Shown one piece after another: positions 1 to 64,000 of a stretch of DNA of 64,000 nt. A model generated the notes under the pieces. It was given only the letters and a program-made list of their open reading frames with translations, was not told the origin of the DNA and did no database searches. Within the stretch, counting starts at the first letter, position 1. Each line of letters opens with the position of its first letter. This DNA is from a bacterium (GTDB lineage: Bacteria; UBA8248). The DNA lies in contig CBDBBI010000010.1 in assembly GCA_965202625.1 (NCBI GenBank), positions 2,816,001 through 2,880,000 of the forward strand, read 5' to 3'. The position numbers and the translations under genes were made by a program.

Positions 1-263
1 CTTCATCATGCCGTCTTTCTTCATCATGGTGCCGTCTTTCTTCATCATGGTGTCTTTTTTCATCATGTGGTCTTTCTTCATCATCGCGTCGTCTTTCTTC
101 ATCATGCGTCGTCTTTCTTCATCATGCCGTCTTTCTTCATCATGTCTTTTTTCATCATGTGGTCTTTCTTCATCATGGTGTCTTTCTTCATCATGCCGTC
201 TTTCTTCATCATGCCGTCTTTCTTCATCATGCCGTCTTTCTTCATCATGCCGTCTTTCTTTTC
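1..263. repeat. 18-21 bp tandem coding repeat (ATG ATG AAG AAA GAC NNN on the minus strand)
   Basis: Directly visible tandem ttcatcatgccgtctttc units. Confidence 0.95.
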
Positions 264-344
264 TCCGCCATATGCGAGCGAAGCATAGCTGCCAAAGCCA
301 AGGACGAGCGCTAGGGCGGAAACAACGAGGAATCGCTTCTTCAT
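1..344 (-). CDS. Exported Met-rich MMKKDx repeat protein (MXKDX-repeat-like); 1-nt frameshift near 105 and runs off the window edge
   Basis: ATG at 344 with a GGAG SD. Signal peptide MKKRFLVVSALALVLGFGSYASLAYG is followed by MMKKDG/T/H repeats. The repeats continue in another frame beyond the TGA at 102-104. Confidence 0.8.
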
Positions 345-413
345 GGTCGTTCTCCTTTGTTGGGGTTGAAGCGTTAGGGTTGTAAAGGCTTTGTCGCCTT
401 TCGTCGAGAGGAA

Positions 414-478
414 ATTATAGCAAAAGACGAGAAGGATAAAAATGGGAAATCTTAAAGAAATCGTAAAGAAAACCTTAG
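414..478 (-). promoter_or_regulatory. Putative extended -10 promoter with upstream 11-bp-phased direct repeats (OmpR-family regulator site)
   Basis: Minus-strand TGCTATAAT at 422-414. Plus-strand GAAATCTTAAA/GAAATCGTAAA/GAAAACCTTAG at 446-478. An OmpR-type two-component system is adjacent. Confidence 0.5.
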
Positions 479-1542
479 GCGGGGAGGGTGAGCCAGACGT
501 CGATGGTGTTTTCGTCGTATGTGGCTCCCACTTCGCCGCCATGCGTCTCGACGAGTCCCTTCACTATCGCCAGGCCGATGCCTGCCCCACCGCTTTCGCG
601 GGAGCGCGATTTTTCCGCGCGGTAGAAACGCTGGAAAAGGAGGCTGACGTCCTCCTGGGACAAATTGTTGCAGGTGTTTGAAAAAAGTAGTTTCACCTTC
701 TTCTCGTCCTCCTCCTCCGCCCGGACGCGGAACTTCCCCCCTTTGGGCGTGTATTGCCACCCGTTCTGGATAAGGTTTCCCAGTGCCTGGAGAATTTTGT
801 CCCTGTCCGCCTGCACCGGCGCTATCTCGCCGTTGAAATCCGCAATCACCCGAATGCCTCTGGCCTCGAAGTCGTGCCGATGGAGTGCCAGTACCTGCTT
901 CACCAGATGCGGCAGCTGCACCTCCGAGCGCTTGAGATAGGCTTTGGCGGCCTCGGCGCGGGTGAGTTGCTGGAAATCCTGCACCAGGCGCACGAGCCGC
1001 AGAATTTCCTCCTCCAGCATGGTGAACGTCTCATGGGTGGGCGGGATGACGCCATCGGCCAGTCCCTCCAGATAGCCGCGCACCGTGGTGAGAGGCGTTC
1101 TCAGTTCATGGGCAATGTCCACCAGCATGGTTTTTCGGAGCTTTTCGAGTTTCTCCAGGCTGTCCGCCATCTGGTTGAACGTCAGTCCGAATTCGCCGAC
1201 CTCGTCTTTCGATGAAATATCGGCGCGCGCGGTGAAATCGCCTTGCGACACCTTTTTCGAGACTTTCGCCATCTCGGAGAGCGGACGCAGCACCCTCCTG
1301 GTGAGGAGGAAGCTCAGGGCGACCGCCAGCCCCAGGGCGAGCAGGCTCGCCTTGATGAGGTAGCGGTGCACGGCGTCCAGGAACATCTGGTGCGTGTCTG
1401 TCGGCGAGATGTTGTATTTGTGCATGAGAACGGAAAAATAGTCGGCCGCGAGGAAATCGAACGCCAGCCAGACGACCAGGATGACGAGTCCTATGACGGG
1501 CAGGTTGATGGCCAGCAGCTTCCAGAGCAGTCGGCTTCTCAT
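475..1542 (-). CDS. Sensor histidine kinase (2 TM, HAMP, HisKA, HATPase; BaeS-like)
   Basis: H-box DIAHELRTPL, N-box NLIQNG, FQRFYR and GAGIGLAIV motifs. Confidence 0.93.
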   Translation of the reverse strand: MRSRLLWKLLAINLPVIGLVILVVWLAFDFLAADYFSVLMHKYNISPTDTHQMFLDAVHRYLIKASLLALGLAVALSFLLTRRVLRPLSEMAKVSKKVSQGDFTARADISSKDEVGEFGLTFNQMADSLEKLEKLRKTMLVDIAHELRTPLTTVRGYLEGLADGVIPPTHETFTMLEEEILRLVRLVQDFQQLTRAEAAKAYLKRSEVQLPHLVKQVLALHRHDFEARGIRVIADFNGEIAPVQADRDKILQALGNLIQNGWQYTPKGGKFRVRAEEEDEKKVKLLFSNTCNNLSQEDVSLLFQRFYRAEKSRSRESGGAGIGLAIVKGLVETHGGEVGATYDENTIDVWLTLPA

Positions 1543-1544
1543 GC

Positions 1545-2258
1545 CTAGATGGCCGCGTGACTTTCCGATTCAGCGAAGCGATAGCCCACGCCGCGCACGG
1601 TGAGGATGAGCCGGGGATCGGAAGGGTCGCGCTCGATTTTCTGCCGCAGTTTCCCGATGTGAACGTCCACCACGCGATCCACCACCGCGTCGGCCGTCCG
1701 GTAGAGTTTGGTGAGCAGCTCATCGCGCGAGAATACGCGCCCCGGAACGCTCATGAGCGTTTGCAGGAGCACGTATTCCGATGGGGTGAGCGCTACGGTC
1801 TCCCCGTTTTGGGTGAGTTTGCGCTTCTCGGGCTCCATGAGCAGATTGCCGAAGGAGAGGTCCGTTCTCTCTCGGGCGGTCGTCCGCTTCGCGCGCCTGA
1901 GAATGGCCTTGACGCGCTCGTTGAGCTCTCTTGGGCTGAATGGCTTGACGACGTAATCATCCGCCCCCAGCGAGAAGCCCAGAAGCCTGTCCGCCTCCTC
2001 CGCCTTGGCCGTGAGAATCAGGATGGGCACGTCGGAATTGCCTCTGATCCGCCGGCACGCCTCCCAGCCGTCCATGCGCGGAAGCATCAGGTCGAGCACG
2101 ACGAGGACGGGTCCGTGCTGACGGGCGAGTGCCACCGCGCGCTCCCCGTCATGGGCGATGATGGTGTCGAAGCCCTCCCGACCCAGATACTCGTCAATCA
2201 GCGATGCGATGTTCTTCTCATCCTCGACGATGAGGATGGCGCCTTTCCCCTTTGTCAT
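1545..2258 (-). CDS. OmpR-family response regulator
   Basis: IVEDE, LDLMLP, GADDYVVKPF and a C-terminal winged helix (TVRGVGYRF). Start moved to MTKGKG at 2258. Confidence 0.93.
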   Translation of the reverse strand: MTKGKGAILIVEDEKNIASLIDEYLGREGFDTIIAHDGERAVALARQHGPVLVVLDLMLPRMDGWEACRRIRGNSDVPILILTAKAEEADRLLGFSLGADDYVVKPFSPRELNERVKAILRRAKRTTARERTDLSFGNLLMEPEKRKLTQNGETVALTPSEYVLLQTLMSVPGRVFSRDELLTKLYRTADAVVDRVVDVHIGKLRQKIERDPSDPRLILTVRGVGYRFAESESHAAI

Positions 2259-2443
2259 CTCGCGTCTTTCCGCCTTCCGCCCCAAAGCCGGACCCCTGGG
2301 ATATCGGCGCGCGCGGAGGCGTGGAATCAAGATTCGGTAAAAATTTTCTCCTTCCGCTCCAGGCGGATGCGGAGAGGGGGCCGGCGGTGCGCCGCTTTGG
2401 CCTTCACGCCCCCCGCCGGGGTTGCGCCCAGGCACTTCCCGTA

Positions 2444-3331
2444 TCAGGCAAGGCCCATCAAGCGGGCGGGGTTTCGCTGGACCATCCAGCGAATCTCCTC
2501 CTCCTCAAGCCCCAGGCGCAGCATCGTGGCGATGAACATCCGCAGCATTTCCGTCGGCGGGGGGTTGAGGTCGAGTTGCGCGTCCGTGCTCATCACGCAT
2601 CGCTCGGCGCGGAGGGTGCGCGCGGTTTTCGCCACCTCCTGCGGGTCGAGGTCGCGCCACATCGGAAAGGCGGATATCCACGTGAACTCGATGACGTAGC
2701 CCAGGTCCGCCACCTCCCGCAGCTGCGCCTCGCTCGCGTTGACGATGGAGATGATCGGATGGGTGAAGATGAATTTTTTCAGCCCGATCTCCTTCGCCCG
2801 CCGCGCGAGGGCGACGCTCTCATCCGCGGACAGGTGGCCGGTGGCCACTGCGGCGTCCGCGTCCCGGACAATTTCCAGAATGGCGTCCGCCTCTGGCGAC
2901 ACCACTCCGTTTTCGTCCAGGACGGTGAGGCCGCGCGCCGGCGGAGGCTGTCGATAGGCTTCCGCGATGCGTTTGCTGTAGGCGCCCACCTTGACGTCGT
3001 TCGCCGCGGAGTAGGTGGGCATCCAGATGACCTTGGCGCCGAGGCGCACCGCGCTTTCCGCCGCAAAGGGCGAGAGCCCGCCCACGTTGGCGTTCAGGGT
3101 GATGGCGCCGAAGGCGGTGACGCCCGGATACACCTCGTTCAGCACTCTGGCCTGGGCGACGGTAGGCCATAGATGGCTCTTCATCACGAAGCCCCTCATG
3201 CCGACTTCGCGCGCGAGCTGGGCCCATTCATGGTCCAGCACGCGCCCCGGCTCCTCCACGAATACCTGCGGGAAGATGTGGGCGTGAACGTCAATGGCGC
3301 CCTCCAGGAGCTCGTCAGCCTTGGTGCGCAT
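2444..3331 (-). CDS. DUF6282-like metal-dependent amidohydrolase-fold protein
   Basis: IDVHAH, MKSH, ATGH, THP and STD motifs of the TIM-barrel amidohydrolase fold. Confidence 0.75.
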   Translation of the reverse strand: MRTKADELLEGAIDVHAHIFPQVFVEEPGRVLDHEWAQLAREVGMRGFVMKSHLWPTVAQARVLNEVYPGVTAFGAITLNANVGGLSPFAAESAVRLGAKVIWMPTYSAANDVKVGAYSKRIAEAYRQPPPARGLTVLDENGVVSPEADAILEIVRDADAAVATGHLSADESVALARRAKEIGLKKFIFTHPIISIVNASEAQLREVADLGYVIEFTWISAFPMWRDLDPQEVAKTARTLRAERCVMSTDAQLDLNPPPTEMLRMFIATMLRLGLEEEEIRWMVQRNPARLMGLA

Positions 3332-3559
3332 GAGTAAAAACCCTCCGAACGTTGACGGCGCGCGCGCGCGTCGATAGCGTCTTTCAGGAGCGCATCCCCC
3401 TTCTCGCGCACGAAAAAACTCACCCCATGCTGACGGGATGGCGGAGAGGGATGAAAAGCCCCATCATGCGGCATGAAAGGCGCGCCGGGCAAGCCGGTTC
3501 GCGCGGTGTTCCCGTTTTTCTGGGTGAGACGGGGCGATTTTTCGGAAGGAGGGTTTCTC

Positions 3560-4690
3560 ATGTTCCCAAGCCATCGTATCGGAACGCCGGTGCGCCGGAT
3601 CGAAACGCCCGCCCTGCTGATCGATCTCGACGTCATGGAGGAGAACCTCGCTTTGATGGCGGAGCGCCTGGAGGGGGCGAACGTCCGGCTTCGCGCCCAC
3701 GCGAAGACGCACAAGAGTCCCTGGATCGCCAGAAAACAGATTGCGCTCGGCGCAGTGGGCGTGTGCTGTCAGAAGGTGAGCGAGGCCGAGGTGATGATAG
3801 CGGGCGGGGTGGAGGACGTGCTCGTGAGCAGCGAGGTCACTGCGGCCTCCAAACTGGGCCGCCTGGCCGCCCTCGCGCGCCACGCGCGGCTGATGGTGGT
3901 GGTGGATCATCCCGAGGGCGCGCGAATGCTCTCCGAGGCGATGGCGGCGGCGGGCGGAGAGATTGGCGTGCTCATCGACGTGGACGTGGGGCAGGGGCGC
4001 TGCGGAGTGGCGCCGGGCGCTGCGGCGGCAGAGCTGGCCCGGCGCGTGGACGCGATGCGGGGGCTCGACTTGCGTGGAATCCAAGCCTATCAGGGCGCGG
4101 CCCAGCACGTGGACGGGTTCGTCGAGCGGCGCGCGGTCTACGCCGAGGCGATAGGGCTGATGGGGGAAACTATCGCCGCGTTCGACGCCGCTGGACTTCC
4201 GACGGACGTCAGGAGCGGCGGCGGTACGGGTTCCTGGCGATGGGACGCGGAATCAGGCGCGCTGAACGAGCTGCAGGCGGGCAGCTATCTTTTCATGGAC
4301 TCCCACTACGGCAGCATCGGCGGCGAGAGATCGGACGTCTATGACGACTTCAGGCCCAGCCTGTTCGTGTTGACGAGCGTGGTGAGCGCGCCCGCGCCCG
4401 ATCGCGTGGTGATGGACGCCGGCCACAAGGCGCTCACCTCCGACAGCGGGCTCGCCCCCTGCCTCGAACTCGAAGGCGCCGCCCACGCAAGAGCCTCCGA
4501 TGAGCACGGCATCCTCGAACTCTCCCCATCCTCCAGGCGTCCTGAAATTGGCGAGACGCTCCTGTTCCAGCCCAGTCACTGCGACCCGACGATCAACCTC
4601 TACGACGCCTATCACGGAATTCGGGGGGGGATGGAGGAGGGCGTCCTGGAGGCGGTGATCCCCGTGGCGGCGCGCGGTTGCGTCTGGTAG
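3560..4690 (+). CDS. DSD1-family PLP-dependent enzyme (D-threonine/3-hydroxy-D-aspartate aldolase-like)
   Basis: TPALLIDLD, HAKTHK (PLP Lys), GGGTG, ELQAGSY, SDEHG and PSHCDPTIN. ATG at 3560 follows GGAGG. Confidence 0.88.
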   Translation: MFPSHRIGTPVRRIETPALLIDLDVMEENLALMAERLEGANVRLRAHAKTHKSPWIARKQIALGAVGVCCQKVSEAEVMIAGGVEDVLVSSEVTAASKLGRLAALARHARLMVVVDHPEGARMLSEAMAAAGGEIGVLIDVDVGQGRCGVAPGAAAAELARRVDAMRGLDLRGIQAYQGAAQHVDGFVERRAVYAEAIGLMGETIAAFDAAGLPTDVRSGGGTGSWRWDAESGALNELQAGSYLFMDSHYGSIGGERSDVYDDFRPSLFVLTSVVSAPAPDRVVMDAGHKALTSDSGLAPCLELEGAAHARASDEHGILELSPSSRRPEIGETLLFQPSHCDPTINLYDAYHGIRGGMEEGVLEAVIPVAARGCVW

Positions 4691-4762
4691 GGCCGCACCG
4701 TCTTTTTCCGGGCGGGACTGCGCACGACGAGGTGAAGAGCGGGCGGCTTTATGCGTCCTGGG

Positions 4763-5284
4763 TTATGGCTTTCCAAACGTGGCGACCCTGTCCACGCGGC
4801 ACTCGAACAGGACGCGCTTCTCTTCGATGACGGGGTCCCGAAGCGCGTAGGGCGGATCCTGCCCCGTGTATTTCGTCCAGATGCGGTCGAGCTGCTCGCC
4901 GGCTCTCTCTCCGCCCGGCTCCCCTTCTCGGACCTCGTTGACGACCGTGCATTTGACGCTCATCCAGTGATAGGGGTTCTCGGGGTTGACGAGGAGGATC
5001 GTGAGGCGCGGGTTCGCTCTTATCCATCCGCATTTTGCCCGGTGGGCGGCGGTGTTCACCAGAATCGTGTCGCCCTCGTAGTCGAACCACATGGGCGTCA
5101 GGTTCACCCGTCCGTCCGGTCCCGTCAGTCCCAGCGTGACCGTGATCGGCATGTCCAGCAGTTGCTTGTAGATGGGGTCCAGCGCAGACAGGCCGCTCGC
5201 CTTTTTTCTTTCCCCCACGGCGAACTGACCCTCTTGCAGACCCTCGGATACGTCCTTGAACCGGGCTACGGTGAATTCCGCCAT
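4763..5284 (-). CDS. Pyridoxamine 5'-phosphate oxidase-like split-barrel protein (possibly F420-dependent)
   Basis: PDGRVNLTPMWF, NTAAHRAK and NPRLTILLVNPENPY. Start MAEF follows GGAGG. Confidence 0.75.
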   Translation of the reverse strand: MAEFTVARFKDVSEGLQEGQFAVGERKKASGLSALDPIYKQLLDMPITVTLGLTGPDGRVNLTPMWFDYEGDTILVNTAAHRAKCGWIRANPRLTILLVNPENPYHWMSVKCTVVNEVREGEPGGERAGEQLDRIWTKYTGQDPPYALRDPVIEEKRVLFECRVDRVATFGKP

Positions 5285-5362
5285 CGCGCGCCTCCTCCCC
5301 ATGAGAAAAAGTGAATTTCGGAAAGGCTAGCAAAGGGGATGCGGCGCGACAAGGGGAGTCGC

Positions 5363-6220
5363 CTATCTTGCCGCGCGCCTCGCGCAGCGAAAGCCCACGA
5401 TCTTCCACCGTATGAGGCCATCAAGCCGAAAGCGCTCGGCACTCCTCAAATACGCGGGGCCCTCGCGCCAGGAGCCCCCTCGAATGGCGTGCATGAACCC
5501 CGAGGGCGGTCCCTGCGGGTCCTTGAGGGGCGCTTTCCGGTAGTAGAACTCGCCCCAGAAATCGTGGGTCCACTCCCAGACGCCGCCCGCCATGGAGCGC
5601 GCCCCATAGGGCGATTCGCCGCCCGGCTTCCCGCCCACGGGCTGCGGGCGGCCGTGGCCGACGAGGGCGCGATCAAAGGAATCGCCCCAGGGGTAGCGTC
5701 TGGCGTCAACGCCCCTCGCCGCTTTTTCCCATTCCGCTTCCGTGGGCAGGCGCTTGCCCGCCCAGGCGCAGTAGGTTTTGGCGTCGAACCAGGAGACGCC
5801 CACGACCGGAAGGCCGGGCCGGTGGAGGTTGCTGTCTCCGGCGTATTTTGATTTCCGGTGTCCCGTGGCTTTCCGAAACCTCTCCCAATGGAAAACAGAT
5901 ACCTCGTCCCGGTCTATCCAGAACGCGGAGATGAACACCTTTCGCACGGGAAGCTCCTGGGGGTTCCCGTCGTATGACCCCTGGGTGAAGAGGCCGCCTG
6001 GCACGAATGCCATCCAGCGGCCGTCTTTTGTCCCAGGAGGCTTTTGGACGAGGGGAACGGGGGACGGGGAGAGGGCGATCTCATGCCTGCGCGCGCGCCG
6101 CTCTCCCTCTGCCGCGGAGGGTCTCGCTTTCATGGGAGTCAGGAAAGAAGCGTTCCCCTGCCCGGAAGCCGTGAGCAGAACGAGGACGAGGGCGAGGAGC
6201 GAAAATCCGAGGCGCGCCAC
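5363..6220 (-). CDS. Exported FGE-sulfatase/SUMF1-fold protein lacking the FGE catalytic cysteines
   Basis: PVVGVSWFDA, RLPTEAEWEKAARG, YPWG, GVWEW, RGGSW and GFRC motifs. Hydrophobic N-terminus from GTG 6220 (the ORF track starts at 6301). Confidence 0.85.
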   Translation of the reverse strand: MARLGFSLLALVLVLLTASGQGNASFLTPMKARPSAAEGERRARRHEIALSPSPVPLVQKPPGTKDGRWMAFVPGGLFTQGSYDGNPQELPVRKVFISAFWIDRDEVSVFHWERFRKATGHRKSKYAGDSNLHRPGLPVVGVSWFDAKTYCAWAGKRLPTEAEWEKAARGVDARRYPWGDSFDRALVGHGRPQPVGGKPGGESPYGARSMAGGVWEWTHDFWGEFYYRKAPLKDPQGPPSGFMHAIRGGSWREGPAYLRSAERFRLDGLIRWKIVGFRCARRAAR

Positions 6221-6227
6221 TTCCCGT

Positions 6228-7028
6228 CTATTTTCTCTTTCTGGGCCTTGCGTTGATGAACGCTTCTCGAACGTATTGGACGACCGACCAGATTTCCGCA
6301 TCGCTCAGCACGTGGCCATAAGCCTTCATGAAGTCAAATTTCTTCATCTCGGTGACGTCAATGCGGCCGAGCTTGATGAGCCAGAACAGGAACGCATCGT
6401 CGAAGCGCGCCATCTGTTCCTTGAGGCGATAGTCCATCGGCGGCGGCTGAATGTGGCTGATGAACGGCTTTTCGGGGTCCTGATCCTCCACCGGACGCGC
6501 ACCGTTGCCGGCACCGCGCGCGCCGTGGCATTGCGCGCAGGCGTCCATGAAGATTTCCTTCGTCTCCTCATCCTTCGTCTGGTCGCCGCTCGTGAAGCCG
6601 CGCTCCCATTGGATGAGCTTGCGAATCTGATCGTCCTCAAGCACCTCGCCGAACGAGGGCATGGCCGTGGGAACGCCGTTGTCGATCTTGTGCCCCTTCA
6701 TCCTGTTTTTGAGGACGTTCATCTTGCCGAATTTCACGACGGTGAAGATGTAGTCGTCCGTCATGCGCTTCATGTAGGGGCTGATGAACACCTGGGGTCT
6801 GGGCCTTGAGCTCCGCCAGCTCGGCCCCTTGCCGTCTCCTTTGATGCCGTGGCAGGAGAAGCAGATTTCCTCATAGATTTCCTTGCCCAGCCAGTAGTCT
6901 CCGCCATGCTGCCTTGCCGTATCAGGACGGGGAGGCGCCTTTTTGGCCGCAAGAGAGCCTGCCGGAGCGATGAGGCTCCACGTGAGCGTCAAGACGATCC
7001 AGCAGCCTCTACTTTTCAGAATGTCCAC
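6228..7028 (-). CDS. Periplasmic diheme c-type cytochrome
   Basis: Signal peptide. Two CxxCH motifs (CFSCH, CAQCH), each with a downstream Met ligand motif (AMPSFG, FMKAYG). Confidence 0.88.
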   Translation of the reverse strand: MDILKSRGCWIVLTLTWSLIAPAGSLAAKKAPPRPDTARQHGGDYWLGKEIYEEICFSCHGIKGDGKGPSWRSSRPRPQVFISPYMKRMTDDYIFTVVKFGKMNVLKNRMKGHKIDNGVPTAMPSFGEVLEDDQIRKLIQWERGFTSGDQTKDEETKEIFMDACAQCHGARGAGNGARPVEDQDPEKPFISHIQPPPMDYRLKEQMARFDDAFLFWLIKLGRIDVTEMKKFDFMKAYGHVLSDAEIWSVVQYVREAFINARPRKRK

Positions 7029-7099
7029 TTCCCCCTCGGCCTTTCTGATGGCCGCTCGACGCCAGAGGAACGCATTCAGAATTCAGCGCGCCGCACCGC

Positions 7100-8143
7100 T
7101 CATTTCGCGCACGGGTTAGCGGCACAAGGGTTTTTCGCCGCGCAAGGATTCGCGGCACACGGGTTCTTTGCTGCACAGGGGTTCTTTGCCGCGCATGGAT
7201 TGCCTGCGCAAGGGTTGGCGGCACAAGGGTTTTTCGCTGCGCATGGGTTCTTGGCAGCGCAAGGGTTAGCCGCACATGGGTTTTTCGCTGCGCACGGATT
7301 CGCGGCACACGGGTTCTTTGCTGCACATGGGTTTTTCGCTGCACAGGGGTTAGCGGCACACGGGTTCTTTGCTGCACAGGGGTTAGCGGCACACGGGTTC
7401 TTTGTTGCACATGGGTTCTTTGCCGCGCATGGATTACCTGCGCAAGGGTTGGCGGCACAAGGGTTTTTCGCCGCGCAAGGGTTCTTTGCTGCACAGGGGT
7501 TAGCGGCACACGGATTTGCCGCGCATGGATTCGCGGCGCAAGGGTTTTTCGCTGCGCACGGATTCGCAGCGCAGGGGTTCGGGGCGGCACACGGATTTGG
7601 GGCGCATGGATTGGCGCCTCCGCTAGGCCTTCGCACCGTCTTCATGAACGCCTTGCGCTTCGCCTCCCAGTCTATCATGCGCTTGTATCGCTTCGGGGAA
7701 AGCGAAACCACGTAGGCTTCCAGGTCTTTATACTTTTGGGAATAGGGGTCCATGGGCGGGTTGCCGATGAACGCCGTCGCGCAAAGGTCGTTGAACTGCC
7801 CGACGCTGACCACCTGGCTCGCTGGACTCAGGCGCGGGAAGTGATCCGCCGCTCCGATGAGGGTGGGAATGGGGACCGGATTCCGAAAACCCATCACGTC
7901 CACCGCCGTGCCGCCGATCGTGCGGCCCCGAGGGTGGCAGCCCACGCAGCCGACGCTCCTGAATAATTTTTTGCCGCGCGCGACGGAATCCTTCACGCTG
8001 TGGTCATATTGCTGCGTATAGAAAAAGGGCGGAGGCGTGATGGTTGCTTTTTTCTCGCCCGTCTCCTGCGCATGGGAGGCTGCGGGAGTCGCCAGCCCGA
8101 AAGCTGCGGCGAAGATGATGGCCCACTTTGCTGTTTTCATCAC
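7100..8143 (-). CDS. Exported monoheme cytochrome c (TsdA/SoxA-like domain) with a C-terminal tail of about 31 NPCxx(K) repeats
   Basis: Signal peptide ending ASHA. CVGCH is followed by AADHFPR..VVSV..NDLC..PMDPYS..DLEAYV and then the repeat tail. Confidence 0.85.
   Translation of the reverse strand: MMKTAKWAIIFAAAFGLATPAASHAQETGEKKATITPPPFFYTQQYDHSVKDSVARGKKLFRSVGCVGCHPRGRTIGGTAVDVMGFRNPVPIPTLIGAADHFPRLSPASQVVSVGQFNDLCATAFIGNPPMDPYSQKYKDLEAYVVSLSPKRYKRMIDWEAKRKAFMKTVRRPSGGANPCAPNPCAAPNPCAANPCAAKNPCAANPCAANPCAANPCAAKNPCAAKNPCAANPCAGNPCAAKNPCATKNPCAANPCAAKNPCAANPCAAKNPCAAKNPCAANPCAAKNPCAANPCAAKNPCAAKNPCAANPCAGNPCAAKNPCAAKNPCAANPCAAKNPCAANPCAK
7103..7615 (-). repeat. Coding tandem repeat, 15/18-bp units encoding NPCAA/NPCAAK
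   Basis: Visible in the sequence; synonymous codons vary between units. Confidence 0.95.
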
Positions 8144-8223
8144 GTTCTCCTTGCTGAGAGTCTCGACCCCTGGGAATATGAAAAATCAGGCTCCACGACG
8201 CCCGCGTGTCGTTTTACGCGTCT

Positions 8224-9308
8224 CTATCCACCCTGGCAGGGATTCTTTGCCGCACAGGGATTTCCGGCGCACGGATTCTTGGCCGCACAAGGGTTAGCCG
8301 CACATGGGTTCTTGGCCGCGCAAGGGTTAGCCGCACATGGGTTCTTGGCCGCGCAAGGGTTAGCCGCACATGGGTTCTTGGCCGCGCAAGGGTTCGCCGC
8401 ACATGGGTTTTTCGCTGCGCAGGGATTCTTGGCCGCGCACGGGTTAGCGGCACACGGATTCTTGGCCGCACAAGGGTTAGCCGCGCACGGGTTCTTGGCC
8501 GCGCAAGGATTCTTGCCAGCGCACGGGTTTCCCGCACACGGATTTGCCGCGCAAGGATTGCTCCCCGCACACGGGTTTCCAGCGCATGGATTCTTCGCTG
8601 TCCTCGCACAGGGATTTCCAGCACATGGGTTGGCGCCACAGGGATTTCCGCCGCCGCCTGCGAGGGCATAGACGAAATTTGCCCTGTAGGAGCCGCCCCT
8701 GGCCTGGGTGGAGACGTTCACCCGGGTTCCGGCCTTGATGGAGCTGACGCTGATCGGCTTGGGTCCAAGATGGGCCAGCGTTGTTTTCACGACGTGGACG
8801 CTGAGGTTCTCGCCGGCGGACGTGCGCACACCAAGGTAGCCTTTTTGGTAGCCGGTAACTTCGCCGACGAGCATGACGCCCTCGCTCCTCGCGCGAACGC
8901 CGCCGCCCCCACAGGGATTCGCCGCGCACGGGTTCGCTGCGCACGGATTTTTGGCCGCGCATGGATTTCCGCACACGGATTCTTGGCCGTACATGGGTTC
9001 GCCGCGCACGGATTCTTGGCGGCGCATGGGTTAGCGGCACATGGGTTCTTGGCAGCGCAAGGGTTCGCCGCACAAGGATTCTTGGCAGCGCAAGGGTTAG
9101 CCGCACACGGATTCTTGGCCGTACATGGGTTCGCCGCACAAGGATTCTTGGCAGCGCATGGGTTAGCCGCACATGGATTCTTTGCCGCGCATGGGTTAGC
9201 CGCGCATGGATTCTTTGCCGCGCATGGGTTCGCCGCCTCAGCCGGCGTCGCCCAGACGAAAGCGGCCAAAAGCGCGCTGAACAGGATGAACCTTGAGTTT
9301 CTCCACAT
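8224..9308 (-). CDS. Exported Cys-rich NPC-repeat protein (about 20 repeats, small beta-barrel-like domain, about 25 repeats); 1-nt frameshift near 8968
   Basis: ATG at 9308 follows GGAGG; signal peptide ends AEA. ORFs 8787..9458 and 8224..9027 join if GCG GA AAT is read as GCG GGA AAT. The central VMLVGEVTG..GTRVNV domain is DUF5666/OB-like. Confidence 0.8.
8230..9235 (-). repeat. Two blocks of NPC coding repeats (about 8230-8650 and 8908-9235)
   Basis: Visible in the sequence. Confidence 0.93.
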
Positions 9309-9537
9309 GGTTCTTCCTCCTTTGGGGGATGGATGCGATGCGAAACGTTTATGGTTCGTCAAAATTTGGGTTTCCTCGGTCGCAGTTGTTCGCGACGGTA
9401 TGCGTCGGGCACTCTCCGCGCAAAAGTTTGTGCGTGTCTCGTCCATATAATCCACCATATGACAGAAAACAAGGGCGAGGCTCTGGTTATTCCAGCCGGT
9501 GCTGGAATCCGGCGGAATTCTATCAGAATCGGGCGGG

Positions 9538-9960
9538 TTAGGGGAGCAGGCGCATTCCCAAAAAAGAGACGAAAAGGGAGAGGAAAATCGCCAGAAACCC
9601 GCAATAGGAGTGAATTTGTCGCCAGTCGTCGTTTTTCAGGTTTTTTCTGAGTTTTCGGCCCAGGTAGGCCGTCGCCCACAACAAGCATAGAGCCAGAGTG
9701 GCGAAATAGGAATGGGCCGTATCGTAATTGGGAGATTCCAGGGCGAAGCGCATTCCGCCCAGGCCGAGGGCGTAGCCCGCCGAGAAAAGAGCGGTGAACC
9801 ACCGCCCGAGCCTCATATGCAGACGGGCGATTCGCACCCTCTCGGGGCCCGTCCCCCTTCTTCCGGCGCGTCTGACCCGCAGACCGCTCGCCAGGGTGAT
9901 GAGGCCCAACGAGAGGGCGGCGATTTGAAAAGCCGGATGAAGATACGCCCCGAAATTCAT
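9538..9960 (-). CDS. Four-TM, four-His membrane protein (DUF4079/cytochrome b561-like)
   Basis: YLHP, RLHMRLG, AHSYFA and QIHSYCG place one His per predicted helix. Confidence 0.7.
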   Translation of the reverse strand: MNFGAYLHPAFQIAALSLGLITLASGLRVRRAGRRGTGPERVRIARLHMRLGRWFTALFSAGYALGLGGMRFALESPNYDTAHSYFATLALCLLWATAYLGRKLRKNLKNDDWRQIHSYCGFLAIFLSLFVSFLGMRLLP

Positions 9961-10173
9961 GCGCCGCCGTTCCAGAGAGTCGTATGTGTGAATGTGAGAC
10001 GCGCTTTTATCATCTTGGCCTTCGCCCTCCGCCTTGTCGAGAGGGAGGCGCAAGGCTTAGAATGGCGCGAACGCGCCTATGGCCTTCGGACAGGGGGTGA
10101 AGGGCGATGCCGCCCCCATGCGAGGGCTTCGTGGCTTGGAAAAGGTGGATCATTCTTCTTAAAGGAGGAAATC

Positions 10174-10877
10174 ATGGCCGTCATCGTATATGTTCTGACC
10201 AACCCGGCAATGTCCGGCCTCGTCAAGATCGGCAAGACTTCAAAGGACGATGTTCAGGCGAGGATGAGTCAACTGCATACGACAGGCGTTCCTCTTCCTT
10301 TCGAGTGCAGGTTCGCTATTGAGGTTGAGGACGAACAAGGGCCCGGGCTTGAACGGGCACTCCGGGATCGACGCCTTCGGTCCAGAGCAGACTGAGTCCT
10401 TCGAGAGAGTTCTTCGCAATAAAGACTTCCCAGGTGGTGGAGCTTCTCAAAATCTGGCCGGGCGCCAAAGACGTTACGCCAGAGGTCGAACGTGATTTGG
10501 ACAAGAATTTATCTTCCGAAGTCAGGGAGGCTACGAGGAAATTCAGGGAGGACAGGGAGGACAGGGAGGCTACGAGGAAATTCAGGAAAGCTCGCAGACC
10601 AAATTTGAATTTTAAGATGATGGGAATTCCAGAGGGATCAAAACTGGTGTCCACGCATGAGGATCGCGAGGAAGCGACCGTGATTGGGGAGCAGAAAAGT
10701 GTCGTTTCGGGGCGAGGAAATGTATCTGACGGCCGCAACCCAGATGGCCTGGAATCTGGATTACGGGGTTACCCCTTCTTCTGTACTGGACTTTCGAAGG
10801 CAGAAATCTCTCGGAAATTTACTCGGAGACGTATCCGCAGAGTATCGGCGAGCGGCGGCGACGAGGAGGAGGACTAG
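10174..10877 (+). pseudogene. GIY-YIG (T5orf172-like) nuclease gene with several frameshifts
   Basis: AAGGAGG SD. VYVLTNPAMSGLVKIGKT..TGVPLPFEC continues in other frames as REFF, RRPNLNF..MGIPEGS and YWTFEGRNLSEIY. Shifts lie near 10365, 10690 and 10780. Confidence 0.75.
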
Positions 10878-10961
10878 GCCGAGAAGCCACCGCGCATATC
10901 TCTTGCGGAAGGCGAAAGGGAATTATACAGGCAAGGGCGACCATATACCCGTTCAGGAGGG

Positions 10962-11759
10962 ATGATGAACGTCGAGGAGGTGCGCGCCATCGCGCGCGGC
11001 AGCAAGGTGTTTGACTTGGGCGTCGCGCTGTTCCCCGGAATGCCCCACGTACCCCTGCACGGCCCGTTCGGGTATTCCATGATCAGGGAGCACGGCGATT
11101 TCATGTATGCGGGCGGGGCCTGCGCCGCGGTGGACACGTTCTTCTGTACCGGACACACGGGCACGCACGTCGACGCACTCGGCCACGTCGCCCAGGACAT
11201 GCAGCTCCACGGCGGGGTGGACGCCTCCTCCTCGCAAAGCAAGACGGAGGGACTCAAGGTCCACGGCATCGAGAGCGTAGCGCCCGTGGTGCGGCGCGGC
11301 GTGATGCTCGACGTGGCGGCCCACTTGAAAAAAGACGTCCTTGAAGCGGGGCGTCCCGTCACGAGGGACGAACTCCAGGCGGCGGCGACCGCCCAGGGGG
11401 TAGAGGTGGAGGAGGGCGACGTCGTCCTGGTGCGCACCGCGCACATGCGCCACTGGCCGGGCCGGAATTATTATTTCCAGAAAGGGGGCGTCTCCGGAAT
11501 CGACCTCGACGCGGCGAGATGGCTCTCTGCGAAGGGCGTCTTCATGGTGGGGAGCGATACGTTCGCGGTGGAAGTGCTGCCCGCCCCCTCCCTGCCGGTC
11601 CACCGCCATCTGCTGGTGGACTGCGGAATCCACTTGCTTGAGGTGGCGGTTCTGGAGGAGTTGAGCCAAGCGCGGATTCATGAGTTTCTATTCGTCTGTC
11701 TGCCGCTCAAGATACGGGGCGGTACCGGCTCGCCCGTTCGTCCCGTCGCGATCTTCTAG
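10962..11759 (+). CDS. Cyclase-family metal hydrolase (kynurenine formamidase-like)
   Basis: HTGTHVDALGH, VGSD, VHRHLL and GGTGSPVRP. Confidence 0.88.
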   Translation: MMNVEEVRAIARGSKVFDLGVALFPGMPHVPLHGPFGYSMIREHGDFMYAGGACAAVDTFFCTGHTGTHVDALGHVAQDMQLHGGVDASSSQSKTEGLKVHGIESVAPVVRRGVMLDVAAHLKKDVLEAGRPVTRDELQAAATAQGVEVEEGDVVLVRTAHMRHWPGRNYYFQKGGVSGIDLDAARWLSAKGVFMVGSDTFAVEVLPAPSLPVHRHLLVDCGIHLLEVAVLEELSQARIHEFLFVCLPLKIRGGTGSPVRPVAIF

Positions 11760-11792
11760 CCGCGCTCCCCTTCAGGCTTTCACGAGATATCC

Positions 11793-13040
11793 ATGCCCCG
11801 CGTGTTGGAGGACAAGGCGAAGGCGCTTCTGGCGGATGCGGGCGTGCGCGTCCCCCGGGGCCGCTCGGTGCGGACGCCGGCCGAGGCGGCGGAGGCGGCG
11901 CGCTCGGTTGGCGGCCCCGTGGTGGTGAAGGCCCTCGTTCCCGTGGGAAAACGCGGCAAGGCGGGCGCCATCCTTTCGGCGGATACGCCGGAGGAGGCGG
12001 CCCAGGCGGCCCGGAACCTTCTGGGCGGCGTGGTGCATCACTTTCCCGTTGAGCGGCTTTTGGTGGAGGAGAGGGTCAGGAGCCTCCAGGAATGGTATTT
12101 TTCCATCTCTTTTGACAGCGCCTCGCGCGGTCCGCTCATCATGTTCAGCACCGAGGGCGGCGTTGAGATAGAAGCGCTCGCAGAGAGAAGCCCGGACGCG
12201 CTCAAACGACTGGAAGTCGATATTCTGGAGGGCCTGAGCGAGGAGGCGTGCGTCTCTTTTCTGCGCGCCTGCGGGGTGAGCGGGGATGCGCTGTTTCGCG
12301 CCGCACTCCTCATTCATGCCGGCTACGCGCTGTTTCGCCGCGTGGAGGCGCGGCTTCTGGAAATCAATCCGCTCATCCTCGGCGATGGGGACGAACCCGT
12401 CGCCGCCGCATGCGTCCTTGATCTGGATGCGGACGCGCTGTTTCGCCGCCCTGAGCGCAAGGCGCTGCTGGATGAGACGTCGACGGACGGCTGGCGTCCA
12501 CCCACGCCCCTGGAGGCGCGCGTTCGCGCGATAGACGCCAGCGTCCCGCCGCTCCACACGGTGCGCTTCAGGGAGATTGCGGGCGGAGAGATCGCCCTTC
12601 TCTGGAGCGGAGGCGGAGGCGGACTGTATCTCCTCGACACGATGGCGCGTCTGGGGGGTAAGCCTGCGACGGCGTTTGACGTCACGCCGGGCCCCCTGGA
12701 GGAGAAATACTACGAGATCACAAAAGAGATTCTGGGTATGCCGAACCTCAAGGGAGTGCTCGCCGGAAGCAACATCACGAGTTTCTCGCGCGTGCAGCTC
12801 AAGGTTCGCGCCATCGTTCGCGCGGTGGAGGAGACGGGGGTCGATCTCGCCGAATTTCCCTTCATCGTCCGCTTCGCCGGCGCGGGCGGAGAGGAAGCGC
12901 GGGAGATCGCCCGAACGTGCCCAGGCCTGCAATATCTGGGCGATGATGCGACGCTTGAAGAGGCGGCCGAGCGCATCGTCGCCCAGGTCGAGGCGGTGAA
13001 GCGCGGCGTGCCCTGGATGGACGCGGGAGGTGCGCGTTGA
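11793..13040 (+). CDS. ADP-forming acyl-CoA synthetase beta subunit (SucC/citryl-CoA-ligase-like, divergent)
   Basis: ATP-grasp VVVKA..GKRGKAG, LLVEE, STEGGVEIE and EINPL. SGGGGG replaces NGAG. Confidence 0.82.
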   Translation: MPRVLEDKAKALLADAGVRVPRGRSVRTPAEAAEAARSVGGPVVVKALVPVGKRGKAGAILSADTPEEAAQAARNLLGGVVHHFPVERLLVEERVRSLQEWYFSISFDSASRGPLIMFSTEGGVEIEALAERSPDALKRLEVDILEGLSEEACVSFLRACGVSGDALFRAALLIHAGYALFRRVEARLLEINPLILGDGDEPVAAACVLDLDADALFRRPERKALLDETSTDGWRPPTPLEARVRAIDASVPPLHTVRFREIAGGEIALLWSGGGGGLYLLDTMARLGGKPATAFDVTPGPLEEKYYEITKEILGMPNLKGVLAGSNITSFSRVQLKVRAIVRAVEETGVDLAEFPFIVRFAGAGGEEAREIARTCPGLQYLGDDATLEEAAERIVAQVEAVKRGVPWMDAGGAR

Positions 13041-13940
13041 GCATCCTCCTCGATGAGGCCACGCGCGTCATCGTGGCGGGAATCACCGGTTGGCAGGCGC
13101 GCACCCACACCGGGTTCATGCGGAAATACGGCGCCCGGGTGGTGGCCGGCGTGGTGCCGGGACGCGGAGGGGAGGATTGCGACGGCGTGCCGGTTTACGA
13201 CTCCTTCGCGTCCGCGACGCGCGAGCATCGGGCGGACGCCGCCGTCTTGTTCGTGCCCGCCGCCGCCGCTGCGGACGCAAGCATAGAGGCGGCGGGAGCG
13301 GGAGTCGGAGTGGTTCTCGTATGCGCGGAGGGCGTGCCCCTGCACGACGCCGCGCGCATGATCGCACACGCCCGACGCGCCGGAACGCGGCTCATAGGCC
13401 CCAACAGCCAGGGCGTCATCAGCCCCGGGCGCGCCAAGATGGGGGGTGCGGGCGGTGATTTGTCCGTCACGAACCTCTTGTTCCAGAGGGGGCCGGTGGG
13501 CGTTTTGAGCAGAAGCGGGGGCATGGGCAGCGAGACTTGCTGGCTCTTGAGCCGAGAAGGAATCGGCCAGACGACCTACGTGAGCGTGGGCGGGGACGCG
13601 CTCGTCGGCTCCCCTTTTTCTGCGTTGATGCCCTTGTTCGAGGAGGATCCTGATACGAAGTGCGTCGTCTTGTTTGGCGAGCCGGGCACGTCGGCCGAGG
13701 AGGATGCGGCGCGGCTGATGGGTGCGGGGAGGGTTCACCAAGCCGGTGGTCGCCTTCGTGGCGGGCATGATCCACGAGTCCGCCCCGCGCGGGGTGAGCT
13801 TCGGCCACGCGGCGGCCATCATCGAGCGCGGCGCGGGTTCTCCTGCGCGAAAAAAAGCGCTCCTCAAGGAGGCGGGCGCCGCCGTGGTCGATGACATGCG
13901 GGAGATTCCCGCCGCCGTGTGCGACGCCCTGGGCGGCTGA
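13037..13940 (+). CDS. ADP-forming acyl-CoA synthetase alpha subunit (SucD-like); one extra base near 13727
   Basis: GITG, IGPNSQG, SRSGG and GEPG. The tail KPVVAFVAG..FGHA with the phospho-His lies in ORF 13722..13940. Confidence 0.82.
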
Positions 13941-14065
13941 ACGTTTCGTCTCCTGGCGGATAACCCCACCGAAGACGCCGGCGAAATAGGGGGGAATCTC
14001 TCAAAAACCACAATATTCATATTTTGTTTCGCCATTGCCCACCTTTTGACGAGGAGAAATTGCGA

Positions 14066-15745
14066 ATGCCCAGAATGACAGGTGCCCAGGTCATGGCCGA
14101 GATGCTCAAAGGCTACGGCGTGACCCACACTTTCCTGGTTCCCGCCGTTCTCAGACGCTCGATGGCCGAGATGGAGGAGCGCACGAACATCGCACGCATC
14201 CAGACGCACGGCGAGAAATCCGCCGCCTACATGGCGGACGGCTACGCGCGCGCGGGCAGGAAGCCCGGCGTCTGCATGGCGCAGATCATCGGCGCGCTGA
14301 ATCTGGCGGCGGGCTTGCGAGACGCTTATCTGGCGAAATCCCCCGTCCTCGCCTTCACGGGCGGGCGCGTGCCGCAGACGAAGTTCAGAAAGGTCTATCA
14401 GGAGGTGGACGACGTTCCCGCCTTCGAGCCGGTGACGAAGTTCAACGCCACGGTGGACGACGTCTCGCGCTTTCCGGACATGCTGCGCCAGGCCTTTCGC
14501 GCGGCGACTTCCGGGTGTCCCGGACCGGTGCATCTGCAATTCGCCGGAAACGAGGGCCAGCTCGACGTCGAGGAGGCCGATATGGAGGTGATCGTCGAGG
14601 AGGACTTCAAGGCACTCCCCCCCTACCGGCCGGAACCCGAGCCGGCGCGCGTGAGGGCTGCGGTCGAATTGCTGGAGAGGGCGCAGCGTCCCGTCATCGT
14701 CTCGGGCGGCGGCGTGCGCGCATCAGGGGCGTCAAGAGAGCTGATCGCCCTGGCGGAGAAGCTCAACGTTCCGGTGGCGACGTCGCTGAACGGCAAGGAC
14801 AACCTTCCGGGGAACCATCCGCTCTCCGTCGGCGTGGTCGGAACCTATTCGAGAAAGAGCGCCAATCGGGTCGTGAACGCAGCCGATCTGGTTTTCTTCG
14901 TGGGAACCGAGACGGGCGGCATGACGACGCACTTCTGGGCCGTGCCGCCCATCGGAACGCCCGCGATGCAGCTGGACATCGAGCCGGAAGCCCTCGGACG
15001 GAATTACCCCCTTCAGGCGGCGGTTCTGGGCGACGCCAGGGTGAGCCTGCAGAAGATGGCGGACGCCGCCGGCGGGGAGTCCGCCGCCTCGCGCGTCGCC
15101 TGGGTGGAGAAGGCGCAGGGGTTCGTCCAGGGCTGGCGCGATGAGTTTCGCGCGTATCTTGCATCCGACGCCGCACCCATGCGCCCCGAGCGCATCTGTC
15201 AGGAGCTGACGGATTCTTTGCCCTCCGACTGCGTCGTCCTGGCGGATACGGGTCATTCGGGCATGTGGATGGGCGGCATGTATGATCTCTCGCATCCAGA
15301 GCAGAGCTACCTGCGAAGCGCAGGCCACCTGGGCTGGGCCTTCTCGGCGGGTCTCGGGGCCAAATGCGCCGTCCCCGAGCGGCCGGTGCTCGCCTTCAAC
15401 GGGGATTCGGGGTTTTGGTATCACCTCTCCGAGATCGAGACCGCCGTCCGCTGGAAGATCAACGCGGTCACGCTCGTGAACAACAACGCCTCGGGCAATC
15501 AGTCCAAGCGCGGCTTCGACCGGGCCTACGGCGGTGTGCAGACGGAGCAGGCCGGCGAGCTCTGGAAGCTCAACGCGGTGAATTTCGCCGAGATCGCCGC
15601 ATCCATGGGCGCACTGGGAATACGGGTGGAAAAACCGGAAGAGCTCGGAAGCGCGCTGGACCGGGCGTTCAGCGCGAACCGCCCCGTCGTGATCGACTGC
15701 GTGAGCGACGTTGAGGCCATGGCACCCCTGGCGGTCACGGAGTAG
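14066..15745 (+). CDS. Thiamine diphosphate-dependent enzyme (acetolactate synthase large-subunit family)
   Basis: HGE..AAYMADGYAR, GPVHL and the ThDP motif GDSGF..NN. Confidence 0.9.
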   Translation: MPRMTGAQVMAEMLKGYGVTHTFLVPAVLRRSMAEMEERTNIARIQTHGEKSAAYMADGYARAGRKPGVCMAQIIGALNLAAGLRDAYLAKSPVLAFTGGRVPQTKFRKVYQEVDDVPAFEPVTKFNATVDDVSRFPDMLRQAFRAATSGCPGPVHLQFAGNEGQLDVEEADMEVIVEEDFKALPPYRPEPEPARVRAAVELLERAQRPVIVSGGGVRASGASRELIALAEKLNVPVATSLNGKDNLPGNHPLSVGVVGTYSRKSANRVVNAADLVFFVGTETGGMTTHFWAVPPIGTPAMQLDIEPEALGRNYPLQAAVLGDARVSLQKMADAAGGESAASRVAWVEKAQGFVQGWRDEFRAYLASDAAPMRPERICQELTDSLPSDCVVLADTGHSGMWMGGMYDLSHPEQSYLRSAGHLGWAFSAGLGAKCAVPERPVLAFNGDSGFWYHLSEIETAVRWKINAVTLVNNNASGNQSKRGFDRAYGGVQTEQAGELWKLNAVNFAEIAASMGALGIRVEKPEELGSALDRAFSANRPVVIDCVSDVEAMAPLAVTE

Positions 15746-15860
15746 GGAGCGCGGCCGGGAGGGGGGATAAGCAGCAAAATTCAATCGCAAGCTTTGGTAT
15801 CGGTAGAGTGGATACCCGCGCATGTGGCATTTTCTCATTTCTTGTCGGGGGTATGTTATC

Positions 15861-16880
15861 GTGGCTCTTTGGGTAGTGCGGGCGGGAAAAGACGGGGAGC
15901 GAGAGCAATTTGCGCTTGAGGAGAACGTCGTGGTGGTCGGATCGCCCATGATGTTGGATCTATCGGGTTTTGAGAAGGAGCAATTTTCTGAAATCTGGTC
16001 TGAAATTCATCCCGATGCCAGTCCAGGTACAATCGCGAGTTGGACGGGTCAGCTATGGCGGTTTGTTCGAGTGATCAAGGAGGGAGACATTGTCGCGTTG
16101 CCGTTGAAAACGCGCTCAGAGGTCGCGTTTGGACGAATTACGGGTACCTACCGATATGATTCCAACGCGCCTGATGGTGCGCGGCACCAGCGACCGGTCC
16201 AATGGATGAACACGAGTGTCGCCCGCATCAATATCGACCAGGACCTGCGGCGTTCTTTTGGTGGGTTAAAGACGGTATTCGCCGTCGCTCGGAACGATGC
16301 GGAGGCGCGGATCGAGTCTCTTCTCGAAGGCAAGTCGAAGTCCGCATTCGTTTCTCCACAAGAGGGCGAAGAAGAAGACGGAGATACAGTATCCTTTGAT
16401 ATGCATCGTGAGGCCGAAGACCAAATCATTGATTTCATCGGTCGGAATTTCAAAGGGCACGATTTCGCCCGTTTGGTTGCGGGGGTGTTGACGGCTCAGG
16501 GCTATAAAGTCCAAACCTCGCCGCCAGGGCCTGATGGAGGGGTCGACATCGTCGCGGGACGTGGGCCAATGGGCTTTGAAGCCCCACGCCTTTGCGTTCA
16601 AGTGAAATCCGGGGATGCGCAGGTGGGCGTAACGGTCTTGCGTGAACTTCAAGGCGTAATGAAAAATTATCGCGCCCAGCAAGGGCTGATCGTTTCTTGG
16701 AGTGGCTTCAAGCAGACCGTCTACAAGGAGGCGCGACAGTTATTTTTTGAGATGCGGTTGTGGGATCAATCTGCTCTCGTGAAAGCGATCCAGGAAGTCT
16801 ATGAAAAATTACCCGATCAACTACAGGCTGAGCTACCGCTCAAGCGGACTTGGTTGCTTGTTGGAGCAGAAGGTGCCTAG
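15861..16880 (+). CDS. Mrr-like (type IV) restriction endonuclease
   Basis: LWVVRAG N-terminus and the GPDGGVDI..VQVKS Mrr catalytic motif. GC is lower than in the flanks. Confidence 0.85.
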   Translation: MALWVVRAGKDGEREQFALEENVVVVGSPMMLDLSGFEKEQFSEIWSEIHPDASPGTIASWTGQLWRFVRVIKEGDIVALPLKTRSEVAFGRITGTYRYDSNAPDGARHQRPVQWMNTSVARINIDQDLRRSFGGLKTVFAVARNDAEARIESLLEGKSKSAFVSPQEGEEEDGDTVSFDMHREAEDQIIDFIGRNFKGHDFARLVAGVLTAQGYKVQTSPPGPDGGVDIVAGRGPMGFEAPRLCVQVKSGDAQVGVTVLRELQGVMKNYRAQQGLIVSWSGFKQTVYKEARQLFFEMRLWDQSALVKAIQEVYEKLPDQLQAELPLKRTWLLVGAEGA

Positions 16881-16910
16881 TTTTCGCTCTTCGGTTCTGG
16901 ACGAACTTCT

Positions 16911-17741
16911 TTAGGAAATCGTTTTTTTCAAAAACGCGCGCGTCGCGCGGATGAACGCATCGGGCGCGTCCATGAAAACGTGGTGATGCGCGTCCGGAAT
17001 CACGGCGATCTCGACTTCGGGAGCGTTCTGGCACACCCAGGCGAGGGAGTCTGCTTCCAGACGGTCGGAGAGTGCCCCCGCCACGAGCAGGGCGGGCGTT
17101 CGCACCCGAAGCCAGCCGGGACGCTGATCCGTCTCGGGCCGCCCTGCGTGAAAGCGCCTGTCCGCCTTCACCGTCCAGGTCCCGTCGTCGTTCTGCCGCA
17201 CGGAGTGGCGCGCGACGTGGGCGATGGTCTCGGAGTCCGCCTTGTCCGATGAGGGCAGGAGCCTGAATTTCTCCGCGAAGAGCGTCTGCGAGGGCCAGGG
17301 CCTGGCGGGCCTGTTTCCGAAGGCGCGCACCTCCGCCAGAATCTGGTCCGTGGTCTGGAGCGGAGAGTCCACGATGATGAGGCCCTCCACGTCGGGAGGC
17401 TGCCGGGCGAAGAGGTTGAGCGCGATGACGCCGCCCATTGAGTGTGCCAGCAGGTAGGGCTTTCTCCCGCTGGCCGCTTTGGCCCATTCCACCCAGCCGA
17501 CGAGGTCGTCCAGGAGCTCCTCAAAGGGATAGGCGCGCAGCCAGGGGCTGTCCCCATGTCCGCGATGGTCCGTCGCCACCGGCCGGAGCATGTCCTTGTA
17601 GTGCGGGGCGACGTGATCCCACCAGTGCGCGTGGGCCGCCGCGCCGTGCAGCATCAAGAGGATGGGGTTCGCCTCCCCCTCTCCCCCGTGATCCAGGGCG
17701 TGAAGCCGCACGCCGCCCCGTTCCATGAATACGCTCCGCAC
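16911..17741 (-). CDS. Alpha/beta hydrolase
   Basis: LHG, DHRGHGDS, the AHSMGG nucleophile elbow and the HHVF catalytic His. Confidence 0.9.
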   Translation of the reverse strand: MRSVFMERGGVRLHALDHGGEGEANPILLMLHGAAAHAHWWDHVAPHYKDMLRPVATDHRGHGDSPWLRAYPFEELLDDLVGWVEWAKAASGRKPYLLAHSMGGVIALNLFARQPPDVEGLIIVDSPLQTTDQILAEVRAFGNRPARPWPSQTLFAEKFRLLPSSDKADSETIAHVARHSVRQNDDGTWTVKADRRFHAGRPETDQRPGWLRVRTPALLVAGALSDRLEADSLAWVCQNAPEVEIAVIPDAHHHVFMDAPDAFIRATRAFLKKTIS

Positions 17742-17844
17742 GCCGTCCCTTTCAATGAATACGCTTCCGCACGCCGTCCCCGTTCAACGAATACGCTTCC
17801 GCAAGCCGTCCCGTTCAACGTTCCGCAAGCCGTCCCGTTCAATC
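17706..17844. repeat. Five degenerate 22-32 bp tandem repeats overlapping the hydrolase start
   Basis: ccgca(c/a)gccgtcccgttcaa(t/c)gaatacgctt-type units at 17706, 17736, 17767, 17799 and 17823. Confidence 0.85.
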
Positions 17845-18414
17845 AAGACGCTTTTTGATGCGGACGTCCGCTTTTGTCCCCCATTCCGCCGCGTCGTTCC
17901 ACGTCGTTCCGCATGGTTCCGCATCGTATTTTCGGCGAGAATCCATGATTGGCGCACAGATCGCAAGCCCCCTGCTCGTTTTGGAGAGGCGTTTCATGAT
18001 GGCTCACGACTTGACGCGGACTCTGGAGCCGGGCGTGACCGATTCCCTGGAAATCGAAGGGCGCGTTATCCACGCATCTTTGTAGAAATCGCATTCTTGC
18101 GGAGCCTCGCATCTTTTGAGATTTTCGCCGGAGGAAATGTTGCGACTGTCCGACCGTCTGAAAGCGGCGAGGACGCGGACGCCCTCGCCGCCATCTCGCT
18201 TGACGACCTGCTTTGAGTGCCTTTTTCAGCGTCCTTTCACGGCCTTTTTCCCCGGATGTTTCGCCTCGGAAAATTCGTTATTTTCCAGTCCATTCGCAAT
18301 AATTTTTGTGCGGCTACAACGTCTTCATCGCCGGTTGAGGAGGCGCGCGTGATGGGTGAGAGGCGCTCGGCTGGAGGAATTCCAGGGCGATCGTTTCTCT
18401 CCTGCGAGGATTTC

Positions 18415-18789
18415 CTACTCCTCACCCCTATCTTCGGGCGAGGACTCTGGCTGCGTTTCTCGCCCCTTCAGATAGGCGCCGTATTCATCCTGTGTGGTCT
18501 CGGGGCAAAGATCCGGGCCGCGCTTGTAGGCGGCTCTCGATATGAGGTGCGCGGCTACGGGGGCGGTCAAAAACAGGAAGAAAATAGCCAGAAACGCCTG
18601 GGTCGTGACGGTGGTGCTCTGAAAGATGAGGCTGGCGCCGAGGAGAATCCCGCCCATGCCGAAGGTCGTGGCCTTGGTGGCGGCGTGCATCCGGCAATAG
18701 ACGTCCGGAAGGCGCAGGAGCCCGACGCTGGCGACCAGCATGAAGAACGCGCCGATGAGCAGCAAGCCGCAGGCGATGAGGTCACTCAA
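18415..18789 (-). CDS. mrpG: Mrp Na+/H+ antiporter subunit G
   Basis: GLLRLPDVYCRMHAATKATT and LTAPVAAH. Confidence 0.92.
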   Translation of the reverse strand: MSDLIACGLLLIGAFFMLVASVGLLRLPDVYCRMHAATKATTFGMGGILLGASLIFQSTTVTTQAFLAIFFLFLTAPVAAHLISRAAYKRGPDLCPETTQDEYGAYLKGRETQPESSPEDRGEE

Positions 18790-19051
18790 TGATTCTTCCC
18801 CTCTCCAAAAATTTCGCGTACACCGTCGTGCCCACGAAGCTCAGGATCGCCAGGGCGAGCACGGCGAGAATGAACAGATTGTTCCCCGTCTGGATTGCGT
18901 ATAGGGCGATGACGCCCAGCACGTTCGTGGCGATGGCGTCGGCCGCCACGACGCGATCGGACGCCGTGGGTCCCTTGATAAGGCGGATGAACGCCAGAAT
19001 CATCGAAAGGCCCAGCATGACCAGGCTGATCTGAACAGCCGTCCCGATCAT
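18782..19051 (-). CDS. mrpF: Mrp antiporter subunit F
   Basis: RLIKGPT..DRVVAAD; operon position. Confidence 0.92.
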   Translation of the reverse strand: MIGTAVQISLVMLGLSMILAFIRLIKGPTASDRVVAADAIATNVLGVIALYAIQTGNNLFILAVLALAILSFVGTTVYAKFLERGRIIE

Positions 19052-19521
19052 TCCACGGCTCCCACGATGGGATGCTCAAGCCCCTTCCGAATGCCCGCTA
19101 TCACCTCGTCGGGATGCTCGATGTCCAAAGTATGAACGAAGATCGTCTCACGATCGTCGGACACGTCCACGCTCAGCGTACCGGGGGTGAGGGTGATCGA
19201 GTTGGCCAGCATGGTCACTCCCAGCGGCGTCTTGCAAATCGTCCTGTAGGGGATAATGCCCGGGCGAATCGACGACCCGGGCGTCAGCACGATTTTCAGC
19301 ACCTGAAGGTTGGCGATGAGCAGCTCCCACAGGAAACTTCTCAGATACCTCAGATAGCTGCCGATGCGGAAAAAAGCTCTGTCCTGGTAGTAGGATTTTT
19401 TCAGAAAGCGGATGATGAGCACCGCCATGACCAAACCGACGAAAAAATGCCCGGGCGTGGCGCTTCCGTGCAGGAATATCCATATCGTGGCGATGGTGAA
19501 GGCGAGCGTGGCGAGCGGCAT
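19048..19521 (-). CDS. mrpE: Mrp antiporter subunit E
   Basis: LANSITLTPGTLSVD. Confidence 0.92.
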   Translation of the reverse strand: MPLATLAFTIATIWIFLHGSATPGHFFVGLVMAVLIIRFLKKSYYQDRAFFRIGSYLRYLRSFLWELLIANLQVLKIVLTPGSSIRPGIIPYRTICKTPLGVTMLANSITLTPGTLSVDVSDDRETIFVHTLDIEHPDEVIAGIRKGLEHPIVGAVE

Positions 19522-19533
19522 ACGGCGTTCTCC

Positions 19534-21009
19534 CTATCCGGTTTCCCGCATGGCGGCGACGTAGAGCTCCGGCCGCGTGATCTGGGCGGCCACGAGTTGT
19601 GCCCATTCAAAGAGCCAGAAAGCGCCCAGGCCGAACAGAACCGCGAAGACGGAAAGGAAGGCGACGGCTCCGTATAGCCCCGCGCCGGCGGAGCCTATCT
19701 CGCCTCCGCCCGTCCCCCAGGCGTAGCGTTGGTAAGTCGTGAAGTTATAGTAAAGCGATATGATGCCGAATCCCAGAGCGACGCAGGTCGCGAGGGTCGC
19801 GCCTTGGGAGAACCCCGCCCGGAGCACGAAGAGTTTGGCGAAAAAGCCCGCGAACGGAGGAAAACCCGCGAGGGACAGAAACCCCACCAGCATCAAGAGG
19901 CTGGCGAAGGGCGCCTTGTCCATCATGCCGCCCATCTCCTCCAGGTCGACCGTGCCGGTGAGCTTCTGGTTGAGTCCCGCTCCCAGGAGCATCGCGCTTT
20001 TCAGATAGGCGTGGCCCACGAGGTAGAAGACCGCCGCCGCCAGTCCCGCCTGCGAAAGCAGGGCGACTCCGAAGGCGATGTAGCCGAGTTGGTTGATGGT
20101 GCTGTAGGCCAGGATGCGCTTGAGGCTCCTCTGGGGCAGGGTGCCGAGCGCGCCCATGGCGATGGTGCACAGGCACAGGACGATGAGTCCCGGCTGGAGC
20201 TTCAGGAACGCGGCCGGAAAGATGAGCGTGGCGCAACGGATGATGGCGTAGATGCCCACCTTCACGAGCACGCCCGCCAGAATGGCGCTTATGGGGGTGG
20301 GCGATATGGAATGCGCCGAGGGCAGCCACAGGTGCATGGGGAAGATCGCCGCCTTGACGCTGAATACGAATACGAAGATGAGGGCGGTCGCCGTGATGAG
20401 GGGCGTTGGCCCCAGGAGGCGGATCTTCTCGGCAAGGTCCGCCATGTTGACCGTGCCCACCTGGGCGTAGAGGAGGGAGACGCCGAGCAGGAAGAAGGCC
20501 GAGGCGATGAGGTTCAGGCAAGTGTATTTGAACGCCATCTCGAGCTGGTCGAGGTTGTAGTGGAAGCCGAGCAGCGCGTAGGTGGCCATGAGCATGACCT
20601 CAAAGAAGACGAACAGGTTGAACAAATCACCCGTGATGAAGCACCCCTGCATTCCCATGAGGAGGAAGTGCAGCAGCGGGTTGAAAGCCTCTTTTCGCTG
20701 CTCGTCCGAAAGATAGCTTCTGGCGAAGATGGCGCACGCCGCCACGATGGACGCGGAGAGGCACAGTAGAGTGGCGGTGAGCCTGTCGGCGGTCAGAATG
20801 ATGGCGTAGGGGAAGGGCCAAAGCCCCATCCTGTGGACGAATATTGTCCCGTCCGCCGTCGCGCTCAGGAGCGCGACCGCCAGAATGAGGTTCGCCAGCA
20901 GCGAGAGGACGCTCAGGGATTCCTGGAGGGCGCGGTTCTTGCGAATCCAGAAGAGCGCGATGCCCGTGGCGAGCGGCCAGATGGCGAACAGGGGGAGGAG
21001 GGCGTTCAT
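19534..21009 (-). CDS. mrpD: Mrp antiporter subunit D
   Basis: GDLFNLFVFFEVML, KAAIFPMHLWLP and VKVGIY. Start MNALL at 21009 overlaps the mrpC stop. Confidence 0.92.
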   Translation of the reverse strand: MNALLPLFAIWPLATGIALFWIRKNRALQESLSVLSLLANLILAVALLSATADGTIFVHRMGLWPFPYAIILTADRLTATLLCLSASIVAACAIFARSYLSDEQRKEAFNPLLHFLLMGMQGCFITGDLFNLFVFFEVMLMATYALLGFHYNLDQLEMAFKYTCLNLIASAFFLLGVSLLYAQVGTVNMADLAEKIRLLGPTPLITATALIFVFVFSVKAAIFPMHLWLPSAHSISPTPISAILAGVLVKVGIYAIIRCATLIFPAAFLKLQPGLIVLCLCTIAMGALGTLPQRSLKRILAYSTINQLGYIAFGVALLSQAGLAAAVFYLVGHAYLKSAMLLGAGLNQKLTGTVDLEEMGGMMDKAPFASLLMLVGFLSLAGFPPFAGFFAKLFVLRAGFSQGATLATCVALGFGIISLYYNFTTYQRYAWGTGGGEIGSAGAGLYGAVAFLSVFAVLFGLGAFWLFEWAQLVAAQITRPELYVAAMRETG

Positions 21010-21356
21010 CCTCTCAGCCTCCTGATCTCGTCGATGTCGTCGGTCTGGAACTTGCGGTAGGCGAAAAACGCCAGGACGAGCAGGAAGGCCGTCACCGCGA
21101 AACTGATGACGATGGCGGTCAGCACCATGGCCTGGGGCAGGGGGTCGACGTAGGCGAACGGATCGAGCGGGCCCCCTTCTTTGGGAACGATGGGCGCCTT
21201 GCCGTCTCCCACCCATCCGGAGGCGACGATCATCAGGTTCGCGGCGTGGCTGAGCACCGCCATGCCGAGCACGACCTGGATGATCTTGCGCTGCATGATG
21301 AGATAGGAAGCGACCGTGACCAGAACGCCTATCGTCATCGCCAGTATCCACAGCAC
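21006..21356 (-). CDS. mrpC: Mrp antiporter subunit C
   Basis: DPLPQAMVLTAIVISF; GTG start at 21356. Confidence 0.92.
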   Translation of the reverse strand: MLWILAMTIGVLVTVASYLIMQRKIIQVVLGMAVLSHAANLMIVASGWVGDGKAPIVPKEGGPLDPFAYVDPLPQAMVLTAIVISFAVTAFLLVLAFFAYRKFQTDDIDEIRRLRG

Positions 21357-21385
21357 TTTGTCGTCCCTCGCTCTATCGCTCTCGT

Positions 21386-21811
21386 TTATGAACCGGGCGC
21401 GTTTCGCCCGCACAGGTTGGTGAGAATGGACATCACCACCCCGACCACCACCCCGTATACCCCGACGTCGAACAGAAAGGCGGTGAACAGCTCCACCTGC
21501 CCGATGAAGGGCAGGGAGAAGTGGTATATCGCGCTTTTGAGATACGCCCCCTTGACGTAGCCCCAGGCGCCCGTGGCGGTGGAGAGCGCGAGCCCGCCCA
21601 GAAAGATGCGCTCGTAGGGCCAGTTGAACCGCCGCCAGCCCTCCTCGGCGTCCATCGCCACCCACTGGAGCACGATGCCCACGGACGTCATCAACCCCGC
21701 GATGAAGCCGCCCCCCGGCTGGTTGTGCCCGTAGATGAGCAGAAAAAAGGAGAAGAGCAGGGTGAGGTGCAAGACGATGGGGGCGGTCGTGCTCAGAATC
21801 AGTGATCCCAT
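21386..21811 (-). CDS. mrpB: Mrp antiporter subunit B
   Basis: [13 protein letters not shown] and FDVGVY; start MGSLIL at 21811. Confidence 0.92.
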
Positions 21812-24144
21812 TTGATCCCTCCCACGAGTCGCGTGATGGTGTAAATGGCGATGCCTGCGATGACCAGAACGGCGATTTCCCCCAGGGTGTCGTATGCGCG
21901 GTAATCGACGATGATCGCGTTGACCACGTTCTTGAATCCGGCCACCGGCCTGCTCGTGCGCATGAAGTAGTCCGCTATCGTTCTGAAGGCGTGCGCGTTC
22001 ATGGCGGCGGCCATGGCGAGCGTCGCGCATACGCCCAGTGCGATCGCGATGGCCCAGTCCCGCATTCTCCTGACGGGAGAGAGGCGGACGGGCCTCATCT
22101 CGGGCAGGTAGTAGAACACGAGCAGGAAGAGCACGACGGAGGCGGATTCGATCATGATCTGGGTGAGAGCCAAATCCGGCGCCTTGAGGAGGAGGTAGAG
22201 TCCCGAGATGGAATAGCCCATCGCGCCGAGGGCCAGAATCGCCGGAACCCTCCTTCGGAAGAGCGCGGTGGCGAGCGCCGCTCCCATGATCAGCAGCGCG
22301 ATCACGACGAGGAGAAACGAGGCGCCCTCGAATCCTTTGGGGAAGGCGTCTGCGCTCCATTCCATCGGCCAGACGACGAAGAGGACGCCGACGGCCGGCG
22401 CCGCCAACGTCCAGCGCATGTATCTTCTGAGGTTCCCGTCCTGGATGAGGAGGAGAATCTCCCAGGTGCCGTGGCGCAGCCAGCGGATGAAGGCGTCATA
22501 CGCCTTGTCAGGGGCGGGCGCGCGCTCCCACAGGCGGGCGGCGGCGTCGAGGACGGCACTCACGCAAGCGAAGCCCAGATAGAGCGCGACCCCCAGCGCC
22601 ATGGTGAGGATCGACATGAGCAAGGGCGCGTTCACCCCGTGCCAGAGTGCGAGGTGAAGTTCGACGCGCTCTCCGCCGCCCAGCGTCGCCGCGGCGGCCG
22701 GGGCCACGACGGCGTTTTCGATGAGGCCGGGCGCCAGGCCGAACAAAAGGGCGAGGAACGCCAAAACCGCAGGCGCGGCGAGCATCCCCCAGGGCGGGTC
22801 GTGGGGGCGTTTCGGCGTCTCGCCCTCGGCCGCTTGCCAGTAGGGCGCGCCCAGAAACCTCAAATGATAGAGCGCGGTGAACACGCCCGCGAGAACGGTG
22901 AGCCATGGCCAGAACCAGCCCCAGGCTCCAGGGCCTTCGGGGCGGAGGCTCGCCTCGTAGAGCATCTCCTTGGTGATGAAGCCGCCCAGGGGGGGGACGC
23001 CGATCAGGCTGAGGGCGGCGAGGAGCGCGAGAAGGTGGGTTCGGGGCATAAGTTTGCGCAGGTTTCCCAGAAGCCGCACGTCCCGGGTGCCCGCCTCGTG
23101 ATCGATGACGCCCACCGTCATGAACATCGCCGCCTTGGCGGCCGCGTGGTTGTAGAGGTGCAGGGTGGCGCCGACGATAGCCCCCTTCCCCCCGTAGCCC
23201 AGAAAGGTGACGATGAGGCCGAGTTGGCTGATCGTCCCGTATGCCAGAATCGCCTTCAGATCATGGGCGCGCAGAGAGAGCAGACCGCCGGCTATCATCG
23301 TGGTCATGCCGAGGCTCGTGACGACGTAGCCCCAGGCGGGGTGCGCGCCCAGAATCGGATAGAAGCGCGAGAGCAGATAGATGCCCGCCTTCACCATGGT
23401 GGCCGAGTGAAGAAAGGCGCTGATGGGCGTGGGCGCCTCCATGGCGTTCGGCAGCCAGATGTGAAAGGGCCACTGCGCGCTCTTGGTGGCGGCCCCGAGG
23501 ATGATCAGGATGAACACGCCGAGAGAGACTTTTTGGGCGATATCCGGAGTCAGAACGAGCTGCGAGAGCCGCCATTCGCCCGCCGCGTCGCCTAGGAGCA
23601 AAAAGCCCCCCAGCATGGCGAGACCCCCGCTTCCCGTGATGAGAATCGCCTTGGTCGCCCCGTAGTTCGATGCGTCCTTCTCCGACCAGAAGCCGATCAG
23701 GAAAAACGAGGTGATGCTCGTCAGCTCCCAGAATATGAACAGCGAGAGCAGGTGATCGGAGAGTACCGCCCCGAGCATCGACCCCATGAAGGCGACGAGA
23801 AAGCCGTAGTAGCGTCCGAGGGCTTCTTCCTCGTCGAGATACCAGTGGGAATACGCGATGATGAGGACGCCCATGCCCGCCACCAGAAAGCCCCACATGA
23901 GGCTCAGTCCGTCCACCATGAAGGAGATTTCCACCTCGCCCGCCGGCACCCAGGGGATGACGCGGGTGATGGTCTCCCCGCCGCCCGCCGCCCATTCGCC
24001 GTAAAGCCGATAGAGTGCCCACGCGCTGAGGAGGGGGGCCGCCATGGCGATCCACGCGGCGTTTTTCGGAAACCGCTTGATGAGGGAGGGAGCCATGAGG
24101 GCGACGAGGAATGGGAAGAATACGGCGATGAGGGTATTATCCAA
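21799..24144 (-). CDS. mrpA: Mrp antiporter subunit A
   Basis: [39 protein letters not shown] and [10 protein letters not shown]. Confidence 0.94.
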
Positions 24145-24316
24145 AACCTGAGACCCCTCAAATGGTTTCCGGCTATCGAGACGTCAAATCGTCAAGTTGT
24201 CGGGTCGCCTGAAGCGGGCGCGGCGAAAATAATGGCATATTCGAGGGAATCGGACAACAAAACAACGATACGCGCGCGTGTGCTCGCGCTTTGACTGAAA
24301 ATGGAGGAGCGCCATC

Positions 24317-25090
24317 TTGAGCGAGACGACGACCTACCGCCTCTACGCCCTGTGCCAGGGCGCGCGCGATTGCGACGCCTCCTGGCTTCTTTACCTGAGC
24401 GAGTCGGGACGAACGAGACGGCTGCCCTATTTCTTCTGGCTTCTGGTGCCTGAGGATGGAGGCGCGCCCATTCTGGTGGACACCGGCTTCGGAGCGGAGG
24501 CCCAGCGCGCGCGAAATCCCCTCTATCAAGATTACCGCGCCCAGCGGAAGCTCCTCGCGCATTTCGGCGTAAAACCCTCCCAGGTCGAGACCCTCCTCGT
24601 CACCCACCTCCACTGGGATCATTTCGCATCGCCCCGCCTCTTCTCCTCCGCGCGCTTTTATCTGCAAAGGCGAGAACTTGCCTTCTGGCGAAGCGACGCG
24701 GCCCAGTATCACTTCATCAACCATTTTCTGGGCGACCTGCCCGAGGCCGAGAGGCTGCTGGAGGAGGGCCGCCTCGAGTTGGTGGACGAGGAGGCGGAGG
24801 TGGCCGACGGGCTGTGCCTCCACTGGGTGGGCGGACATACGCCCGGCCTGCAGATCGTCCGCTTCAGGACGAGGGAGGGCTGGGCGGTGCTGGCCGCCGA
24901 TGCGGCCTACGTCTACCGCAGTCTCGAATCCATGATTCCGCCGGGCATTCACGTGCACGTGGACGACGCCCTGCGCGCCCTCGACGCCGTGAAGTCCCTG
25001 GCCGATTCGCCCCGCCTCATCTTCGCCGGCCACGACGAGCGGGACTTGCGCAGAGAGGAGGTTTTTCCGGGGGTGAGGAGGTTGGCGTGA
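24317..25090 (+). CDS. Metallo-beta-lactamase-fold hydrolase (N-acyl-homoserine lactonase family)
   Basis: LVDTG, THLHWDH, GHTPG and GHD. Confidence 0.85.
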   Translation: MSETTTYRLYALCQGARDCDASWLLYLSESGRTRRLPYFFWLLVPEDGGAPILVDTGFGAEAQRARNPLYQDYRAQRKLLAHFGVKPSQVETLLVTHLHWDHFASPRLFSSARFYLQRRELAFWRSDAAQYHFINHFLGDLPEAERLLEEGRLELVDEEAEVADGLCLHWVGGHTPGLQIVRFRTREGWAVLAADAAYVYRSLESMIPPGIHVHVDDALRALDAVKSLADSPRLIFAGHDERDLRREEVFPGVRRLA

Positions 25091-25149
25091 TGGTCAATTC
25101 CGACCGAGAAGGGAGGGATTGCAAGGGCGGGCGTGGAGAAATGATCGAC

Positions 25150-25174
25150 CGTAGGGGCGGACCCGTGTCCGTCC
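25150..25174 (+). repeat. GTAG-type REP-like palindrome (left of the RM locus)
   Basis: cGTAGGGGCGGACCCGTGTCCGTCC. Confidence 0.5.
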
Positions 25175-25295
25175 TTGTCACCTGCCGTTTGGCTCGGTAT
25201 CTTGGCGGAATGCGAATAGGATGATTTCGTTTCGGAACCCTAAAGAACAAGGAGTGGCGGACGCCACGACGCTGTGATGCGATGCAAGGAACGAT

Positions 25296-26918
25296 ATGAC
25301 CGAGTTGAATTTCAAGGGTAAGGAATTTGTCTATAACCACCATCTCGCCGTGCCGTTCCATCCCCTGGAGCCGCACCCGGACAAGGGAATCGGTGAGGTG
25401 GCCCTGGACGGTAACCTGATCGTTCACGGCGACAATCTGAAAGCGCTGAAGGCGCTCATGCCGACGCACGCCGGAAAAATCAACTGCATCTACATCGACC
25501 CGCCCTACAACACCGGCAAAGAGGGCTGGTGCTACAACGACAACGTCAACTCCCCGATGATCAAGGAGTGGTTCTCCGAACAACCCGTCGACTCCGATGA
25601 CGGCCTCCGGCACGACAAGTGGTGCGCCATGATGTGGCCGAGACTGCGGTTGCTTCATGAGCTTCTTGCTGAGAACGGCGTGATTTTCATATCCATTGAC
25701 GACAACGAGCAACATCATTTGCGAATGATGATGGATGAGATTTTCGGGGAGGAGAATTTTGTCGAGACTTTTATTTGGAAAAAGAAGGGAGGCGCCAGTA
25801 ATACCGAAACGATAGTTGGCGATATTGTAGAAAACATCATAATGTTCGCCAAGGACATATCCAGCTTGGCAGTGAATCGAAGAGTCATTCAATCGGCCAA
25901 TTACCCGAATCGTGATAGCAGGGGATCTTTTCGGTTTCAATCACTTACTAAAACCGATGAGGGGATGTATAGGCGCGATACAATGAAGTTTGGGATTCCT
26001 GTCCCAGGCACTGGCGAACTTGCTTACCCTCCCCAAAAGCAGAGATGGACATCAGGGAAAGTAAATATGATGGATATGTTGCAGGCTGACTTACTCCACT
26101 TTGAGAGGTCGGATCACGGCTATACGGTGCGACGAAAAGATTATTTTAATGAAACTGACCCTCAAACCGGTGTGTACCTTAATCTGTTTCTTGAGTGTGG
26201 CAGTCTCAGGACGGCCAAGAACGAACTTACGCGCATTGAGTTCGGGCGTGAGGATTTTGACACACCCAAACCTACTACTTTGCTCACTCAGTTGCTCCGC
26301 ATCGCAACCGGCCCGGACTCTATCGTCCTGGACTCCTTCGCCGGATCGGGCACGACGGCCCACGCCGTGCTCGCATTGAATAAGGAAGACGGCGGCAATC
26401 GTAAATTCATTCTCGTGGAATGCGAAGACTACGCCGACAGCATCACCGCCGAGCGGGTGCGGCGGGTCATTAAAGGCGTCCCGAAGGCAAAGGACGAATC
26501 CCTGCGAGAAGGTCTGGGCGGTTCTTTCACATATTGCACTCTTGGGCGTCCGGTTGAGATGGACGCCATTCTCCGGGGCGAGTCTCTGCCCGCGTATGAT
26601 CAACTCGGCGCGCTGGTGTTTCACCTGGCGACGAACCGGCTGCTCGACCGGGAGGGTATCGATCAGGAGTCGAATTACCTCGGCGAAGCGGACGGGAGAC
26701 ACCTCTGGCTGATCTACCGGGACGATATTTGCTGGCTCAAATCGCCGGAGGCCGCCTTCACGCTTTCCTTCGCCCGTGAAATTGTCGAGAATAAGCGGCC
26801 AGGCGCGCATCATCTGGTGTTCGCGGCCGCGCGGTTCGTGTCGCAAAGGGTATTAACGCAAGAAAAATTGCAAGTCGAGTTCGCGCCCTTGCCCTTCGCG
26901 CTCTACCGCGTCGGGTAG
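25296..26918 (+). CDS. mod: Type III restriction-modification methyltransferase (Mod)
   Basis: IYIDPPYNTG, TPKP and VLDSFAGSGTT in beta-class order, with a low-GC central target-recognition region. Confidence 0.92.
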   Translation: MTELNFKGKEFVYNHHLAVPFHPLEPHPDKGIGEVALDGNLIVHGDNLKALKALMPTHAGKINCIYIDPPYNTGKEGWCYNDNVNSPMIKEWFSEQPVDSDDGLRHDKWCAMMWPRLRLLHELLAENGVIFISIDDNEQHHLRMMMDEIFGEENFVETFIWKKKGGASNTETIVGDIVENIIMFAKDISSLAVNRRVIQSANYPNRDSRGSFRFQSLTKTDEGMYRRDTMKFGIPVPGTGELAYPPQKQRWTSGKVNMMDMLQADLLHFERSDHGYTVRRKDYFNETDPQTGVYLNLFLECGSLRTAKNELTRIEFGREDFDTPKPTTLLTQLLRIATGPDSIVLDSFAGSGTTAHAVLALNKEDGGNRKFILVECEDYADSITAERVRRVIKGVPKAKDESLREGLGGSFTYCTLGRPVEMDAILRGESLPAYDQLGALVFHLATNRLLDREGIDQESNYLGEADGRHLWLIYRDDICWLKSPEAAFTLSFAREIVENKRPGAHHLVFAAARFVSQRVLTQEKLQVEFAPLPFALYRVG

Positions 26919-26931
26919 GAGTGAAGGAACG

Positions 26932-29550
26932 ATGCGCCGACTCGATTATCAGGATCGCGTTCTGACGAGGCTGGATGCCTACCTGGAAATCCTCGTCAAG
27001 GAAAAGAAAAACGCCGATAAGGTATCGAAGATCGTCGCCGAAAATCCGGGCGTTGACATTCCTGTCCCCGACTTCACGGAAACGACGTGGGAAAAGATGC
27101 GAGAAGCGGGCGGACTGCCGCCTTCTCGGTCCGGCATCCCCTTTTCGAGGCGGCGGGACGAAATGGAAAGGCCCGTGCCGAACATTGTGATGAAAGTTCC
27201 CACCGGCGGCGGCAAAACCTTTTTGGCCGTCAACGCCGTGTCGCGGGTTATGGGAAGCTATCTCAGCAAGAGAGTCGGCTTCGTCCTCTGGATCGTCCCG
27301 AACGAGGCGATTTACGCGCAGACGCTCAAACGCTTCAGGACCAGGAGCGATCCCTATCGCCAGATGCTGGATGCTGCGGGGGCCGGCGGTGTCCGCATCA
27401 TGGAAAAGGGCGACCGGCTGGATACGCGCGACGTGGAAGAGAATCTCTGCGTCATGCTGTTGATGCTGCAATCCGCCAATCGTGAGAGCAAGGAATCTTT
27501 ACGGATGTTCAGGGATCGGGGCGACGTTCACGGGTTCACTCCGGATCAAGGGGATCAACTCGCGCATAAAAGGATGCTGGAGAAGGTTCCGAATCTGGAT
27601 CGCTATGATCTGGCGGAAAGCCCGCTCATGTGGCCGATGATCAAGGATTCGCTGGGCAACGCGCTTCGGATCGTCCGTCCGGTCGTGGTTCTGGACGAAG
27701 GCCACAAAGCGACTTCCCAACTCGCTCTGGATACCCTCTACGGCTTCAACCCCTGTTTCGTTCTGGAACTTACGGCGACGCCGAAGGACGTGTATGCTCG
27801 CGGCGGCAGGAATCCGCGCCCCGCACGGTATGCGAACGTGCTGGTGGACGTCACGGGAGTGGAGCTGGACCGCGAGGGCATGATCAAGATGCCTCTCCAT
27901 CTCGACCCGCTACAGGATACCGACTGGAAAAACACGCTGAATGCCGCGCTGGAAAGACTTCGCGACTTGGAGGGCGAAGCGGAGGCGTTTCGCGCCGACA
28001 GCAACTGTTATATCCGGCCCATCCTACTGGTGCAGGTCGAGCGCACGGGCGGGGATCAGCTGAAAGCGGGCCTCATTCACGCGGAGGACGTGAAGGAGTG
28101 GTTGCTGACCGCCGGTTTCGATGAGGCGGAAATCGTTGTCAAGACAGCGGAGCGCAACGATCTGAATCAGCCCGAGAATCAGGACCTGCTCTCGCCGATG
28201 AACCGGGTGCGCGTCATCATCACGCGCCAGGCGTTGCAGGAAGGGTGGGACTGCCCCTTCGCCTATATCCTGTGTGCCCTTGCGGCAAGCTCCAACTCAA
28301 GCGCGATGACCCAGCTCGTCGGGCGCATCTTGCGCCAGCCGCACGCGATGAAAACGGGAATAGAATCGCTCGACGGGTGCTACGTCATCACCCATCACGC
28401 ATCGACGGCTGAGGTGGTGAAATCGGTGAAGGAGGGTCTGGAAAGGGATGGGCTGGGCGACCTCGTCCCGGAAATTGTCGGGGGCGGAGACAATGCAAAT
28501 GGCGGCGGTTTGCGGCGAATCGACCGGCGTGAGGGATTCGCCAAAACAGAAATCCATCTGCCCCGCGTCCTGATCGTCGATGAGGAAGAAGTGCGCGACC
28601 TCGACTATGAGACCGACGTCGCTTCCCCGATTGACTGGCGCGGCTTCGATCCTTCCACCATCGCCTGGGGGATTTCCGAGAACGTCCGGCCGGTGGAAGG
28701 ACAGTTGGTGGTGTTTCAAATCAAGGAGAAACCGGAAGCCTCGATCGTTCATGAAGCCGTCGCTTCGAGCGTCGAGACGATGACTTTTCATCCTGCTTAC
28801 GCGGTCCGCATGATCTCCGATATTGTGCCGAACGTGTTCGTCGGTCAGGAAATCGTAGGCGCATTCGTCAAGGCCCTCGAAAAACGCGGTTTCAGCGAGG
28901 AAAGGCTGGGCGGCTTGAGCGGGCTGCTCATTGAGGAGCTGCGCAAGGGACTGGAAAGGGAGCGCGGCGTCAGGGCGGAGAGGATGTTTCGTCGAAAGGT
29001 CAAGGACGGAGAAATCCAGTTCCGCCTTCGGGCGGACGGTCGCAACTGGCGAATGCCTTTCTACATCGACACGTCTGAGCCGGAAGGGGCGGATCAACTG
29101 AACGGAGCGGATGGCGGGCCATTGAGGCGCAGTCTGTTCTCGCCGGTATACAAAGCGGAATTGAATGGAGAAGAGCGGGCCGTCGCGGTATATCTCGACA
29201 AGGAGAAAGCCCTCTCGTGGTGGCATCGCAACGCCGCGCGCTCGCAATATGGTCTTCAGGGATGGAAGCGGCACAGGATATACCCGGACTTTATATTCGC
29301 GCAGACAATGGCGGACGATAAGTCCAGGTTCATCGTCCTTGAAACCAAGGGCGACTATCTCGACAATCTGGACACGGAGTATAAACGCTGCCTGCTCGCT
29401 CTTATGTCCGAGAATTTCTCATGGAACAATACCCTCCGGGCCGGAGAGCTTGAGCTGGTTCGGGAGAATGGCGAGATAGTCAAGTGCGCGCTGGTGCTGA
29501 TGAGTGAATGGCAAACAAATCTGCCGGAGCTCTTGGCTTCCAATACGTGA
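26932..29550 (+). CDS. res: Type III restriction enzyme Res subunit (SF2 helicase plus PD-(D/E)XK nuclease)
   Basis: PTGGGKT, DEGH, TAT, EGWD, QLVGRILR and YPDF..ETKG. Confidence 0.9.
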   Translation: MRRLDYQDRVLTRLDAYLEILVKEKKNADKVSKIVAENPGVDIPVPDFTETTWEKMREAGGLPPSRSGIPFSRRRDEMERPVPNIVMKVPTGGGKTFLAVNAVSRVMGSYLSKRVGFVLWIVPNEAIYAQTLKRFRTRSDPYRQMLDAAGAGGVRIMEKGDRLDTRDVEENLCVMLLMLQSANRESKESLRMFRDRGDVHGFTPDQGDQLAHKRMLEKVPNLDRYDLAESPLMWPMIKDSLGNALRIVRPVVVLDEGHKATSQLALDTLYGFNPCFVLELTATPKDVYARGGRNPRPARYANVLVDVTGVELDREGMIKMPLHLDPLQDTDWKNTLNAALERLRDLEGEAEAFRADSNCYIRPILLVQVERTGGDQLKAGLIHAEDVKEWLLTAGFDEAEIVVKTAERNDLNQPENQDLLSPMNRVRVIITRQALQEGWDCPFAYILCALAASSNSSAMTQLVGRILRQPHAMKTGIESLDGCYVITHHASTAEVVKSVKEGLERDGLGDLVPEIVGGGDNANGGGLRRIDRREGFAKTEIHLPRVLIVDEEEVRDLDYETDVASPIDWRGFDPSTIAWGISENVRPVEGQLVVFQIKEKPEASIVHEAVASSVETMTFHPAYAVRMISDIVPNVFVGQEIVGAFVKALEKRGFSEERLGGLSGLLIEELRKGLERERGVRAERMFRRKVKDGEIQFRLRADGRNWRMPFYIDTSEPEGADQLNGADGGPLRRSLFSPVYKAELNGEERAVAVYLDKEKALSWWHRNAARSQYGLQGWKRHRIYPDFIFAQTMADDKSRFIVLETKGDYLDNLDTEYKRCLLALMSENFSWNNTLRAGELELVRENGEIVKCALVLMSEWQTNLPELLASNT

Positions 29551-29571
29551 AGCAATGCTCTGGTGAAAGAA

Positions 29572-29618
29572 AGGGCGGTTCCCGAACCGTGGGGCGGATG
29601 CACAGGGCCGCTCCTACG
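29572..29618 (-). repeat. GTAG-type REP-like palindrome (right of the RM locus, inverted)
   Basis: Minus strand reads cGTAGGAGCGGCCCTGTGCATCCGCCCC; GGGCGGTTCCCGAACCG is adjacent. Confidence 0.5.
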
Positions 29619-29797
29619 CCCATGCTCTTACCTCTCCCTCCTTGTTCAGGATTGACCATTCTCACTCGCGCTCACCCGCATTTGTCCGCAAACTCCCCCC
29701 CGCGCGAGACTTCCAGTCTATCGCCGCGTCAAGCGATTTCGTGTATGATGCGGACGATCATAACTCATGGAGACCGCCCCGCGCATAGGAAGACGAC

Positions 29798-30811
29798 ATG
29801 AAGGTAGGCCTCTTCATCACCAACCAGCAGCGCCTCGAAACCGACATGATCAGCGCCCTGGACGAGCAATACGCGATGGTGCGCCTCGCGCGCGACAGGG
29901 GCTGGGATTCGCTCTTCACCGGACAGCACTACCTGAACGAGGGGAACAACAAGCAGCTGCAAATCGTTCCCTTTCTCGCGCGCCTGCAAGCCGAGGCGGG
30001 GGAGATGACCTTGGGCCTGGGCATATTGCTGATCAACCTCCACAATCCGGTCTACGTAGCAGAGACGGTGGCCTCGCTCGACGTGATCTGCCGCGGAAAC
30101 TTCGTTTTCGGAATCGGTCTTGGCTACCGGAAGACGGAGTTCGACGCGTTTCGGGTGCCCAAGGGGGCGCGCGTACGCCGGTTTGAGGAGTGCCTGGAGC
30201 TCGTCAAGCGGTTGTGGACGGAGGAGGAGGTCGTCTGGGAGAGCGAGGTCTGCAAACTCGACGGCGTGCGCATGAACGTCCGCCCCGTGCAGAAGCCGCA
30301 TCCTCCCATATGGGTGGCGGCGAACAACGATCGCGCCATCGAGCGCGCGGCGCGCATCGGGGAGGGCTGGTTCATCAACCCCCATTCCACCACCGCCACC
30401 ATCAGACGCCAGATGGGTCTGTATCGGGCGGAGCTGGCGCGGTGCGGCAAGCCGTTCCCCAAGGAGTTGCCCTGCATGAAGGAGGTGTTTTGCAGCCGCG
30501 ACAGAAAAACCGCCCTGGAGATGGCGGGTCCCTATCTGTTCGGCAAATACAGGGACTACGCCAAATGGGGGCAGGACGACGCGATGCCCGAGGATGAATC
30601 CTTCGATCAGGAATTCGACGACCTGCTGAAGGATCGCTTCATCATCGGCTCGCCGGAGGAATGCTACGAGCAGCTGCGCCCCTATTGGGAGGAGGTCGGG
30701 ACGAATCATCTCATCATCCGGACGCATTGGGCGGGAATGCCGCTCGCCGCGGCCCTCCACAGCATGAGAATGATATCGGACGAGCTCCTGCCCGCCTTGA
30801 AGAAAATTTGA
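29798..30811 (+). CDS. LLM-class (luciferase-like) flavin/F420-dependent oxidoreductase
   Basis: FTGQHY, NPVYVAE..ASLD, GIGLGYR..EF and PVQKPHPPIW. Confidence 0.88.
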   Translation: MKVGLFITNQQRLETDMISALDEQYAMVRLARDRGWDSLFTGQHYLNEGNNKQLQIVPFLARLQAEAGEMTLGLGILLINLHNPVYVAETVASLDVICRGNFVFGIGLGYRKTEFDAFRVPKGARVRRFEECLELVKRLWTEEEVVWESEVCKLDGVRMNVRPVQKPHPPIWVAANNDRAIERAARIGEGWFINPHSTTATIRRQMGLYRAELARCGKPFPKELPCMKEVFCSRDRKTALEMAGPYLFGKYRDYAKWGQDDAMPEDESFDQEFDDLLKDRFIIGSPEECYEQLRPYWEEVGTNHLIIRTHWAGMPLAAALHSMRMISDELLPALKKI

Positions 30812-30945
30812 GGGAAGGGATGGCCGTGCCCGAGGCACTTTTGCCGGAGGATTCGTCTGGGGGCTCGCTCGCGCATCCGCCAGAAGACGTGATATGATGA
30901 AAGACACAACGCGAAGGCGCATGTCCGCAAAACATGGGGGTCGCT

Positions 30946-31467
30946 ATGTCTGAGAAAAGGATCATATCTTTCGTTCTCAACGGAGAACCCGTCGAGGTGC
31001 TGGTTCCCGTGAACCGCTACCTGGTGGACGTCATTCGGGAGGACCTCGGAATGATGGGCACCAAGCGCTCCTGCGATCAGGGTGTATGCGGCTCCTGTTC
31101 CGTCATCGTGGACGACGTGCTCATGAGCGCGTGCCTCATTCTGGCGGTTCGCGCCGATGGCGCGCGGGTCGAGACGATAGAAGGCGTCGGCGACATGGAG
31201 AACCTCCACCCCCTGCAAGCCGCCTTCGCCTCCTATGGCGCCACCCAGTGCGGCTACTGCACGCCGGGGATGATCGTCTCCGCCAAGAATCTGCTCGATG
31301 AGAATCCCGACCCCTCCGAGTCGGAAATTCAGCACTGGCTCACCGGAAACCTGTGCCGCTGCACCGGGTATCGCAAGATCATCGAGGCGATTCGCGCCGT
31401 GGCCGAGGGCAGGACGGAGCCCGAGGCTCCGATCTCCGTGCCCACGGTGAAGGCTTACGAGGATTAA
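30946..31467 (+). CDS. 2x[2Fe-2S] small subunit of the molybdo-hydroxylase family (CoxS-like)
   Basis: CDQGVCGSC..C, QCGYCTPG and GNLCRCTGY. Confidence 0.92.
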   Translation: MSEKRIISFVLNGEPVEVLVPVNRYLVDVIREDLGMMGTKRSCDQGVCGSCSVIVDDVLMSACLILAVRADGARVETIEGVGDMENLHPLQAAFASYGATQCGYCTPGMIVSAKNLLDENPDPSESEIQHWLTGNLCRCTGYRKIIEAIRAVAEGRTEPEAPISVPTVKAYED

Positions 31468-31509
31468 CCGCCTTCTTATCCCTTATCCGCCGCAAGCCGG
31501 GAGGCCGAC

Positions 31510-31965
31510 ATGAAGCGCATGATCGAGCACGTCGCCCTGCGGGTGACGGACCTTGATCGCTCCATAGCCTTCTACCGGGACGTCATGGGCCTTGCCCCTG
31601 TGGGGCGGCGGGCGATTCATGACGGCGAGATAGAGCAGGTCGTCTTTCGGGTGGGCGAGGACGTTCTCGTCCTCTTTCGTTCAGACGTCTTCGTCTCGCA
31701 GGACCCGGACGTCAAGGGCGGCATGGATCATCTCGCCTTTTGTCTCGACGACGCGGAATACCACGCCGTCATCAAGCGCCTGCGCGCGAGCGGCCGGACG
31801 CCCCATAGGGGCGAGGAGAAGAATCTGGGCGCCTTCGGAGTGGGCTACGCCACCTATTTTTACGATCCTGACAACGTCGAGATCGAGATCAAGCGCTATG
31901 ACGATCCTCCCGAGCAGCCGGGCCCCGAATGGTATGAGAGCGGCCGGAAGATGGCCGCTTCATAA
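31510..31965 (+). CDS. VOC/glyoxalase-family protein
   Basis: EHVALRV..FY, DHLAF and YFYDPDNVEIE. Confidence 0.85.
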   Translation: MKRMIEHVALRVTDLDRSIAFYRDVMGLAPVGRRAIHDGEIEQVVFRVGEDVLVLFRSDVFVSQDPDVKGGMDHLAFCLDDAEYHAVIKRLRASGRTPHRGEEKNLGAFGVGYATYFYDPDNVEIEIKRYDDPPEQPGPEWYESGRKMAAS

Positions 31966-32265
31966 CTTCCCGCGCTCTCGCGGCATAAACTCCTAAGACT
32001 TGCAAGGACGCTGCGCGCCAGCGCGCGGGCGGCCAGAACGGCGCGCCTGATCAACGCGATAGTTCCTTGAGACGCCAACGTTGTTTTCAACAAGCGCTTT
32101 GCAAGTCGGCGCAGATAGCCCGCGACGCTCAGTCGGCGCGACTTTATTTGGGTGAGACGCCGAGGCGATCGCAGCTGTTTTTGAGGCGAGATGCTTCAAA
32201 ACTCCTGTATAATCCTCCCCTGTTCATGCGCGTCTCATATTCCATTTCGCGGAAGGAGAGGACCG

Positions 32266-33153
32266 ATGGAGCGAAAGCGAGCGAGCGATTTCGATCAAGA
32301 ATTGCTGAACTTGTTTGATTCCTACGTGCACGGCGTCATTGAGCGCAGGGAGTTTCTCGACAAGGCGGCGAAATTCGCCGTGGGGGGACTCACCGCCGCC
32401 GCCCTGCTTGATGTGCTCTCGCCCGATTACGCGCAGGCCAGGCAGGTGGATGAGAACGACGCGCGTATTCAGGGCGCGACGATCGTCTACCCCTCGCCAA
32501 AGGGCCACGGCGAGGTCAAAGGTTATCTCGTTCGTCCGGCGGGCGGAGGCAAGCGCGGCGGCGTGGTCGTCGTGCATGAGAACAGGGGGCTGAACCCCTA
32601 CGTCGCCGACGTCGCCCGGCGCGTCGCCGTGGCCGGCTTCACCGCCCTTGCGCCCGACGGCCTCACGCCCCTGGGAGGCTACCCCGGCAACGACCCCGAT
32701 GGCAGGACGATGCAGCGAAAACTCGACAAGGCGAAGCTGCTGGAGGATTTCTTCGCCGCCTTCGAGCATTTGAAGGCCGACGCGAACGCGAACGGCAGGG
32801 TAGGCGTGGTCGGTTTCTGCTACGGCGGCGGCGTCTCAAACGCCATGGCCGTCCACAAGCCCGACCTGGCTGCGGCCGTTCCCTTCTACGGCCGCCAGGC
32901 GAAGGCCTCAGACGTCCCCAGAATCCAGGCGCCCCTTCTGCTCCACTACGCCGAGCTCGATCAGCGCATCAACAAGGGATGGCCCGCCTATGAAGCCGCG
33001 CTCAAAAAGCACGGCAAGGAATACACGGCGCATTTCTATCCCAAGGCCAACCATGGTTTTCACAACGACACCACGCCGCGCTACGACAAGGACGCCGCCG
33101 AACTCGCCTGGGAGCGGACGATTCGGTTTTTCCGAAAAAATCTTGAGGCCTGA
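32266..33153 (+). CDS. Dienelactone hydrolase family (YghX-like)
   Basis: [23 protein letters not shown] and [11 protein letters not shown]. Confidence 0.9.
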
Positions 33154-33259
33154 TCGGCGCGTGCGAACCAGGCGATGATGAGAAAAAGCGCACGAGCGGA
33201 GCTTTCTCGCTATCTCGCGCCGGCGGGCGTGTTGAAAGCCGTCGGCGCGAGACGCGCGC

Positions 33260-33703
33260 CTATTTCTTGATCGAGAGGAATTTGAGCACTACGCCGTCGG
33301 GGTCCTTGCAGAAGAATATCCTCGATCCCTGAATGGGGCCGCTCGGCACGGTGGCGGGGGCGGGCGAGCACATCACGGCGCCGGCGGATTTCAGCTTCGC
33401 ATAGAGAGCGTCGGCGTCGTCCACCACGAAACCGATTTGCGCGCAGCCGGGGTTGTTGGGCGCAGTGTCTATCGGGGCGCCCGGGGCGCCCTTGTATTCC
33501 ATGAGCTCAAGGTGCAGCCCGTGCCCGCCCATGTGCGCCACCCGAAGGTGCGCTCCCGCCACGCCCGTCACCTGGGCGGAGAAGGCGGGTGTTCGTTCCG
33601 AGTCCGATTCCACCTCAAAGCCCAGGTTCTCGGCGTACCACTTCGATGATGCGCTCACGTCTCTCACCGTCAGGGATACGTTGTGAAAACGTTGAATATC
33701 CAT
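33260..33703 (-). CDS. VOC/glyoxalase-family protein
   Basis: HNVSLTV, LELMEY and KDPDG. Confidence 0.8.
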   Translation of the reverse strand: MDIQRFHNVSLTVRDVSASSKWYAENLGFEVESDSERTPAFSAQVTGVAGAHLRVAHMGGHGLHLELMEYKGAPGAPIDTAPNNPGCAQIGFVVDDADALYAKLKSAGAVMCSPAPATVPSGPIQGSRIFFCKDPDGVVLKFLSIKK

Positions 33704-33796
33704 AGGCGCTCTCTCCTGTCAGCCTGTGAAAACAACCCTCTCTGGCGCGCGATGAGAGGGCGTCTCGCCGCCCATGCGCGCACCCGCCATTGTTCC

Positions 33797-34192
33797 CTAT
33801 TCGGATGCGGTTTTCGACTTGAGTTCCAGCGCGGCCGAGTTCATGCAGTAGCGCTGGCCGGTGGGCGGCGGGCCGTCTGGAAACACGTGCCCCAGGTGCG
33901 CGTCGCAGGCCGCGCACACCACCTCCACCCGGCGCATCCAGAGCGATTTGTCCTCTACCTCGCCCACGCGCTCAGGCTTGAGAGGCGCATAGAAGCTCGG
34001 CCACCCCGTGCCGGACTCGAACTTGGCATCCGAGGCGAACAGCTCCGCCCCGCAACACGCGCAGGCGTATACGCCTTCCTCATGACAATCCCAGTATTTT
34101 CCGCTGAAGGCGCGCTCGGTTCCCCCCCGCCGCGTGACGCGATACTGCTCCTTCGTCAGTCGTTCTCGCCACTCCTCGTCGGTTTTTTTCAT
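33797..34192 (-). CDS. msrB: Peptide-methionine (R)-S-oxide reductase
   Basis: [23 protein letters not shown] and RYCMNS, plus two CxxC Zn motifs. Confidence 0.95.
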
Positions 34193-34396
34193 CCTTCCAC
34201 CTCTCCATGCGGGTGCGCGCGCCGCAGGCCGCCGCCTTCGGCGATGCCTGTCAAGCGTCCGCCGCCCCTCAAATAAACGGCGTCTCAAGACTCGGCATTG
34301 TAATACGGAAGCGCCCTTCTGAAAACGCGCATCCGGTGAGGACTTTCCGACGTGCGGCTGGTTCGCCCTTTCCGCTCCGCGCGAGGCGGGGCCGCA

Positions 34397-35665
34397 TCAA
34401 CCGAGCCTTGCGCCGCAAATCGAGAGCGCGGCGGCGAGATAGACCTTCGCCGCGGTCATGACGTCCTTGAGGAAAACGTGCTCTCCCACGGCGTGCATCC
34501 GCCCCTTTTTCCCGGCTTCCGGGCGCATCCGCCCGCCGGGGCCATAGCAGACGCACGGAACGTCGTAGCGGTTGAAGTGCGTGGAGTCCGCCGCAGGTCT
34601 TCTGATGACGAGGGGCGAGGCCTCGCCCGTGATTTCCTCGTGCGCCTGCAAGACCGCCCGCACGATGGGGGCGTCCTCGTCAAGGCGCGTGGGCGGGTCG
34701 TTCACGTAAAAGGAAAGCGCGGGCTCCGCGCCGACGTCCTCCGCCGCCTCCCTGAGCGCGCCGCGCAGCTCGCGCTTGACGTCCTCCGTGTTCTGTCCCG
34801 GCACGGTGCGGATGTCCAGATACAGGCTCGCCTCGGCCGGGTTTCGGGACAGACGCCAGGGCCAGCCGCCCCGAATGGCGGCTATCGTCACGTTCGGGTG
34901 CTCTCCCATGCAGGAAGCCCTCGATTCGTAATCGGCTATCCACCTCTCGACGACGGTTTGTATCTTGTGGATGGAGCGCACGGCGTTGACGATTTCCGGG
35001 CGGTTCGAGAGCGCGCTGTGGCTTATCGTGCCCTTGGCGGTGATCTTCGCCCACACCACGCCCATGTTGGCGTTTGAGACCTTGAGCCCCGTAGGTTCGG
35101 CCAGAATGGCGCAGTCCGCCGTCGCGCCGTGCAGGATGAGGTGGCGCGTGCCCGTCCCGTAGCCGGCGTAGGATGGACCCGAGAATTCATCGACGGGCGC
35201 TTTTTCTATCTCGCCCACGACGCCCGCCATCGAGACGTCTCCGCGCAGGGCGACTTCCTCCAGGCAGAGGGCCTCGACGGCTGCCAGTGCTCCCGCCAGC
35301 CCGCTTTTCATGTTGTTGGCCCCAAGTCCCCATATCCAGCCGTTTTCGTGAATCGCCCTGGGCTTGAAGCCCGCGCCCGTGAGGTAATCCTCATTCCCGT
35401 CGTAGGAGGTGTCCATGTGTCCGGTGAGCAGGAGGTTCGCGCCATCGCCCGCCCCTTCCCTCACGCCGACCGCGTTTGGCCTGCCGGGTCCGACCTCCTG
35501 AAGCGCGGTTCTCATGCCCGCCCGCGCCATGCGGTCCGCCAGATAGCGCGCCATTTCCGCCTCTCCGCCCGTGGGACTCGGAATGTCCACCATGTCCGTC
35601 AGGGAGGCGCGCAGGGCGTCCTCGGTGATGTGGCGCGCGCATCGCGCAAAGTCGGGGTGCGGCAT
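34397..35665 (-). CDS. M20-family metallo-hydrolase (ArgE/DapE-like, divergent ligands)
   Basis: GHMDT, GLGANNMKSG, GE, AEPT and a C-terminal H..GE. Confidence 0.82.
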   Translation of the reverse strand: MPHPDFARCARHITEDALRASLTDMVDIPSPTGGEAEMARYLADRMARAGMRTALQEVGPGRPNAVGVREGAGDGANLLLTGHMDTSYDGNEDYLTGAGFKPRAIHENGWIWGLGANNMKSGLAGALAAVEALCLEEVALRGDVSMAGVVGEIEKAPVDEFSGPSYAGYGTGTRHLILHGATADCAILAEPTGLKVSNANMGVVWAKITAKGTISHSALSNRPEIVNAVRSIHKIQTVVERWIADYESRASCMGEHPNVTIAAIRGGWPWRLSRNPAEASLYLDIRTVPGQNTEDVKRELRGALREAAEDVGAEPALSFYVNDPPTRLDEDAPIVRAVLQAHEEITGEASPLVIRRPAADSTHFNRYDVPCVCYGPGGRMRPEAGKKGRMHAVGEHVFLKDVMTAAKVYLAAALSICGARLG

Positions 35666-36061
35666 CGGCTGTTCTCTCCTCGCTTTCAAAACGCTCCAGA
35701 CGTCTCCACCCTATCATGGACGCGCCGTTCTTCCATGCGGGTGACTCCCTCGGCGGTGCCCATTTCGACCGCAGCGTTCTTGTCTGACGACGCCGGAAAG
35801 ATCATCAAAAGGCGAGGGGAGCGGATGAATCCAAAACCAGACGGGATGGGATGAGGAAGGCATAAGGCGTTTTCGGGCAAGTAGGGAGGATTTCTGAGGG
35901 GGAAGAGCCTGCTCGGCAGGCGAGGAAGCGGGTGCCCCGGCATCTCCGGCCCGCCGTTTGCGATCGACGGGTGAATCCACTTAAAGTGCCTAGCGCGTTT
36001 TCGTCGGAGTATGCGCCTGGGCGCGGGATGACGCTCGGCGTCAGGGAGGAGTTCCTCGGGT

Positions 36062-36457
36062 ATGAAGCGGGCGTTGACGGCGGGGCTTTTTCTGGCGGCG
36101 GGGTTCGCTCTGCTCGTGATGCTGACGAAGCGGCCGGCACCGCCAAGGCCGCCCCAGGCGTCTGTGCCTGTGGACGCGGTGCAAGTAAGCCAGGGAAAGA
36201 CGCTGTTCGCGCGCCACTGTATGCGCTGTCATGGACCGGAGGCCAAAGGCTCCCGAATCGGCCCGCCCCTGGTGCACCGGATATACGCGCCCTCCCACCA
36301 TGCGGACGCAGCCTTCCTCCTTGCGGTCGCGCGCGGAGTGAAGAGCCACCACTGGGAGTTCGGCGACATGGCGCCCGTTCCGGGCGTCGCGCCGGCCGAC
36401 GTGCGGCTGATCGTGAAATACGTGCGCTGGCTCCAAAGGGCGGCTGGAATTTTTTAG
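36062..36457 (+). CDS. Small monoheme cytochrome c
   Basis: N-terminal anchor, CMRCH and PPLVH..HH..HHWEFGDM. Confidence 0.85.
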   Translation: MKRALTAGLFLAAGFALLVMLTKRPAPPRPPQASVPVDAVQVSQGKTLFARHCMRCHGPEAKGSRIGPPLVHRIYAPSHHADAAFLLAVARGVKSHHWEFGDMAPVPGVAPADVRLIVKYVRWLQRAAGIF

Positions 36458-36474
36458 GCGGAGGATGCGGCCTG

Positions 36475-37809
36475 ATGAACGAGCGAGAACTCCATCGGCT
36501 GAGGAGAAAGCGTCTGAGGCGCATGGTCGCCCTCTGCGGACGGGCGCACCCCTTCTACAAGCGTCGTTTCGCCGAGGCGAACCTCATCCCTGATGCGATC
36601 AAGGAGATCGACGACCTCGAAAAAATCCCCCTGACGCGCAAGGAGGATTTCATGGCGGCGCCGGAAGATTTTACCCTTGACCCCGCCTGTCTGCCCGAGC
36701 TCCCTTTCGAGGAGCGGACGATGTGGAACGTGGCCTACACCACGGGTACCACGAGCGGACGGCCGTCCCCTTTTTACAACACCACGCACGATCAATACCA
36801 CATCATGCTCCAGGCGCGCGTCTGCAACGAGGTGGAGGGCTTGCGGGCGGGAGACCTCATCGCCAATCTCTACCCGCTCTCGCCCATGCCTCTGGGCGGG
36901 TTTCTCTGCTGCGTGCGCTCCGCTGAAATCATGGGCCTGCCCGTGGTGAGCGCGCTGACGGGCGCGCCCCATCCGGAATATCCGGTGCGCAGGTCTCTCG
37001 ATGCGGCCATCGACGTCGCCTCCGAGGCCACGGTCATCTGGGGGGTGCCGAGTTTCGTCCGTCGTTTTTTGAGAAGGGCGCGGGAGCGGGGGGACGGAAA
37101 GCTCTCCCGCGCGCGCATGGTGCTCACCACGGGCGAGGCCGTGAGCGACGCCCTGCGCGAGGAGTATATGGATCACCTCGCGTATTTCGGCGCGCGCGAC
37201 CCGCAGGTGCGGGCGCGCTACGCGGCGACGGAGATGCAGGGCGGCTTCGTCCAGTGCGCGAACGGGGCGGTGCCGCACAACGTGACGCCCGAATTGTATC
37301 TGCTTGAGGTGGTGTGCCCGAAGACGGGTCGGCGCGCCGAAGAGGGAGAGGAAGGGGCTATCGCCCTCACGCACTTACACCGCAGGGGTACGGTGCTTCT
37401 GCGCTATCTCATCGGAGACCTCATCGCGCTGCGGTGGGAGCCTTGCCCGGTTTGCGGCCGCCTGGGCGAGCGGATCGCCCGTCCGCCAAGGAGAACGGGC
37501 GACCTCCTGAAGGTGCGCGGAATGTTGCTGAACCCGGATATCATTTTCGACCTTCTGGGAAAAGAGCGGGCGATTCGGGAGTTTCAAATCAGGATTCGCA
37601 AGTCGATCCCCGATGACGCGGAATCCATGGACGAGATGGTCATTCGTCTGGAGACGTCGGACGCGGAGCGGGAGAGGCTCGGCGCCTCCTTGCCGAAAAG
37701 GGTGAGAGAGGCCGTGATGATACGGCCGCTTCTTGAGTTCGCCGCACCGGGCGCGATTCACGACCCGATGCGCGACGTGAAGGCGCGCCGCCTGGTGGAT
37801 GAGCGATGA
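36475..37809 (+). CDS. Phenylacetate-CoA ligase-family AMP-binding enzyme
   Basis: YTTGTTSGRP, YAATE, LRYLIGD and KVRG. Confidence 0.85.
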   Translation: MNERELHRLRRKRLRRMVALCGRAHPFYKRRFAEANLIPDAIKEIDDLEKIPLTRKEDFMAAPEDFTLDPACLPELPFEERTMWNVAYTTGTTSGRPSPFYNTTHDQYHIMLQARVCNEVEGLRAGDLIANLYPLSPMPLGGFLCCVRSAEIMGLPVVSALTGAPHPEYPVRRSLDAAIDVASEATVIWGVPSFVRRFLRRARERGDGKLSRARMVLTTGEAVSDALREEYMDHLAYFGARDPQVRARYAATEMQGGFVQCANGAVPHNVTPELYLLEVVCPKTGRRAEEGEEGAIALTHLHRRGTVLLRYLIGDLIALRWEPCPVCGRLGERIARPPRRTGDLLKVRGMLLNPDIIFDLLGKERAIREFQIRIRKSIPDDAESMDEMVIRLETSDAERERLGASLPKRVREAVMIRPLLEFAAPGAIHDPMRDVKARRLVDER

Positions 37810-37877
37810 GTCTGGACGCGCCGCCCCGGAAGATATTGTATTTTCTGAATGGGGCGATGGGTTTCCGTCCCGAATCC

Positions 37878-38585
37878 CTAGACGCCCAGATACCGCAAGC
37901 GGGTTTCCTGATCCGCAAGTAGATCGGCGGAGGCGCCCTCCCACTGGATGACGCCCTTCTCGATCAGGTAGGCGCGCGTGGTGATGTGGAGCGCCATGCG
38001 GAAGTTCTGCTCCACGAGCAGGATGGCGATTCCCTTTTTCTGAATCTCCATCAGCACGTTCTCGATGGTCTCCACGTAGGCCGGCATCAGCCCCTCGGTG
38101 GGCTCGTCCACCATGATGAGCTTCGGCTCCGTGCCGAGACCCCGCGCCATGGTGAGCATCTGCTGCTCGCCGCCGCTCAACTGGTTCCCCTTGTTGTTGA
38201 TGCGCTCCTTGAGGCGCGGGAAGAGGGAGAAAATCCAGTCGAGATGCGCGTCCAGGTTCCGGGCGCCGTCGATGGGAATGCGGCTGATCTTGATGTTCTC
38301 GTAAACCGTGAGGTTGGTGAACACCTGGCGGTCTTCGGGAATCCATGAAATCCCCGCCAGAGAGACGGTGTGCGCCTCCGCCTCGGTGATGTCGTTTCCC
38401 TCCATGGCGATCCTGCCGCTTCGAGGCGTGAGCAGCCCCATTATCGTCTTCATGGTGGTGGACTTGCCCGCCCCGTTTCTGCCGAGGAAAGCCACCGCCT
38501 CGCCTTCGCCCACCTGGAGGCTCAGGTCGTGCAGCACGTGGCTCAGGCCGTAGAACGTGTTGATGGAATCGACTTCCAGCATCAT
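37878..38585 (-). CDS. ABC ATPase, LivF-like
   Basis: GRNGAGKST, LSGGEQQML and DEPTEGL. Confidence 0.93.
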   Translation of the reverse strand: MMLEVDSINTFYGLSHVLHDLSLQVGEGEAVAFLGRNGAGKSTTMKTIMGLLTPRSGRIAMEGNDITEAEAHTVSLAGISWIPEDRQVFTNLTVYENIKISRIPIDGARNLDAHLDWIFSLFPRLKERINNKGNQLSGGEQQMLTMARGLGTEPKLIMVDEPTEGLMPAYVETIENVLMEIQKKGIAILLVEQNFRMALHITTRAYLIEKGVIQWEGASADLLADQETRLRYLGV

Positions 38586-39316
38586 TCCCTCAGATATACG
38601 CGCTGGACATCAGCGTTCGCGCGCACTTCCTCCACCGTTCCGTCGGCGAGGAAAGCGCCGTTGTGCAGGACGGTGATCTTGTCTGAAATGCCCAGCACCA
38701 CCTCCATGTCGTGCTCCACGAGCACGATGGTCAGCGGATCCGCCAGGCTTTTGATGAACTCGCCCGTCTGAATCGTCTCCTCGGGACTCATGCCCGCCGT
38801 CGGCTCGTCCAGCAGAAGCAGCTTGGGGTCGGTGGCGAGCGCGATTCCAATTTCCAGATAGCGCTGCTCGCCGTGCGCGAGCGTTCCGGCGCGCTCGCCG
38901 CGCTTCTCCGTCATGTGGATGCGTTCGAGTATCTCGTCCGCCTTTTCTATCAGCTCCCGGTGGCTTGATATGGTTGACCACAGGTTGAACGTCGTCTTGC
39001 GCGATTGCGCGGCGATGCGGACGTTCTCCAGCACGCTCAGCTTCGGAAAGATGTTCGTGATCTGGTAGGTGCGTCCGATGCCCAGATGGGAGCGCGCATG
39101 GGCGGGCGTCTTCGATACGTCCCGCCCGTCGAAGAGCACCTGTCCCGACGTGGGAATGAGGTCGCCCGCGATCATGTTGAAGAAAGTCGTCTTTCCCGCC
39201 CCGTTCGGGCCGATGATGGAGCGCAGCTCGCCCGCCTCGACCGAATAGTCCACGCCGTCCACGGCGATGAGGGCGTCGAAGTGCTTGCTCAGGTTTTTCG
39301 TTTCCAGAATCGGCAT
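38582..39316 (-). CDS. ABC ATPase, LivG-like
   Basis: GPNGAGKTT, DEPTAGM and EHDM. Confidence 0.93.
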   Translation of the reverse strand: MPILETKNLSKHFDALIAVDGVDYSVEAGELRSIIGPNGAGKTTFFNMIAGDLIPTSGQVLFDGRDVSKTPAHARSHLGIGRTYQITNIFPKLSVLENVRIAAQSRKTTFNLWSTISSHRELIEKADEILERIHMTEKRGERAGTLAHGEQRYLEIGIALATDPKLLLLDEPTAGMSPEETIQTGEFIKSLADPLTIVLVEHDMEVVLGISDKITVLHNGAFLADGTVEEVRANADVQRVYLRE

Positions 39317-39328
39317 GGCGCGCTTCCG

Positions 39329-40531
39329 CTATTCCGAATCGGCGGCCGCCTCGGCCGCTCCCGTTTTCGCCAGATACTTCTTCGCGCGATACTCGAGCGT
39401 CGCGTTGCGGATGGTGCCCAGAATGCCCGCGGGCACGAAGAGGACTATCAGCACGAAGATGCCGCCCACCCACGCCTCCCAGTACTGGAATATGGCGAGG
39501 TATTTCACGAACTCCACGCTCATCAGCTGCCTCAAATACCAGTAGATGAACGATCCCACCGCGGGGCCCAGAAAGACGCCCGCCCCGCCGAAGAGGGTGA
39601 TGATGACGATTTGCCCCGACGTGATGAAGTGGATGTTCTCAATCGGCACCGTCTCGCCGTATATGATCGCCAGCGCGCCGGCGACTCCCGATACGGCCCC
39701 GCTCATCGTGAACGCCATGAGCCGGACCTTCGCCACGTCGTAGCCGCAGATGCGGGCGCGGTTCTCGTTTTCCCGAATCGCCCGCAGAACGTGGCCGAAC
39801 GGCGAGCGCAGCGTCTGCCAGATGACGGCGATGAAGATGACGCTTATGAAATAGACGAAATAATAGGTGATGTTGGCGTCCATGATGCCCACGCGCAGGC
39901 CGATGAAGCCCAGCCGCATGTTCTCCAGGCCGCCCAGGCCGTCCGTTCCTCCGGTGAGGTCGTCGAACGTCTGCGCGGAGTAGTAGAAGATCATGCTGAT
40001 GGAGAGGGTGACCATGGCGAAATACACCCCGCGCTTCGAGCTGCAAATGGTGCCGATGAGCCAGGCGACCAGGGTGGAGACGACCACGCAGGTGATGAGG
40101 GATATTTCCAGGGGCAGCGCCCTGAAGGCGCTGACCATCCAGTCGGGGGCGTAGGTCCCGGGCTTGATCCAGGCGTGCATGATGCCCACGGTGTAGCCGC
40201 CCACTCCGAAGAACGCGCAGTGCCCCAGACTGAGCATTCCGGTGTTGCCGAGCAGGATGTTGAAGGCGATGCCGAACAGCGTGTAGATGAGAATCTGGAT
40301 CATCAGGGGCGTGCTCGGCACGAAGCCGCGAATCTCCGTGACGATCTCGGCGGTCGCCTCCCAGTCGTTGTCCTCAAGCCAGATGATTGATTCGTTGAGG
40401 CTGTCGAACATGAACGGGTAGAGCATGAGGGCGCCGGCGAGGATCAGAATGCCGTAGTTGTCGAACACCTCCGAGAGCCAGGCCCAAAACTCTTTGGGGG
40501 TGAAGCGGTTTTTCGTAGCGGCGATGTCCAA
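39329..40531 (-). CDS. ABC permease, LivM-like
   Basis: SLGH..FFG, YFAMVTL and AIRENE. Confidence 0.9.
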   Translation of the reverse strand: MDIAATKNRFTPKEFWAWLSEVFDNYGILILAGALMLYPFMFDSLNESIIWLEDNDWEATAEIVTEIRGFVPSTPLMIQILIYTLFGIAFNILLGNTGMLSLGHCAFFGVGGYTVGIMHAWIKPGTYAPDWMVSAFRALPLEISLITCVVVSTLVAWLIGTICSSKRGVYFAMVTLSISMIFYYSAQTFDDLTGGTDGLGGLENMRLGFIGLRVGIMDANITYYFVYFISVIFIAVIWQTLRSPFGHVLRAIRENENRARICGYDVAKVRLMAFTMSGAVSGVAGALAIIYGETVPIENIHFITSGQIVIITLFGGAGVFLGPAVGSFIYWYLRQLMSVEFVKYLAIFQYWEAWVGGIFVLIVLFVPAGILGTIRNATLEYRAKKYLAKTGAAEAAADSE

Positions 40532-40563
40532 TTTACGAATTTCTCCCGAGACGGAGCTGAATT

Positions 40564-41547
40564 TTAGTCAAAAGCGCCTTCTTGGCCGAACAACCCTCTT
40601 GGTCTCAAGAGAAGTATTACCGCCATCACGATGAACAGCAGAATGTCGGACGCCTTTTCCCAGAAGTCGGGGCCAATCACCGTGCCCGTCAAGTTTTGCA
40701 CCACGTATTGGGTTCTGCCCACCAGGGGGGTGAGCGCCCAGAGCTGGCCCAGAATCAGTCCGCCGATCACGGGTCCGATGAAGCTCCCCATGCCGCCGAC
40801 CACGACCACGATGAACGTCTGCACCAGAATCAGCTCGCCCATCGTGGCGTCCACGGCGAACAGGGGCGCTATCATGACGCCCGAGAATCCGGCGAGGGCG
40901 ATGCCGAGTCCGAACGTGAGCCGCCAGATGCGCGACACGTTGATGCCCAGAACCTTCACCATCGTGTTGTTGTTCGTGCCGGCGCGGATCATCATGCCCA
41001 GGTTCGTCTTGTAGATGAGCAGCCAGAGGAGGGTGACGAGAAGCGCCGCGGTGATGATCGTGAAGCTCCTGTAGGCCGTGATGTCGAGCGTGCCCGTCTT
41101 GATGAGGGAGAACTGGAACATCGGGGGAATGTTGAAGGGTTTTCCCGGCCGACCCCATATCAGGCGGACGAAGTCGGGCAGGAAGATCGACATGCCGAAC
41201 ATGATGAGCACGCCCGAGAACCGCTCGTTCTCCGTGTTGTAGATGTTGCTGATGACGTATTTCTCAAAAACCATCCCGATTCCGAACATGACCACCGGCA
41301 CGAGGGCGATGGCCATGACGAAGCCCAGGTTGGGCCCGAGAATCGGCGTGAAGATGAGGTTCGAGACCGTGAACCCCACGTACGCCCCCAGCATATAGAA
41401 AGCGCCGTGTCCGAAGTTGATGATTCCCATCAGCCCGAAGACGATGGAAAGGCCCAGTGCGAGGAGAACCCAGAAGGAACCCTGAACCAGCCCGAGAAAG
41501 AGGTGCTGGACGAACTCGGAGAATTCGATGCCGCCGCCGCTTGGCAA
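40564..41547 (-). CDS. ABC permease, LivH-like
   Basis: GIINFGHGAFYMLG, VVGGMGS and RPRGLFG. Confidence 0.9.
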   Translation of the reverse strand: MPSGGGIEFSEFVQHLFLGLVQGSFWVLLALGLSIVFGLMGIINFGHGAFYMLGAYVGFTVSNLIFTPILGPNLGFVMAIALVPVVMFGIGMVFEKYVISNIYNTENERFSGVLIMFGMSIFLPDFVRLIWGRPGKPFNIPPMFQFSLIKTGTLDITAYRSFTIITAALLVTLLWLLIYKTNLGMMIRAGTNNNTMVKVLGINVSRIWRLTFGLGIALAGFSGVMIAPLFAVDATMGELILVQTFIVVVVGGMGSFIGPVIGGLILGQLWALTPLVGRTQYVVQNLTGTVIGPDFWEKASDILLFIVMAVILLLRPRGLFGQEGAFD

Positions 41548-41690
41548 TGCAGGCTCCTCACAAGAGATGGGAAAGGCGCAAAAGTCCCCAATGAACCGGT
41601 GCGCTTCTCAAACGCCGAGGGGAAAGCAGGGAAAAGCCGAAGCGGCGGAACCTCCCGCCGCCCCGGCCGGCGTCACAGCGTCTTCGCTCC

Positions 41691-42974
41691 CTATCCCCTC
41701 GCGCTGGCGGGTCCCTTCAGACCTTTCGCCTCGCAGGAGACGGTGTTGCCCTCGCCGGTTGACGAGCCGATGACCTCGATGTGGTCGAAGGCGTGCTTCA
41801 TCTCGGCCTGGGACTTGCCGCGCATGACGAAAACCTCCGAGATGCACACGTGGTCGCAGGCGCGAATCTGGCACGGGCCCTTGCTGTATTGGAATTTCTT
41901 GCCTTCCAGGGCGCTCGCCAGCTTGAAGTGGTCGCGCCGCTTGTAGAGCTTCGTCTCTTTCGCCGTGTCCAGAATGAGCCGCGTGAGGTCGTAGGCGAGC
42001 ATTCCGTAGCTCGAGCACGGGCGCTTGCGGCGCTCCAGAAATTTTTTGTTGAGCACGTCGGCGGCCGGGTATTTGCCGGCGAGCGAGGGGTGCCACATCA
42101 TCGCGGCGTTGAAGCCGTCGTAGGAGCCGGGGCCGGCGGCCTCGGGCATGGTGATCTCGGTCGCGCCGAGGACGATCTTCACCTTCTTGTCGAGGCCGGC
42201 TTCGCGCGCCTGCTTGACGAAGGCGACCTGGCGCTGTCCCCAGTTCAGCGCGTAGAGGACGTCGGGCTTCTCCTTGAGAATTCGCGGGAAGGTCGCCGAG
42301 TAGTCCATCGAGGTGGGGAAGGGCACCCAGGAGACGGAGCGGTTCTCATCCCAGGAGAGGTCGAAATCCTTCGTCAGTTTCTTGAAGGCGGGAACGAACA
42401 TTTTGGGCCAGATGTAGTCGTCGAAGAGGCAGTGAATCTTTTTGCCCACCTTGTTCTCGGCGATGTAGGTGAGCGAACTCGCCGCCAGCTGATACGGCGT
42501 GGTGTTCGCCGTGAAGAACAGGGGAGACATCTTGTTCGCGTTCCCCGGCGTGGAGAGAATGTGCTGGGGATAGTTCGCGTAGATGATCTTGCGCTTGCGG
42601 GAGAACTCGTTGAGCCGCACCTCCTCGGGGCCGACCATGGAGCCGGCGATGAAGTCCACCCGGTGGTTGTCGATCAGGTCGAGAGCGTGCGTGGTGGTCT
42701 GATCCCATTTGAACTGATCGTCCCGGAACAGCAGCCTGATCTCGCGCCCGTCCACGCCGCCTTCCTTGTTGACGTCGTCGATGGCGATGCGGACGCCTTC
42801 CACCTGGTCGAACGCTTCGGTGGAGTAGGGCCCCGTCGTCGGATGGATGGAACCCCATTTGATCGGGCGGGCGCCCAGGCCCTCTCTCAGGAAGGGCGGC
42901 GCCGTCTGCGCGGCGACGATTCCGCCGATGAGTCCGGCGCCTTTCAGGAATTTCCTTCGGTCCAGGCGACTCAT
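41691..42974 (-). CDS. Tat-exported Liv-type ABC substrate-binding protein
   Basis: DRRKFLK twin-arginine motif; periplasmic binding protein type 1 pattern. Confidence 0.88.
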   Translation of the reverse strand: MSRLDRRKFLKGAGLIGGIVAAQTAPPFLREGLGARPIKWGSIHPTTGPYSTEAFDQVEGVRIAIDDVNKEGGVDGREIRLLFRDDQFKWDQTTTHALDLIDNHRVDFIAGSMVGPEEVRLNEFSRKRKIIYANYPQHILSTPGNANKMSPLFFTANTTPYQLAASSLTYIAENKVGKKIHCLFDDYIWPKMFVPAFKKLTKDFDLSWDENRSVSWVPFPTSMDYSATFPRILKEKPDVLYALNWGQRQVAFVKQAREAGLDKKVKIVLGATEITMPEAAGPGSYDGFNAAMMWHPSLAGKYPAADVLNKKFLERRKRPCSSYGMLAYDLTRLILDTAKETKLYKRRDHFKLASALEGKKFQYSKGPCQIRACDHVCISEVFVMRGKSQAEMKHAFDHIEVIGSSTGEGNTVSCEAKGLKGPASARG

Positions 42975-43225
42975 ATATGCTCCTCCTCATGGTAGTGGAA
43001 TGGCATGAAGACGCTTCATCGTTCTGCCGTCCGCTCGGTTTTCGTTCAATGCGCGCAATCATAGAATCTCCATGTCCCGGTGTCAAGAAGTGAAAACGGA
43101 GTGGGTTTTTCGGCTTTTTGACATTCGGCGGCGCGTGTGTCTCTTATGCGGCCATCATCCCTGCAACTCTCCTGTGGAAAGACGGCAGTCTGGAGAAATC
43201 GACGTTATTGCGAAGGAGTCATGCG

Positions 43226-43681
43226 ATGTTCAGGAAAATTCATCACGTGGGGCTCATCACGGACGACATGGAGCGCACCGTGAAGATGTTTCAGGAGAAG
43301 CTCGGCTGCGAGCCGAATCGCGTCCAGGTGGCCGACACCGGCTGGGCACACGCCACCTTCCTGCGCCTGGGCGACGTGGAGATAGAGATCATGCAGCCCT
43401 ACGATCCGGAGAACCACTACACGAAGATGCTCGAGCGAAACGGCGGCCCCTGCCTCTCGCACATCGCGCTTTCAACGCCTGATACGGGTGCTGCGGGCCG
43501 TCATTTTCTGAAGAGCGGCGTGAAGTTCCTCGACGGGTTCGGCCCGGGCACCTACACCCCCCGGGGATATGAAATCCTCTTTCTCGACCCCGCCGAGACG
43601 GAGGGCATCGTCATCCAGGTCGCCTCGGACGTCCCCGCAAAGGACATGGGGTATGGGGGAACCGCGCGCCGAAGACCCTGA
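43226..43681 (+). CDS. VOC-family protein (methylmalonyl-CoA epimerase-like)
   Basis: HHVG, IEIMQP, HIAL and FLDP..GIVIQ. Confidence 0.82.
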   Translation: MFRKIHHVGLITDDMERTVKMFQEKLGCEPNRVQVADTGWAHATFLRLGDVEIEIMQPYDPENHYTKMLERNGGPCLSHIALSTPDTGAAGRHFLKSGVKFLDGFGPGTYTPRGYEILFLDPAETEGIVIQVASDVPAKDMGYGGTARRRP

Positions 43682-43700
43682 TATAGCGTCGAAGCCTCGC

Positions 43701-46700
43701 TTAGTCTGAAATTTCAAGAGACAGCGTATGGGCGGCTGCGCGCTCCGTCGGCGGCTTGCGCGCGTCGTTCGGGACGGGAGGGAGTTCGTCTGCCCGAAAG
43801 CATTCGCTCTCCAGGACGGCGTCCAGCGTCTCCTCTTGTGCGGGATAGCCTGCGACCGTCGCTTCCAGGACCCAGAGCAACTCCAGCAGTTCCGTCGTGA
43901 ACTGGCTCGTCCAGCATGGGGGGCGAACGTCGTCGAGAGGCGAGGATTTCCTGCCCGCCCCCGTTTTCATGCGGTATTTGAGCCATGATTGCACGGGTTT
44001 AAGACCTGACACCTCGAATCCATAGACCTCCGGCGCGACGGGGGAGAACTCTCCCGCACCAATGCGGAGCGTCCGCGTCGCGTCCCTGTAGAAAAACGCT
44101 TCGGGATAGCCGTCCGCATCGCCGGAGATGGGCTTGACGCACCTGGCCGCGCCGCGCGGAACCTGCCCGCGAAATGCGCCCTCCGGAACGAGGCGCTCGC
44201 CGTAGGTGTGCAGCCAGAGCAGCCGCGCGCCGACTTTGCGGACTTTCTCGAAGAGCGCGGCGTTTTTGGTGATCGGCGCGCGCAGCTCGAGCGTCTCCAG
44301 CTCTCCGGCGAACCGCGCCGTGAAGGCCGGCTGCGCCAATGCGCCGTAGAGGTAGGCGGCGAAATCCTCCGGGGCGACCGGGCGTCCATACTCTTCGCCC
44401 AGCCGGTCGAGCAGGCCGGGCAGGACGTTCGCCTCTAAAGCGTCGGCGGAGCGATAGAGGGGGATCGTATCCTTGCCGCCGTAAGAGCCTCGAAAATAGT
44501 GCAGATCAGGTATCCACGAGCAGGCCGTTATCGCGGGCCCATTGCCGAGAGGGTGGCTGAGCAGACTCGTCAGATAGACTTGTCTTTCGTCATGGGTGCG
44601 CCACAGGTTGGGGCTCGGCCGATCGCATACCCGATTGTCCGCGATGATCCATTGCCGATCAAAGCTCCGATACGAGTATCGCTCGATCCGTTTGGCGGGG
44701 ATGCTTTCGGAAAGAGCGGAGATGGGTTGATGGCGACCGTCTTCTGGCGGAAGCAGGTTGTAGGGTCGGGAAACTTTTCTGTCTTGGCTTTCTCGAAAAG
44801 CCTTTGCGCGATCATCGGAAACCAGCAACTGACGCCAGCGGTTTTGCAGTGTTTGCGCATCCGGCGAAATGGGCCACGTTCTTGAGAATTTTGTGCCCGA
44901 ACACTGCCAGGGCATGAGGTCGGTCAGCAGCGGCCAAGTGAAGTATGCGCCCTCTCCCGCCGGACGAAAGGGGGCCAGCCAATCGTTCGGGCAATCCCGC
45001 CATTCCACGGAGGCGAAGTCTTTGACGGCGTTGAGCGCCGCCAACTTTTCTTTGCGCCTGCCCTCGATGCGGGCGTAACGCACTCTGGCGGGCGCGTCCA
45101 TTTTCGCCTCTTTTGACCGAAAGGCCACGGCGATGGCGACGGGCGTCTGAATGGCGAACACGTTCTCGTCCCTGCGCGCTCCCCGTCCCTCGCCGCCGAG
45201 GTCGAGTATCCATATCTCATCGCAGAGGCGGCGCATGTGTTCGCGCATTCCGCAAAAGGCGGCACCGTCCAGGTAGCTCGACGCGCTGATGAAGCTGACG
45301 ACGCCCGGCCCCTTGTCCTTATCCTGCTCGAAAACCTTCCACAACGCCCAACGCCAGAAATAGACGTAGAGGTTGTAGAGGTTCTTGAGGTGGACGCCGT
45401 GTCCGGCGGCGACGGCGGGGCCGAGGAAATCCTTGAGAATGGCGCGCCGCCGCCTGTAGTCGAGCCTGGCTCTGGCCGTTTTGAGCGCCCTTTCTTTGCC
45501 CCTGTCGTCCGTCACCCTGTAACCGGGAGACAAAGGATCGCCGAAGCGCACCCATCCTCCGGCCCGGGAGAGGGCGTCTTCGTTTTCCGTGTTCGCCGCA
45601 TCGTGCCGATCGTAGGGCGGATTGCCGAGGCAGACGATGACGGGAACGTTGCTCTTGAGTGCGAGTGCCTTTTCGTGCTGCTTGGCGATGGGCTGCAGAA
45701 CGAACGGCATTTGGGGAGGTTCGGCGTTGGGGCTTTCGAGCGTGTCGGTGAGGTAAATCCGCGTTCCATCGGCTGGCAGCGTCGCTCCGCGCGCGCGCAG
45801 GGCGCGGCTGATGCGCAGCTCGGAGACGGCGTAGGGGCCGACCATCAGCTCGAAGCCGTAAAGGTTTCCGGCCAGGGTGGACGCCTGGCCCGCCACCGCT
45901 CCCGCGCCCTGTTCGACCTCGACGCGCCCGAGGGCGTGCTCGATGACGCCGAGCAGGTAGGTGCCCGTGCCGACGGCGGGGTCGAGCGTCACGACGCCGG
46001 AATCGGCGAAGCCGAGGGGCTTGCGCAATCGGTTGACGAGCAGGTCGTCGATAAGGCGCGTCTGGGCGCGCACCACCTCGACGGGGGTGTAATAGACTCC
46101 GGCGTCCTTGCGGAGCTTCGGATCGTAGGCGGCGAGAAAATCCTCGTAGAAATAGAGCCAGGGGTCCTGCCGTGAGGCGCCGGGGGCGTTGGGCGGTGCG
46201 ACGCCAATGACGCGCAGGAGCAGGTCAAGGGACGCGGAAATCTCCGCGCGCGCCTCGGGGTCGGTCAGGATTTGCAGGGCGCGGGAGAGCAGGCTGTGCT
46301 TTTCCGCAAGCGCGGCCTCGGCGTTTGGAAGCGTGAGAGGGTCCGCCCCCTCGCTGCGTCCCAGAAGAAGGGCGAAGGCGACGGTCTGGGCATAGGCGTC
46401 CGCGAATTGCGCGTTTGAGGCGTCGGGGAAAAGAATCTGCCGCCAATCCTCGGCGAGGCGGACGAGCGGCGAGGCGGGGTTTTTGAGTGCGTCCGCCACG
46501 TCGTCGCGCAGCATCCGGCACAAAGGCGCGAGAAGGTCGGCGAACCCTTTGAAGTCGATCTCGCCCGAAAGATTCGGGGAGAGGGCCGGAGCCAGCAAAA
46601 GGGCGGACGGATCCCACAAAAGGAAATCGCGCAAGAGAAAAGCCAGGTTCAGGGCGTTCTCGGCAGTGGCGGCACTCTCGCCGTCGGTGGCGACGTCGCC

Positions 46701-47111
46701 CGAGAGGCGGACGACCTTGCCCGCGCGCTCGCCGCCCCGATAGAGTGCCCATTCGTTGCCGTCGGTGTAGAGAATGTTCGGTATGCGGGAGAAGCGCCTG
46801 AATTGTTCGCGGTTGCGGCCTCTGAAGCGGTTTTTGACGGCGCCGACGCCGGGGGCCTTGAGCTCGACGTATCCGGCGAGCAGCCCGCTCTTGTGGACGG
46901 CGTAATCGGGACGGCCGAGACGCCCGGGCAAAGGCGTCTCACCGGTGCAGACGACCTCCCATCCCAGAGTGGCCGCCGTGCCCGCCATAAGGTTCTCGAA
47001 GGGGGCGCGCAACTGCTCTTCCGGCTCGCCGTGCGTCATTTGCCCCGTTTTCTCCGTCACGGCGGAGGCGAAATTTCGCAGGGGTTCATAGATTGTCGCG
47101 CTTTCGTTCAT
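43701..47111 (-). CDS. Single-chain restriction-modification enzyme (N6-adenine methyltransferase with type ISP-like C-terminal specificity domain, no helicase)
   Basis: N-terminal PD..ELK nuclease, GVYYTP, LDPAVGTGT, GNPPY and YRSFDRQW. Confidence 0.88.
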   Translation of the reverse strand: MNESATIYEPLRNFASAVTEKTGQMTHGEPEEQLRAPFENLMAGTAATLGWEVVCTGETPLPGRLGRPDYAVHKSGLLAGYVELKAPGVGAVKNRFRGRNREQFRRFSRIPNILYTDGNEWALYRGGERAGKVVRLSGDVATDGESAATAENALNLAFLLRDFLLWDPSALLLAPALSPNLSGEIDFKGFADLLAPLCRMLRDDVADALKNPASPLVRLAEDWRQILFPDASNAQFADAYAQTVAFALLLGRSEGADPLTLPNAEAALAEKHSLLSRALQILTDPEARAEISASLDLLLRVIGVAPPNAPGASRQDPWLYFYEDFLAAYDPKLRKDAGVYYTPVEVVRAQTRLIDDLLVNRLRKPLGFADSGVVTLDPAVGTGTYLLGVIEHALGRVEVEQGAGAVAGQASTLAGNLYGFELMVGPYAVSELRISRALRARGATLPADGTRIYLTDTLESPNAEPPQMPFVLQPIAKQHEKALALKSNVPVIVCLGNPPYDRHDAANTENEDALSRAGGWVRFGDPLSPGYRVTDDRGKERALKTARARLDYRRRRAILKDFLGPAVAAGHGVHLKNLYNLYVYFWRWALWKVFEQDKDKGPGVVSFISASSYLDGAAFCGMREHMRRLCDEIWILDLGGEGRGARRDENVFAIQTPVAIAVAFRSKEAKMDAPARVRYARIEGRRKEKLAALNAVKDFASVEWRDCPNDWLAPFRPAGEGAYFTWPLLTDLMPWQCSGTKFSRTWPISPDAQTLQNRWRQLLVSDDRAKAFRESQDRKVSRPYNLLPPEDGRHQPISALSESIPAKRIERYSYRSFDRQWIIADNRVCDRPSPNLWRTHDERQVYLTSLLSHPLGNGPAITACSWIPDLHYFRGSYGGKDTIPLYRSADALEANVLPGLLDRLGEEYGRPVAPEDFAAYLYGALAQPAFTARFAGELETLELRAPITKNAALFEKVRKVGARLLWLHTYGERLVPEGAFRGQVPRGAARCVKPISGDADGYPEAFFYRDATRTLRIGAGEFSPVAPEVYGFEVSGLKPVQSWLKYRMKTGAGRKSSPLDDVRPPCWTSQFTTELLELLWVLEATVAGYPAQEETLDAVLESECFRADELPPVPNDARKPPTERAAAHTLSLEISD

Positions 47112-47160
47112 TCCATCGCGCTTTCTGATTCGCGGAATTTCTTTTGCGGCGGGCTTCTCT

Positions 47161-47892
47161 TCACGTCCCGAGGTAGTATTTCTTCACGAGTTCGTGGCCG
47201 GCCAGGGATTCGGTGTCCCGGCCCTCGAAGGCGATCTCGCCGTGGACGATGATGTAGCCCCTGTCGGCTATCTTGACGGCCTGGTTGAAGTTCTGCTCGG
47301 CCATGAGGACGGTGAGCTGGTATCGCTCCTTGAGCTCGCGGATTTTGGCGATCACCCGGCTCACGAGGATGGGGGCGAGGCCGACGGAGGGCTCGTCCAC
47401 GAGGAGCACCCGGGGGGCGGACATGAGGGCGCGCGCGACGGCCAGCATCTGCTGCTCGCCGCCGCTCATGCTGCCGGCGAGCTGGCGCTTTCGCTCCTCA
47501 AGAATCGGAAACGCCTGGAAGGAGAACGCGAGGTTGCGGTCGATCTCGCGGCGCGCCGCCTCGCGGTAGGCCCCGAGCAGGAGGTTCTCCTCCACCGTGA
47601 GGCGGGGGAAGAGGCGACGGCCCTCGGGCACGAGCGCGACGCCCAGGTTGACGACCTCCTCCGGTTTGCGGCCCACGAGGCTGATGCGCTCGCCGTCGGC
47701 CTCCAGGTATATCGCGCCCGCGTCGGGCCGCACCATGCCCATGATGCACTTGATCAGCGTGCTCTTGCCGTTGCCGTTCGTGCCCAGCAGCACGACGGTC
47801 TCCCCGTCGTTCACCTCGACGGAGACCCCGTGCAGCACGCGGACGGCGCCGTAGCCGGCCGAGACGTTTTCGACGACGATCCTATGCGCCAA
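47161..47892 (-). CDS. ABC ATPase, LivF-like
   Basis: GTNGNGKST, MSGGEQQM and DEPSVGL. Confidence 0.93.
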   Translation of the reverse strand: MAHRIVVENVSAGYGAVRVLHGVSVEVNDGETVVLLGTNGNGKSTLIKCIMGMVRPDAGAIYLEADGERISLVGRKPEEVVNLGVALVPEGRRLFPRLTVEENLLLGAYREAARREIDRNLAFSFQAFPILEERKRQLAGSMSGGEQQMLAVARALMSAPRVLLVDEPSVGLAPILVSRVIAKIRELKERYQLTVLMAEQNFNQAVKIADRGYIIVHGEIAFEGRDTESLAGHELVKKYYLGT

Positions 47893-48640
47893 GGTAGGCC
47901 CTCTCCACGCCCTTGTCGTTGACGATCTCCTCCGGCGCGCCCTCGGCGATCTTCCGGCCCGCGTCGAGGACGACGATGCGCTCGGAGAAGCTCATGACGG
48001 CGCGCATGATGTGCTCGATCATGATGACGGTGAGGCCCCCCTCGTTCAGGCGAACGAGGATGTCGAGAATGTCGTCCACCTCGGAGCTGGAAAGGCCGGC
48101 CATGGCCTCGTCCGAGATGAGCAGGCGCGGCTTGGCCGCCATGGCGCGGGCGAGCTCGAGCTTGCGCAGCTCGATCTGGGTGAGTCCTCCGGTCCGCACG
48201 TCGGCCTTGTCCGCCATGTTCATCATCTCGAGTATCTCCATGGCCTCGCCGCGCAGGTCCACTCCGTGGGACTGGTAGTGGGCGGCGTATTCCAGCGGAA
48301 TGCACAGGTTCTCCAGGACGCTCATGCTGACGAACGGTTTAGGTATCTGGAAGCTGCGGGCGATGCCCATGCGGGCGCGCTTGTAAGCGGGAGCCGAGGT
48401 GATGTTGCGCCCGGCGAAGAAGATGCTTCCCCCATCGTTGGCGAGTGCGCCCGAGACGCAGTTGATCAGGGTGGTCTTGCCCGATCCGTTCGGGCCGATG
48501 AGGCCGAAGCGCTCCTGCTCCCCCACGTGCAGGTCCACTTTGGTGAGCGCGCTGAAGCCGCCGAAGCGCTTGGTCACCCCGCGCACCTCCAGGAGCCGTG
48601 CATCCCGCTTTTTTTTCTCGTTCACCGCGCCGCGCGCCAT
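47882..48640 (-). CDS. ABC ATPase, LivG-like
   Basis: GPNGSGKTT, DEAMAGL and EHIM. Confidence 0.92.
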   Translation of the reverse strand: MARGAVNEKKKRDARLLEVRGVTKRFGGFSALTKVDLHVGEQERFGLIGPNGSGKTTLINCVSGALANDGGSIFFAGRNITSAPAYKRARMGIARSFQIPKPFVSMSVLENLCIPLEYAAHYQSHGVDLRGEAMEILEMMNMADKADVRTGGLTQIELRKLELARAMAAKPRLLISDEAMAGLSSSEVDDILDILVRLNEGGLTVIMIEHIMRAVMSFSERIVVLDAGRKIAEGAPEEIVNDKGVERAYLGA

Positions 48641-48641
48641 C

Positions 48642-49598
48642 TCACGCCTTGCCTGCGACCCGCGCGCGAATCTTGCCGAACATGCCCACCAGGCCGTCCG
48701 GAGCGAACACCACGAAGGATACGAGGAGGCTGCCCACGATGAGCAGGTTCAGTTCCGCGGAGAGGGTGACGGTGGCGATCTGCTGGGCCGTGCCGACGAG
48801 AACCGCGCCGAGGAGGGGCCCGAGCCAGGTGGTGGTGCCGCCGATCATGGGCATGGCCAGGCTGTTCACGGCGTAGTCGAGGTGAAAGGCCGAGGTGGGC
48901 TCGATATATACCACGAAGTAGGAAAACGGCGCGCCGGCGACCCCCATCAGGGCGCCGCTCACCGTGGTGGCGAACAGCTTGATCTGGAGGATGGGCACGC
49001 CCATGCACTCGGCCGCGTCCTCGTTGTCCCGTATGGCGGCCATCCCCCGGCCCACCCAGGAATTCTCGATGAGCCAGGCGACCGACACGGCGACCACTGC
49101 GAGTGCCGCCATGACGAAGAACAGGAATTCGTCGTAGTTCGAGAACAGGGGCACGCTTCTGGGCTTGAGAATGGCCGTGCCCGCCCCTCCGCCCACGTAG
49201 TCCCAGTTCGAGACGATCATCTGGAGCACGACGGCGAGCGCCAGAGTGGCGATGGAGAAGAAAACGCCCCTGAGCCTCAAGGTGAGGTAGCCGATTCCGA
49301 GTCCCAGCAGGCCGGAGACGAGACCGCCGGCGGCGAGCAGAACGTAGAGGGGCGGCTTCCACGTCTTGATGAGCGCGACGGCGGTGTAGGCGCCCATGGC
49401 GAAGAACGCCGCCGTGCCGAAGTTCACGTAGCCGGTGTAGCCGCCCAGAATGTTCCAGGCGGTGGCGAGGACGACGTATTGCAGCACGACGTAGGCCGCC
49501 TTGTAGTAGAAGCGGTTCTCCATCTGGAAGGTGATGAGGAACGCTCCCAGAACGAGCGCGGCGGCGACGATGAGGAAGGGACCTTTTCCGTTTTTCAA
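48642..49598 (-). CDS. ABC permease, LivM-like
   Basis: WNILGGYTGYVNFG and AIRDNE. Confidence 0.9.
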   Translation of the reverse strand: MKNGKGPFLIVAAALVLGAFLITFQMENRFYYKAAYVVLQYVVLATAWNILGGYTGYVNFGTAAFFAMGAYTAVALIKTWKPPLYVLLAAGGLVSGLLGLGIGYLTLRLRGVFFSIATLALAVVLQMIVSNWDYVGGGAGTAILKPRSVPLFSNYDEFLFFVMAALAVVAVSVAWLIENSWVGRGMAAIRDNEDAAECMGVPILQIKLFATTVSGALMGVAGAPFSYFVVYIEPTSAFHLDYAVNSLAMPMIGGTTTWLGPLLGAVLVGTAQQIATVTLSAELNLLIVGSLLVSFVVFAPDGLVGMFGKIRARVAGKA

Positions 49599-49602
49599 GG
49601 GG

Positions 49603-50475
49603 CTACCTCCCGAACAGCCCGGACGGCCGCACCGCCAGGCAGACGAGAAGGATGCCGAACGAGACGGCGAGTGCCCACGAGGGGCCGAAGAACGAGGAGG
49701 TGAAGCTCTCCGCGACCCCGAGGATGAGCGCGCCCACGAGGGTGCCCGTCATGCTTCCCAGCCCGCCGAGGACGGTGACCGCGAACACGCGGCCGATGTA
49801 TTCGCGCCCGATGGTCGGCTCGACCGGGCCGATGATGATGAGCAGGGAGCCGGCGATCACGGCGGTGGCGATGCCGATGCCGAAGGCGACCGTCTTGATG
49901 CGGATGGGGTCCACCCCCATGAGCTGGACGGCGAGGCTGTCCTGGGCCACGCCCATGATCGCGCGTCCAAAGAACGTTCTGGAGAGAAACAGATAGAGGG
50001 CGCCGGTGAGCATCCCCCCCACGAGGAAGGGGACGAACAGACGGTAGGCGATTCCCACCGGGCCGATGGAGGTGGATTTGCCGATGTAGAACGCCTGGAC
50101 GAGGCGGTAGTCCACCCCGAAGGTGATGATGAGGATGACCTCGATGAGGAAAAAGATGCCGAAAAAGAACACCAGCCCGCGCAGGGATTCGGCCCCCGTC
50201 TTCTCGAAGCTGTTGTAATAGACCCGATAGACCGCGACGCCCACGAAGTAAAACGGAACGGCGAACGCGACGCCGGCGAGTACCGGATCAACGCCGAAAT
50301 GCGCGTTGACGTAGAAGGTGAGGTAGGAGCCGAAGAGGATGAACGCCGGATGCGCGATGTTCACCACGTCCAGCAGCCCGAAGGAGAGCGACAGCCCCGC
50401 GCTTATCGCGGCGTAGAAGCCGCCCAGCAGGATGCCCGCGATGAGTGCGTTCGCAAAGAATTCGAAGGTGAGCAC
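49603..50475 (-). CDS. ABC permease, LivH-like
   Basis: GLLDVVNIAH, LGGLGS and RPSGLFG. Confidence 0.9.
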   Translation of the reverse strand: MLTFEFFANALIAGILLGGFYAAISAGLSLSFGLLDVVNIAHPAFILFGSYLTFYVNAHFGVDPVLAGVAFAVPFYFVGVAVYRVYYNSFEKTGAESLRGLVFFFGIFFLIEVILIITFGVDYRLVQAFYIGKSTSIGPVGIAYRLFVPFLVGGMLTGALYLFLSRTFFGRAIMGVAQDSLAVQLMGVDPIRIKTVAFGIGIATAVIAGSLLIIIGPVEPTIGREYIGRVFAVTVLGGLGSMTGTLVGALILGVAESFTSSFFGPSWALAVSFGILLVCLAVRPSGLFGR

Positions 50476-50555
50476 GAGATGCTCCTCTCGTCCGGGTCCG
50501 GCCGGAGGGCCGAAGGGCTTCCTCGCCCTCCGGCCGCGAAATTACGTCCGGATCG

Positions 50556-51815
50556 CTACTTCGCTTTCTCGTAAGGGTAGATCAGGCTTCCGGACCTGAA
50601 CTCCTCCGGATACAGCACCACCATCTTGCCGGGCTTGGTGAACTCGCTCATCTCGTTGCTCGTGATGTTCTGGAGCTGCACCTGGAACGTCCGGGAGGTC
50701 GCCCATTCGCCGTTCTTGCCGAACTTCACGTTTCCGACCACGGTGGAGTGGGTGTTGTTCCGGATGTAGGCGCTGATTTTCTGCTGATCGAAGCTCTTGG
50801 TGGCTTCGATGGCCTGCCCGAGCACCTGCACGTAGGCGTAGGCGAACGGCGGCAGATAGTAGCCCAGCGGGTCCAGCTTCTGCTTGGGCGCCTCTTTCTG
50901 GTATTTCGCCAGAAAGGTCTCGATGCCCGGGAAGCGCAGGGTTTTCTCCGGCGCCCAGAACCAGTAGTTCGTGATGCCGTTGAGCAGCTTGCCGAGGTTC
51001 ATCTGGATGGCGGTGTATTGAAGGCCGACCATGCCGCCGCCGAAGAGTTTGGGCTTCAGGCCGATCTCGTGGGCGGCCTTGACGATGCCCACCGAGCCGC
51101 CCGGGTAGGAACCCACGTAGAACAGGTCGGGGTTGGAGGCCTTGACCGCCCGCAGAATCGGCGTGAAGTCCGTCGTTCCGGGGAAGGGGTAGCGCTTGTC
51201 ATAGACGACCTCCATGCCGTATTTCTTCGCGTTTTTCCGCGCGCCGGCCACGGCGTTGCGCGCGAACTCCGAATCCGCCGAGAGCAGCGCGATCGTCTTG
51301 GGCCGGGGGTTCTGCTTGGCGGCGATCTCGAAGAAGCCCTCGGACCAATCCACTATCGGGTCCGGGCCCGCCGGCATGATCTGAAAATAGTTGTCGTATT
51401 TGAACTTCGCGTTCGCATCCAGGCCAAACAGGCCCATGAACACCATGCCCCGCTCCATGACGATGGGCAGGGCGGGAACGATGAGGTTCGTCCCGTAGCC
51501 GGAGATCACGAAGTCCACGTCATCCACGTCAAGCAGCTTGGCGTAGATGCCGGGGACGTTGGCGGGTTTCGTCTGGTCGTCGTAATAGACCAGCTTCACC
51601 TTGCGGCCGAGCAGCCCGCCCCTGGCGTTCACGTCGTCGCGCCAGATCTGGATGGCCAGCAGCGCGGCCTTGCCGGCTGGCCCGAGCGGCCCGGTCAGCG
51701 CCATGCTGAATCCGATCTTGACCTCCTGCGCCGCCCGGGCGGCGGGCGCGAAGGCGACTCCCGCCGCCAGCAGCAGCGAGAACCCGAGAATGAACCCTCC
51801 GATAGTCTTCTTCAT
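50556..51815 (-). CDS. Liv-type ABC substrate-binding protein
   Basis: Sec signal peptide, KIGFSMALTG and GGLLGRKV..YDD. Confidence 0.9.
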   Translation of the reverse strand: MKKTIGGFILGFSLLLAAGVAFAPAARAAQEVKIGFSMALTGPLGPAGKAALLAIQIWRDDVNARGGLLGRKVKLVYYDDQTKPANVPGIYAKLLDVDDVDFVISGYGTNLIVPALPIVMERGMVFMGLFGLDANAKFKYDNYFQIMPAGPDPIVDWSEGFFEIAAKQNPRPKTIALLSADSEFARNAVAGARKNAKKYGMEVVYDKRYPFPGTTDFTPILRAVKASNPDLFYVGSYPGGSVGIVKAAHEIGLKPKLFGGGMVGLQYTAIQMNLGKLLNGITNYWFWAPEKTLRFPGIETFLAKYQKEAPKQKLDPLGYYLPPFAYAYVQVLGQAIEATKSFDQQKISAYIRNNTHSTVVGNVKFGKNGEWATSRTFQVQLQNITSNEMSEFTKPGKMVVLYPEEFRSGSLIYPYEKAK

Positions 51816-52155
51816 TTTCTCCTCCTTCTCGATTTCAACCTGCCGTGAAGTTTCCGGTTTCAAGAGGCCGCGCCGCACCCCCATGCGGCGAGAAGCGTCT
51901 TATTGCAAGCCTGATTTTCGTCTATCAAAAAACCCTAGCACAAAACGCTTCGGTTCACAATACAGGGTCACGTCAGGTGCGGGAGTGCGCCTTGAGCGGG
52001 ACGGGGGCGGCTTGGCGCCGACTCCGCGTTGGCGATTCCGCTCATGTCTGCTCTCGCTCACAGCGCGCCCGCAGGCGTTTCGCGCCGGCGCATCGGTGAG
52101 CGGCGATTCATCGACTCATCAACGCCGGAGCAAATCATTTCCCGCCATAAGAGCG

Positions 52156-52938
52156 TCACGGCGCATAGCGTTCGAGGACGTTTTCCGCGTGCGCGCGAAC
52201 GTCGGAATTCGCGCTCTCCCGCCATTCCGCCAGCAGCGCCCCCCAGGAGCAGGAGACGAACGCCGCCTCGTCGCCCTCGACGTTTTTGGCGAAAGCCGCG
52301 ATCTCTTCCCGATGCCGGGCTTTCTTCTCCTTCTCGATACCCCTGCCGTCGGGCCAGGATTCCGGCTCCGCATATACGTAGAAGAGTATAGGCTTGCGGC
52401 CCGCGTATGCGCCGTCCGTCTGAACTTGCGTTCTGAGGCCGAAGGCGTGCTTGACGAGCTGGGCCGCGTCGAGACGTTCGTAGCGTCTCGGGTTCTGCTT
52501 GAGCACGTCCCGGACGCCCTCATAACCCTTCATGCGCGCGCCCCAGACCGGCCTCTCATACGCGGAGGAGAAACTGGCGGCCTTAGTTTCCCGAAAAGGC
52601 TCGAACCTTTTGGACTCGACCCCTATGAGCGCGGTCGGCGTGATGACCAGGACGTCCAGCACGGGATGGCGTCCGCCGCGCCAGGGGAAGCGAAGCGTCT
52701 CCTCGATGCGCACCTCGCCCGCCGGCCACCCCGCGCGCCCGCATCCGGGCAGGGGAGGCAGGGCACCCGCTCGATGGAGAAAAAATCCAAAGGCGTTGGC
52801 CGCGAGCGCGGCGGAGGATGTCGGGTTGTCGAACTTGCCTCTGCCAATTTCATCGCCCGGTGCCTTCTGAAAAGTTTTTTCCATCTCCTCGCGCGGAACG
52901 CCGGGCAGCCATCTGTCGGGACTGTTGCTTGCTGTCAT
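52156..52938 (-). CDS. Putative PD-(D/E)XK restriction endonuclease (PGN_0703-like)
   Basis: SSAALAANAF, E..LRF, LDV..GVESK..E and QLVKH. Confidence 0.65.
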   Translation of the reverse strand: MTASNSPDRWLPGVPREEMEKTFQKAPGDEIGRGKFDNPTSSAALAANAFGFFLHRAGALPPLPGCGRAGWPAGEVRIEETLRFPWRGGRHPVLDVLVITPTALIGVESKRFEPFRETKAASFSSAYERPVWGARMKGYEGVRDVLKQNPRRYERLDAAQLVKHAFGLRTQVQTDGAYAGRKPILFYVYAEPESWPDGRGIEKEKKARHREEIAAFAKNVEGDEAAFVSCSWGALLAEWRESANSDVRAHAENVLERYAP

Positions 52939-53072
52939 ATCAGCCGTCTCCTCAATATGGGGGAAATCACCTCATGCAATCCCAACCCGCATAGGTATAT
53001 ACCGAGAAACGGCGATTTTTCTCAGAAGGAAACGGTGATTTTATGAAATTTTGTTGCTTTTTCGGCTGATCG

Positions 53073-53279
53073 CACGCCCCCGCGCGCTCACCGCCAAAGC
53101 CGCCGCCGAGCGAAAAGCGGAGATAGACCGGCTGGCGGATGGCCTGTATAACCGCACGGAGGAGGAAATGGAGATGGTGGAAGAAGATAAAGGCGAAATT
53201 TTTATCTCCTCGGTTGCGGAGTTTCACGAGAAACTGCGCAAATTTGGGGGCGAAACCGGCTCTCTCTGTCGCGGCCAGA
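53073..53279 (+). pseudogene. Truncated third copy of the FRG-TPR unit (leader plus about 29 codons)
   Basis: Aligns with 56540-56747. EIFISSVAEFHEKLRKFGGETGSLCRGQ matches the FRG N-termini. Confidence 0.8.
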
Positions 53280-53399
53280 CCATCCGCCAGCCGGTCTATC
53301 TCCGCCGTCCTTTTGTAGAAGTGGCTCGCGGGGTACCGCCTTTCCTGATCATACTGCTGGTCGTTACCTGTCTGTTGGTCGCATTCCCTCAAATCGCCC
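53280..53399 (+). repeat. 120-bp inverted repeat, left arm (partner 54795-54914)
   Basis: Reverse complement matches the right arm with about 2 mismatches. Confidence 0.92.
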
Positions 53400-53428
53400 T
53401 GTTCCTACCGGAACTGGCCTATCGCTAA
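53307..53428 (+). pseudogene. C-terminal fragment of a TRAP transporter large permease (DctM-like)
   Basis: EVARGVPPFLIILLVVTCLLVAFPQIALFLP is the typical DctM C-terminus. Confidence 0.7.
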
Positions 53429-53448
53429 TCAAAAAACTGGAGAACTAA

Positions 53449-54426
53449 ATGTCAGGACATAGTTATGAAACAGGCCGCCTCGACCTGCCTTTTGTGGGCA
53501 TCTCGACCTTCGGCAAGAATCCGTATGTCTCGGATTGGGACAGTATTGACGCCGACATTGCCATCTTTGGCGCTCCCTTCGATTCAGGCTGTCAGTTCCG
53601 CTCGGGTGCAAGATTCGGCCCGCGTTCGATCCGCGAAGCTTCCACGCTGTTCAGTTTCGGACACGCAGGCGCTTATGATTACGAGGATGACGCAATATAT
53701 CTGGGCGAAGACGTACGGATCATCGATATCGGTGATGCGGACATCATCCATACTAAAACCGAGGAAAGTCACGCCAATATCGAATACGGGGTAAGGAAGA
53801 TTCTGGACGCGGGTGCCCTTCCAGTGACCATAGGAGGTGATCACTCAGTCAACATCCCATGTATCAGTGCTTTCGCAGACGACTGCGCCGAAAAAGGACC
53901 AATGCACGTCATCCAGTTTGACGCCCATCTGGATTTTGTTGACGAGCGTCATGGCGTCACCGCCGGCCACGGCAATCCCATGCGTCGGGCGATTGAAAAA
54001 GACTATGTGTCGGGGATGACGCAGCTGGGTATGAGAAATGTATCTTCGACGGCAAAAGAGGGTTACGACGATGCCCGCGCGCGCGGATCAGACATCCTGT
54101 CTGTACGACAGGTGCGCAAATTGGGGACAGCCGCTGTGCTGGAGCGCGTGCCCGAACGCGTCCGGTATTACGTGACCATCGACATTGACGCATTTTGCCC
54201 TTCAATCGCACCGGGTACAGGCACACCAAGTCATGGCGGTTTTATGTACTATGATGTGCTTGAGTTGCTTCAGGGCCTGAGCAAGCGCGGGGAGGTGGTC
54301 GGGATTGATCTTGTCGAAGTCGCGCCAGCATACGACTCTGGTGAAATCACTCAAATTCTTGCAGCACAGCTGTTGTTAAATCTGATCGGGTTCGTTTTCC
54401 ACAACAAGCTAAAAAAACTTACCTGA
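53449..54426 (+). CDS. speB: Agmatinase/ureohydrolase-family enzyme
   Basis: GARFGP, GGDHS, DAHLD, DID..PGTGTP and DLVEVAP. GC is clearly lower than the host background. Confidence 0.85.
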   Translation: MSGHSYETGRLDLPFVGISTFGKNPYVSDWDSIDADIAIFGAPFDSGCQFRSGARFGPRSIREASTLFSFGHAGAYDYEDDAIYLGEDVRIIDIGDADIIHTKTEESHANIEYGVRKILDAGALPVTIGGDHSVNIPCISAFADDCAEKGPMHVIQFDAHLDFVDERHGVTAGHGNPMRRAIEKDYVSGMTQLGMRNVSSTAKEGYDDARARGSDILSVRQVRKLGTAAVLERVPERVRYYVTIDIDAFCPSIAPGTGTPSHGGFMYYDVLELLQGLSKRGEVVGIDLVEVAPAYDSGEITQILAAQLLLNLIGFVFHNKLKKLT

Positions 54427-54794
54427 TTACCCATAAACCTCAGCCAGCTTTAGCAGCCGATAGGGCATCGGTGGCGTCCTTACCGCGACATAGCCTAAGC
54501 GAGGAAGCATGTCTTTTAAGCTAAATCGTCGGTTAACGCGGTAACAGAACCCGGCCAAATAGCGAGATAGATGGTTGTGATCGCCTCCAATGGCGTGACA
54601 GGTCCCGGTCATCGAATTCCTGACGTTTCCCATCAGGGTGTTGAGCCACGTAAACGCTTCCCTGTTCACACGCCTGGGGCGACCTCCAGTCACGAGGCGC
54701 TTATGCGCACAACCTGCGGCGGTCACCGCGGAGCAGCAGGCCAGGCCATCGGATACCACGACACGCCCTGACGCCAGGTGCTGTCTGGGCCAGC
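54422..54794 (-). mobile_element. IS1595-family remnant (transposase C-terminus plus probable terminal repeat)
   Basis: SDGL, WLNTLMGN..GTCH and RYLAGFCYRVNRR. The end sequence is CCTGATTACCCATAAACCTCAGCC. Confidence 0.8.
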
Positions 54795-54914
54795 GGGCGA
54801 TTTGAGGGAATGCGACCAACAGACAGGTAACGACCAGCAGTATGATCAAGAAAGGCGGTACCCCGCGAGCCACTTCTACAAAAGGACGGCGGAAATAGAC
54901 CGGCTGGCGGATGG
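54795..54914 (-). repeat. 120-bp inverted repeat, right arm
   Basis: Reverse complement of 53280-53399. Confidence 0.92.
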
Positions 54915-54962
54915 CTTGTATAACCTCACGGAGGAGGAAATGGAGTCTGTGGAAGGTAAAGC

Positions 54963-56525
54963 ATGAGCGAAATCTGTGTCGCCTCGGTTGCGGAGTTTCA
55001 CGCGAAACTGCGCAAACTGGAGGGCGAAACCGACTTTCTCTATCGTGGCCAGGCCGACGCCGCATGGCCGGTAGATTGCGCAGCCGCCCGACGCTTGAAA
55101 AATAACCCCGCCGCTCCCATTGAAGAGCAACTGATGAGCCAGCTCCTGGTAGGCTACCTGGAGTTTCTCATCGACAGGGCAAGAATGCGGGGTTTTCTCC
55201 CCCCCGATGGTTTTGACCAAAACTCCACCGACCTGGAGCTGATGGCACAACTGCAGCATCAGGGGGCGGCCACCGGGCTGATAGATTTTACCCGCCAGCC
55301 GCTGGTCGCTCTATGGTTCGCCTGCAATGAACATAGAGAAAAAAACGGCGCTGTCTATCTTCTCCCCCGCTCCGCTATAGAAGAGATGAAAAGACGCGAA
55401 GACACGAAGAAGAAAATAGAATCTCTCTATAAGGAAAACAAATTGCGGGCGTGGGAGGTTGCAGCACTGGGCAACCGCATTGTCGCCCAAAGCTCCGTCC
55501 TGGTTTTCGGTTTGCCCATGATCGCCTCTAGCAAGATGGAAAGGCTCATCGTCAAGGCGGAAAACAAAAGCGCCGTCATTAAGGAACTGGACGCGCTGTA
55601 TGGCGTCAACGAGGAAACGCTGTTTTCTGATTTTTCAGGATACGCCGTGGCGAACTCTTCCAGCAAGGCCTTTGACGTTGGGCAAACTATTTCCTACTGG
55701 GAAGAACAAATTGAATCGGCGTCAGGCGAGACCGAAAAGGCGAAGGCGCATTTTCAGTGCGGGGTAGCCTATAGCGCAATTCGTGAGCATGAGGAAGCCA
55801 TCGAACATTATGACGCAGCAATAGCAGGCTATAAGGCGATAAAAGTGGGCTATAACGAGGTGATAGCCCTCGATCCGCAACTTGCCTTAGCCTACAACAA
55901 TCGCGGCACTGCCAAGGCGGCTCTAGGCAAGTATGAGGAAGCGATAGCGGATTATGACAAGGCGATAGCCCTCAATGACAAGGCGATTGACTTCAATCCG
56001 CAATATGCCGAAGCTTACAGCAATCGTGGCGTTGCCAAGGCGGCTCTACGCAGGTATGAGGAAGCGATATCGGACTATGACAAAGCAATAGCCCTCAATC
56101 CGCAATATGCCGAAGCTTACAGCAATCGTGGCGTTGCCAAGGCGGATCTAGGCCAACATCAGGAAGCGATGGCGGACTTTGGCAAGGCGATAGACCTCAA
56201 GCCGCAATATGCCATATTGTATAACAATCGCGGCTTTGGGAATCAGGCTCTCGGCCACCATCAGGAAGCGATAGCGGATTATGACAAGGCGATACGCCTC
56301 AACCCGCAATATGCCTTAGCTTATTGTAATCGCGGCAATGCTCACTTATGCCTGGGCGCATGGCGAGAGGCCGAGAAAGATTTGACGAAAGCCAGGGACG
56401 TGGGGGGCGATGTCGTCGCCGAGTTCCAGAAAGATTACGGAAGCGTCGAGAAATTCGAGAAGCAATTCAGCGTCACCCTGCCTGATTATATTAAAGCCCT
56501 GCTCAATCCGCCGCCGGAAGGCTGA
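54963..56525 (+). CDS. FRG-domain protein with about 6 TPR repeats
   Basis: LYRGQ, LQHQG..T.LIDFT..PLVALWFAC and NRIVAQSS, followed by 34-aa AYNNRG..EAIADYDKAI..NP repeats. Confidence 0.9.
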   Translation: MSEICVASVAEFHAKLRKLEGETDFLYRGQADAAWPVDCAAARRLKNNPAAPIEEQLMSQLLVGYLEFLIDRARMRGFLPPDGFDQNSTDLELMAQLQHQGAATGLIDFTRQPLVALWFACNEHREKNGAVYLLPRSAIEEMKRREDTKKKIESLYKENKLRAWEVAALGNRIVAQSSVLVFGLPMIASSKMERLIVKAENKSAVIKELDALYGVNEETLFSDFSGYAVANSSSKAFDVGQTISYWEEQIESASGETEKAKAHFQCGVAYSAIREHEEAIEHYDAAIAGYKAIKVGYNEVIALDPQLALAYNNRGTAKAALGKYEEAIADYDKAIALNDKAIDFNPQYAEAYSNRGVAKAALRRYEEAISDYDKAIALNPQYAEAYSNRGVAKADLGQHQEAMADFGKAIDLKPQYAILYNNRGFGNQALGHHQEAIADYDKAIRLNPQYALAYCNRGNAHLCLGAWREAEKDLTKARDVGGDVVAEFQKDYGSVEKFEKQFSVTLPDYIKALLNPPPEG

Positions 56526-56657
56526 CGCCGCGCCCGGCTCACGCCCCCACGCGCTCATCGGCGAGGCCACTGCCGAGCGAAAAGCGGAAATAGACCGGCT
56601 GGCGGATGGTCTGTATAACCTCATGGAGGAGAAAATCGAGTCTGTGGAAGGTAAAGC

Positions 56658-57425
56658 ATGAGCGAAATTTTTATCGCCTCGGTTGCGGAGTTTCACGCGA
56701 AACTACCCAAACTGGAAGGCGAAACCGGTTTTTTCTATCGCGGCCAGGCCGACTCCGCATGGCCGGTGGATTGCGCAGCCGCCCGACGCTTGAAAAATAA
56801 ACCCGCCAGTCCCATTGAAGAGCAACTGATGAGCGATATCGTGATAAACAATCTCGTAACCTACATGGAGATTCTCATTGCCAGAGCCAGAATGCGTGGT
56901 TTTCTCCCCGATGGCTTTGACCAAACCTCCACCGATTTGGAGCTGATGGCGCAGCTGCAGCATCAGGGGGCGGCGACCGGGCTGATGGATTTTACCCGCC
57001 AGCCGCTGGTCGCTCTATGGTTCGCATGTAATGAACGCAGAGCAGAAGACGGCGCTTTCTATGTTCTCCCCCGCTCCGATATAGAAGAGATAAGAACACG
57101 CGAGGACACGGAGGAGGAAATAAAATTTTTCTATAAGGAAAGCAAATTGTGGGCGTGGGAGGTTTCGGCGCTGGGCAACCGCATCGTGGCCCAGAGCTCC
57201 GTCATGGTTTTCGGCTTGCCCATGATCGCTTCAAACGCGATGAAAAAGATTATCATCAAGGGGAAAAATAAACGCGCCGTCGTTGCGGAACTGAACGACT
57301 TGTATGGCGTCAACGAGGAAACGCTGTTTTCTGATTTTTCAGGATACGCCGTAGCGAACTCTTCCAGTAAAGCCTTTGACTTTGAGCAAATTATTTCCTA
57401 CTCCTACTGGAAAAGAACAAATTGA
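56658..57425 (+). CDS. FRG-domain protein (paralogue, split from its TPR half)
   Basis: Same FRG motifs as 54963 and highly similar to it. Confidence 0.85.
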   Translation: MSEIFIASVAEFHAKLPKLEGETGFFYRGQADSAWPVDCAAARRLKNKPASPIEEQLMSDIVINNLVTYMEILIARARMRGFLPDGFDQTSTDLELMAQLQHQGAATGLMDFTRQPLVALWFACNERRAEDGAFYVLPRSDIEEIRTREDTEEEIKFFYKESKLWAWEVSALGNRIVAQSSVMVFGLPMIASNAMKKIIIKGKNKRAVVAELNDLYGVNEETLFSDFSGYAVANSSSKAFDFEQIISYSYWKRTN

Positions 57426-58939
57426 CTACTGAGAAGAATAAATCAAATCGGCGGCAGGCAAAAAAACAAATTGATGAATTGGCATTATACAAGATCGAAA
57501 AGGCGGAAGCGGAATTTCGTTGTGGGGTAACCTATAGCGCAATTCGTGAGTATGAGAAAGCCATTGAGCATTATGACGAGGCGATAGCTCTCAATTCCCA
57601 ATATGCCAACGCCTACCACGGGCGCGGCATCGCCAAGGCTATACTAGGCCAACATAAGAAAGCGATAGAGGACTATGACGAGGCGATAGCTCTCAATCCG
57701 CAATATGCCGCAGCCTACCACGGGCGCGGCGTTGCCAGGGCGGCTCTCGGCCACCATCAGGAAGCGATAGCGGACTATGACGAGGCGATAGCCCGCAATC
57801 CGCAATATGCCGAAGCCTACAACAATCGCGGCCTTGCCAAGGCTGAACTAGACCAATATCAGGAAGCTATAGCGGATTATGGCAAGGCGATAGCCCGCAA
57901 TCCGCAACTTGCCGTAGCCTACAACAATCGCGGCAATGCCGAGCAGGCTATAGACCAACATAAGGAAGCGATAGCGGATTATGACAAAGCAGTAGCCCTC
58001 GATCCGCAACTTGCCTTAGCCTACAATAATCGCGGCAATGCCAAGGCTGAACTAGACCAACATCAGGAAGCGATAGCGGACTATGACAAAGCAATAACCC
58101 TCAAGCCACAGCTTGTCGAAGCCTTCTGCAATCGCGGCACTGCCAAGGCTGAACTAGGCGAACCTCAGGAAGCGATAGCGGACTATGACAAAGCAATAAC
58201 CCTCAAGCCGCGATATGCCTTAGCCTACAACGGTCGCGGCAATGCCAAGGTTGAACTAGACCACCATCAGGAAGCGATAGCGGACTATGACAAGGCAATC
58301 GATATCGATCCGCAACTTGCCTTAGCCTACAATAATCGCGGCAATGTCAAGCGATCTCTCGGCCACCATCAGGAAGCGATAGCGGACTATGACAAAGCAA
58401 TCGCCCTCAATCCGCAATATGCCGAAGCCTACAACGGTCGCGGCAATGCCAAGGTTGAACTAGACCACCATCAGGAAGCGATAGCGGACTATGACAAGGC
58501 AATCGACCTCAATCCGAAATATGCCAAAGCTTACAGCAATCGCGGCGTTGCCAAGCAGGCTCTAGACAAACCTCAGGAAGCGATAGCGGACTTTAACGCA
58601 GCAACAACCCTCAATCGGCAATATGTCGCAGCCTACTACAATCGCGGCAATGCCAAGGCGGCTCTAGGCAAACGCGAGGAAGCGATGGAGGACTATGACA
58701 AAGCAATAGCCCTTGATCCGCAATATGCCGCAGCCTACAGCAATCGCGGCCTTGCCCACTTATGCCTGGGCGCATGGCGAGAGGCCGAGGAAGATTTGAC
58801 GAGAGCCAGGGACGTGGGGGTCAACGTCGCTGCCGCGTTCCAGCGAGGTTACGGAAGCGTCGAGAAATTCGAGAAGCAATTCAGCGTCACCCTGCCTGAG
58901 AGCATCAAAGCCCTGCTTGAGCCGCCGGCGGAAGGCTGA
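57422..58939 (+). CDS. TPR-repeat protein (13 repeats), C-terminal half of the split FRG-TPR paralogue
   Basis: 102-bp repeats. The C-terminal cap is nearly identical to that of 54963..56525. The TTG start overlaps the FRG stop. Confidence 0.85.
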   Translation: MTTEKNKSNRRQAKKQIDELALYKIEKAEAEFRCGVTYSAIREYEKAIEHYDEAIALNSQYANAYHGRGIAKAILGQHKKAIEDYDEAIALNPQYAAAYHGRGVARAALGHHQEAIADYDEAIARNPQYAEAYNNRGLAKAELDQYQEAIADYGKAIARNPQLAVAYNNRGNAEQAIDQHKEAIADYDKAVALDPQLALAYNNRGNAKAELDQHQEAIADYDKAITLKPQLVEAFCNRGTAKAELGEPQEAIADYDKAITLKPRYALAYNGRGNAKVELDHHQEAIADYDKAIDIDPQLALAYNNRGNVKRSLGHHQEAIADYDKAIALNPQYAEAYNGRGNAKVELDHHQEAIADYDKAIDLNPKYAKAYSNRGVAKQALDKPQEAIADFNAATTLNRQYVAAYYNRGNAKAALGKREEAMEDYDKAIALDPQYAAAYSNRGLAHLCLGAWREAEEDLTRARDVGVNVAAAFQRGYGSVEKFEKQFSVTLPESIKALLEPPAEG

Positions 58940-58952
58940 CGCCGCGCCCGGC

Positions 58953-60245
58953 TCAAGTCCCCACCCGCTCATTGGCGAGGCGCGCGATGGCGGAGGCGAG
59001 GATTTCCGCCCCCTTCACCACGTCGCCAAAGTGGGTGAACTCCTCCGGCGTGTGAGAGAGGCCCTTCACCGAGGGGATGAACACCATGCCCATCGGGCAT
59101 ATTTCCGCCATGCGGCAGGCGTCGTGCACTCCGCCGCTTGAGAGCGTGAGCGCGGAGTGGCCCGTCTCGGCGGAGGCGCGGCGCAGCGCCCTCTGAACCT
59201 TCGCGGAGGTGGGGCGGACGGGCATCTCCGAGACGTCTAGGAGGCGGCCCCGCACCCCGCGCTCCTTCTCGATTGCGGCGAGGGTCGTTTCCATGCGCGC
59301 GAGGGCGCGCGTCATCGCCGCCTGGCTCCGGCTTCTGAGGTCGAAGGAGAGCCGCGCCCCTCCGGGAACGATGGATATCCAGCCCGGATGCGCTTCCATC
59401 TCCCCGAAGGTGAGAGTGAGGCGCTGGGAGGCGGGCGCGCTGCGCACCATGCGCTCCATCCGCACCATGAAATCCGCCGCCGCCATGCCGGCGTCCTTGC
59501 GGTAGGGCATGGGCTGTCCGCCCGAGTGGGCCGTGACGCCCTCAAAGCGAACCTCGCCCCGCGCGTAGCCCACCACCCGATCCACGATCCCGATGGGCGT
59601 CTGCCTGGATTCCAGAACCGGGCCCTGCTCGATGTGCAGCTCGAGGAACGCCTTGAGCGCACCCTTTGGAATGCGGCAAGCGCGCACGCGCGCGGGGTTT
59701 CCGCCCATGTTTTCGATGGCCGCATACAGAGATTTTCCGGTGGGCGGATGGAGCGTTTTTCGCAAATCTCTCACGCCCACAAGGCCCGCCGCGACGCTGC
59801 TGCCGAACACCGTCATTCCGCAGGCGGATTCCTCTCCCACGAAGGCCACCACCTCGATGGGGTGATCGTGGGCGAGACCCGTCTCGGCGATGCGCCGCGC
59901 CGCCTCGAGAGCCGTGAGGACGCCCGCCGGGCCGTCGAACCGACCGCCCGGGCTTTGCGAGTCGAGATGCGAGCCGGCCATCACGGCGGGCAGCCCCCGC
60001 CGGCGGCCCTCTTTTCTGCCGTATAGGTTTCCCACGGCGTCCACGCGCGTCTGGAGGCCCGCCTCCCGCATCCATCCCTCGACGAGGGTGCGCACCTGGT
60101 TGTAGGCCGGCGTGAACGCCACGCGGTCAAGACCCGTTTTTCCGTATTTGCCGATCTCGGCCTGGGCGTTGAACTCGCGCCTTATGCGGGCGCGGTTCGC
60201 GCGAAGGGGAAATGCGTTTGCCGGGGGCATGGCCGGGTTCCTCAC
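58953..60245 (-). CDS. Zn-dependent N-carbamoyl-amino acid/allantoate amidohydrolase (M20 family)
   Basis: DAVGN, GSHLDS..GGRFDG, GEE, ELHIEQGP, HSG, HDA and SHTPEE. The start may be at 60230. Confidence 0.9.
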   Translation of the reverse strand: MRNPAMPPANAFPLRANRARIRREFNAQAEIGKYGKTGLDRVAFTPAYNQVRTLVEGWMREAGLQTRVDAVGNLYGRKEGRRRGLPAVMAGSHLDSQSPGGRFDGPAGVLTALEAARRIAETGLAHDHPIEVVAFVGEESACGMTVFGSSVAAGLVGVRDLRKTLHPPTGKSLYAAIENMGGNPARVRACRIPKGALKAFLELHIEQGPVLESRQTPIGIVDRVVGYARGEVRFEGVTAHSGGQPMPYRKDAGMAAADFMVRMERMVRSAPASQRLTLTFGEMEAHPGWISIVPGGARLSFDLRSRSQAAMTRALARMETTLAAIEKERGVRGRLLDVSEMPVRPTSAKVQRALRRASAETGHSALTLSSGGVHDACRMAEICPMGMVFIPSVKGLSHTPEEFTHFGDVVKGAEILASAIARLANERVGT

Positions 60246-60261
60246 GATGCGCGTATCAGGG

Positions 60262-61014
60262 CTAGAAGAGCTCCCCCGGCATGGGGACTTCCTCGTAGTC
60301 CTCGGGACGCAAGGGATCTTTCGGCCGAATCTCCAACATGCCGAAGTAGTGATAGGTCTGCCTTAAATGCTGAAAGGCGTGGCCCAGGGCGAGGAGCATC
60401 AATGCGCGCACGGAGATGGTGCCCATGTAGCTTGACACCTCTTTGGAGAGCGCATCGTCCCCCTCGGCGAGAAAATCGACGAGCCGCACCTGGACTTCAT
60501 CCCCGTAGGCGCAGACGTCCTCCGGTGTGCGGTAGTCGTTCGCCTTGGCCTCGTATTGCCGCACCATCTCCTCGGTGTATTCTCCCGAGGCATGGGACTG
60601 CATCACCAGGTCCGGCCGCTCGAAGGAGTGCCAGGTGAGCTGGCGGAGCGTTCTGGGCCTGCCGGGGGAAACCCAGTCGAGCGTCTCCTGCGGAATCTGG
60701 CGAATCGCTCGGCGCAAGGCGTCGAACGCCATCTCGAAGTAGCGCAGCATTTCCTCCGCAGAGAGGCCGCTCGCTCCTTCTTGCGGGACGTCAAAGGCGC
60801 TCCGGAGCGCGTCCACGTCGTAGCCCACCACCACGTCCGCCCCCCGAACGGAGACGGGCAGGGATTTCACTCCCAGCGCCTCAAGTTCCGCCTGGGCCTC
60901 CGCGTCGTTCGTGCAGTCTCTGTTGATGACTTCCAGGCCGTTCGACGAGAGAAACTCTCTCGTGAGAGCACAGGTGTATCAGCCGTGCCGCGTATAGACC
61001 TTGACCGCTTCCAT
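60262..61014 (-). CDS. Predicted selenoprotein: glutaredoxin-like (UxxC) domain fused to a DinB-family domain
   Basis: ATG at 61014 gives MEAVKVYTRHG-TGA-YTCALTREFL, in frame with ORF 60262..60870. DinB His motifs WHSF and HAFQH are present. Confidence 0.8.
60945..60963 (-). promoter_or_regulatory. Putative bacterial SECIS hairpin
   Basis: ACGAGAG-AGUUU-CUCUCGU starts 16 nt after the UGA (60981-60979), with GU in the apical loop. Confidence 0.65.
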
Positions 61015-61388
61015 GGTTTCTCTCCTGAATGATGAAAGATGCGCGAACCATACCAAAACGGCGGAGCCTGGGAAAACGCCGGAAGGAGGGCGGCTGGCGG
61101 ATGGAGCGCGCGTGCTTTACTATTGCGGAACCATCCGGGCGGAACCATCCGGAACATTATGGAACCATTCGGAATAGGGTCGCGCGTCTGGCCCGGCGGA
61201 TGCCTGGAGGGTGCTCTGAAACGTCTCGGTGGTTCGTGAAGGGCGAAGCGGATGGTTTCTGCGTCCTGCGGATGGACAACTGATTCGTCCTGCGTCTTCG
61301 GCCTGCGGACAACTGAGCGAGAAGGCGTCTTGACCGCCGCCGCGCGGCTTCTGGATGGGATGGGCGCTTCGCGCCGTATGGAGAGGAG

Positions 61389-62918
61389 ATGAACATGCGA
61401 GGGGAATCCACGTTTGACCTGGTGTCCATCGGCGGAGGGGTGGGCGGGCTGGTGGCATCGGTGGGTGCGGCGCAGCTGGGCGCCAAGGCCGCGCTCATCG
61501 AGAAGACGAGGCTCGGCGGCGACTGCCTGAACTACGGGTGCGTGCCCTCGAAGGGACTGATACGTTCGGCGCGGCTGGCCGCCCAGGCGCGCGCCCTGTC
61601 CGAGTTTGGAGTCGAGACGGGGGAGGTGCGGGTCGATTTTCCCCGCGTGATGGAGCGGATGAAGGCGGCCCAGGCGCACATCGGCGCGCATGACGCACCC
61701 GAGCGTTTCGAGGGCATGGGGGTGGAGGTGATCTTCGGCGACGGCGCCTTCACCGGCCCCGACGCGTTTCAGGTGGGGGGCAGGACGATTCGCGCCAAGC
61801 GGTTCCTGCTGGCCACGGGAAGCTCCCCCGCCGTGCCGCCCGTCTCCGGTCTGAAGGACGTCCCCTATCTGACGAACGAGACCGTCTTCGATCTGGAAGA
61901 ATTGCCGCGCCGCCTCGTCGTGCTGGGGGCCGGGCCCATCGGCCTGGAGCTCTCCCAGGCGTTTCATCAGCTGGGCGCCGACGTGGACGTGCTGCAGCGC
62001 GCGCCGAAGCTCCTGCCGAGGCTTGATGCGGAAATGGCGGCGATTCTGGCCAATTCGCTTGAAAAATCCGGCCTCAAACTCCATTTCAACGTGGACGCGC
62101 AAAGAATCGAGCAGCGCGGCGATGAGATTCGCATCGAAGCGGACACGCCTTCGGGGAGGAGGGAATGGGTCTGCGATCAGCTGCTCGTCGCCACGGGCCG
62201 CGCACCCAACGTGGGGGGAATGGACCTGGAGAAGGCGGGCGTGCGCTCCACGCCGCGCGGCGTGGAGACGGACGCCTACCTCCAGACGGAGAATCCGCGC
62301 GTATTCGCCGCCGGCGACGTCCGGGGGCAGTATCTTTTCACCCACATGGCGGAATACGAGGCGGGCGTGGCGCTGCGGAACATGCTCTTCAGCGCCCCTT
62401 TTGGCGTTCCGCTCCCCTTTCTCAAGAAAAAGACGAACTATGACGCCGTGCCCTGGACGATCTACACGACTCCCGAGGCGGCACACGTCGGCCTGAGCGA
62501 GGCGGAAGCCAGGGCGGCACTGGGGGAGAATCGCGTCCAGGTGCTCCGCTTTCCGATGAGTCGGGTGGATCGCGCCGTTCTGGACGGCGAGACGGAGGGC
62601 TGCTGCAAGGTGGTGTGCGACGAGAAGGGCAGGCTCGTAGGTGCCGATCTGGTGGGGCCCTCGGCGGGAGAGATACTCCACGAGTTCGCCCTGGCCGTTC
62701 GCAAGCGGATGCACGTCAGGGAGGTGGTGGATACGGTGCACGTGTATCCCACTCTGGCGCAGGTGAACAAGAGGGTCGCGGGCCGGTTCTACGCCGAGAA
62801 GCTCTTCAACCCCGCCTTCAGGAAGAAGATGCGGCGCGTGTTCGGGCTGAGGGGGAGGATCGAGGTGAGCGACCCCGCCGATGCGGGCGGGGGCGGAGCG
62901 GGAGAGCAGGCACACTAG
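61389..62918 (+). CDS. FAD-dependent pyridine nucleotide-disulfide oxidoreductase (dihydrolipoamide dehydrogenase/MerA-like)
   Basis: GGGVGG, GGDCLNYGCVPSK, GAGPIG.E and HVYPTL. It lacks the C-terminal CC pair of true MerA. Confidence 0.9.
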   Translation: MNMRGESTFDLVSIGGGVGGLVASVGAAQLGAKAALIEKTRLGGDCLNYGCVPSKGLIRSARLAAQARALSEFGVETGEVRVDFPRVMERMKAAQAHIGAHDAPERFEGMGVEVIFGDGAFTGPDAFQVGGRTIRAKRFLLATGSSPAVPPVSGLKDVPYLTNETVFDLEELPRRLVVLGAGPIGLELSQAFHQLGADVDVLQRAPKLLPRLDAEMAAILANSLEKSGLKLHFNVDAQRIEQRGDEIRIEADTPSGRREWVCDQLLVATGRAPNVGGMDLEKAGVRSTPRGVETDAYLQTENPRVFAAGDVRGQYLFTHMAEYEAGVALRNMLFSAPFGVPLPFLKKKTNYDAVPWTIYTTPEAAHVGLSEAEARAALGENRVQVLRFPMSRVDRAVLDGETEGCCKVVCDEKGRLVGADLVGPSAGEILHEFALAVRKRMHVREVVDTVHVYPTLAQVNKRVAGRFYAEKLFNPAFRKKMRRVFGLRGRIEVSDPADAGGGGAGEQAH

Positions 62919-63493
62919 GCGTCGAAACCCCTCGTTTCTGGCGCATCCGGCCCCAAGGCGCGGCGGATTTCAGGCAGCAGGGAATCGGCCATCTTTCGCC
63001 TGTAGCGGCTTCGCTCCCGTCGGCATTCGCTCTTGAGGACGGCCGCGTATATCTCTATCGCGTTCAGGCGGGGGACCCACGCGGCCGCGGGGTATCTGCC
63101 CGCCGCGCGCACGGCTTCGGGAAGGGGGAGGGCGAGAAGCCGGATGGGTATGTGCCGGGCCTTGATTGCATCCGCCGCCTCCGGAGGAACGTCCTCCTTG
63201 ATGACGTCCTCGAGAGCGTGCTCCATCAGCAGTATCTCCTCCTCCAAAATTTCCGGAAAGAAAGACTCCATGAATTCGAGGAGCACCGCTTCGTCGGCGG
63301 GAACGTCCGGCTCCTTCGGGGGGAGGATGGCTTTTCGGTATTCGGAGAGCCTCGCGCTTCCCGTGATGGCGAAGAAGATGATCGCCCCGAGTGCGATGAC
63401 GCCCCCAAACCAGGCAAGGCCGACGAGGGGGGTCAGGTAGGGTTTCCACCACCAGTGTTGCAGGAAATTCCAGTCGCCCAGAAGGTTCGCCAT
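62915..63493 (-). CDS. Membrane-anchored hypothetical protein (weakly zincin-like C-terminus, no HExxH)
   Basis: One N-terminal TM segment; fills the gap between identified genes. Confidence 0.55.
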   Translation of the reverse strand: MANLLGDWNFLQHWWWKPYLTPLVGLAWFGGVIALGAIIFFAITGSARLSEYRKAILPPKEPDVPADEAVLLEFMESFFPEILEEEILLMEHALEDVIKEDVPPEAADAIKARHIPIRLLALPLPEAVRAAGRYPAAAWVPRLNAIEIYAAVLKSECRRERSRYRRKMADSLLPEIRRALGPDAPETRGFDA

Positions 63494-63558
63494 CGGGAGA
63501 GCGTCCAGAGGATGCGGCGCGCGAACGACGCGAGATGCTTTCCGCCGTGCGGCGCGTT

Positions 63559-64000
63559 CTAGCCCTCAAGGCTCATAAGCATGGGCTCCTCGAGCGCGTC
63601 GGCCACCCACCTGAGGAATTTGACGCCCGCCGCCCCGTCGATGGCGCGGTGATCGTAGGAGACCATGAGCGGGAGCATGAGGCGCGGCTCGAATTTCTCT
63701 CCCCGCCAGAGCGGCTCGACGCGCGCGCGCGAGACGCCGAGGATGGCGACTTCGGGCCAGTTCACGATCGGGGTGAAGTGCGTCCCCCCGAAGCCTCCGA
63801 GGTTCGTGATGGTGATGCAGCCGCCCTGCATGTCGTCCGGAGCGAGCTTTCTCTCTCTGGCGCGCTGGGCGGCCTCGCGCAGCTCCGCCGACAGCTCGAT
63901 GATGTTCTTCTTGTTCGCGTCGCGTATCACCGGAACGAGCAGGCCGTTTTCGGTGTCCACGGCGACGCCCACGTGGGCGTAGTTTTTATAGACGATCTCC
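63559..64000 (-). CDS. 2-oxo-acid dehydrogenase E2 (dihydrolipoamide acyltransferase), 3' part
   Basis: [29 protein letters not shown] and [10 protein letters not shown]; runs off the window edge. Confidence 0.92.

Follow-up and report, generated by a model that had tools for sequence, protein, structure and literature searches.

A five-gene cluster of a marine bacterium that probably represents a new way to handle thiol chemistry outside the cell membrane

In this work, a cluster of five genes was analysed in a stretch of 64,000 nucleotides (the window) from the genome of a marine bacterium, and the gene set probably represents a new way to handle thiol chemistry outside the cell membrane. 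The anatomy of the locus, the homology of the haem domain of its cytochrome, an exchange between Cys and an in-frame TGA codon in relatives and a conserved gene linkage were established. We tentatively propose that the locus encodes a periplasmic thiol-redox relay, in which a haem would drive the making and breaking of S-S bonds on thiol arms. A literature search found no published description of the NPC gene set and no matching pathway, in agreement with the preliminary description, whose author knew of no system with the same architecture. The features noted there were confirmed, and the interpretation given to them is supported in part.

Gene inventory and the NPC repeats

All five genes are co-oriented on the minus strand and encode the protein types that had been described for them (Table 1). 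The five products had also been taken as targeted to the envelope; signal-like N-termini, read by eye, were recognised on the NPC-barrel protein and the cytochrome. Annotation of the locus showed no thioredoxin, sigma factor or anti-sigma factor. Metatranscriptome contigs contain the dihaem, cytochrome and barrel genes and span both junctions between them (X8 at 7959-8279 and X7 at 6791-7130), strand and a single transcript not being resolvable from contigs.

Table 1. Positions of the features of the cluster in the window
Feature	Position	Strand	Basis
DUF4079 membrane protein, 140 aa	9538..9960	-	four predicted helices, Pfam DUF4079
Conserved TGATAGAAT, extended -10-like, directly past the DUF4079 stop	9517..9525	-	aligned upstream regions
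NPC-OB barrel-NPC protein (NPC_A), predicted secreted	8224..9308	-	translation, relatives, fold model
Monohaem cytochrome c with NPC tail, 347 aa	7100..8143	-	translation, alignments, profile searches
CVGCH haem-attachment motif, cytochrome residues 66-70	7934..7948	-	translation, alignments
Cys121 codon of the cytochrome, aligned with TsdA Cys96	7781..7783	-	profile alignment
Cytochrome tail with NPC repeats, residues 176-347, predicted to be disordered	7103..7618	-	motif count, fold model
Dihaem cytochrome c, 266 aa, two CxxCH	6228..7028	-	Pfam, linkage
FGE-fold protein, 312 aa	5363..6301	-	Pfam FGE-sulfatase

The barrel protein consists of a signal-like N-terminus, 16 NPC units, a beta-barrel of ~85 aa and 29 further NPC units, and the cytochrome of a signal-like N-terminus, a haem domain (residues ~38-175) and a tail with 31 NPC motifs. 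The motif counts of 45 (16 + 29) and 31 match the approximate numbers given earlier. In the assembly, the barrel gene appears as two ORFs in different frames (8787-9458 and 8224-9027) because one base is missing at 8970/8971. An extra G was found at this site in contigs of run X1 (depth 3/3) and of RNA run X7 (7.12/7.12), which are the only two of the four read runs that cover it, and the gene is intact in relatives (299-369 aa), so the break most likely reflects an error of assembly or variation between strains.

The NPC repeat is not a chance occurrence. A degenerate NPCAAKNPCA pattern gave 34 matches in the 3.09-Mb genome, all at the five-gene locus and on the same strand, and its reversed control gave 0 matches. 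Codons differ among the NPC units and the peptide is retained (TRF periods of 33 and 18), just as N-P-C is retained while the spacers change, from NPCAAK in the window to NPCNPCAAKK in the relatives G029 and G030. The cysteines of the arms are spaced x4/x5, not CxC or CxxC. In the predicted fold, nearly all residues 175-347 of the cytochrome tail had a pLDDT <50, and zero secondary structure was assigned. With the tail alone as query, 1021 of 8000 scored candidates reached E <= 0.001. In the related loci, the number of repeats ranges from 3 to 44 per protein, and in one relative (G009) they are decaying and 4 NPC remain.

The barrel (model pLDDT 83.2) was assigned to the OB fold by Foldseek with weak matches; one of the closest solved structures is CusF (2qcp, E 5.5e-3, TM 0.56/0.66), and no match lay at or below 1e-3. 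Only S67 and Y81 are invariant in 34 aligned barrels, and no invariant His, Met, Trp or Cys was found among them. An Atlas feature search connected the barrel to DUF5666 at 0.86, which serves as a lead only, and one NPC barrel protein carries the name CusF in its source record. The NPC-barrel-NPC architecture recurred in 25 of the 31 fetched NPC proteins without Pfam assignment. Among the matches listed, NPC arms are joined to redox or metal domains, not to enzymes in general: YHS was present on 10 and DM13 on 2 of 120 listed NPC-tail proteins, and cytochrome P460 is fused to NPC arms in 13 of these 120 and in 6 of the 31 fetched proteins. LysM or peptidoglycan-binding domains were borne by some of the NPC proteins listed. 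Some homologous cytochromes have Met-rich arms in place of the NPC arms.

For the FGE-fold protein, the fold was confirmed (Pfam FGE-sulfatase PF03781, E 7e-50; human FGE chains, E about 1e-30), but when the protein is aligned to human FGE, Cys is missing from both positions of the catalytic pair of formylglycine-generating enzyme, which we take to be C336 and C341 (aligned stretch GGSWREGPAYL...RSAERF), and its linkage is partial, in 5-6 of 20 related loci and in 10 of the 22 from other phyla. Across 13 linked homologues, C178 and C306 are the only invariant Cys. The gene is one of 6 paralogues in the genome, and there are two sulfatase genes.

Haem domain, conserved cysteine and linked partners

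By profile comparison, the cytochrome carries a divergent SoxA/TsdA-type domain. A profile of the window cytochrome family finds members of PF21342 (SoxA/TsdA; 202 proteins at E <= 1e-3), as Pfam confirms, and a wider profile (A3), to which remote Cys-form homologues were added, matches SoxA (1h31, E 3e-14) and TsdA (4wq7, E 1.4e-11). Membership of the superfamily rests on these profile searches because the window haem domain alone scored 12.7 bits against PF21342 (E 0.13), under the gathering threshold of 27; a search of the whole genome with the PF21342 model was negative. The CVGCH motif is present in a single copy. Its C66 and H70 do not vary in any of the alignments made, and C69 is invariant in A1 and A3, with the relative G023 reading CVGGH in A2 and A6. 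Across 37 diverse members, the invariant positions are G20, C29, C32, H33, G36, P66 and C84 only. In the profile alignment, C121 falls on TsdA Cys96 and on the Cys of SoxA 'MINAC', and the His of CxxCH falls on TsdA His53. The Cys-ligated haem of the preliminary description is a fair reading of these sequences, since TsdA and SoxA both have their haem-ligating Cys at the aligned position, and Cys121 would then be the haem ligand. The AlphaFold model of the full-length cytochrome is poor (pLDDT 48.7) and does not place Cys121 at the haem. According to a passage of PMC4423706, TsdA acts via an S-thiosulfonate adduct on its Cys ligand.

At the position of Cys121, an in-frame TGA is present in G029 and G030, and likewise in 22 of 37 loci from genome contigs, with the reading frame conserved beyond it; together with G030, the TGA form amounts to 23 loci, from other phyla, and the window gene has Cys. 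Nine of 53 fetched representatives stop exactly ahead of this position. A SECIS-like hairpin lies 17-31 nt past the TGA, with pairing in 110/110 cells, and one of its pairs varies between CG (13 sequences) and UA (9), with the two substitutions at synonymous sites; no Rfam family matched it. Both selB and tRNA-Sec were found in 5/5 genomes tested. Since the in-frame TGA is followed by a covarying hairpin, it probably encodes selenocysteine in the 23 loci. Judged from this exchange, the position of Cys121 is chemically critical.

The dihaem protein matched Pfam Cytochrome_CBB3 (E 6.7e-22) and also Cytochrom_C. Its linkage was counted in two sets, 20 related loci and 22 loci of other phyla (L054-L075), and its gene stands after the cytochrome gene in 18 and 21 of them, respectively. 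NPC repeats were present in all loci of both sets, and in the 22 loci they are located on a separate gene in 16 and on the cytochrome tail in 6. Eight tail-less cytochromes have an adjoining NPC gene. The linkage of NPC genes with the cytochrome and dihaem genes, which the preliminary description had proposed to examine across genomes, extends over many phyla, so the absence of conserved linkage that it had named as a ground for refutation is not borne out. Of the co-folding it had also proposed, the haem domain was run with the dihaem protein, and the score was 0.38, with 0.00 for the best control, at least 94% of contacts in agreement between runs and a partner pLDDT of at least 81. The mark applied is reached by 116/157 solved complexes and 2/215 mismatched pairs, but with a score of 0.60 or under by only 18 of the 157 solved complexes and by both passing mismatches. 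The model lends weak support to a pairing between the haem domain and the dihaem protein. Solved SoxAX-type complexes exist, and this likeness may contribute to the co-fold score.

Of the 22 loci, 10 have a TlpA-like thioredoxin gene, and in both related loci examined its active site is WUPxC. Locus L064 encodes a pentahaem cytochrome fused to an AhpC/TSA-redoxin domain as well as a P460 gene, and zf-HC2 anti-sigma and ECF sigma genes are close by in L061 and L055. Related loci also contain a BNR propeller, a pentahaem cytochrome and an FGE-fold gene. The window's own genome has three such genes together at C10:2.3126-2.3168 Mb, ~500 kb from the window locus, which encode a TlpA-like protein that is exported (WCPLC), another FGE-fold protein and a pentahaem homologue. 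The carriers include lineages titled Nitrospinota and Methylomirabilota, and many of those among the matches listed are ordinary Proteobacteria (Motiliproteus, Zobellella, Halomonas).

The four-His membrane protein proved to be a DUF4079 protein (Pfam E 4e-12, 47 bits vs a cut-off of 31.4). Its H8, H48, H83 and H117, one at the start of each of the four helices, are invariant in 14/14 homologues, and according to the positive-inside rule, applied by eye, two lie at each of the opposite membrane faces. It is a candidate dihaem b-type transmembrane electron carrier. The earlier assignment of a membrane b-type haem agrees with this pairing of His, whereas the b561 Pfam models stayed under cut-off (Cytochrom_B561 just so, 22.3 vs 23; another 18.2 vs 30.1). 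DUF4079 is present in 18/20 related loci and had no match in the 22 loci of other phyla, so it is limited to the window's genus and family and is not core. It seems from the upstream alignments to have its own transcription unit: the T-G-A-T-A and A-A columns of TGATAGAAT do not vary among the 6 upstream regions aligned, and this element is a possible separate promoter for the NPC-cytochrome genes. A generic promoter scan did not list TGATAGAAT and was overall not above chance.

Possible functions of the thiol arms

We hypothesize, still tentatively, that the exported cytochrome, with a SoxA/TsdA-type haem and Cys121 as its sixth ligand, would make or break S-S bonds on cysteines that the flexible NPC arms expose, its substrates being the 31-Cys tail of the cytochrome itself and both arms of the OB-barrel protein. 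Electrons would be exchanged between the cytochrome and the dihaem cytochrome c, and within the window's genus the chain would run on to the four-His DUF4079 protein, probably a dihaem b-type one, and to the membrane or cytoplasm. Physiologically, the relay would most likely serve to keep a dense pool of ~76 exposed thiols reduced, which would absorb thiol-reactive oxidants or electrophiles and then be regenerated. The ligation of the haem by Cys121, the haem b of DUF4079, the arms as substrate of the cytochrome, the direction of the electrons and the role are what we infer. The thiol-redox neighbours come from relatives and from the locus ~500 kb away, not from the window locus, and the YHS, DM13, P460 and CusF-like partners and the Met-rich arms fit metal binding equally. 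It is doubtful that the NPC arms form a protein-bound redox and sulfur store, with dozens of Cys cycling between thiol, persulfide and disulfide, charged and discharged by a c-haem whose axial ligand is Cys in the window's genome and Sec in at least 23 loci of other phyla. If true, this would be a categorically new periplasmic buffer coupled to respiration. It would also be the first c-type haem known from nature with a selenolate ligand, partnered by a UxxC thioredoxin.

The same haem domain could belong to a sulfur carrier, in which the arms act as many SoxY arms and the cytochrome attaches or releases the sulfur of thiosulfate, sulfide or polysulfide, with the dihaem cytochrome relaying electrons into or out of the respiratory chain, for sulfane-sulfur storage, detoxification or energy gain. 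SoxA and TsdA use this domain for such chemistry (part of PMC4423706), Cys/Sec exchange at the reactive ligand would suit S-S and Se-S chemistry, and a multihaem selenoprotein of Geobacter reduces polysulfide at a Cys-ligated haem, as an excerpt of PMC13510729 describes. However, SoxY (TIGR04488) had 0 matches in the 99.69%-complete genome, sulfur-oxidation and sulfur-transport genes are absent in all loci annotated, and the genes conserved alongside encode thioredoxin-like, BNR, FGE-fold and pentahaem proteins, so we consider such a carrier unlikely. It also seems rather improbable that the arms buffer soft metals, chelating Cu(I), or Hg, Ag or As(III), in the periplasm like an extended metallothionein, while the cytochromes reduce Cu(II) or maintain the ligand thiols reduced. 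The YHS and DM13 domains on NPC-tail proteins, the barrel named CusF, the OB fold, for which CusF is one of the closest solved structures, and the Met-rich arms of homologous cytochromes speak for it, but none of His, Met, Trp and Cys is conserved in the barrel, metal transporters, chaperones and sensors are absent from the window locus and the annotated related loci, and the x4/x5 spacing is neither CxC nor CxxC. Simple chelation would moreover need neither a reactive Cys/Sec haem ligand nor a UxxC thioredoxin.

The Nitrospinota and Methylomirabilota carriers, the fusions of NPC arms to P460 and the P460 gene in L064 would suit a reactive-nitrogen trap in nitrite- or NO-handling bacteria, for which ferric haem-NO chemistry with thiolates can be adduced; the haem would hand NO+ equivalents to the arm thiols, and the resulting S-nitrosothiols would be reduced later. 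Nothing in the system is specific to nitrogen oxides, however, many carriers are ordinary Proteobacteria, and nitrite or NO reductase is absent in the loci annotated, which leaves this explanation very improbable. Slightly less probable still is a structural element, that is, a disulfide-crosslinked envelope matrix or spacers with the cytochromes as functionally unrelated neighbours. The repeats are indeed low-complexity and predicted to be disordered, their number varies widely and they are decaying in G009, and some NPC proteins bear LysM or peptidoglycan-binding domains. Yet N-P-C is kept despite changing spacers and codons, the linkage of the cytochrome family with the dihaem gene persists across phyla, and the arms are attached to redox or metal domains and not to enzymes in general.

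Comparison with known systems

SoxAX with its carrier SoxYZ (SoxA structures 1h31, 2c1d, 3oa8) serves periplasmic thiosulfate oxidation. The proposed thiol-redox relay resembles it in several respects: the c-haem domains belong to one superfamily and retain the Cys at the ligand position, each has another cytochrome as its partner, and, as we read it, a cysteine on a flexible arm is the reaction site. SoxA has two haem domains, whereas the window cytochrome has one, and the Sox arm carries one GGCGG cysteine vs 31-45 NPC cysteines here; the window genome has no SoxY match, the annotated loci have no Sox genes, and the other neighbours differ, being OB barrel, FGE-fold, BNR, TlpA-like and pentahaem proteins. 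With TsdA (4wq7, 4v2k), a thiosulfate dehydrogenase / tetrathionate reductase, the cytochrome shares the Cys on Cys96, the His on His53 and a dihaem cytochrome encoded alongside; TsdB is the dihaem partner of TsdA. TsdA is itself dihaem, unlike the monohaem window protein, and the annotated loci show no thiosulfate context. The dihaem partner in the window matches cbb3/CcoP-type domains. The chemistry of TsdA is bidirectional, as stated in a part of PMC6879331. MccSep (ExtKL) of Geobacter sulfurreducens is a multihaem selenoprotein polysulfide reductase and likewise performs periplasmic c-cytochrome chemistry at a Cys-ligated haem, its Sec being essential for S-S cleavage, but it contains five haems, and its Sec is additional to the Cys ligand and lies close to it (all from an excerpt of PMC13510729). 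In relatives of the NPC cytochrome, by contrast, it is the codon of the ligand Cys that is exchanged for TGA, in a domain of the SoxA/TsdA kind.

The periplasmic thiol:disulfide reductases TlpA, ResA and CcmG have counterparts in the TlpA-like genes found in 10 of the 22 loci and in the exported WCPLC protein of the second locus; none is present in the window locus, and the two related loci examined have WUPxC. FGE (human SUMF1, 1y1e, 2aft) has the FGE-sulfatase fold in common with the window protein, which is without both catalytic Cys, and NPC is not a CxPxR motif; the catalytic Cys of formylglycine-generating enzyme bind copper. CusF (2qcp, 1zeq, 2vb2), a periplasmic Cu(I)/Ag(I) chaperone, is a small OB-type barrel of similar size (TM 0.56-0.73) whose metal site consists of His, two Met and Trp, whereas the fold match is weak and the 34 aligned barrels have no conserved metal ligand. 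MrpX-MsrP/MsrQ is a methionine-based periplasmic oxidant sink with an exported residue-rich protein, a reductase and a haem b membrane protein. It is alike in concept only, as a sacrificial exported protein is served by a periplasmic reductase with a haem b membrane electron feed; there, methionine is combined with a molybdoenzyme, and here, cysteine with a haem enzyme.

Genes of the NPC-repeat locus

The locus consists of five genes, all on the minus strand (table). The preliminary description claimed about 45 and 31 Asn-Pro-Cys (NPC) repeats and four His, and the motif count agrees exactly (16 + 29 in NPC_A, the secreted NPC-barrel-NPC protein; 31 in the tail of the monohaem cytochrome; four His in the DUF4079 protein). 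All 34 matches to the NPC pattern in the 3.09-Mb genome fall at this locus, and the reversed control gave 0. Synonymous codons differ from one unit to the next, so the peptide is maintained and not the DNA alone. No Pfam or NCBIfam model matches the repeat. The haem-regulatory "CP" motif was ruled out as its identity because the residue order is Pro-Cys, and the plus-strand reading frames over the repeats are mirror images of the real genes. Export of the locus proteins is predicted, as read by eye from their N-terminal sequences.

Features of the window, of its genome and of related loci
Feature	Location	Strand	Remarks
FGE-fold protein	5363-6301	-	PF03781, E 7e-50
Dihaem cytochrome c	6228-7028	-	two CxxCH; Cytochrome_CBB3, E 6.7e-22
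Monohaem cytochrome c	7100-8143	-	one CVGCH; C-terminal tail with 31 NPC units
NPC_A	8224-9308	-	signal-like N-terminus, 16 NPC, domain of ~85 residues, 29 NPC
DUF4079 membrane protein	9538-9960	-	Pfam E 4e-12, 47 bits (cut-off 31.4)
Whole locus	5363-9960	-	five genes
Mirror-image reading frames	6849-7715, 8206-9450	+	GFFAAQGF repeats
T5orf172 (GIY-YIG-like) gene	10174-10877	+	between DUF4079 and cyclase gene; ORFs 9712-10392 and 10434-10874
ATP-grasp protein	11793-13040	+	like succinyl-CoA synthetase beta / ATP-citrate lyase; weak citrate-binding match, E 1.2e-4
Defence/mobile-rich regions	15822-16877, 25296-29547, 43701-47108, 54427-58936		Mrr-type nuclease, DNA methylase with ResIII helicase, Type ISP restriction enzyme, IS1595-type transposase piece, two FRG-domain/TPR proteins
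Second locus, same contig	G000:C10:2312620-2316805 (2.3126-2.3168 Mb; L076 3620-7805)		~500 kb off
TGA-type cytochrome of relative G029	L033 7789-8382		second in-frame TGA
TlpA-like thioredoxin, related loci	L056 6333-6947, L064 7220-7834		between dihaem and NPC-barrel genes
NPC_A homologue of relative G009	L023 7308-7952		barrel kept, 4 NPC left

In the window assembly, NPC_A is broken across two frames at 8970/8971. Four sequencing runs were aligned to the window, and the site is covered by two of them only, DNA run X1 and RNA run X7; in contigs of both, 8970 is followed by an additional G (depth 3 of 3 and 7.12 of 7.12, respectively), which restores the frame. X1 may be the source sample of the genome and is thus not fully independent evidence. 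The gene is unbroken in the relatives (299-369 aa), and NPC_A was treated as intact in the organism. At 7966, inside the cytochrome gene, a contig of the other RNA run, X8, has an extra T (depth 6.2 of 11.3) that is absent from DNA runs X1 and X5; the contig is probably in error there, or shows a minor variant.

The central domain of NPC_A is confidently predicted as an OB-type barrel (pLDDT 83.2, pTM 0.72). Foldseek found no match to the model at E ≤ 1e-3, the nearest folds being RPA, RMI and CusF (2qcp, E 5.5e-3), and an Atlas feature search gave DUF5666 at 0.86, a lead only. No conserved metal ligand was seen among the aligned barrels. A word-based search with the barrel returned only four close matches; the wider family was gathered via the repeat search.

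Metatranscriptome contigs of one study contain the NPC_A, cytochrome and dihaem genes and span both junctions, a result that reveals neither strand nor a single transcript. None of the X7 and X8 contigs lies over 5300-6265 (FGE-fold) or 9486-10100 (DUF4079), and such contigs cannot show absence. Directly after the DUF4079 stop there is a TGATAGAAT box, conserved in six of six genomes, which suggests that the NPC_A, cytochrome and dihaem genes have a promoter of their own. A promoter and terminator scan of 4600-11000 was not informative (1 promoter-like site vs 1.6 expected, 9 terminator-like vs 7.8 expected).

The four His of DUF4079 are invariant in 14 of 14 sequences. By the positive-inside rule, applied by eye, H8 and H83 would lie on the periplasmic side and H48 and H117 on the cytoplasmic side, an arrangement that would suit a stack of two haems b across the membrane; Pfam models of cytochrome b561 score slightly below their cut-offs on this protein. 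The name DUF4079 was found in one genome paper only in the literature search. The FGE-fold protein lacks both catalytic Cys of FGE and was not classed as a formylglycine-generating enzyme, and the genome has six FGE-fold paralogues vs two sulfatase genes. In the co-fold of the haem domain of the monohaem cytochrome with the dihaem protein, the score was 0.38 (best control 0.00), with a contact agreement of at least 94% and a partner pLDDT of at least 81. The mark used was reached by 116 of 157 solved pairs and 2 of 215 mismatched pairs, and at scores up to 0.60 by only 18 of the 157 solved pairs together with both passing mismatches, so that the predicted pairing is weakly supported; likeness to solved SoxAX-type complexes may also help the score.

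Beyond the locus, the T5orf172 gene spans two frames in a stretch of lower G+C (0.54-0.57) and resembles the broken remainder of a mobile or inserted element. The ATP-grasp protein hints at a reductive TCA-type enzyme, and defence and mobile genes abound elsewhere in the window.

Haem domain and its ligand position

The haem domain of the window's cytochrome scores below the cut-off of PF21342, the SoxA/TsdA cytochrome c domain (E 0.13, 12.7 bits against 27), and the PF21342 model found no match in the window's own genome. Against 1.84 billion representatives, a profile built from 20 family members matched 202 proteins at E ≤ 1e-3, 29 at ≤ 1e-10 and four at ≤ 1e-30; all nine remote matches scanned with Pfam pass the PF21342 cut-off. 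In a profile of 37 diverse members, only G20, C29, C32, H33, G36, P66 and C84 are invariant, and this profile matches solved SoxA (1h31, E 3.1e-14) and TsdA (4wq7, E 1.4e-11). Counted in the profile alignment, the invariant Cys corresponds to Cys96, the haem ligand of TsdA, and the His of CxxCH to TsdA His53. The Cys-ligated haem proposed in the preliminary description is thus supported at the sequence level. The full-length AlphaFold model of the cytochrome (pLDDT 48.7) was unusable for the haem pocket. The cytochrome of relative G023 (L034 / L042) has CVGGH in place of CxxCH, possible explanations being attachment through one Cys only, a gene in decay or a sequencing error.

In G029 and G030, relatives from another family of the same class, an in-frame TGA stands at the codon of the invariant Cys, and the reading frame past it is still conserved. 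Cytochrome loci numbered 37 in a scan of one genome per species; because the Cys was part of one of the two patterns used, any bias is towards the Cys forms and not against them. The ligand position is Cys in 15 loci, all of the window's own clade (titled Nitrospinota, Nitrospinaceae or plain "bacterium" MAGs), and TGA in all 22 others, whose titles include Rokuibacteriota, Methylomirabilota/Methylomirabilia, "Deltaproteobacteria", Tectomicrobia, Binatia, Acidiferrales, Syntrophobacteraceae and some Nitrospinota. One of the 22 (L054) is the same contig as G029, and adding G030 gives 23 distinct TGA loci. In the protein library, nine of 53 fetched representatives stop exactly before the TGA position and three others begin just past it, as gene callers would leave TGA-containing genes. 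Moreover, selB (over cut-off) and tRNA-Sec were found in all five genomes tested, the window's genome among them.

A hairpin follows 17 bases after the TGA, with a 5-bp stem (110 of 110 cells pair) and an invariant CGUGA loop, whose G and U at positions 23 and 24 presumably correspond to those of the E. coli fdhF element. One of its pairs is CG in 13 sequences and UA in nine, both changes being at synonymous third positions; the exchange may be a single inherited change. The covariation score was reached by none of 500 shuffles. It is the alignment that argues for the hairpin, whereas single 70-nt stretches after the TGA folded with z-scores of only -1.0 and -1.3. Rfam, SECIS families included, gave no match on the two Sec-type loci searched (L032 and L033). 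An outer stem (columns 9-13 with 33-37), not kept across loci when judged by eye, was dropped.

A Cys/Sec pair is a mark of a redox-active residue. The exchange of Cys and TGA points to a candidate selenoprotein family with putative Sec at the haem-ligand position, split in two by gene callers. No report of Sec at this position of a SoxA/TsdA-type domain came up in the literature search. In MccSep of Geobacter, selenium acts at a Cys-ligated c-type haem, Sec being there a second residue (PMC13510729). The "cytochrome" passages of a 2026 review with a table of prokaryotic selenoproteins name ExtKL, a GSU2204-family protein and an octahaem tetrathionate-reductase type, and the monohaem SoxA/TsdA-like family is absent from these passages (PMC13188914). 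Selenocysteine is mentioned often in a preprint on P450s without the Cys ligand (PMC11703216).

In G029, the second in-frame TGA of the cytochrome lies just ahead of a short NPC tail; it might encode another Sec, be a genuine stop or have arisen recently by mutation. The TlpA-like thioredoxin genes of L056 and L064 (two genes read) have the active site W-U-P-x-C with an in-frame TGA, which makes the protein a second candidate selenoprotein of these loci.

Gene linkage and distribution of the arms

The haem domain is present in 27 of 41 genomes searched (the window's included) and in 18 of 22 of the same genus. Linkage in close relatives was counted in 20 loci fetched from 22 strong matches: DUF4079 is found in 18 (missing from G029 and G030), the dihaem gene also in 18 (missing from G001 and G007), an NPC_A-type gene in eight, and an FGE-fold gene in five intact and one fragmented. 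Where NPC_A is missing, a signal peptide like that of NPC_A, together with NPC units, is found at the N-terminus of the cytochrome itself. In the 22 TGA-type loci, the dihaem gene follows the cytochrome in 21 and the contig ends in the remaining one. A separate NPC gene occurs in 16, the other six having an NPC tail on the cytochrome, and in eight a tailless cytochrome adjoins an NPC gene. A BNR/Sortilin-type propeller stands immediately upstream in 18 (the other four contigs begin at the cytochrome), and a pentahaem cytochrome, an FGE-fold gene and a TlpA-like thioredoxin are found in 10 loci each. One of the pentahaem proteins also contains a fused AhpC/TSA-redoxin domain, and zf-HC2 anti-sigma and ECF sigma genes lie near (L064, L061, L055). 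A lack of conserved linkage, which would have refuted the earlier proposal of one redox system, is therefore not what the two sets of loci (20 and 22) show.

The second locus of the window's genome carries an exported TlpA-like protein (active site WCPLC), a second FGE-fold gene, a DUF1499 gene and a pentahaem homologue (47% identity, E 8e-102). Most of these genes stand inside the NPC-cytochrome locus in other phyla, and the gene set seems to be divided over two loci in this genome.

With the cytochrome tail alone as query, 1021 proteins matched at E ≤ 0.001 among 8000 scored candidates. Motiliproteus, Zobellella and Halomonas, culturable carriers of the proteobacterial form, are among the sources named. 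Among the 120 matches listed, 45 have PF21342, 13 cytochrome P460, 10 YHS and two DM13; the 31 fetched proteins without Pfam domains comprise 25 of the NPC-barrel-NPC kind and six P460-like. PF21342 homologues without NPC arms often have Met-rich low-complexity N-terminal segments, judged by eye (P0156, P0158, P0162, P0166 and others), as though the two kinds of arm, Met and Cys, could take each other's place. The NPC_A homologue of G009 has decayed units (NQSAK, NPGS and NPRA variants) and the cytochrome tail only three NPC; loss of the arms seems to be under way there.

Possible function and relation to known systems

We tentatively hypothesize that the locus is a thiol-redox relay, a serious possibility still short of a probable one. 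The His/Cys haem would make or break S-S bonds on the arm cysteines, electrons would be carried by the dihaem cytochrome, and in the window's genome also by DUF4079, and the arms would be a regenerable pool of exposed thiols. The relay is favoured because relatives show thioredoxin-type neighbours, Cys/Sec and CxxC/UxxC exchanges, and sigma/anti-sigma genes; it is weakened because the window locus itself has neither a thioredoxin-type nor a sigma/anti-sigma gene. Sulfur could instead be carried in the manner of SoxAX and SoxY, which is unlikely, the search of the genome for SoxY being negative and the annotated loci having no sulfur genes. Buffering of soft metals would fit the YHS, CusF-like and Met-rich company of the arms, but the barrel is without conserved ligands, and this role is likewise improbable. 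A trap for nitrogen oxides is very unlikely, and a purely structural role of the arms is to be expected even less.

The haem domain, the thioredoxin and the cytochromes are members of known families. On the other hand, the literature searched seems to contain no description of the NPC arms, of the TGA at the ligand position or of the gene set taken together; a search on the motif and keywords gave nothing relevant, and the preliminary description likewise knew of no described system with this architecture. If the thiol-redox relay is true, a periplasmic system that has gone unrecognised would be common to bacteria of many phyla. The NPC-repeat tail, which matches more than a thousand unannotated proteins in one search, would gain a function, and the presence of the same arms on cytochromes P460, YHS and DM13 domains would be explained. 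We class the locus as SoxA/TsdA-type chemistry on protein cysteine, and doubt that it is something categorically new. If true, the relay would have a SoxA/TsdA-type haem act on long multi-cysteine protein arms and not on a small sulfur anion, and Dsb, Sox and Msr would be joined by an envelope redox buffer or carrier of a new kind.
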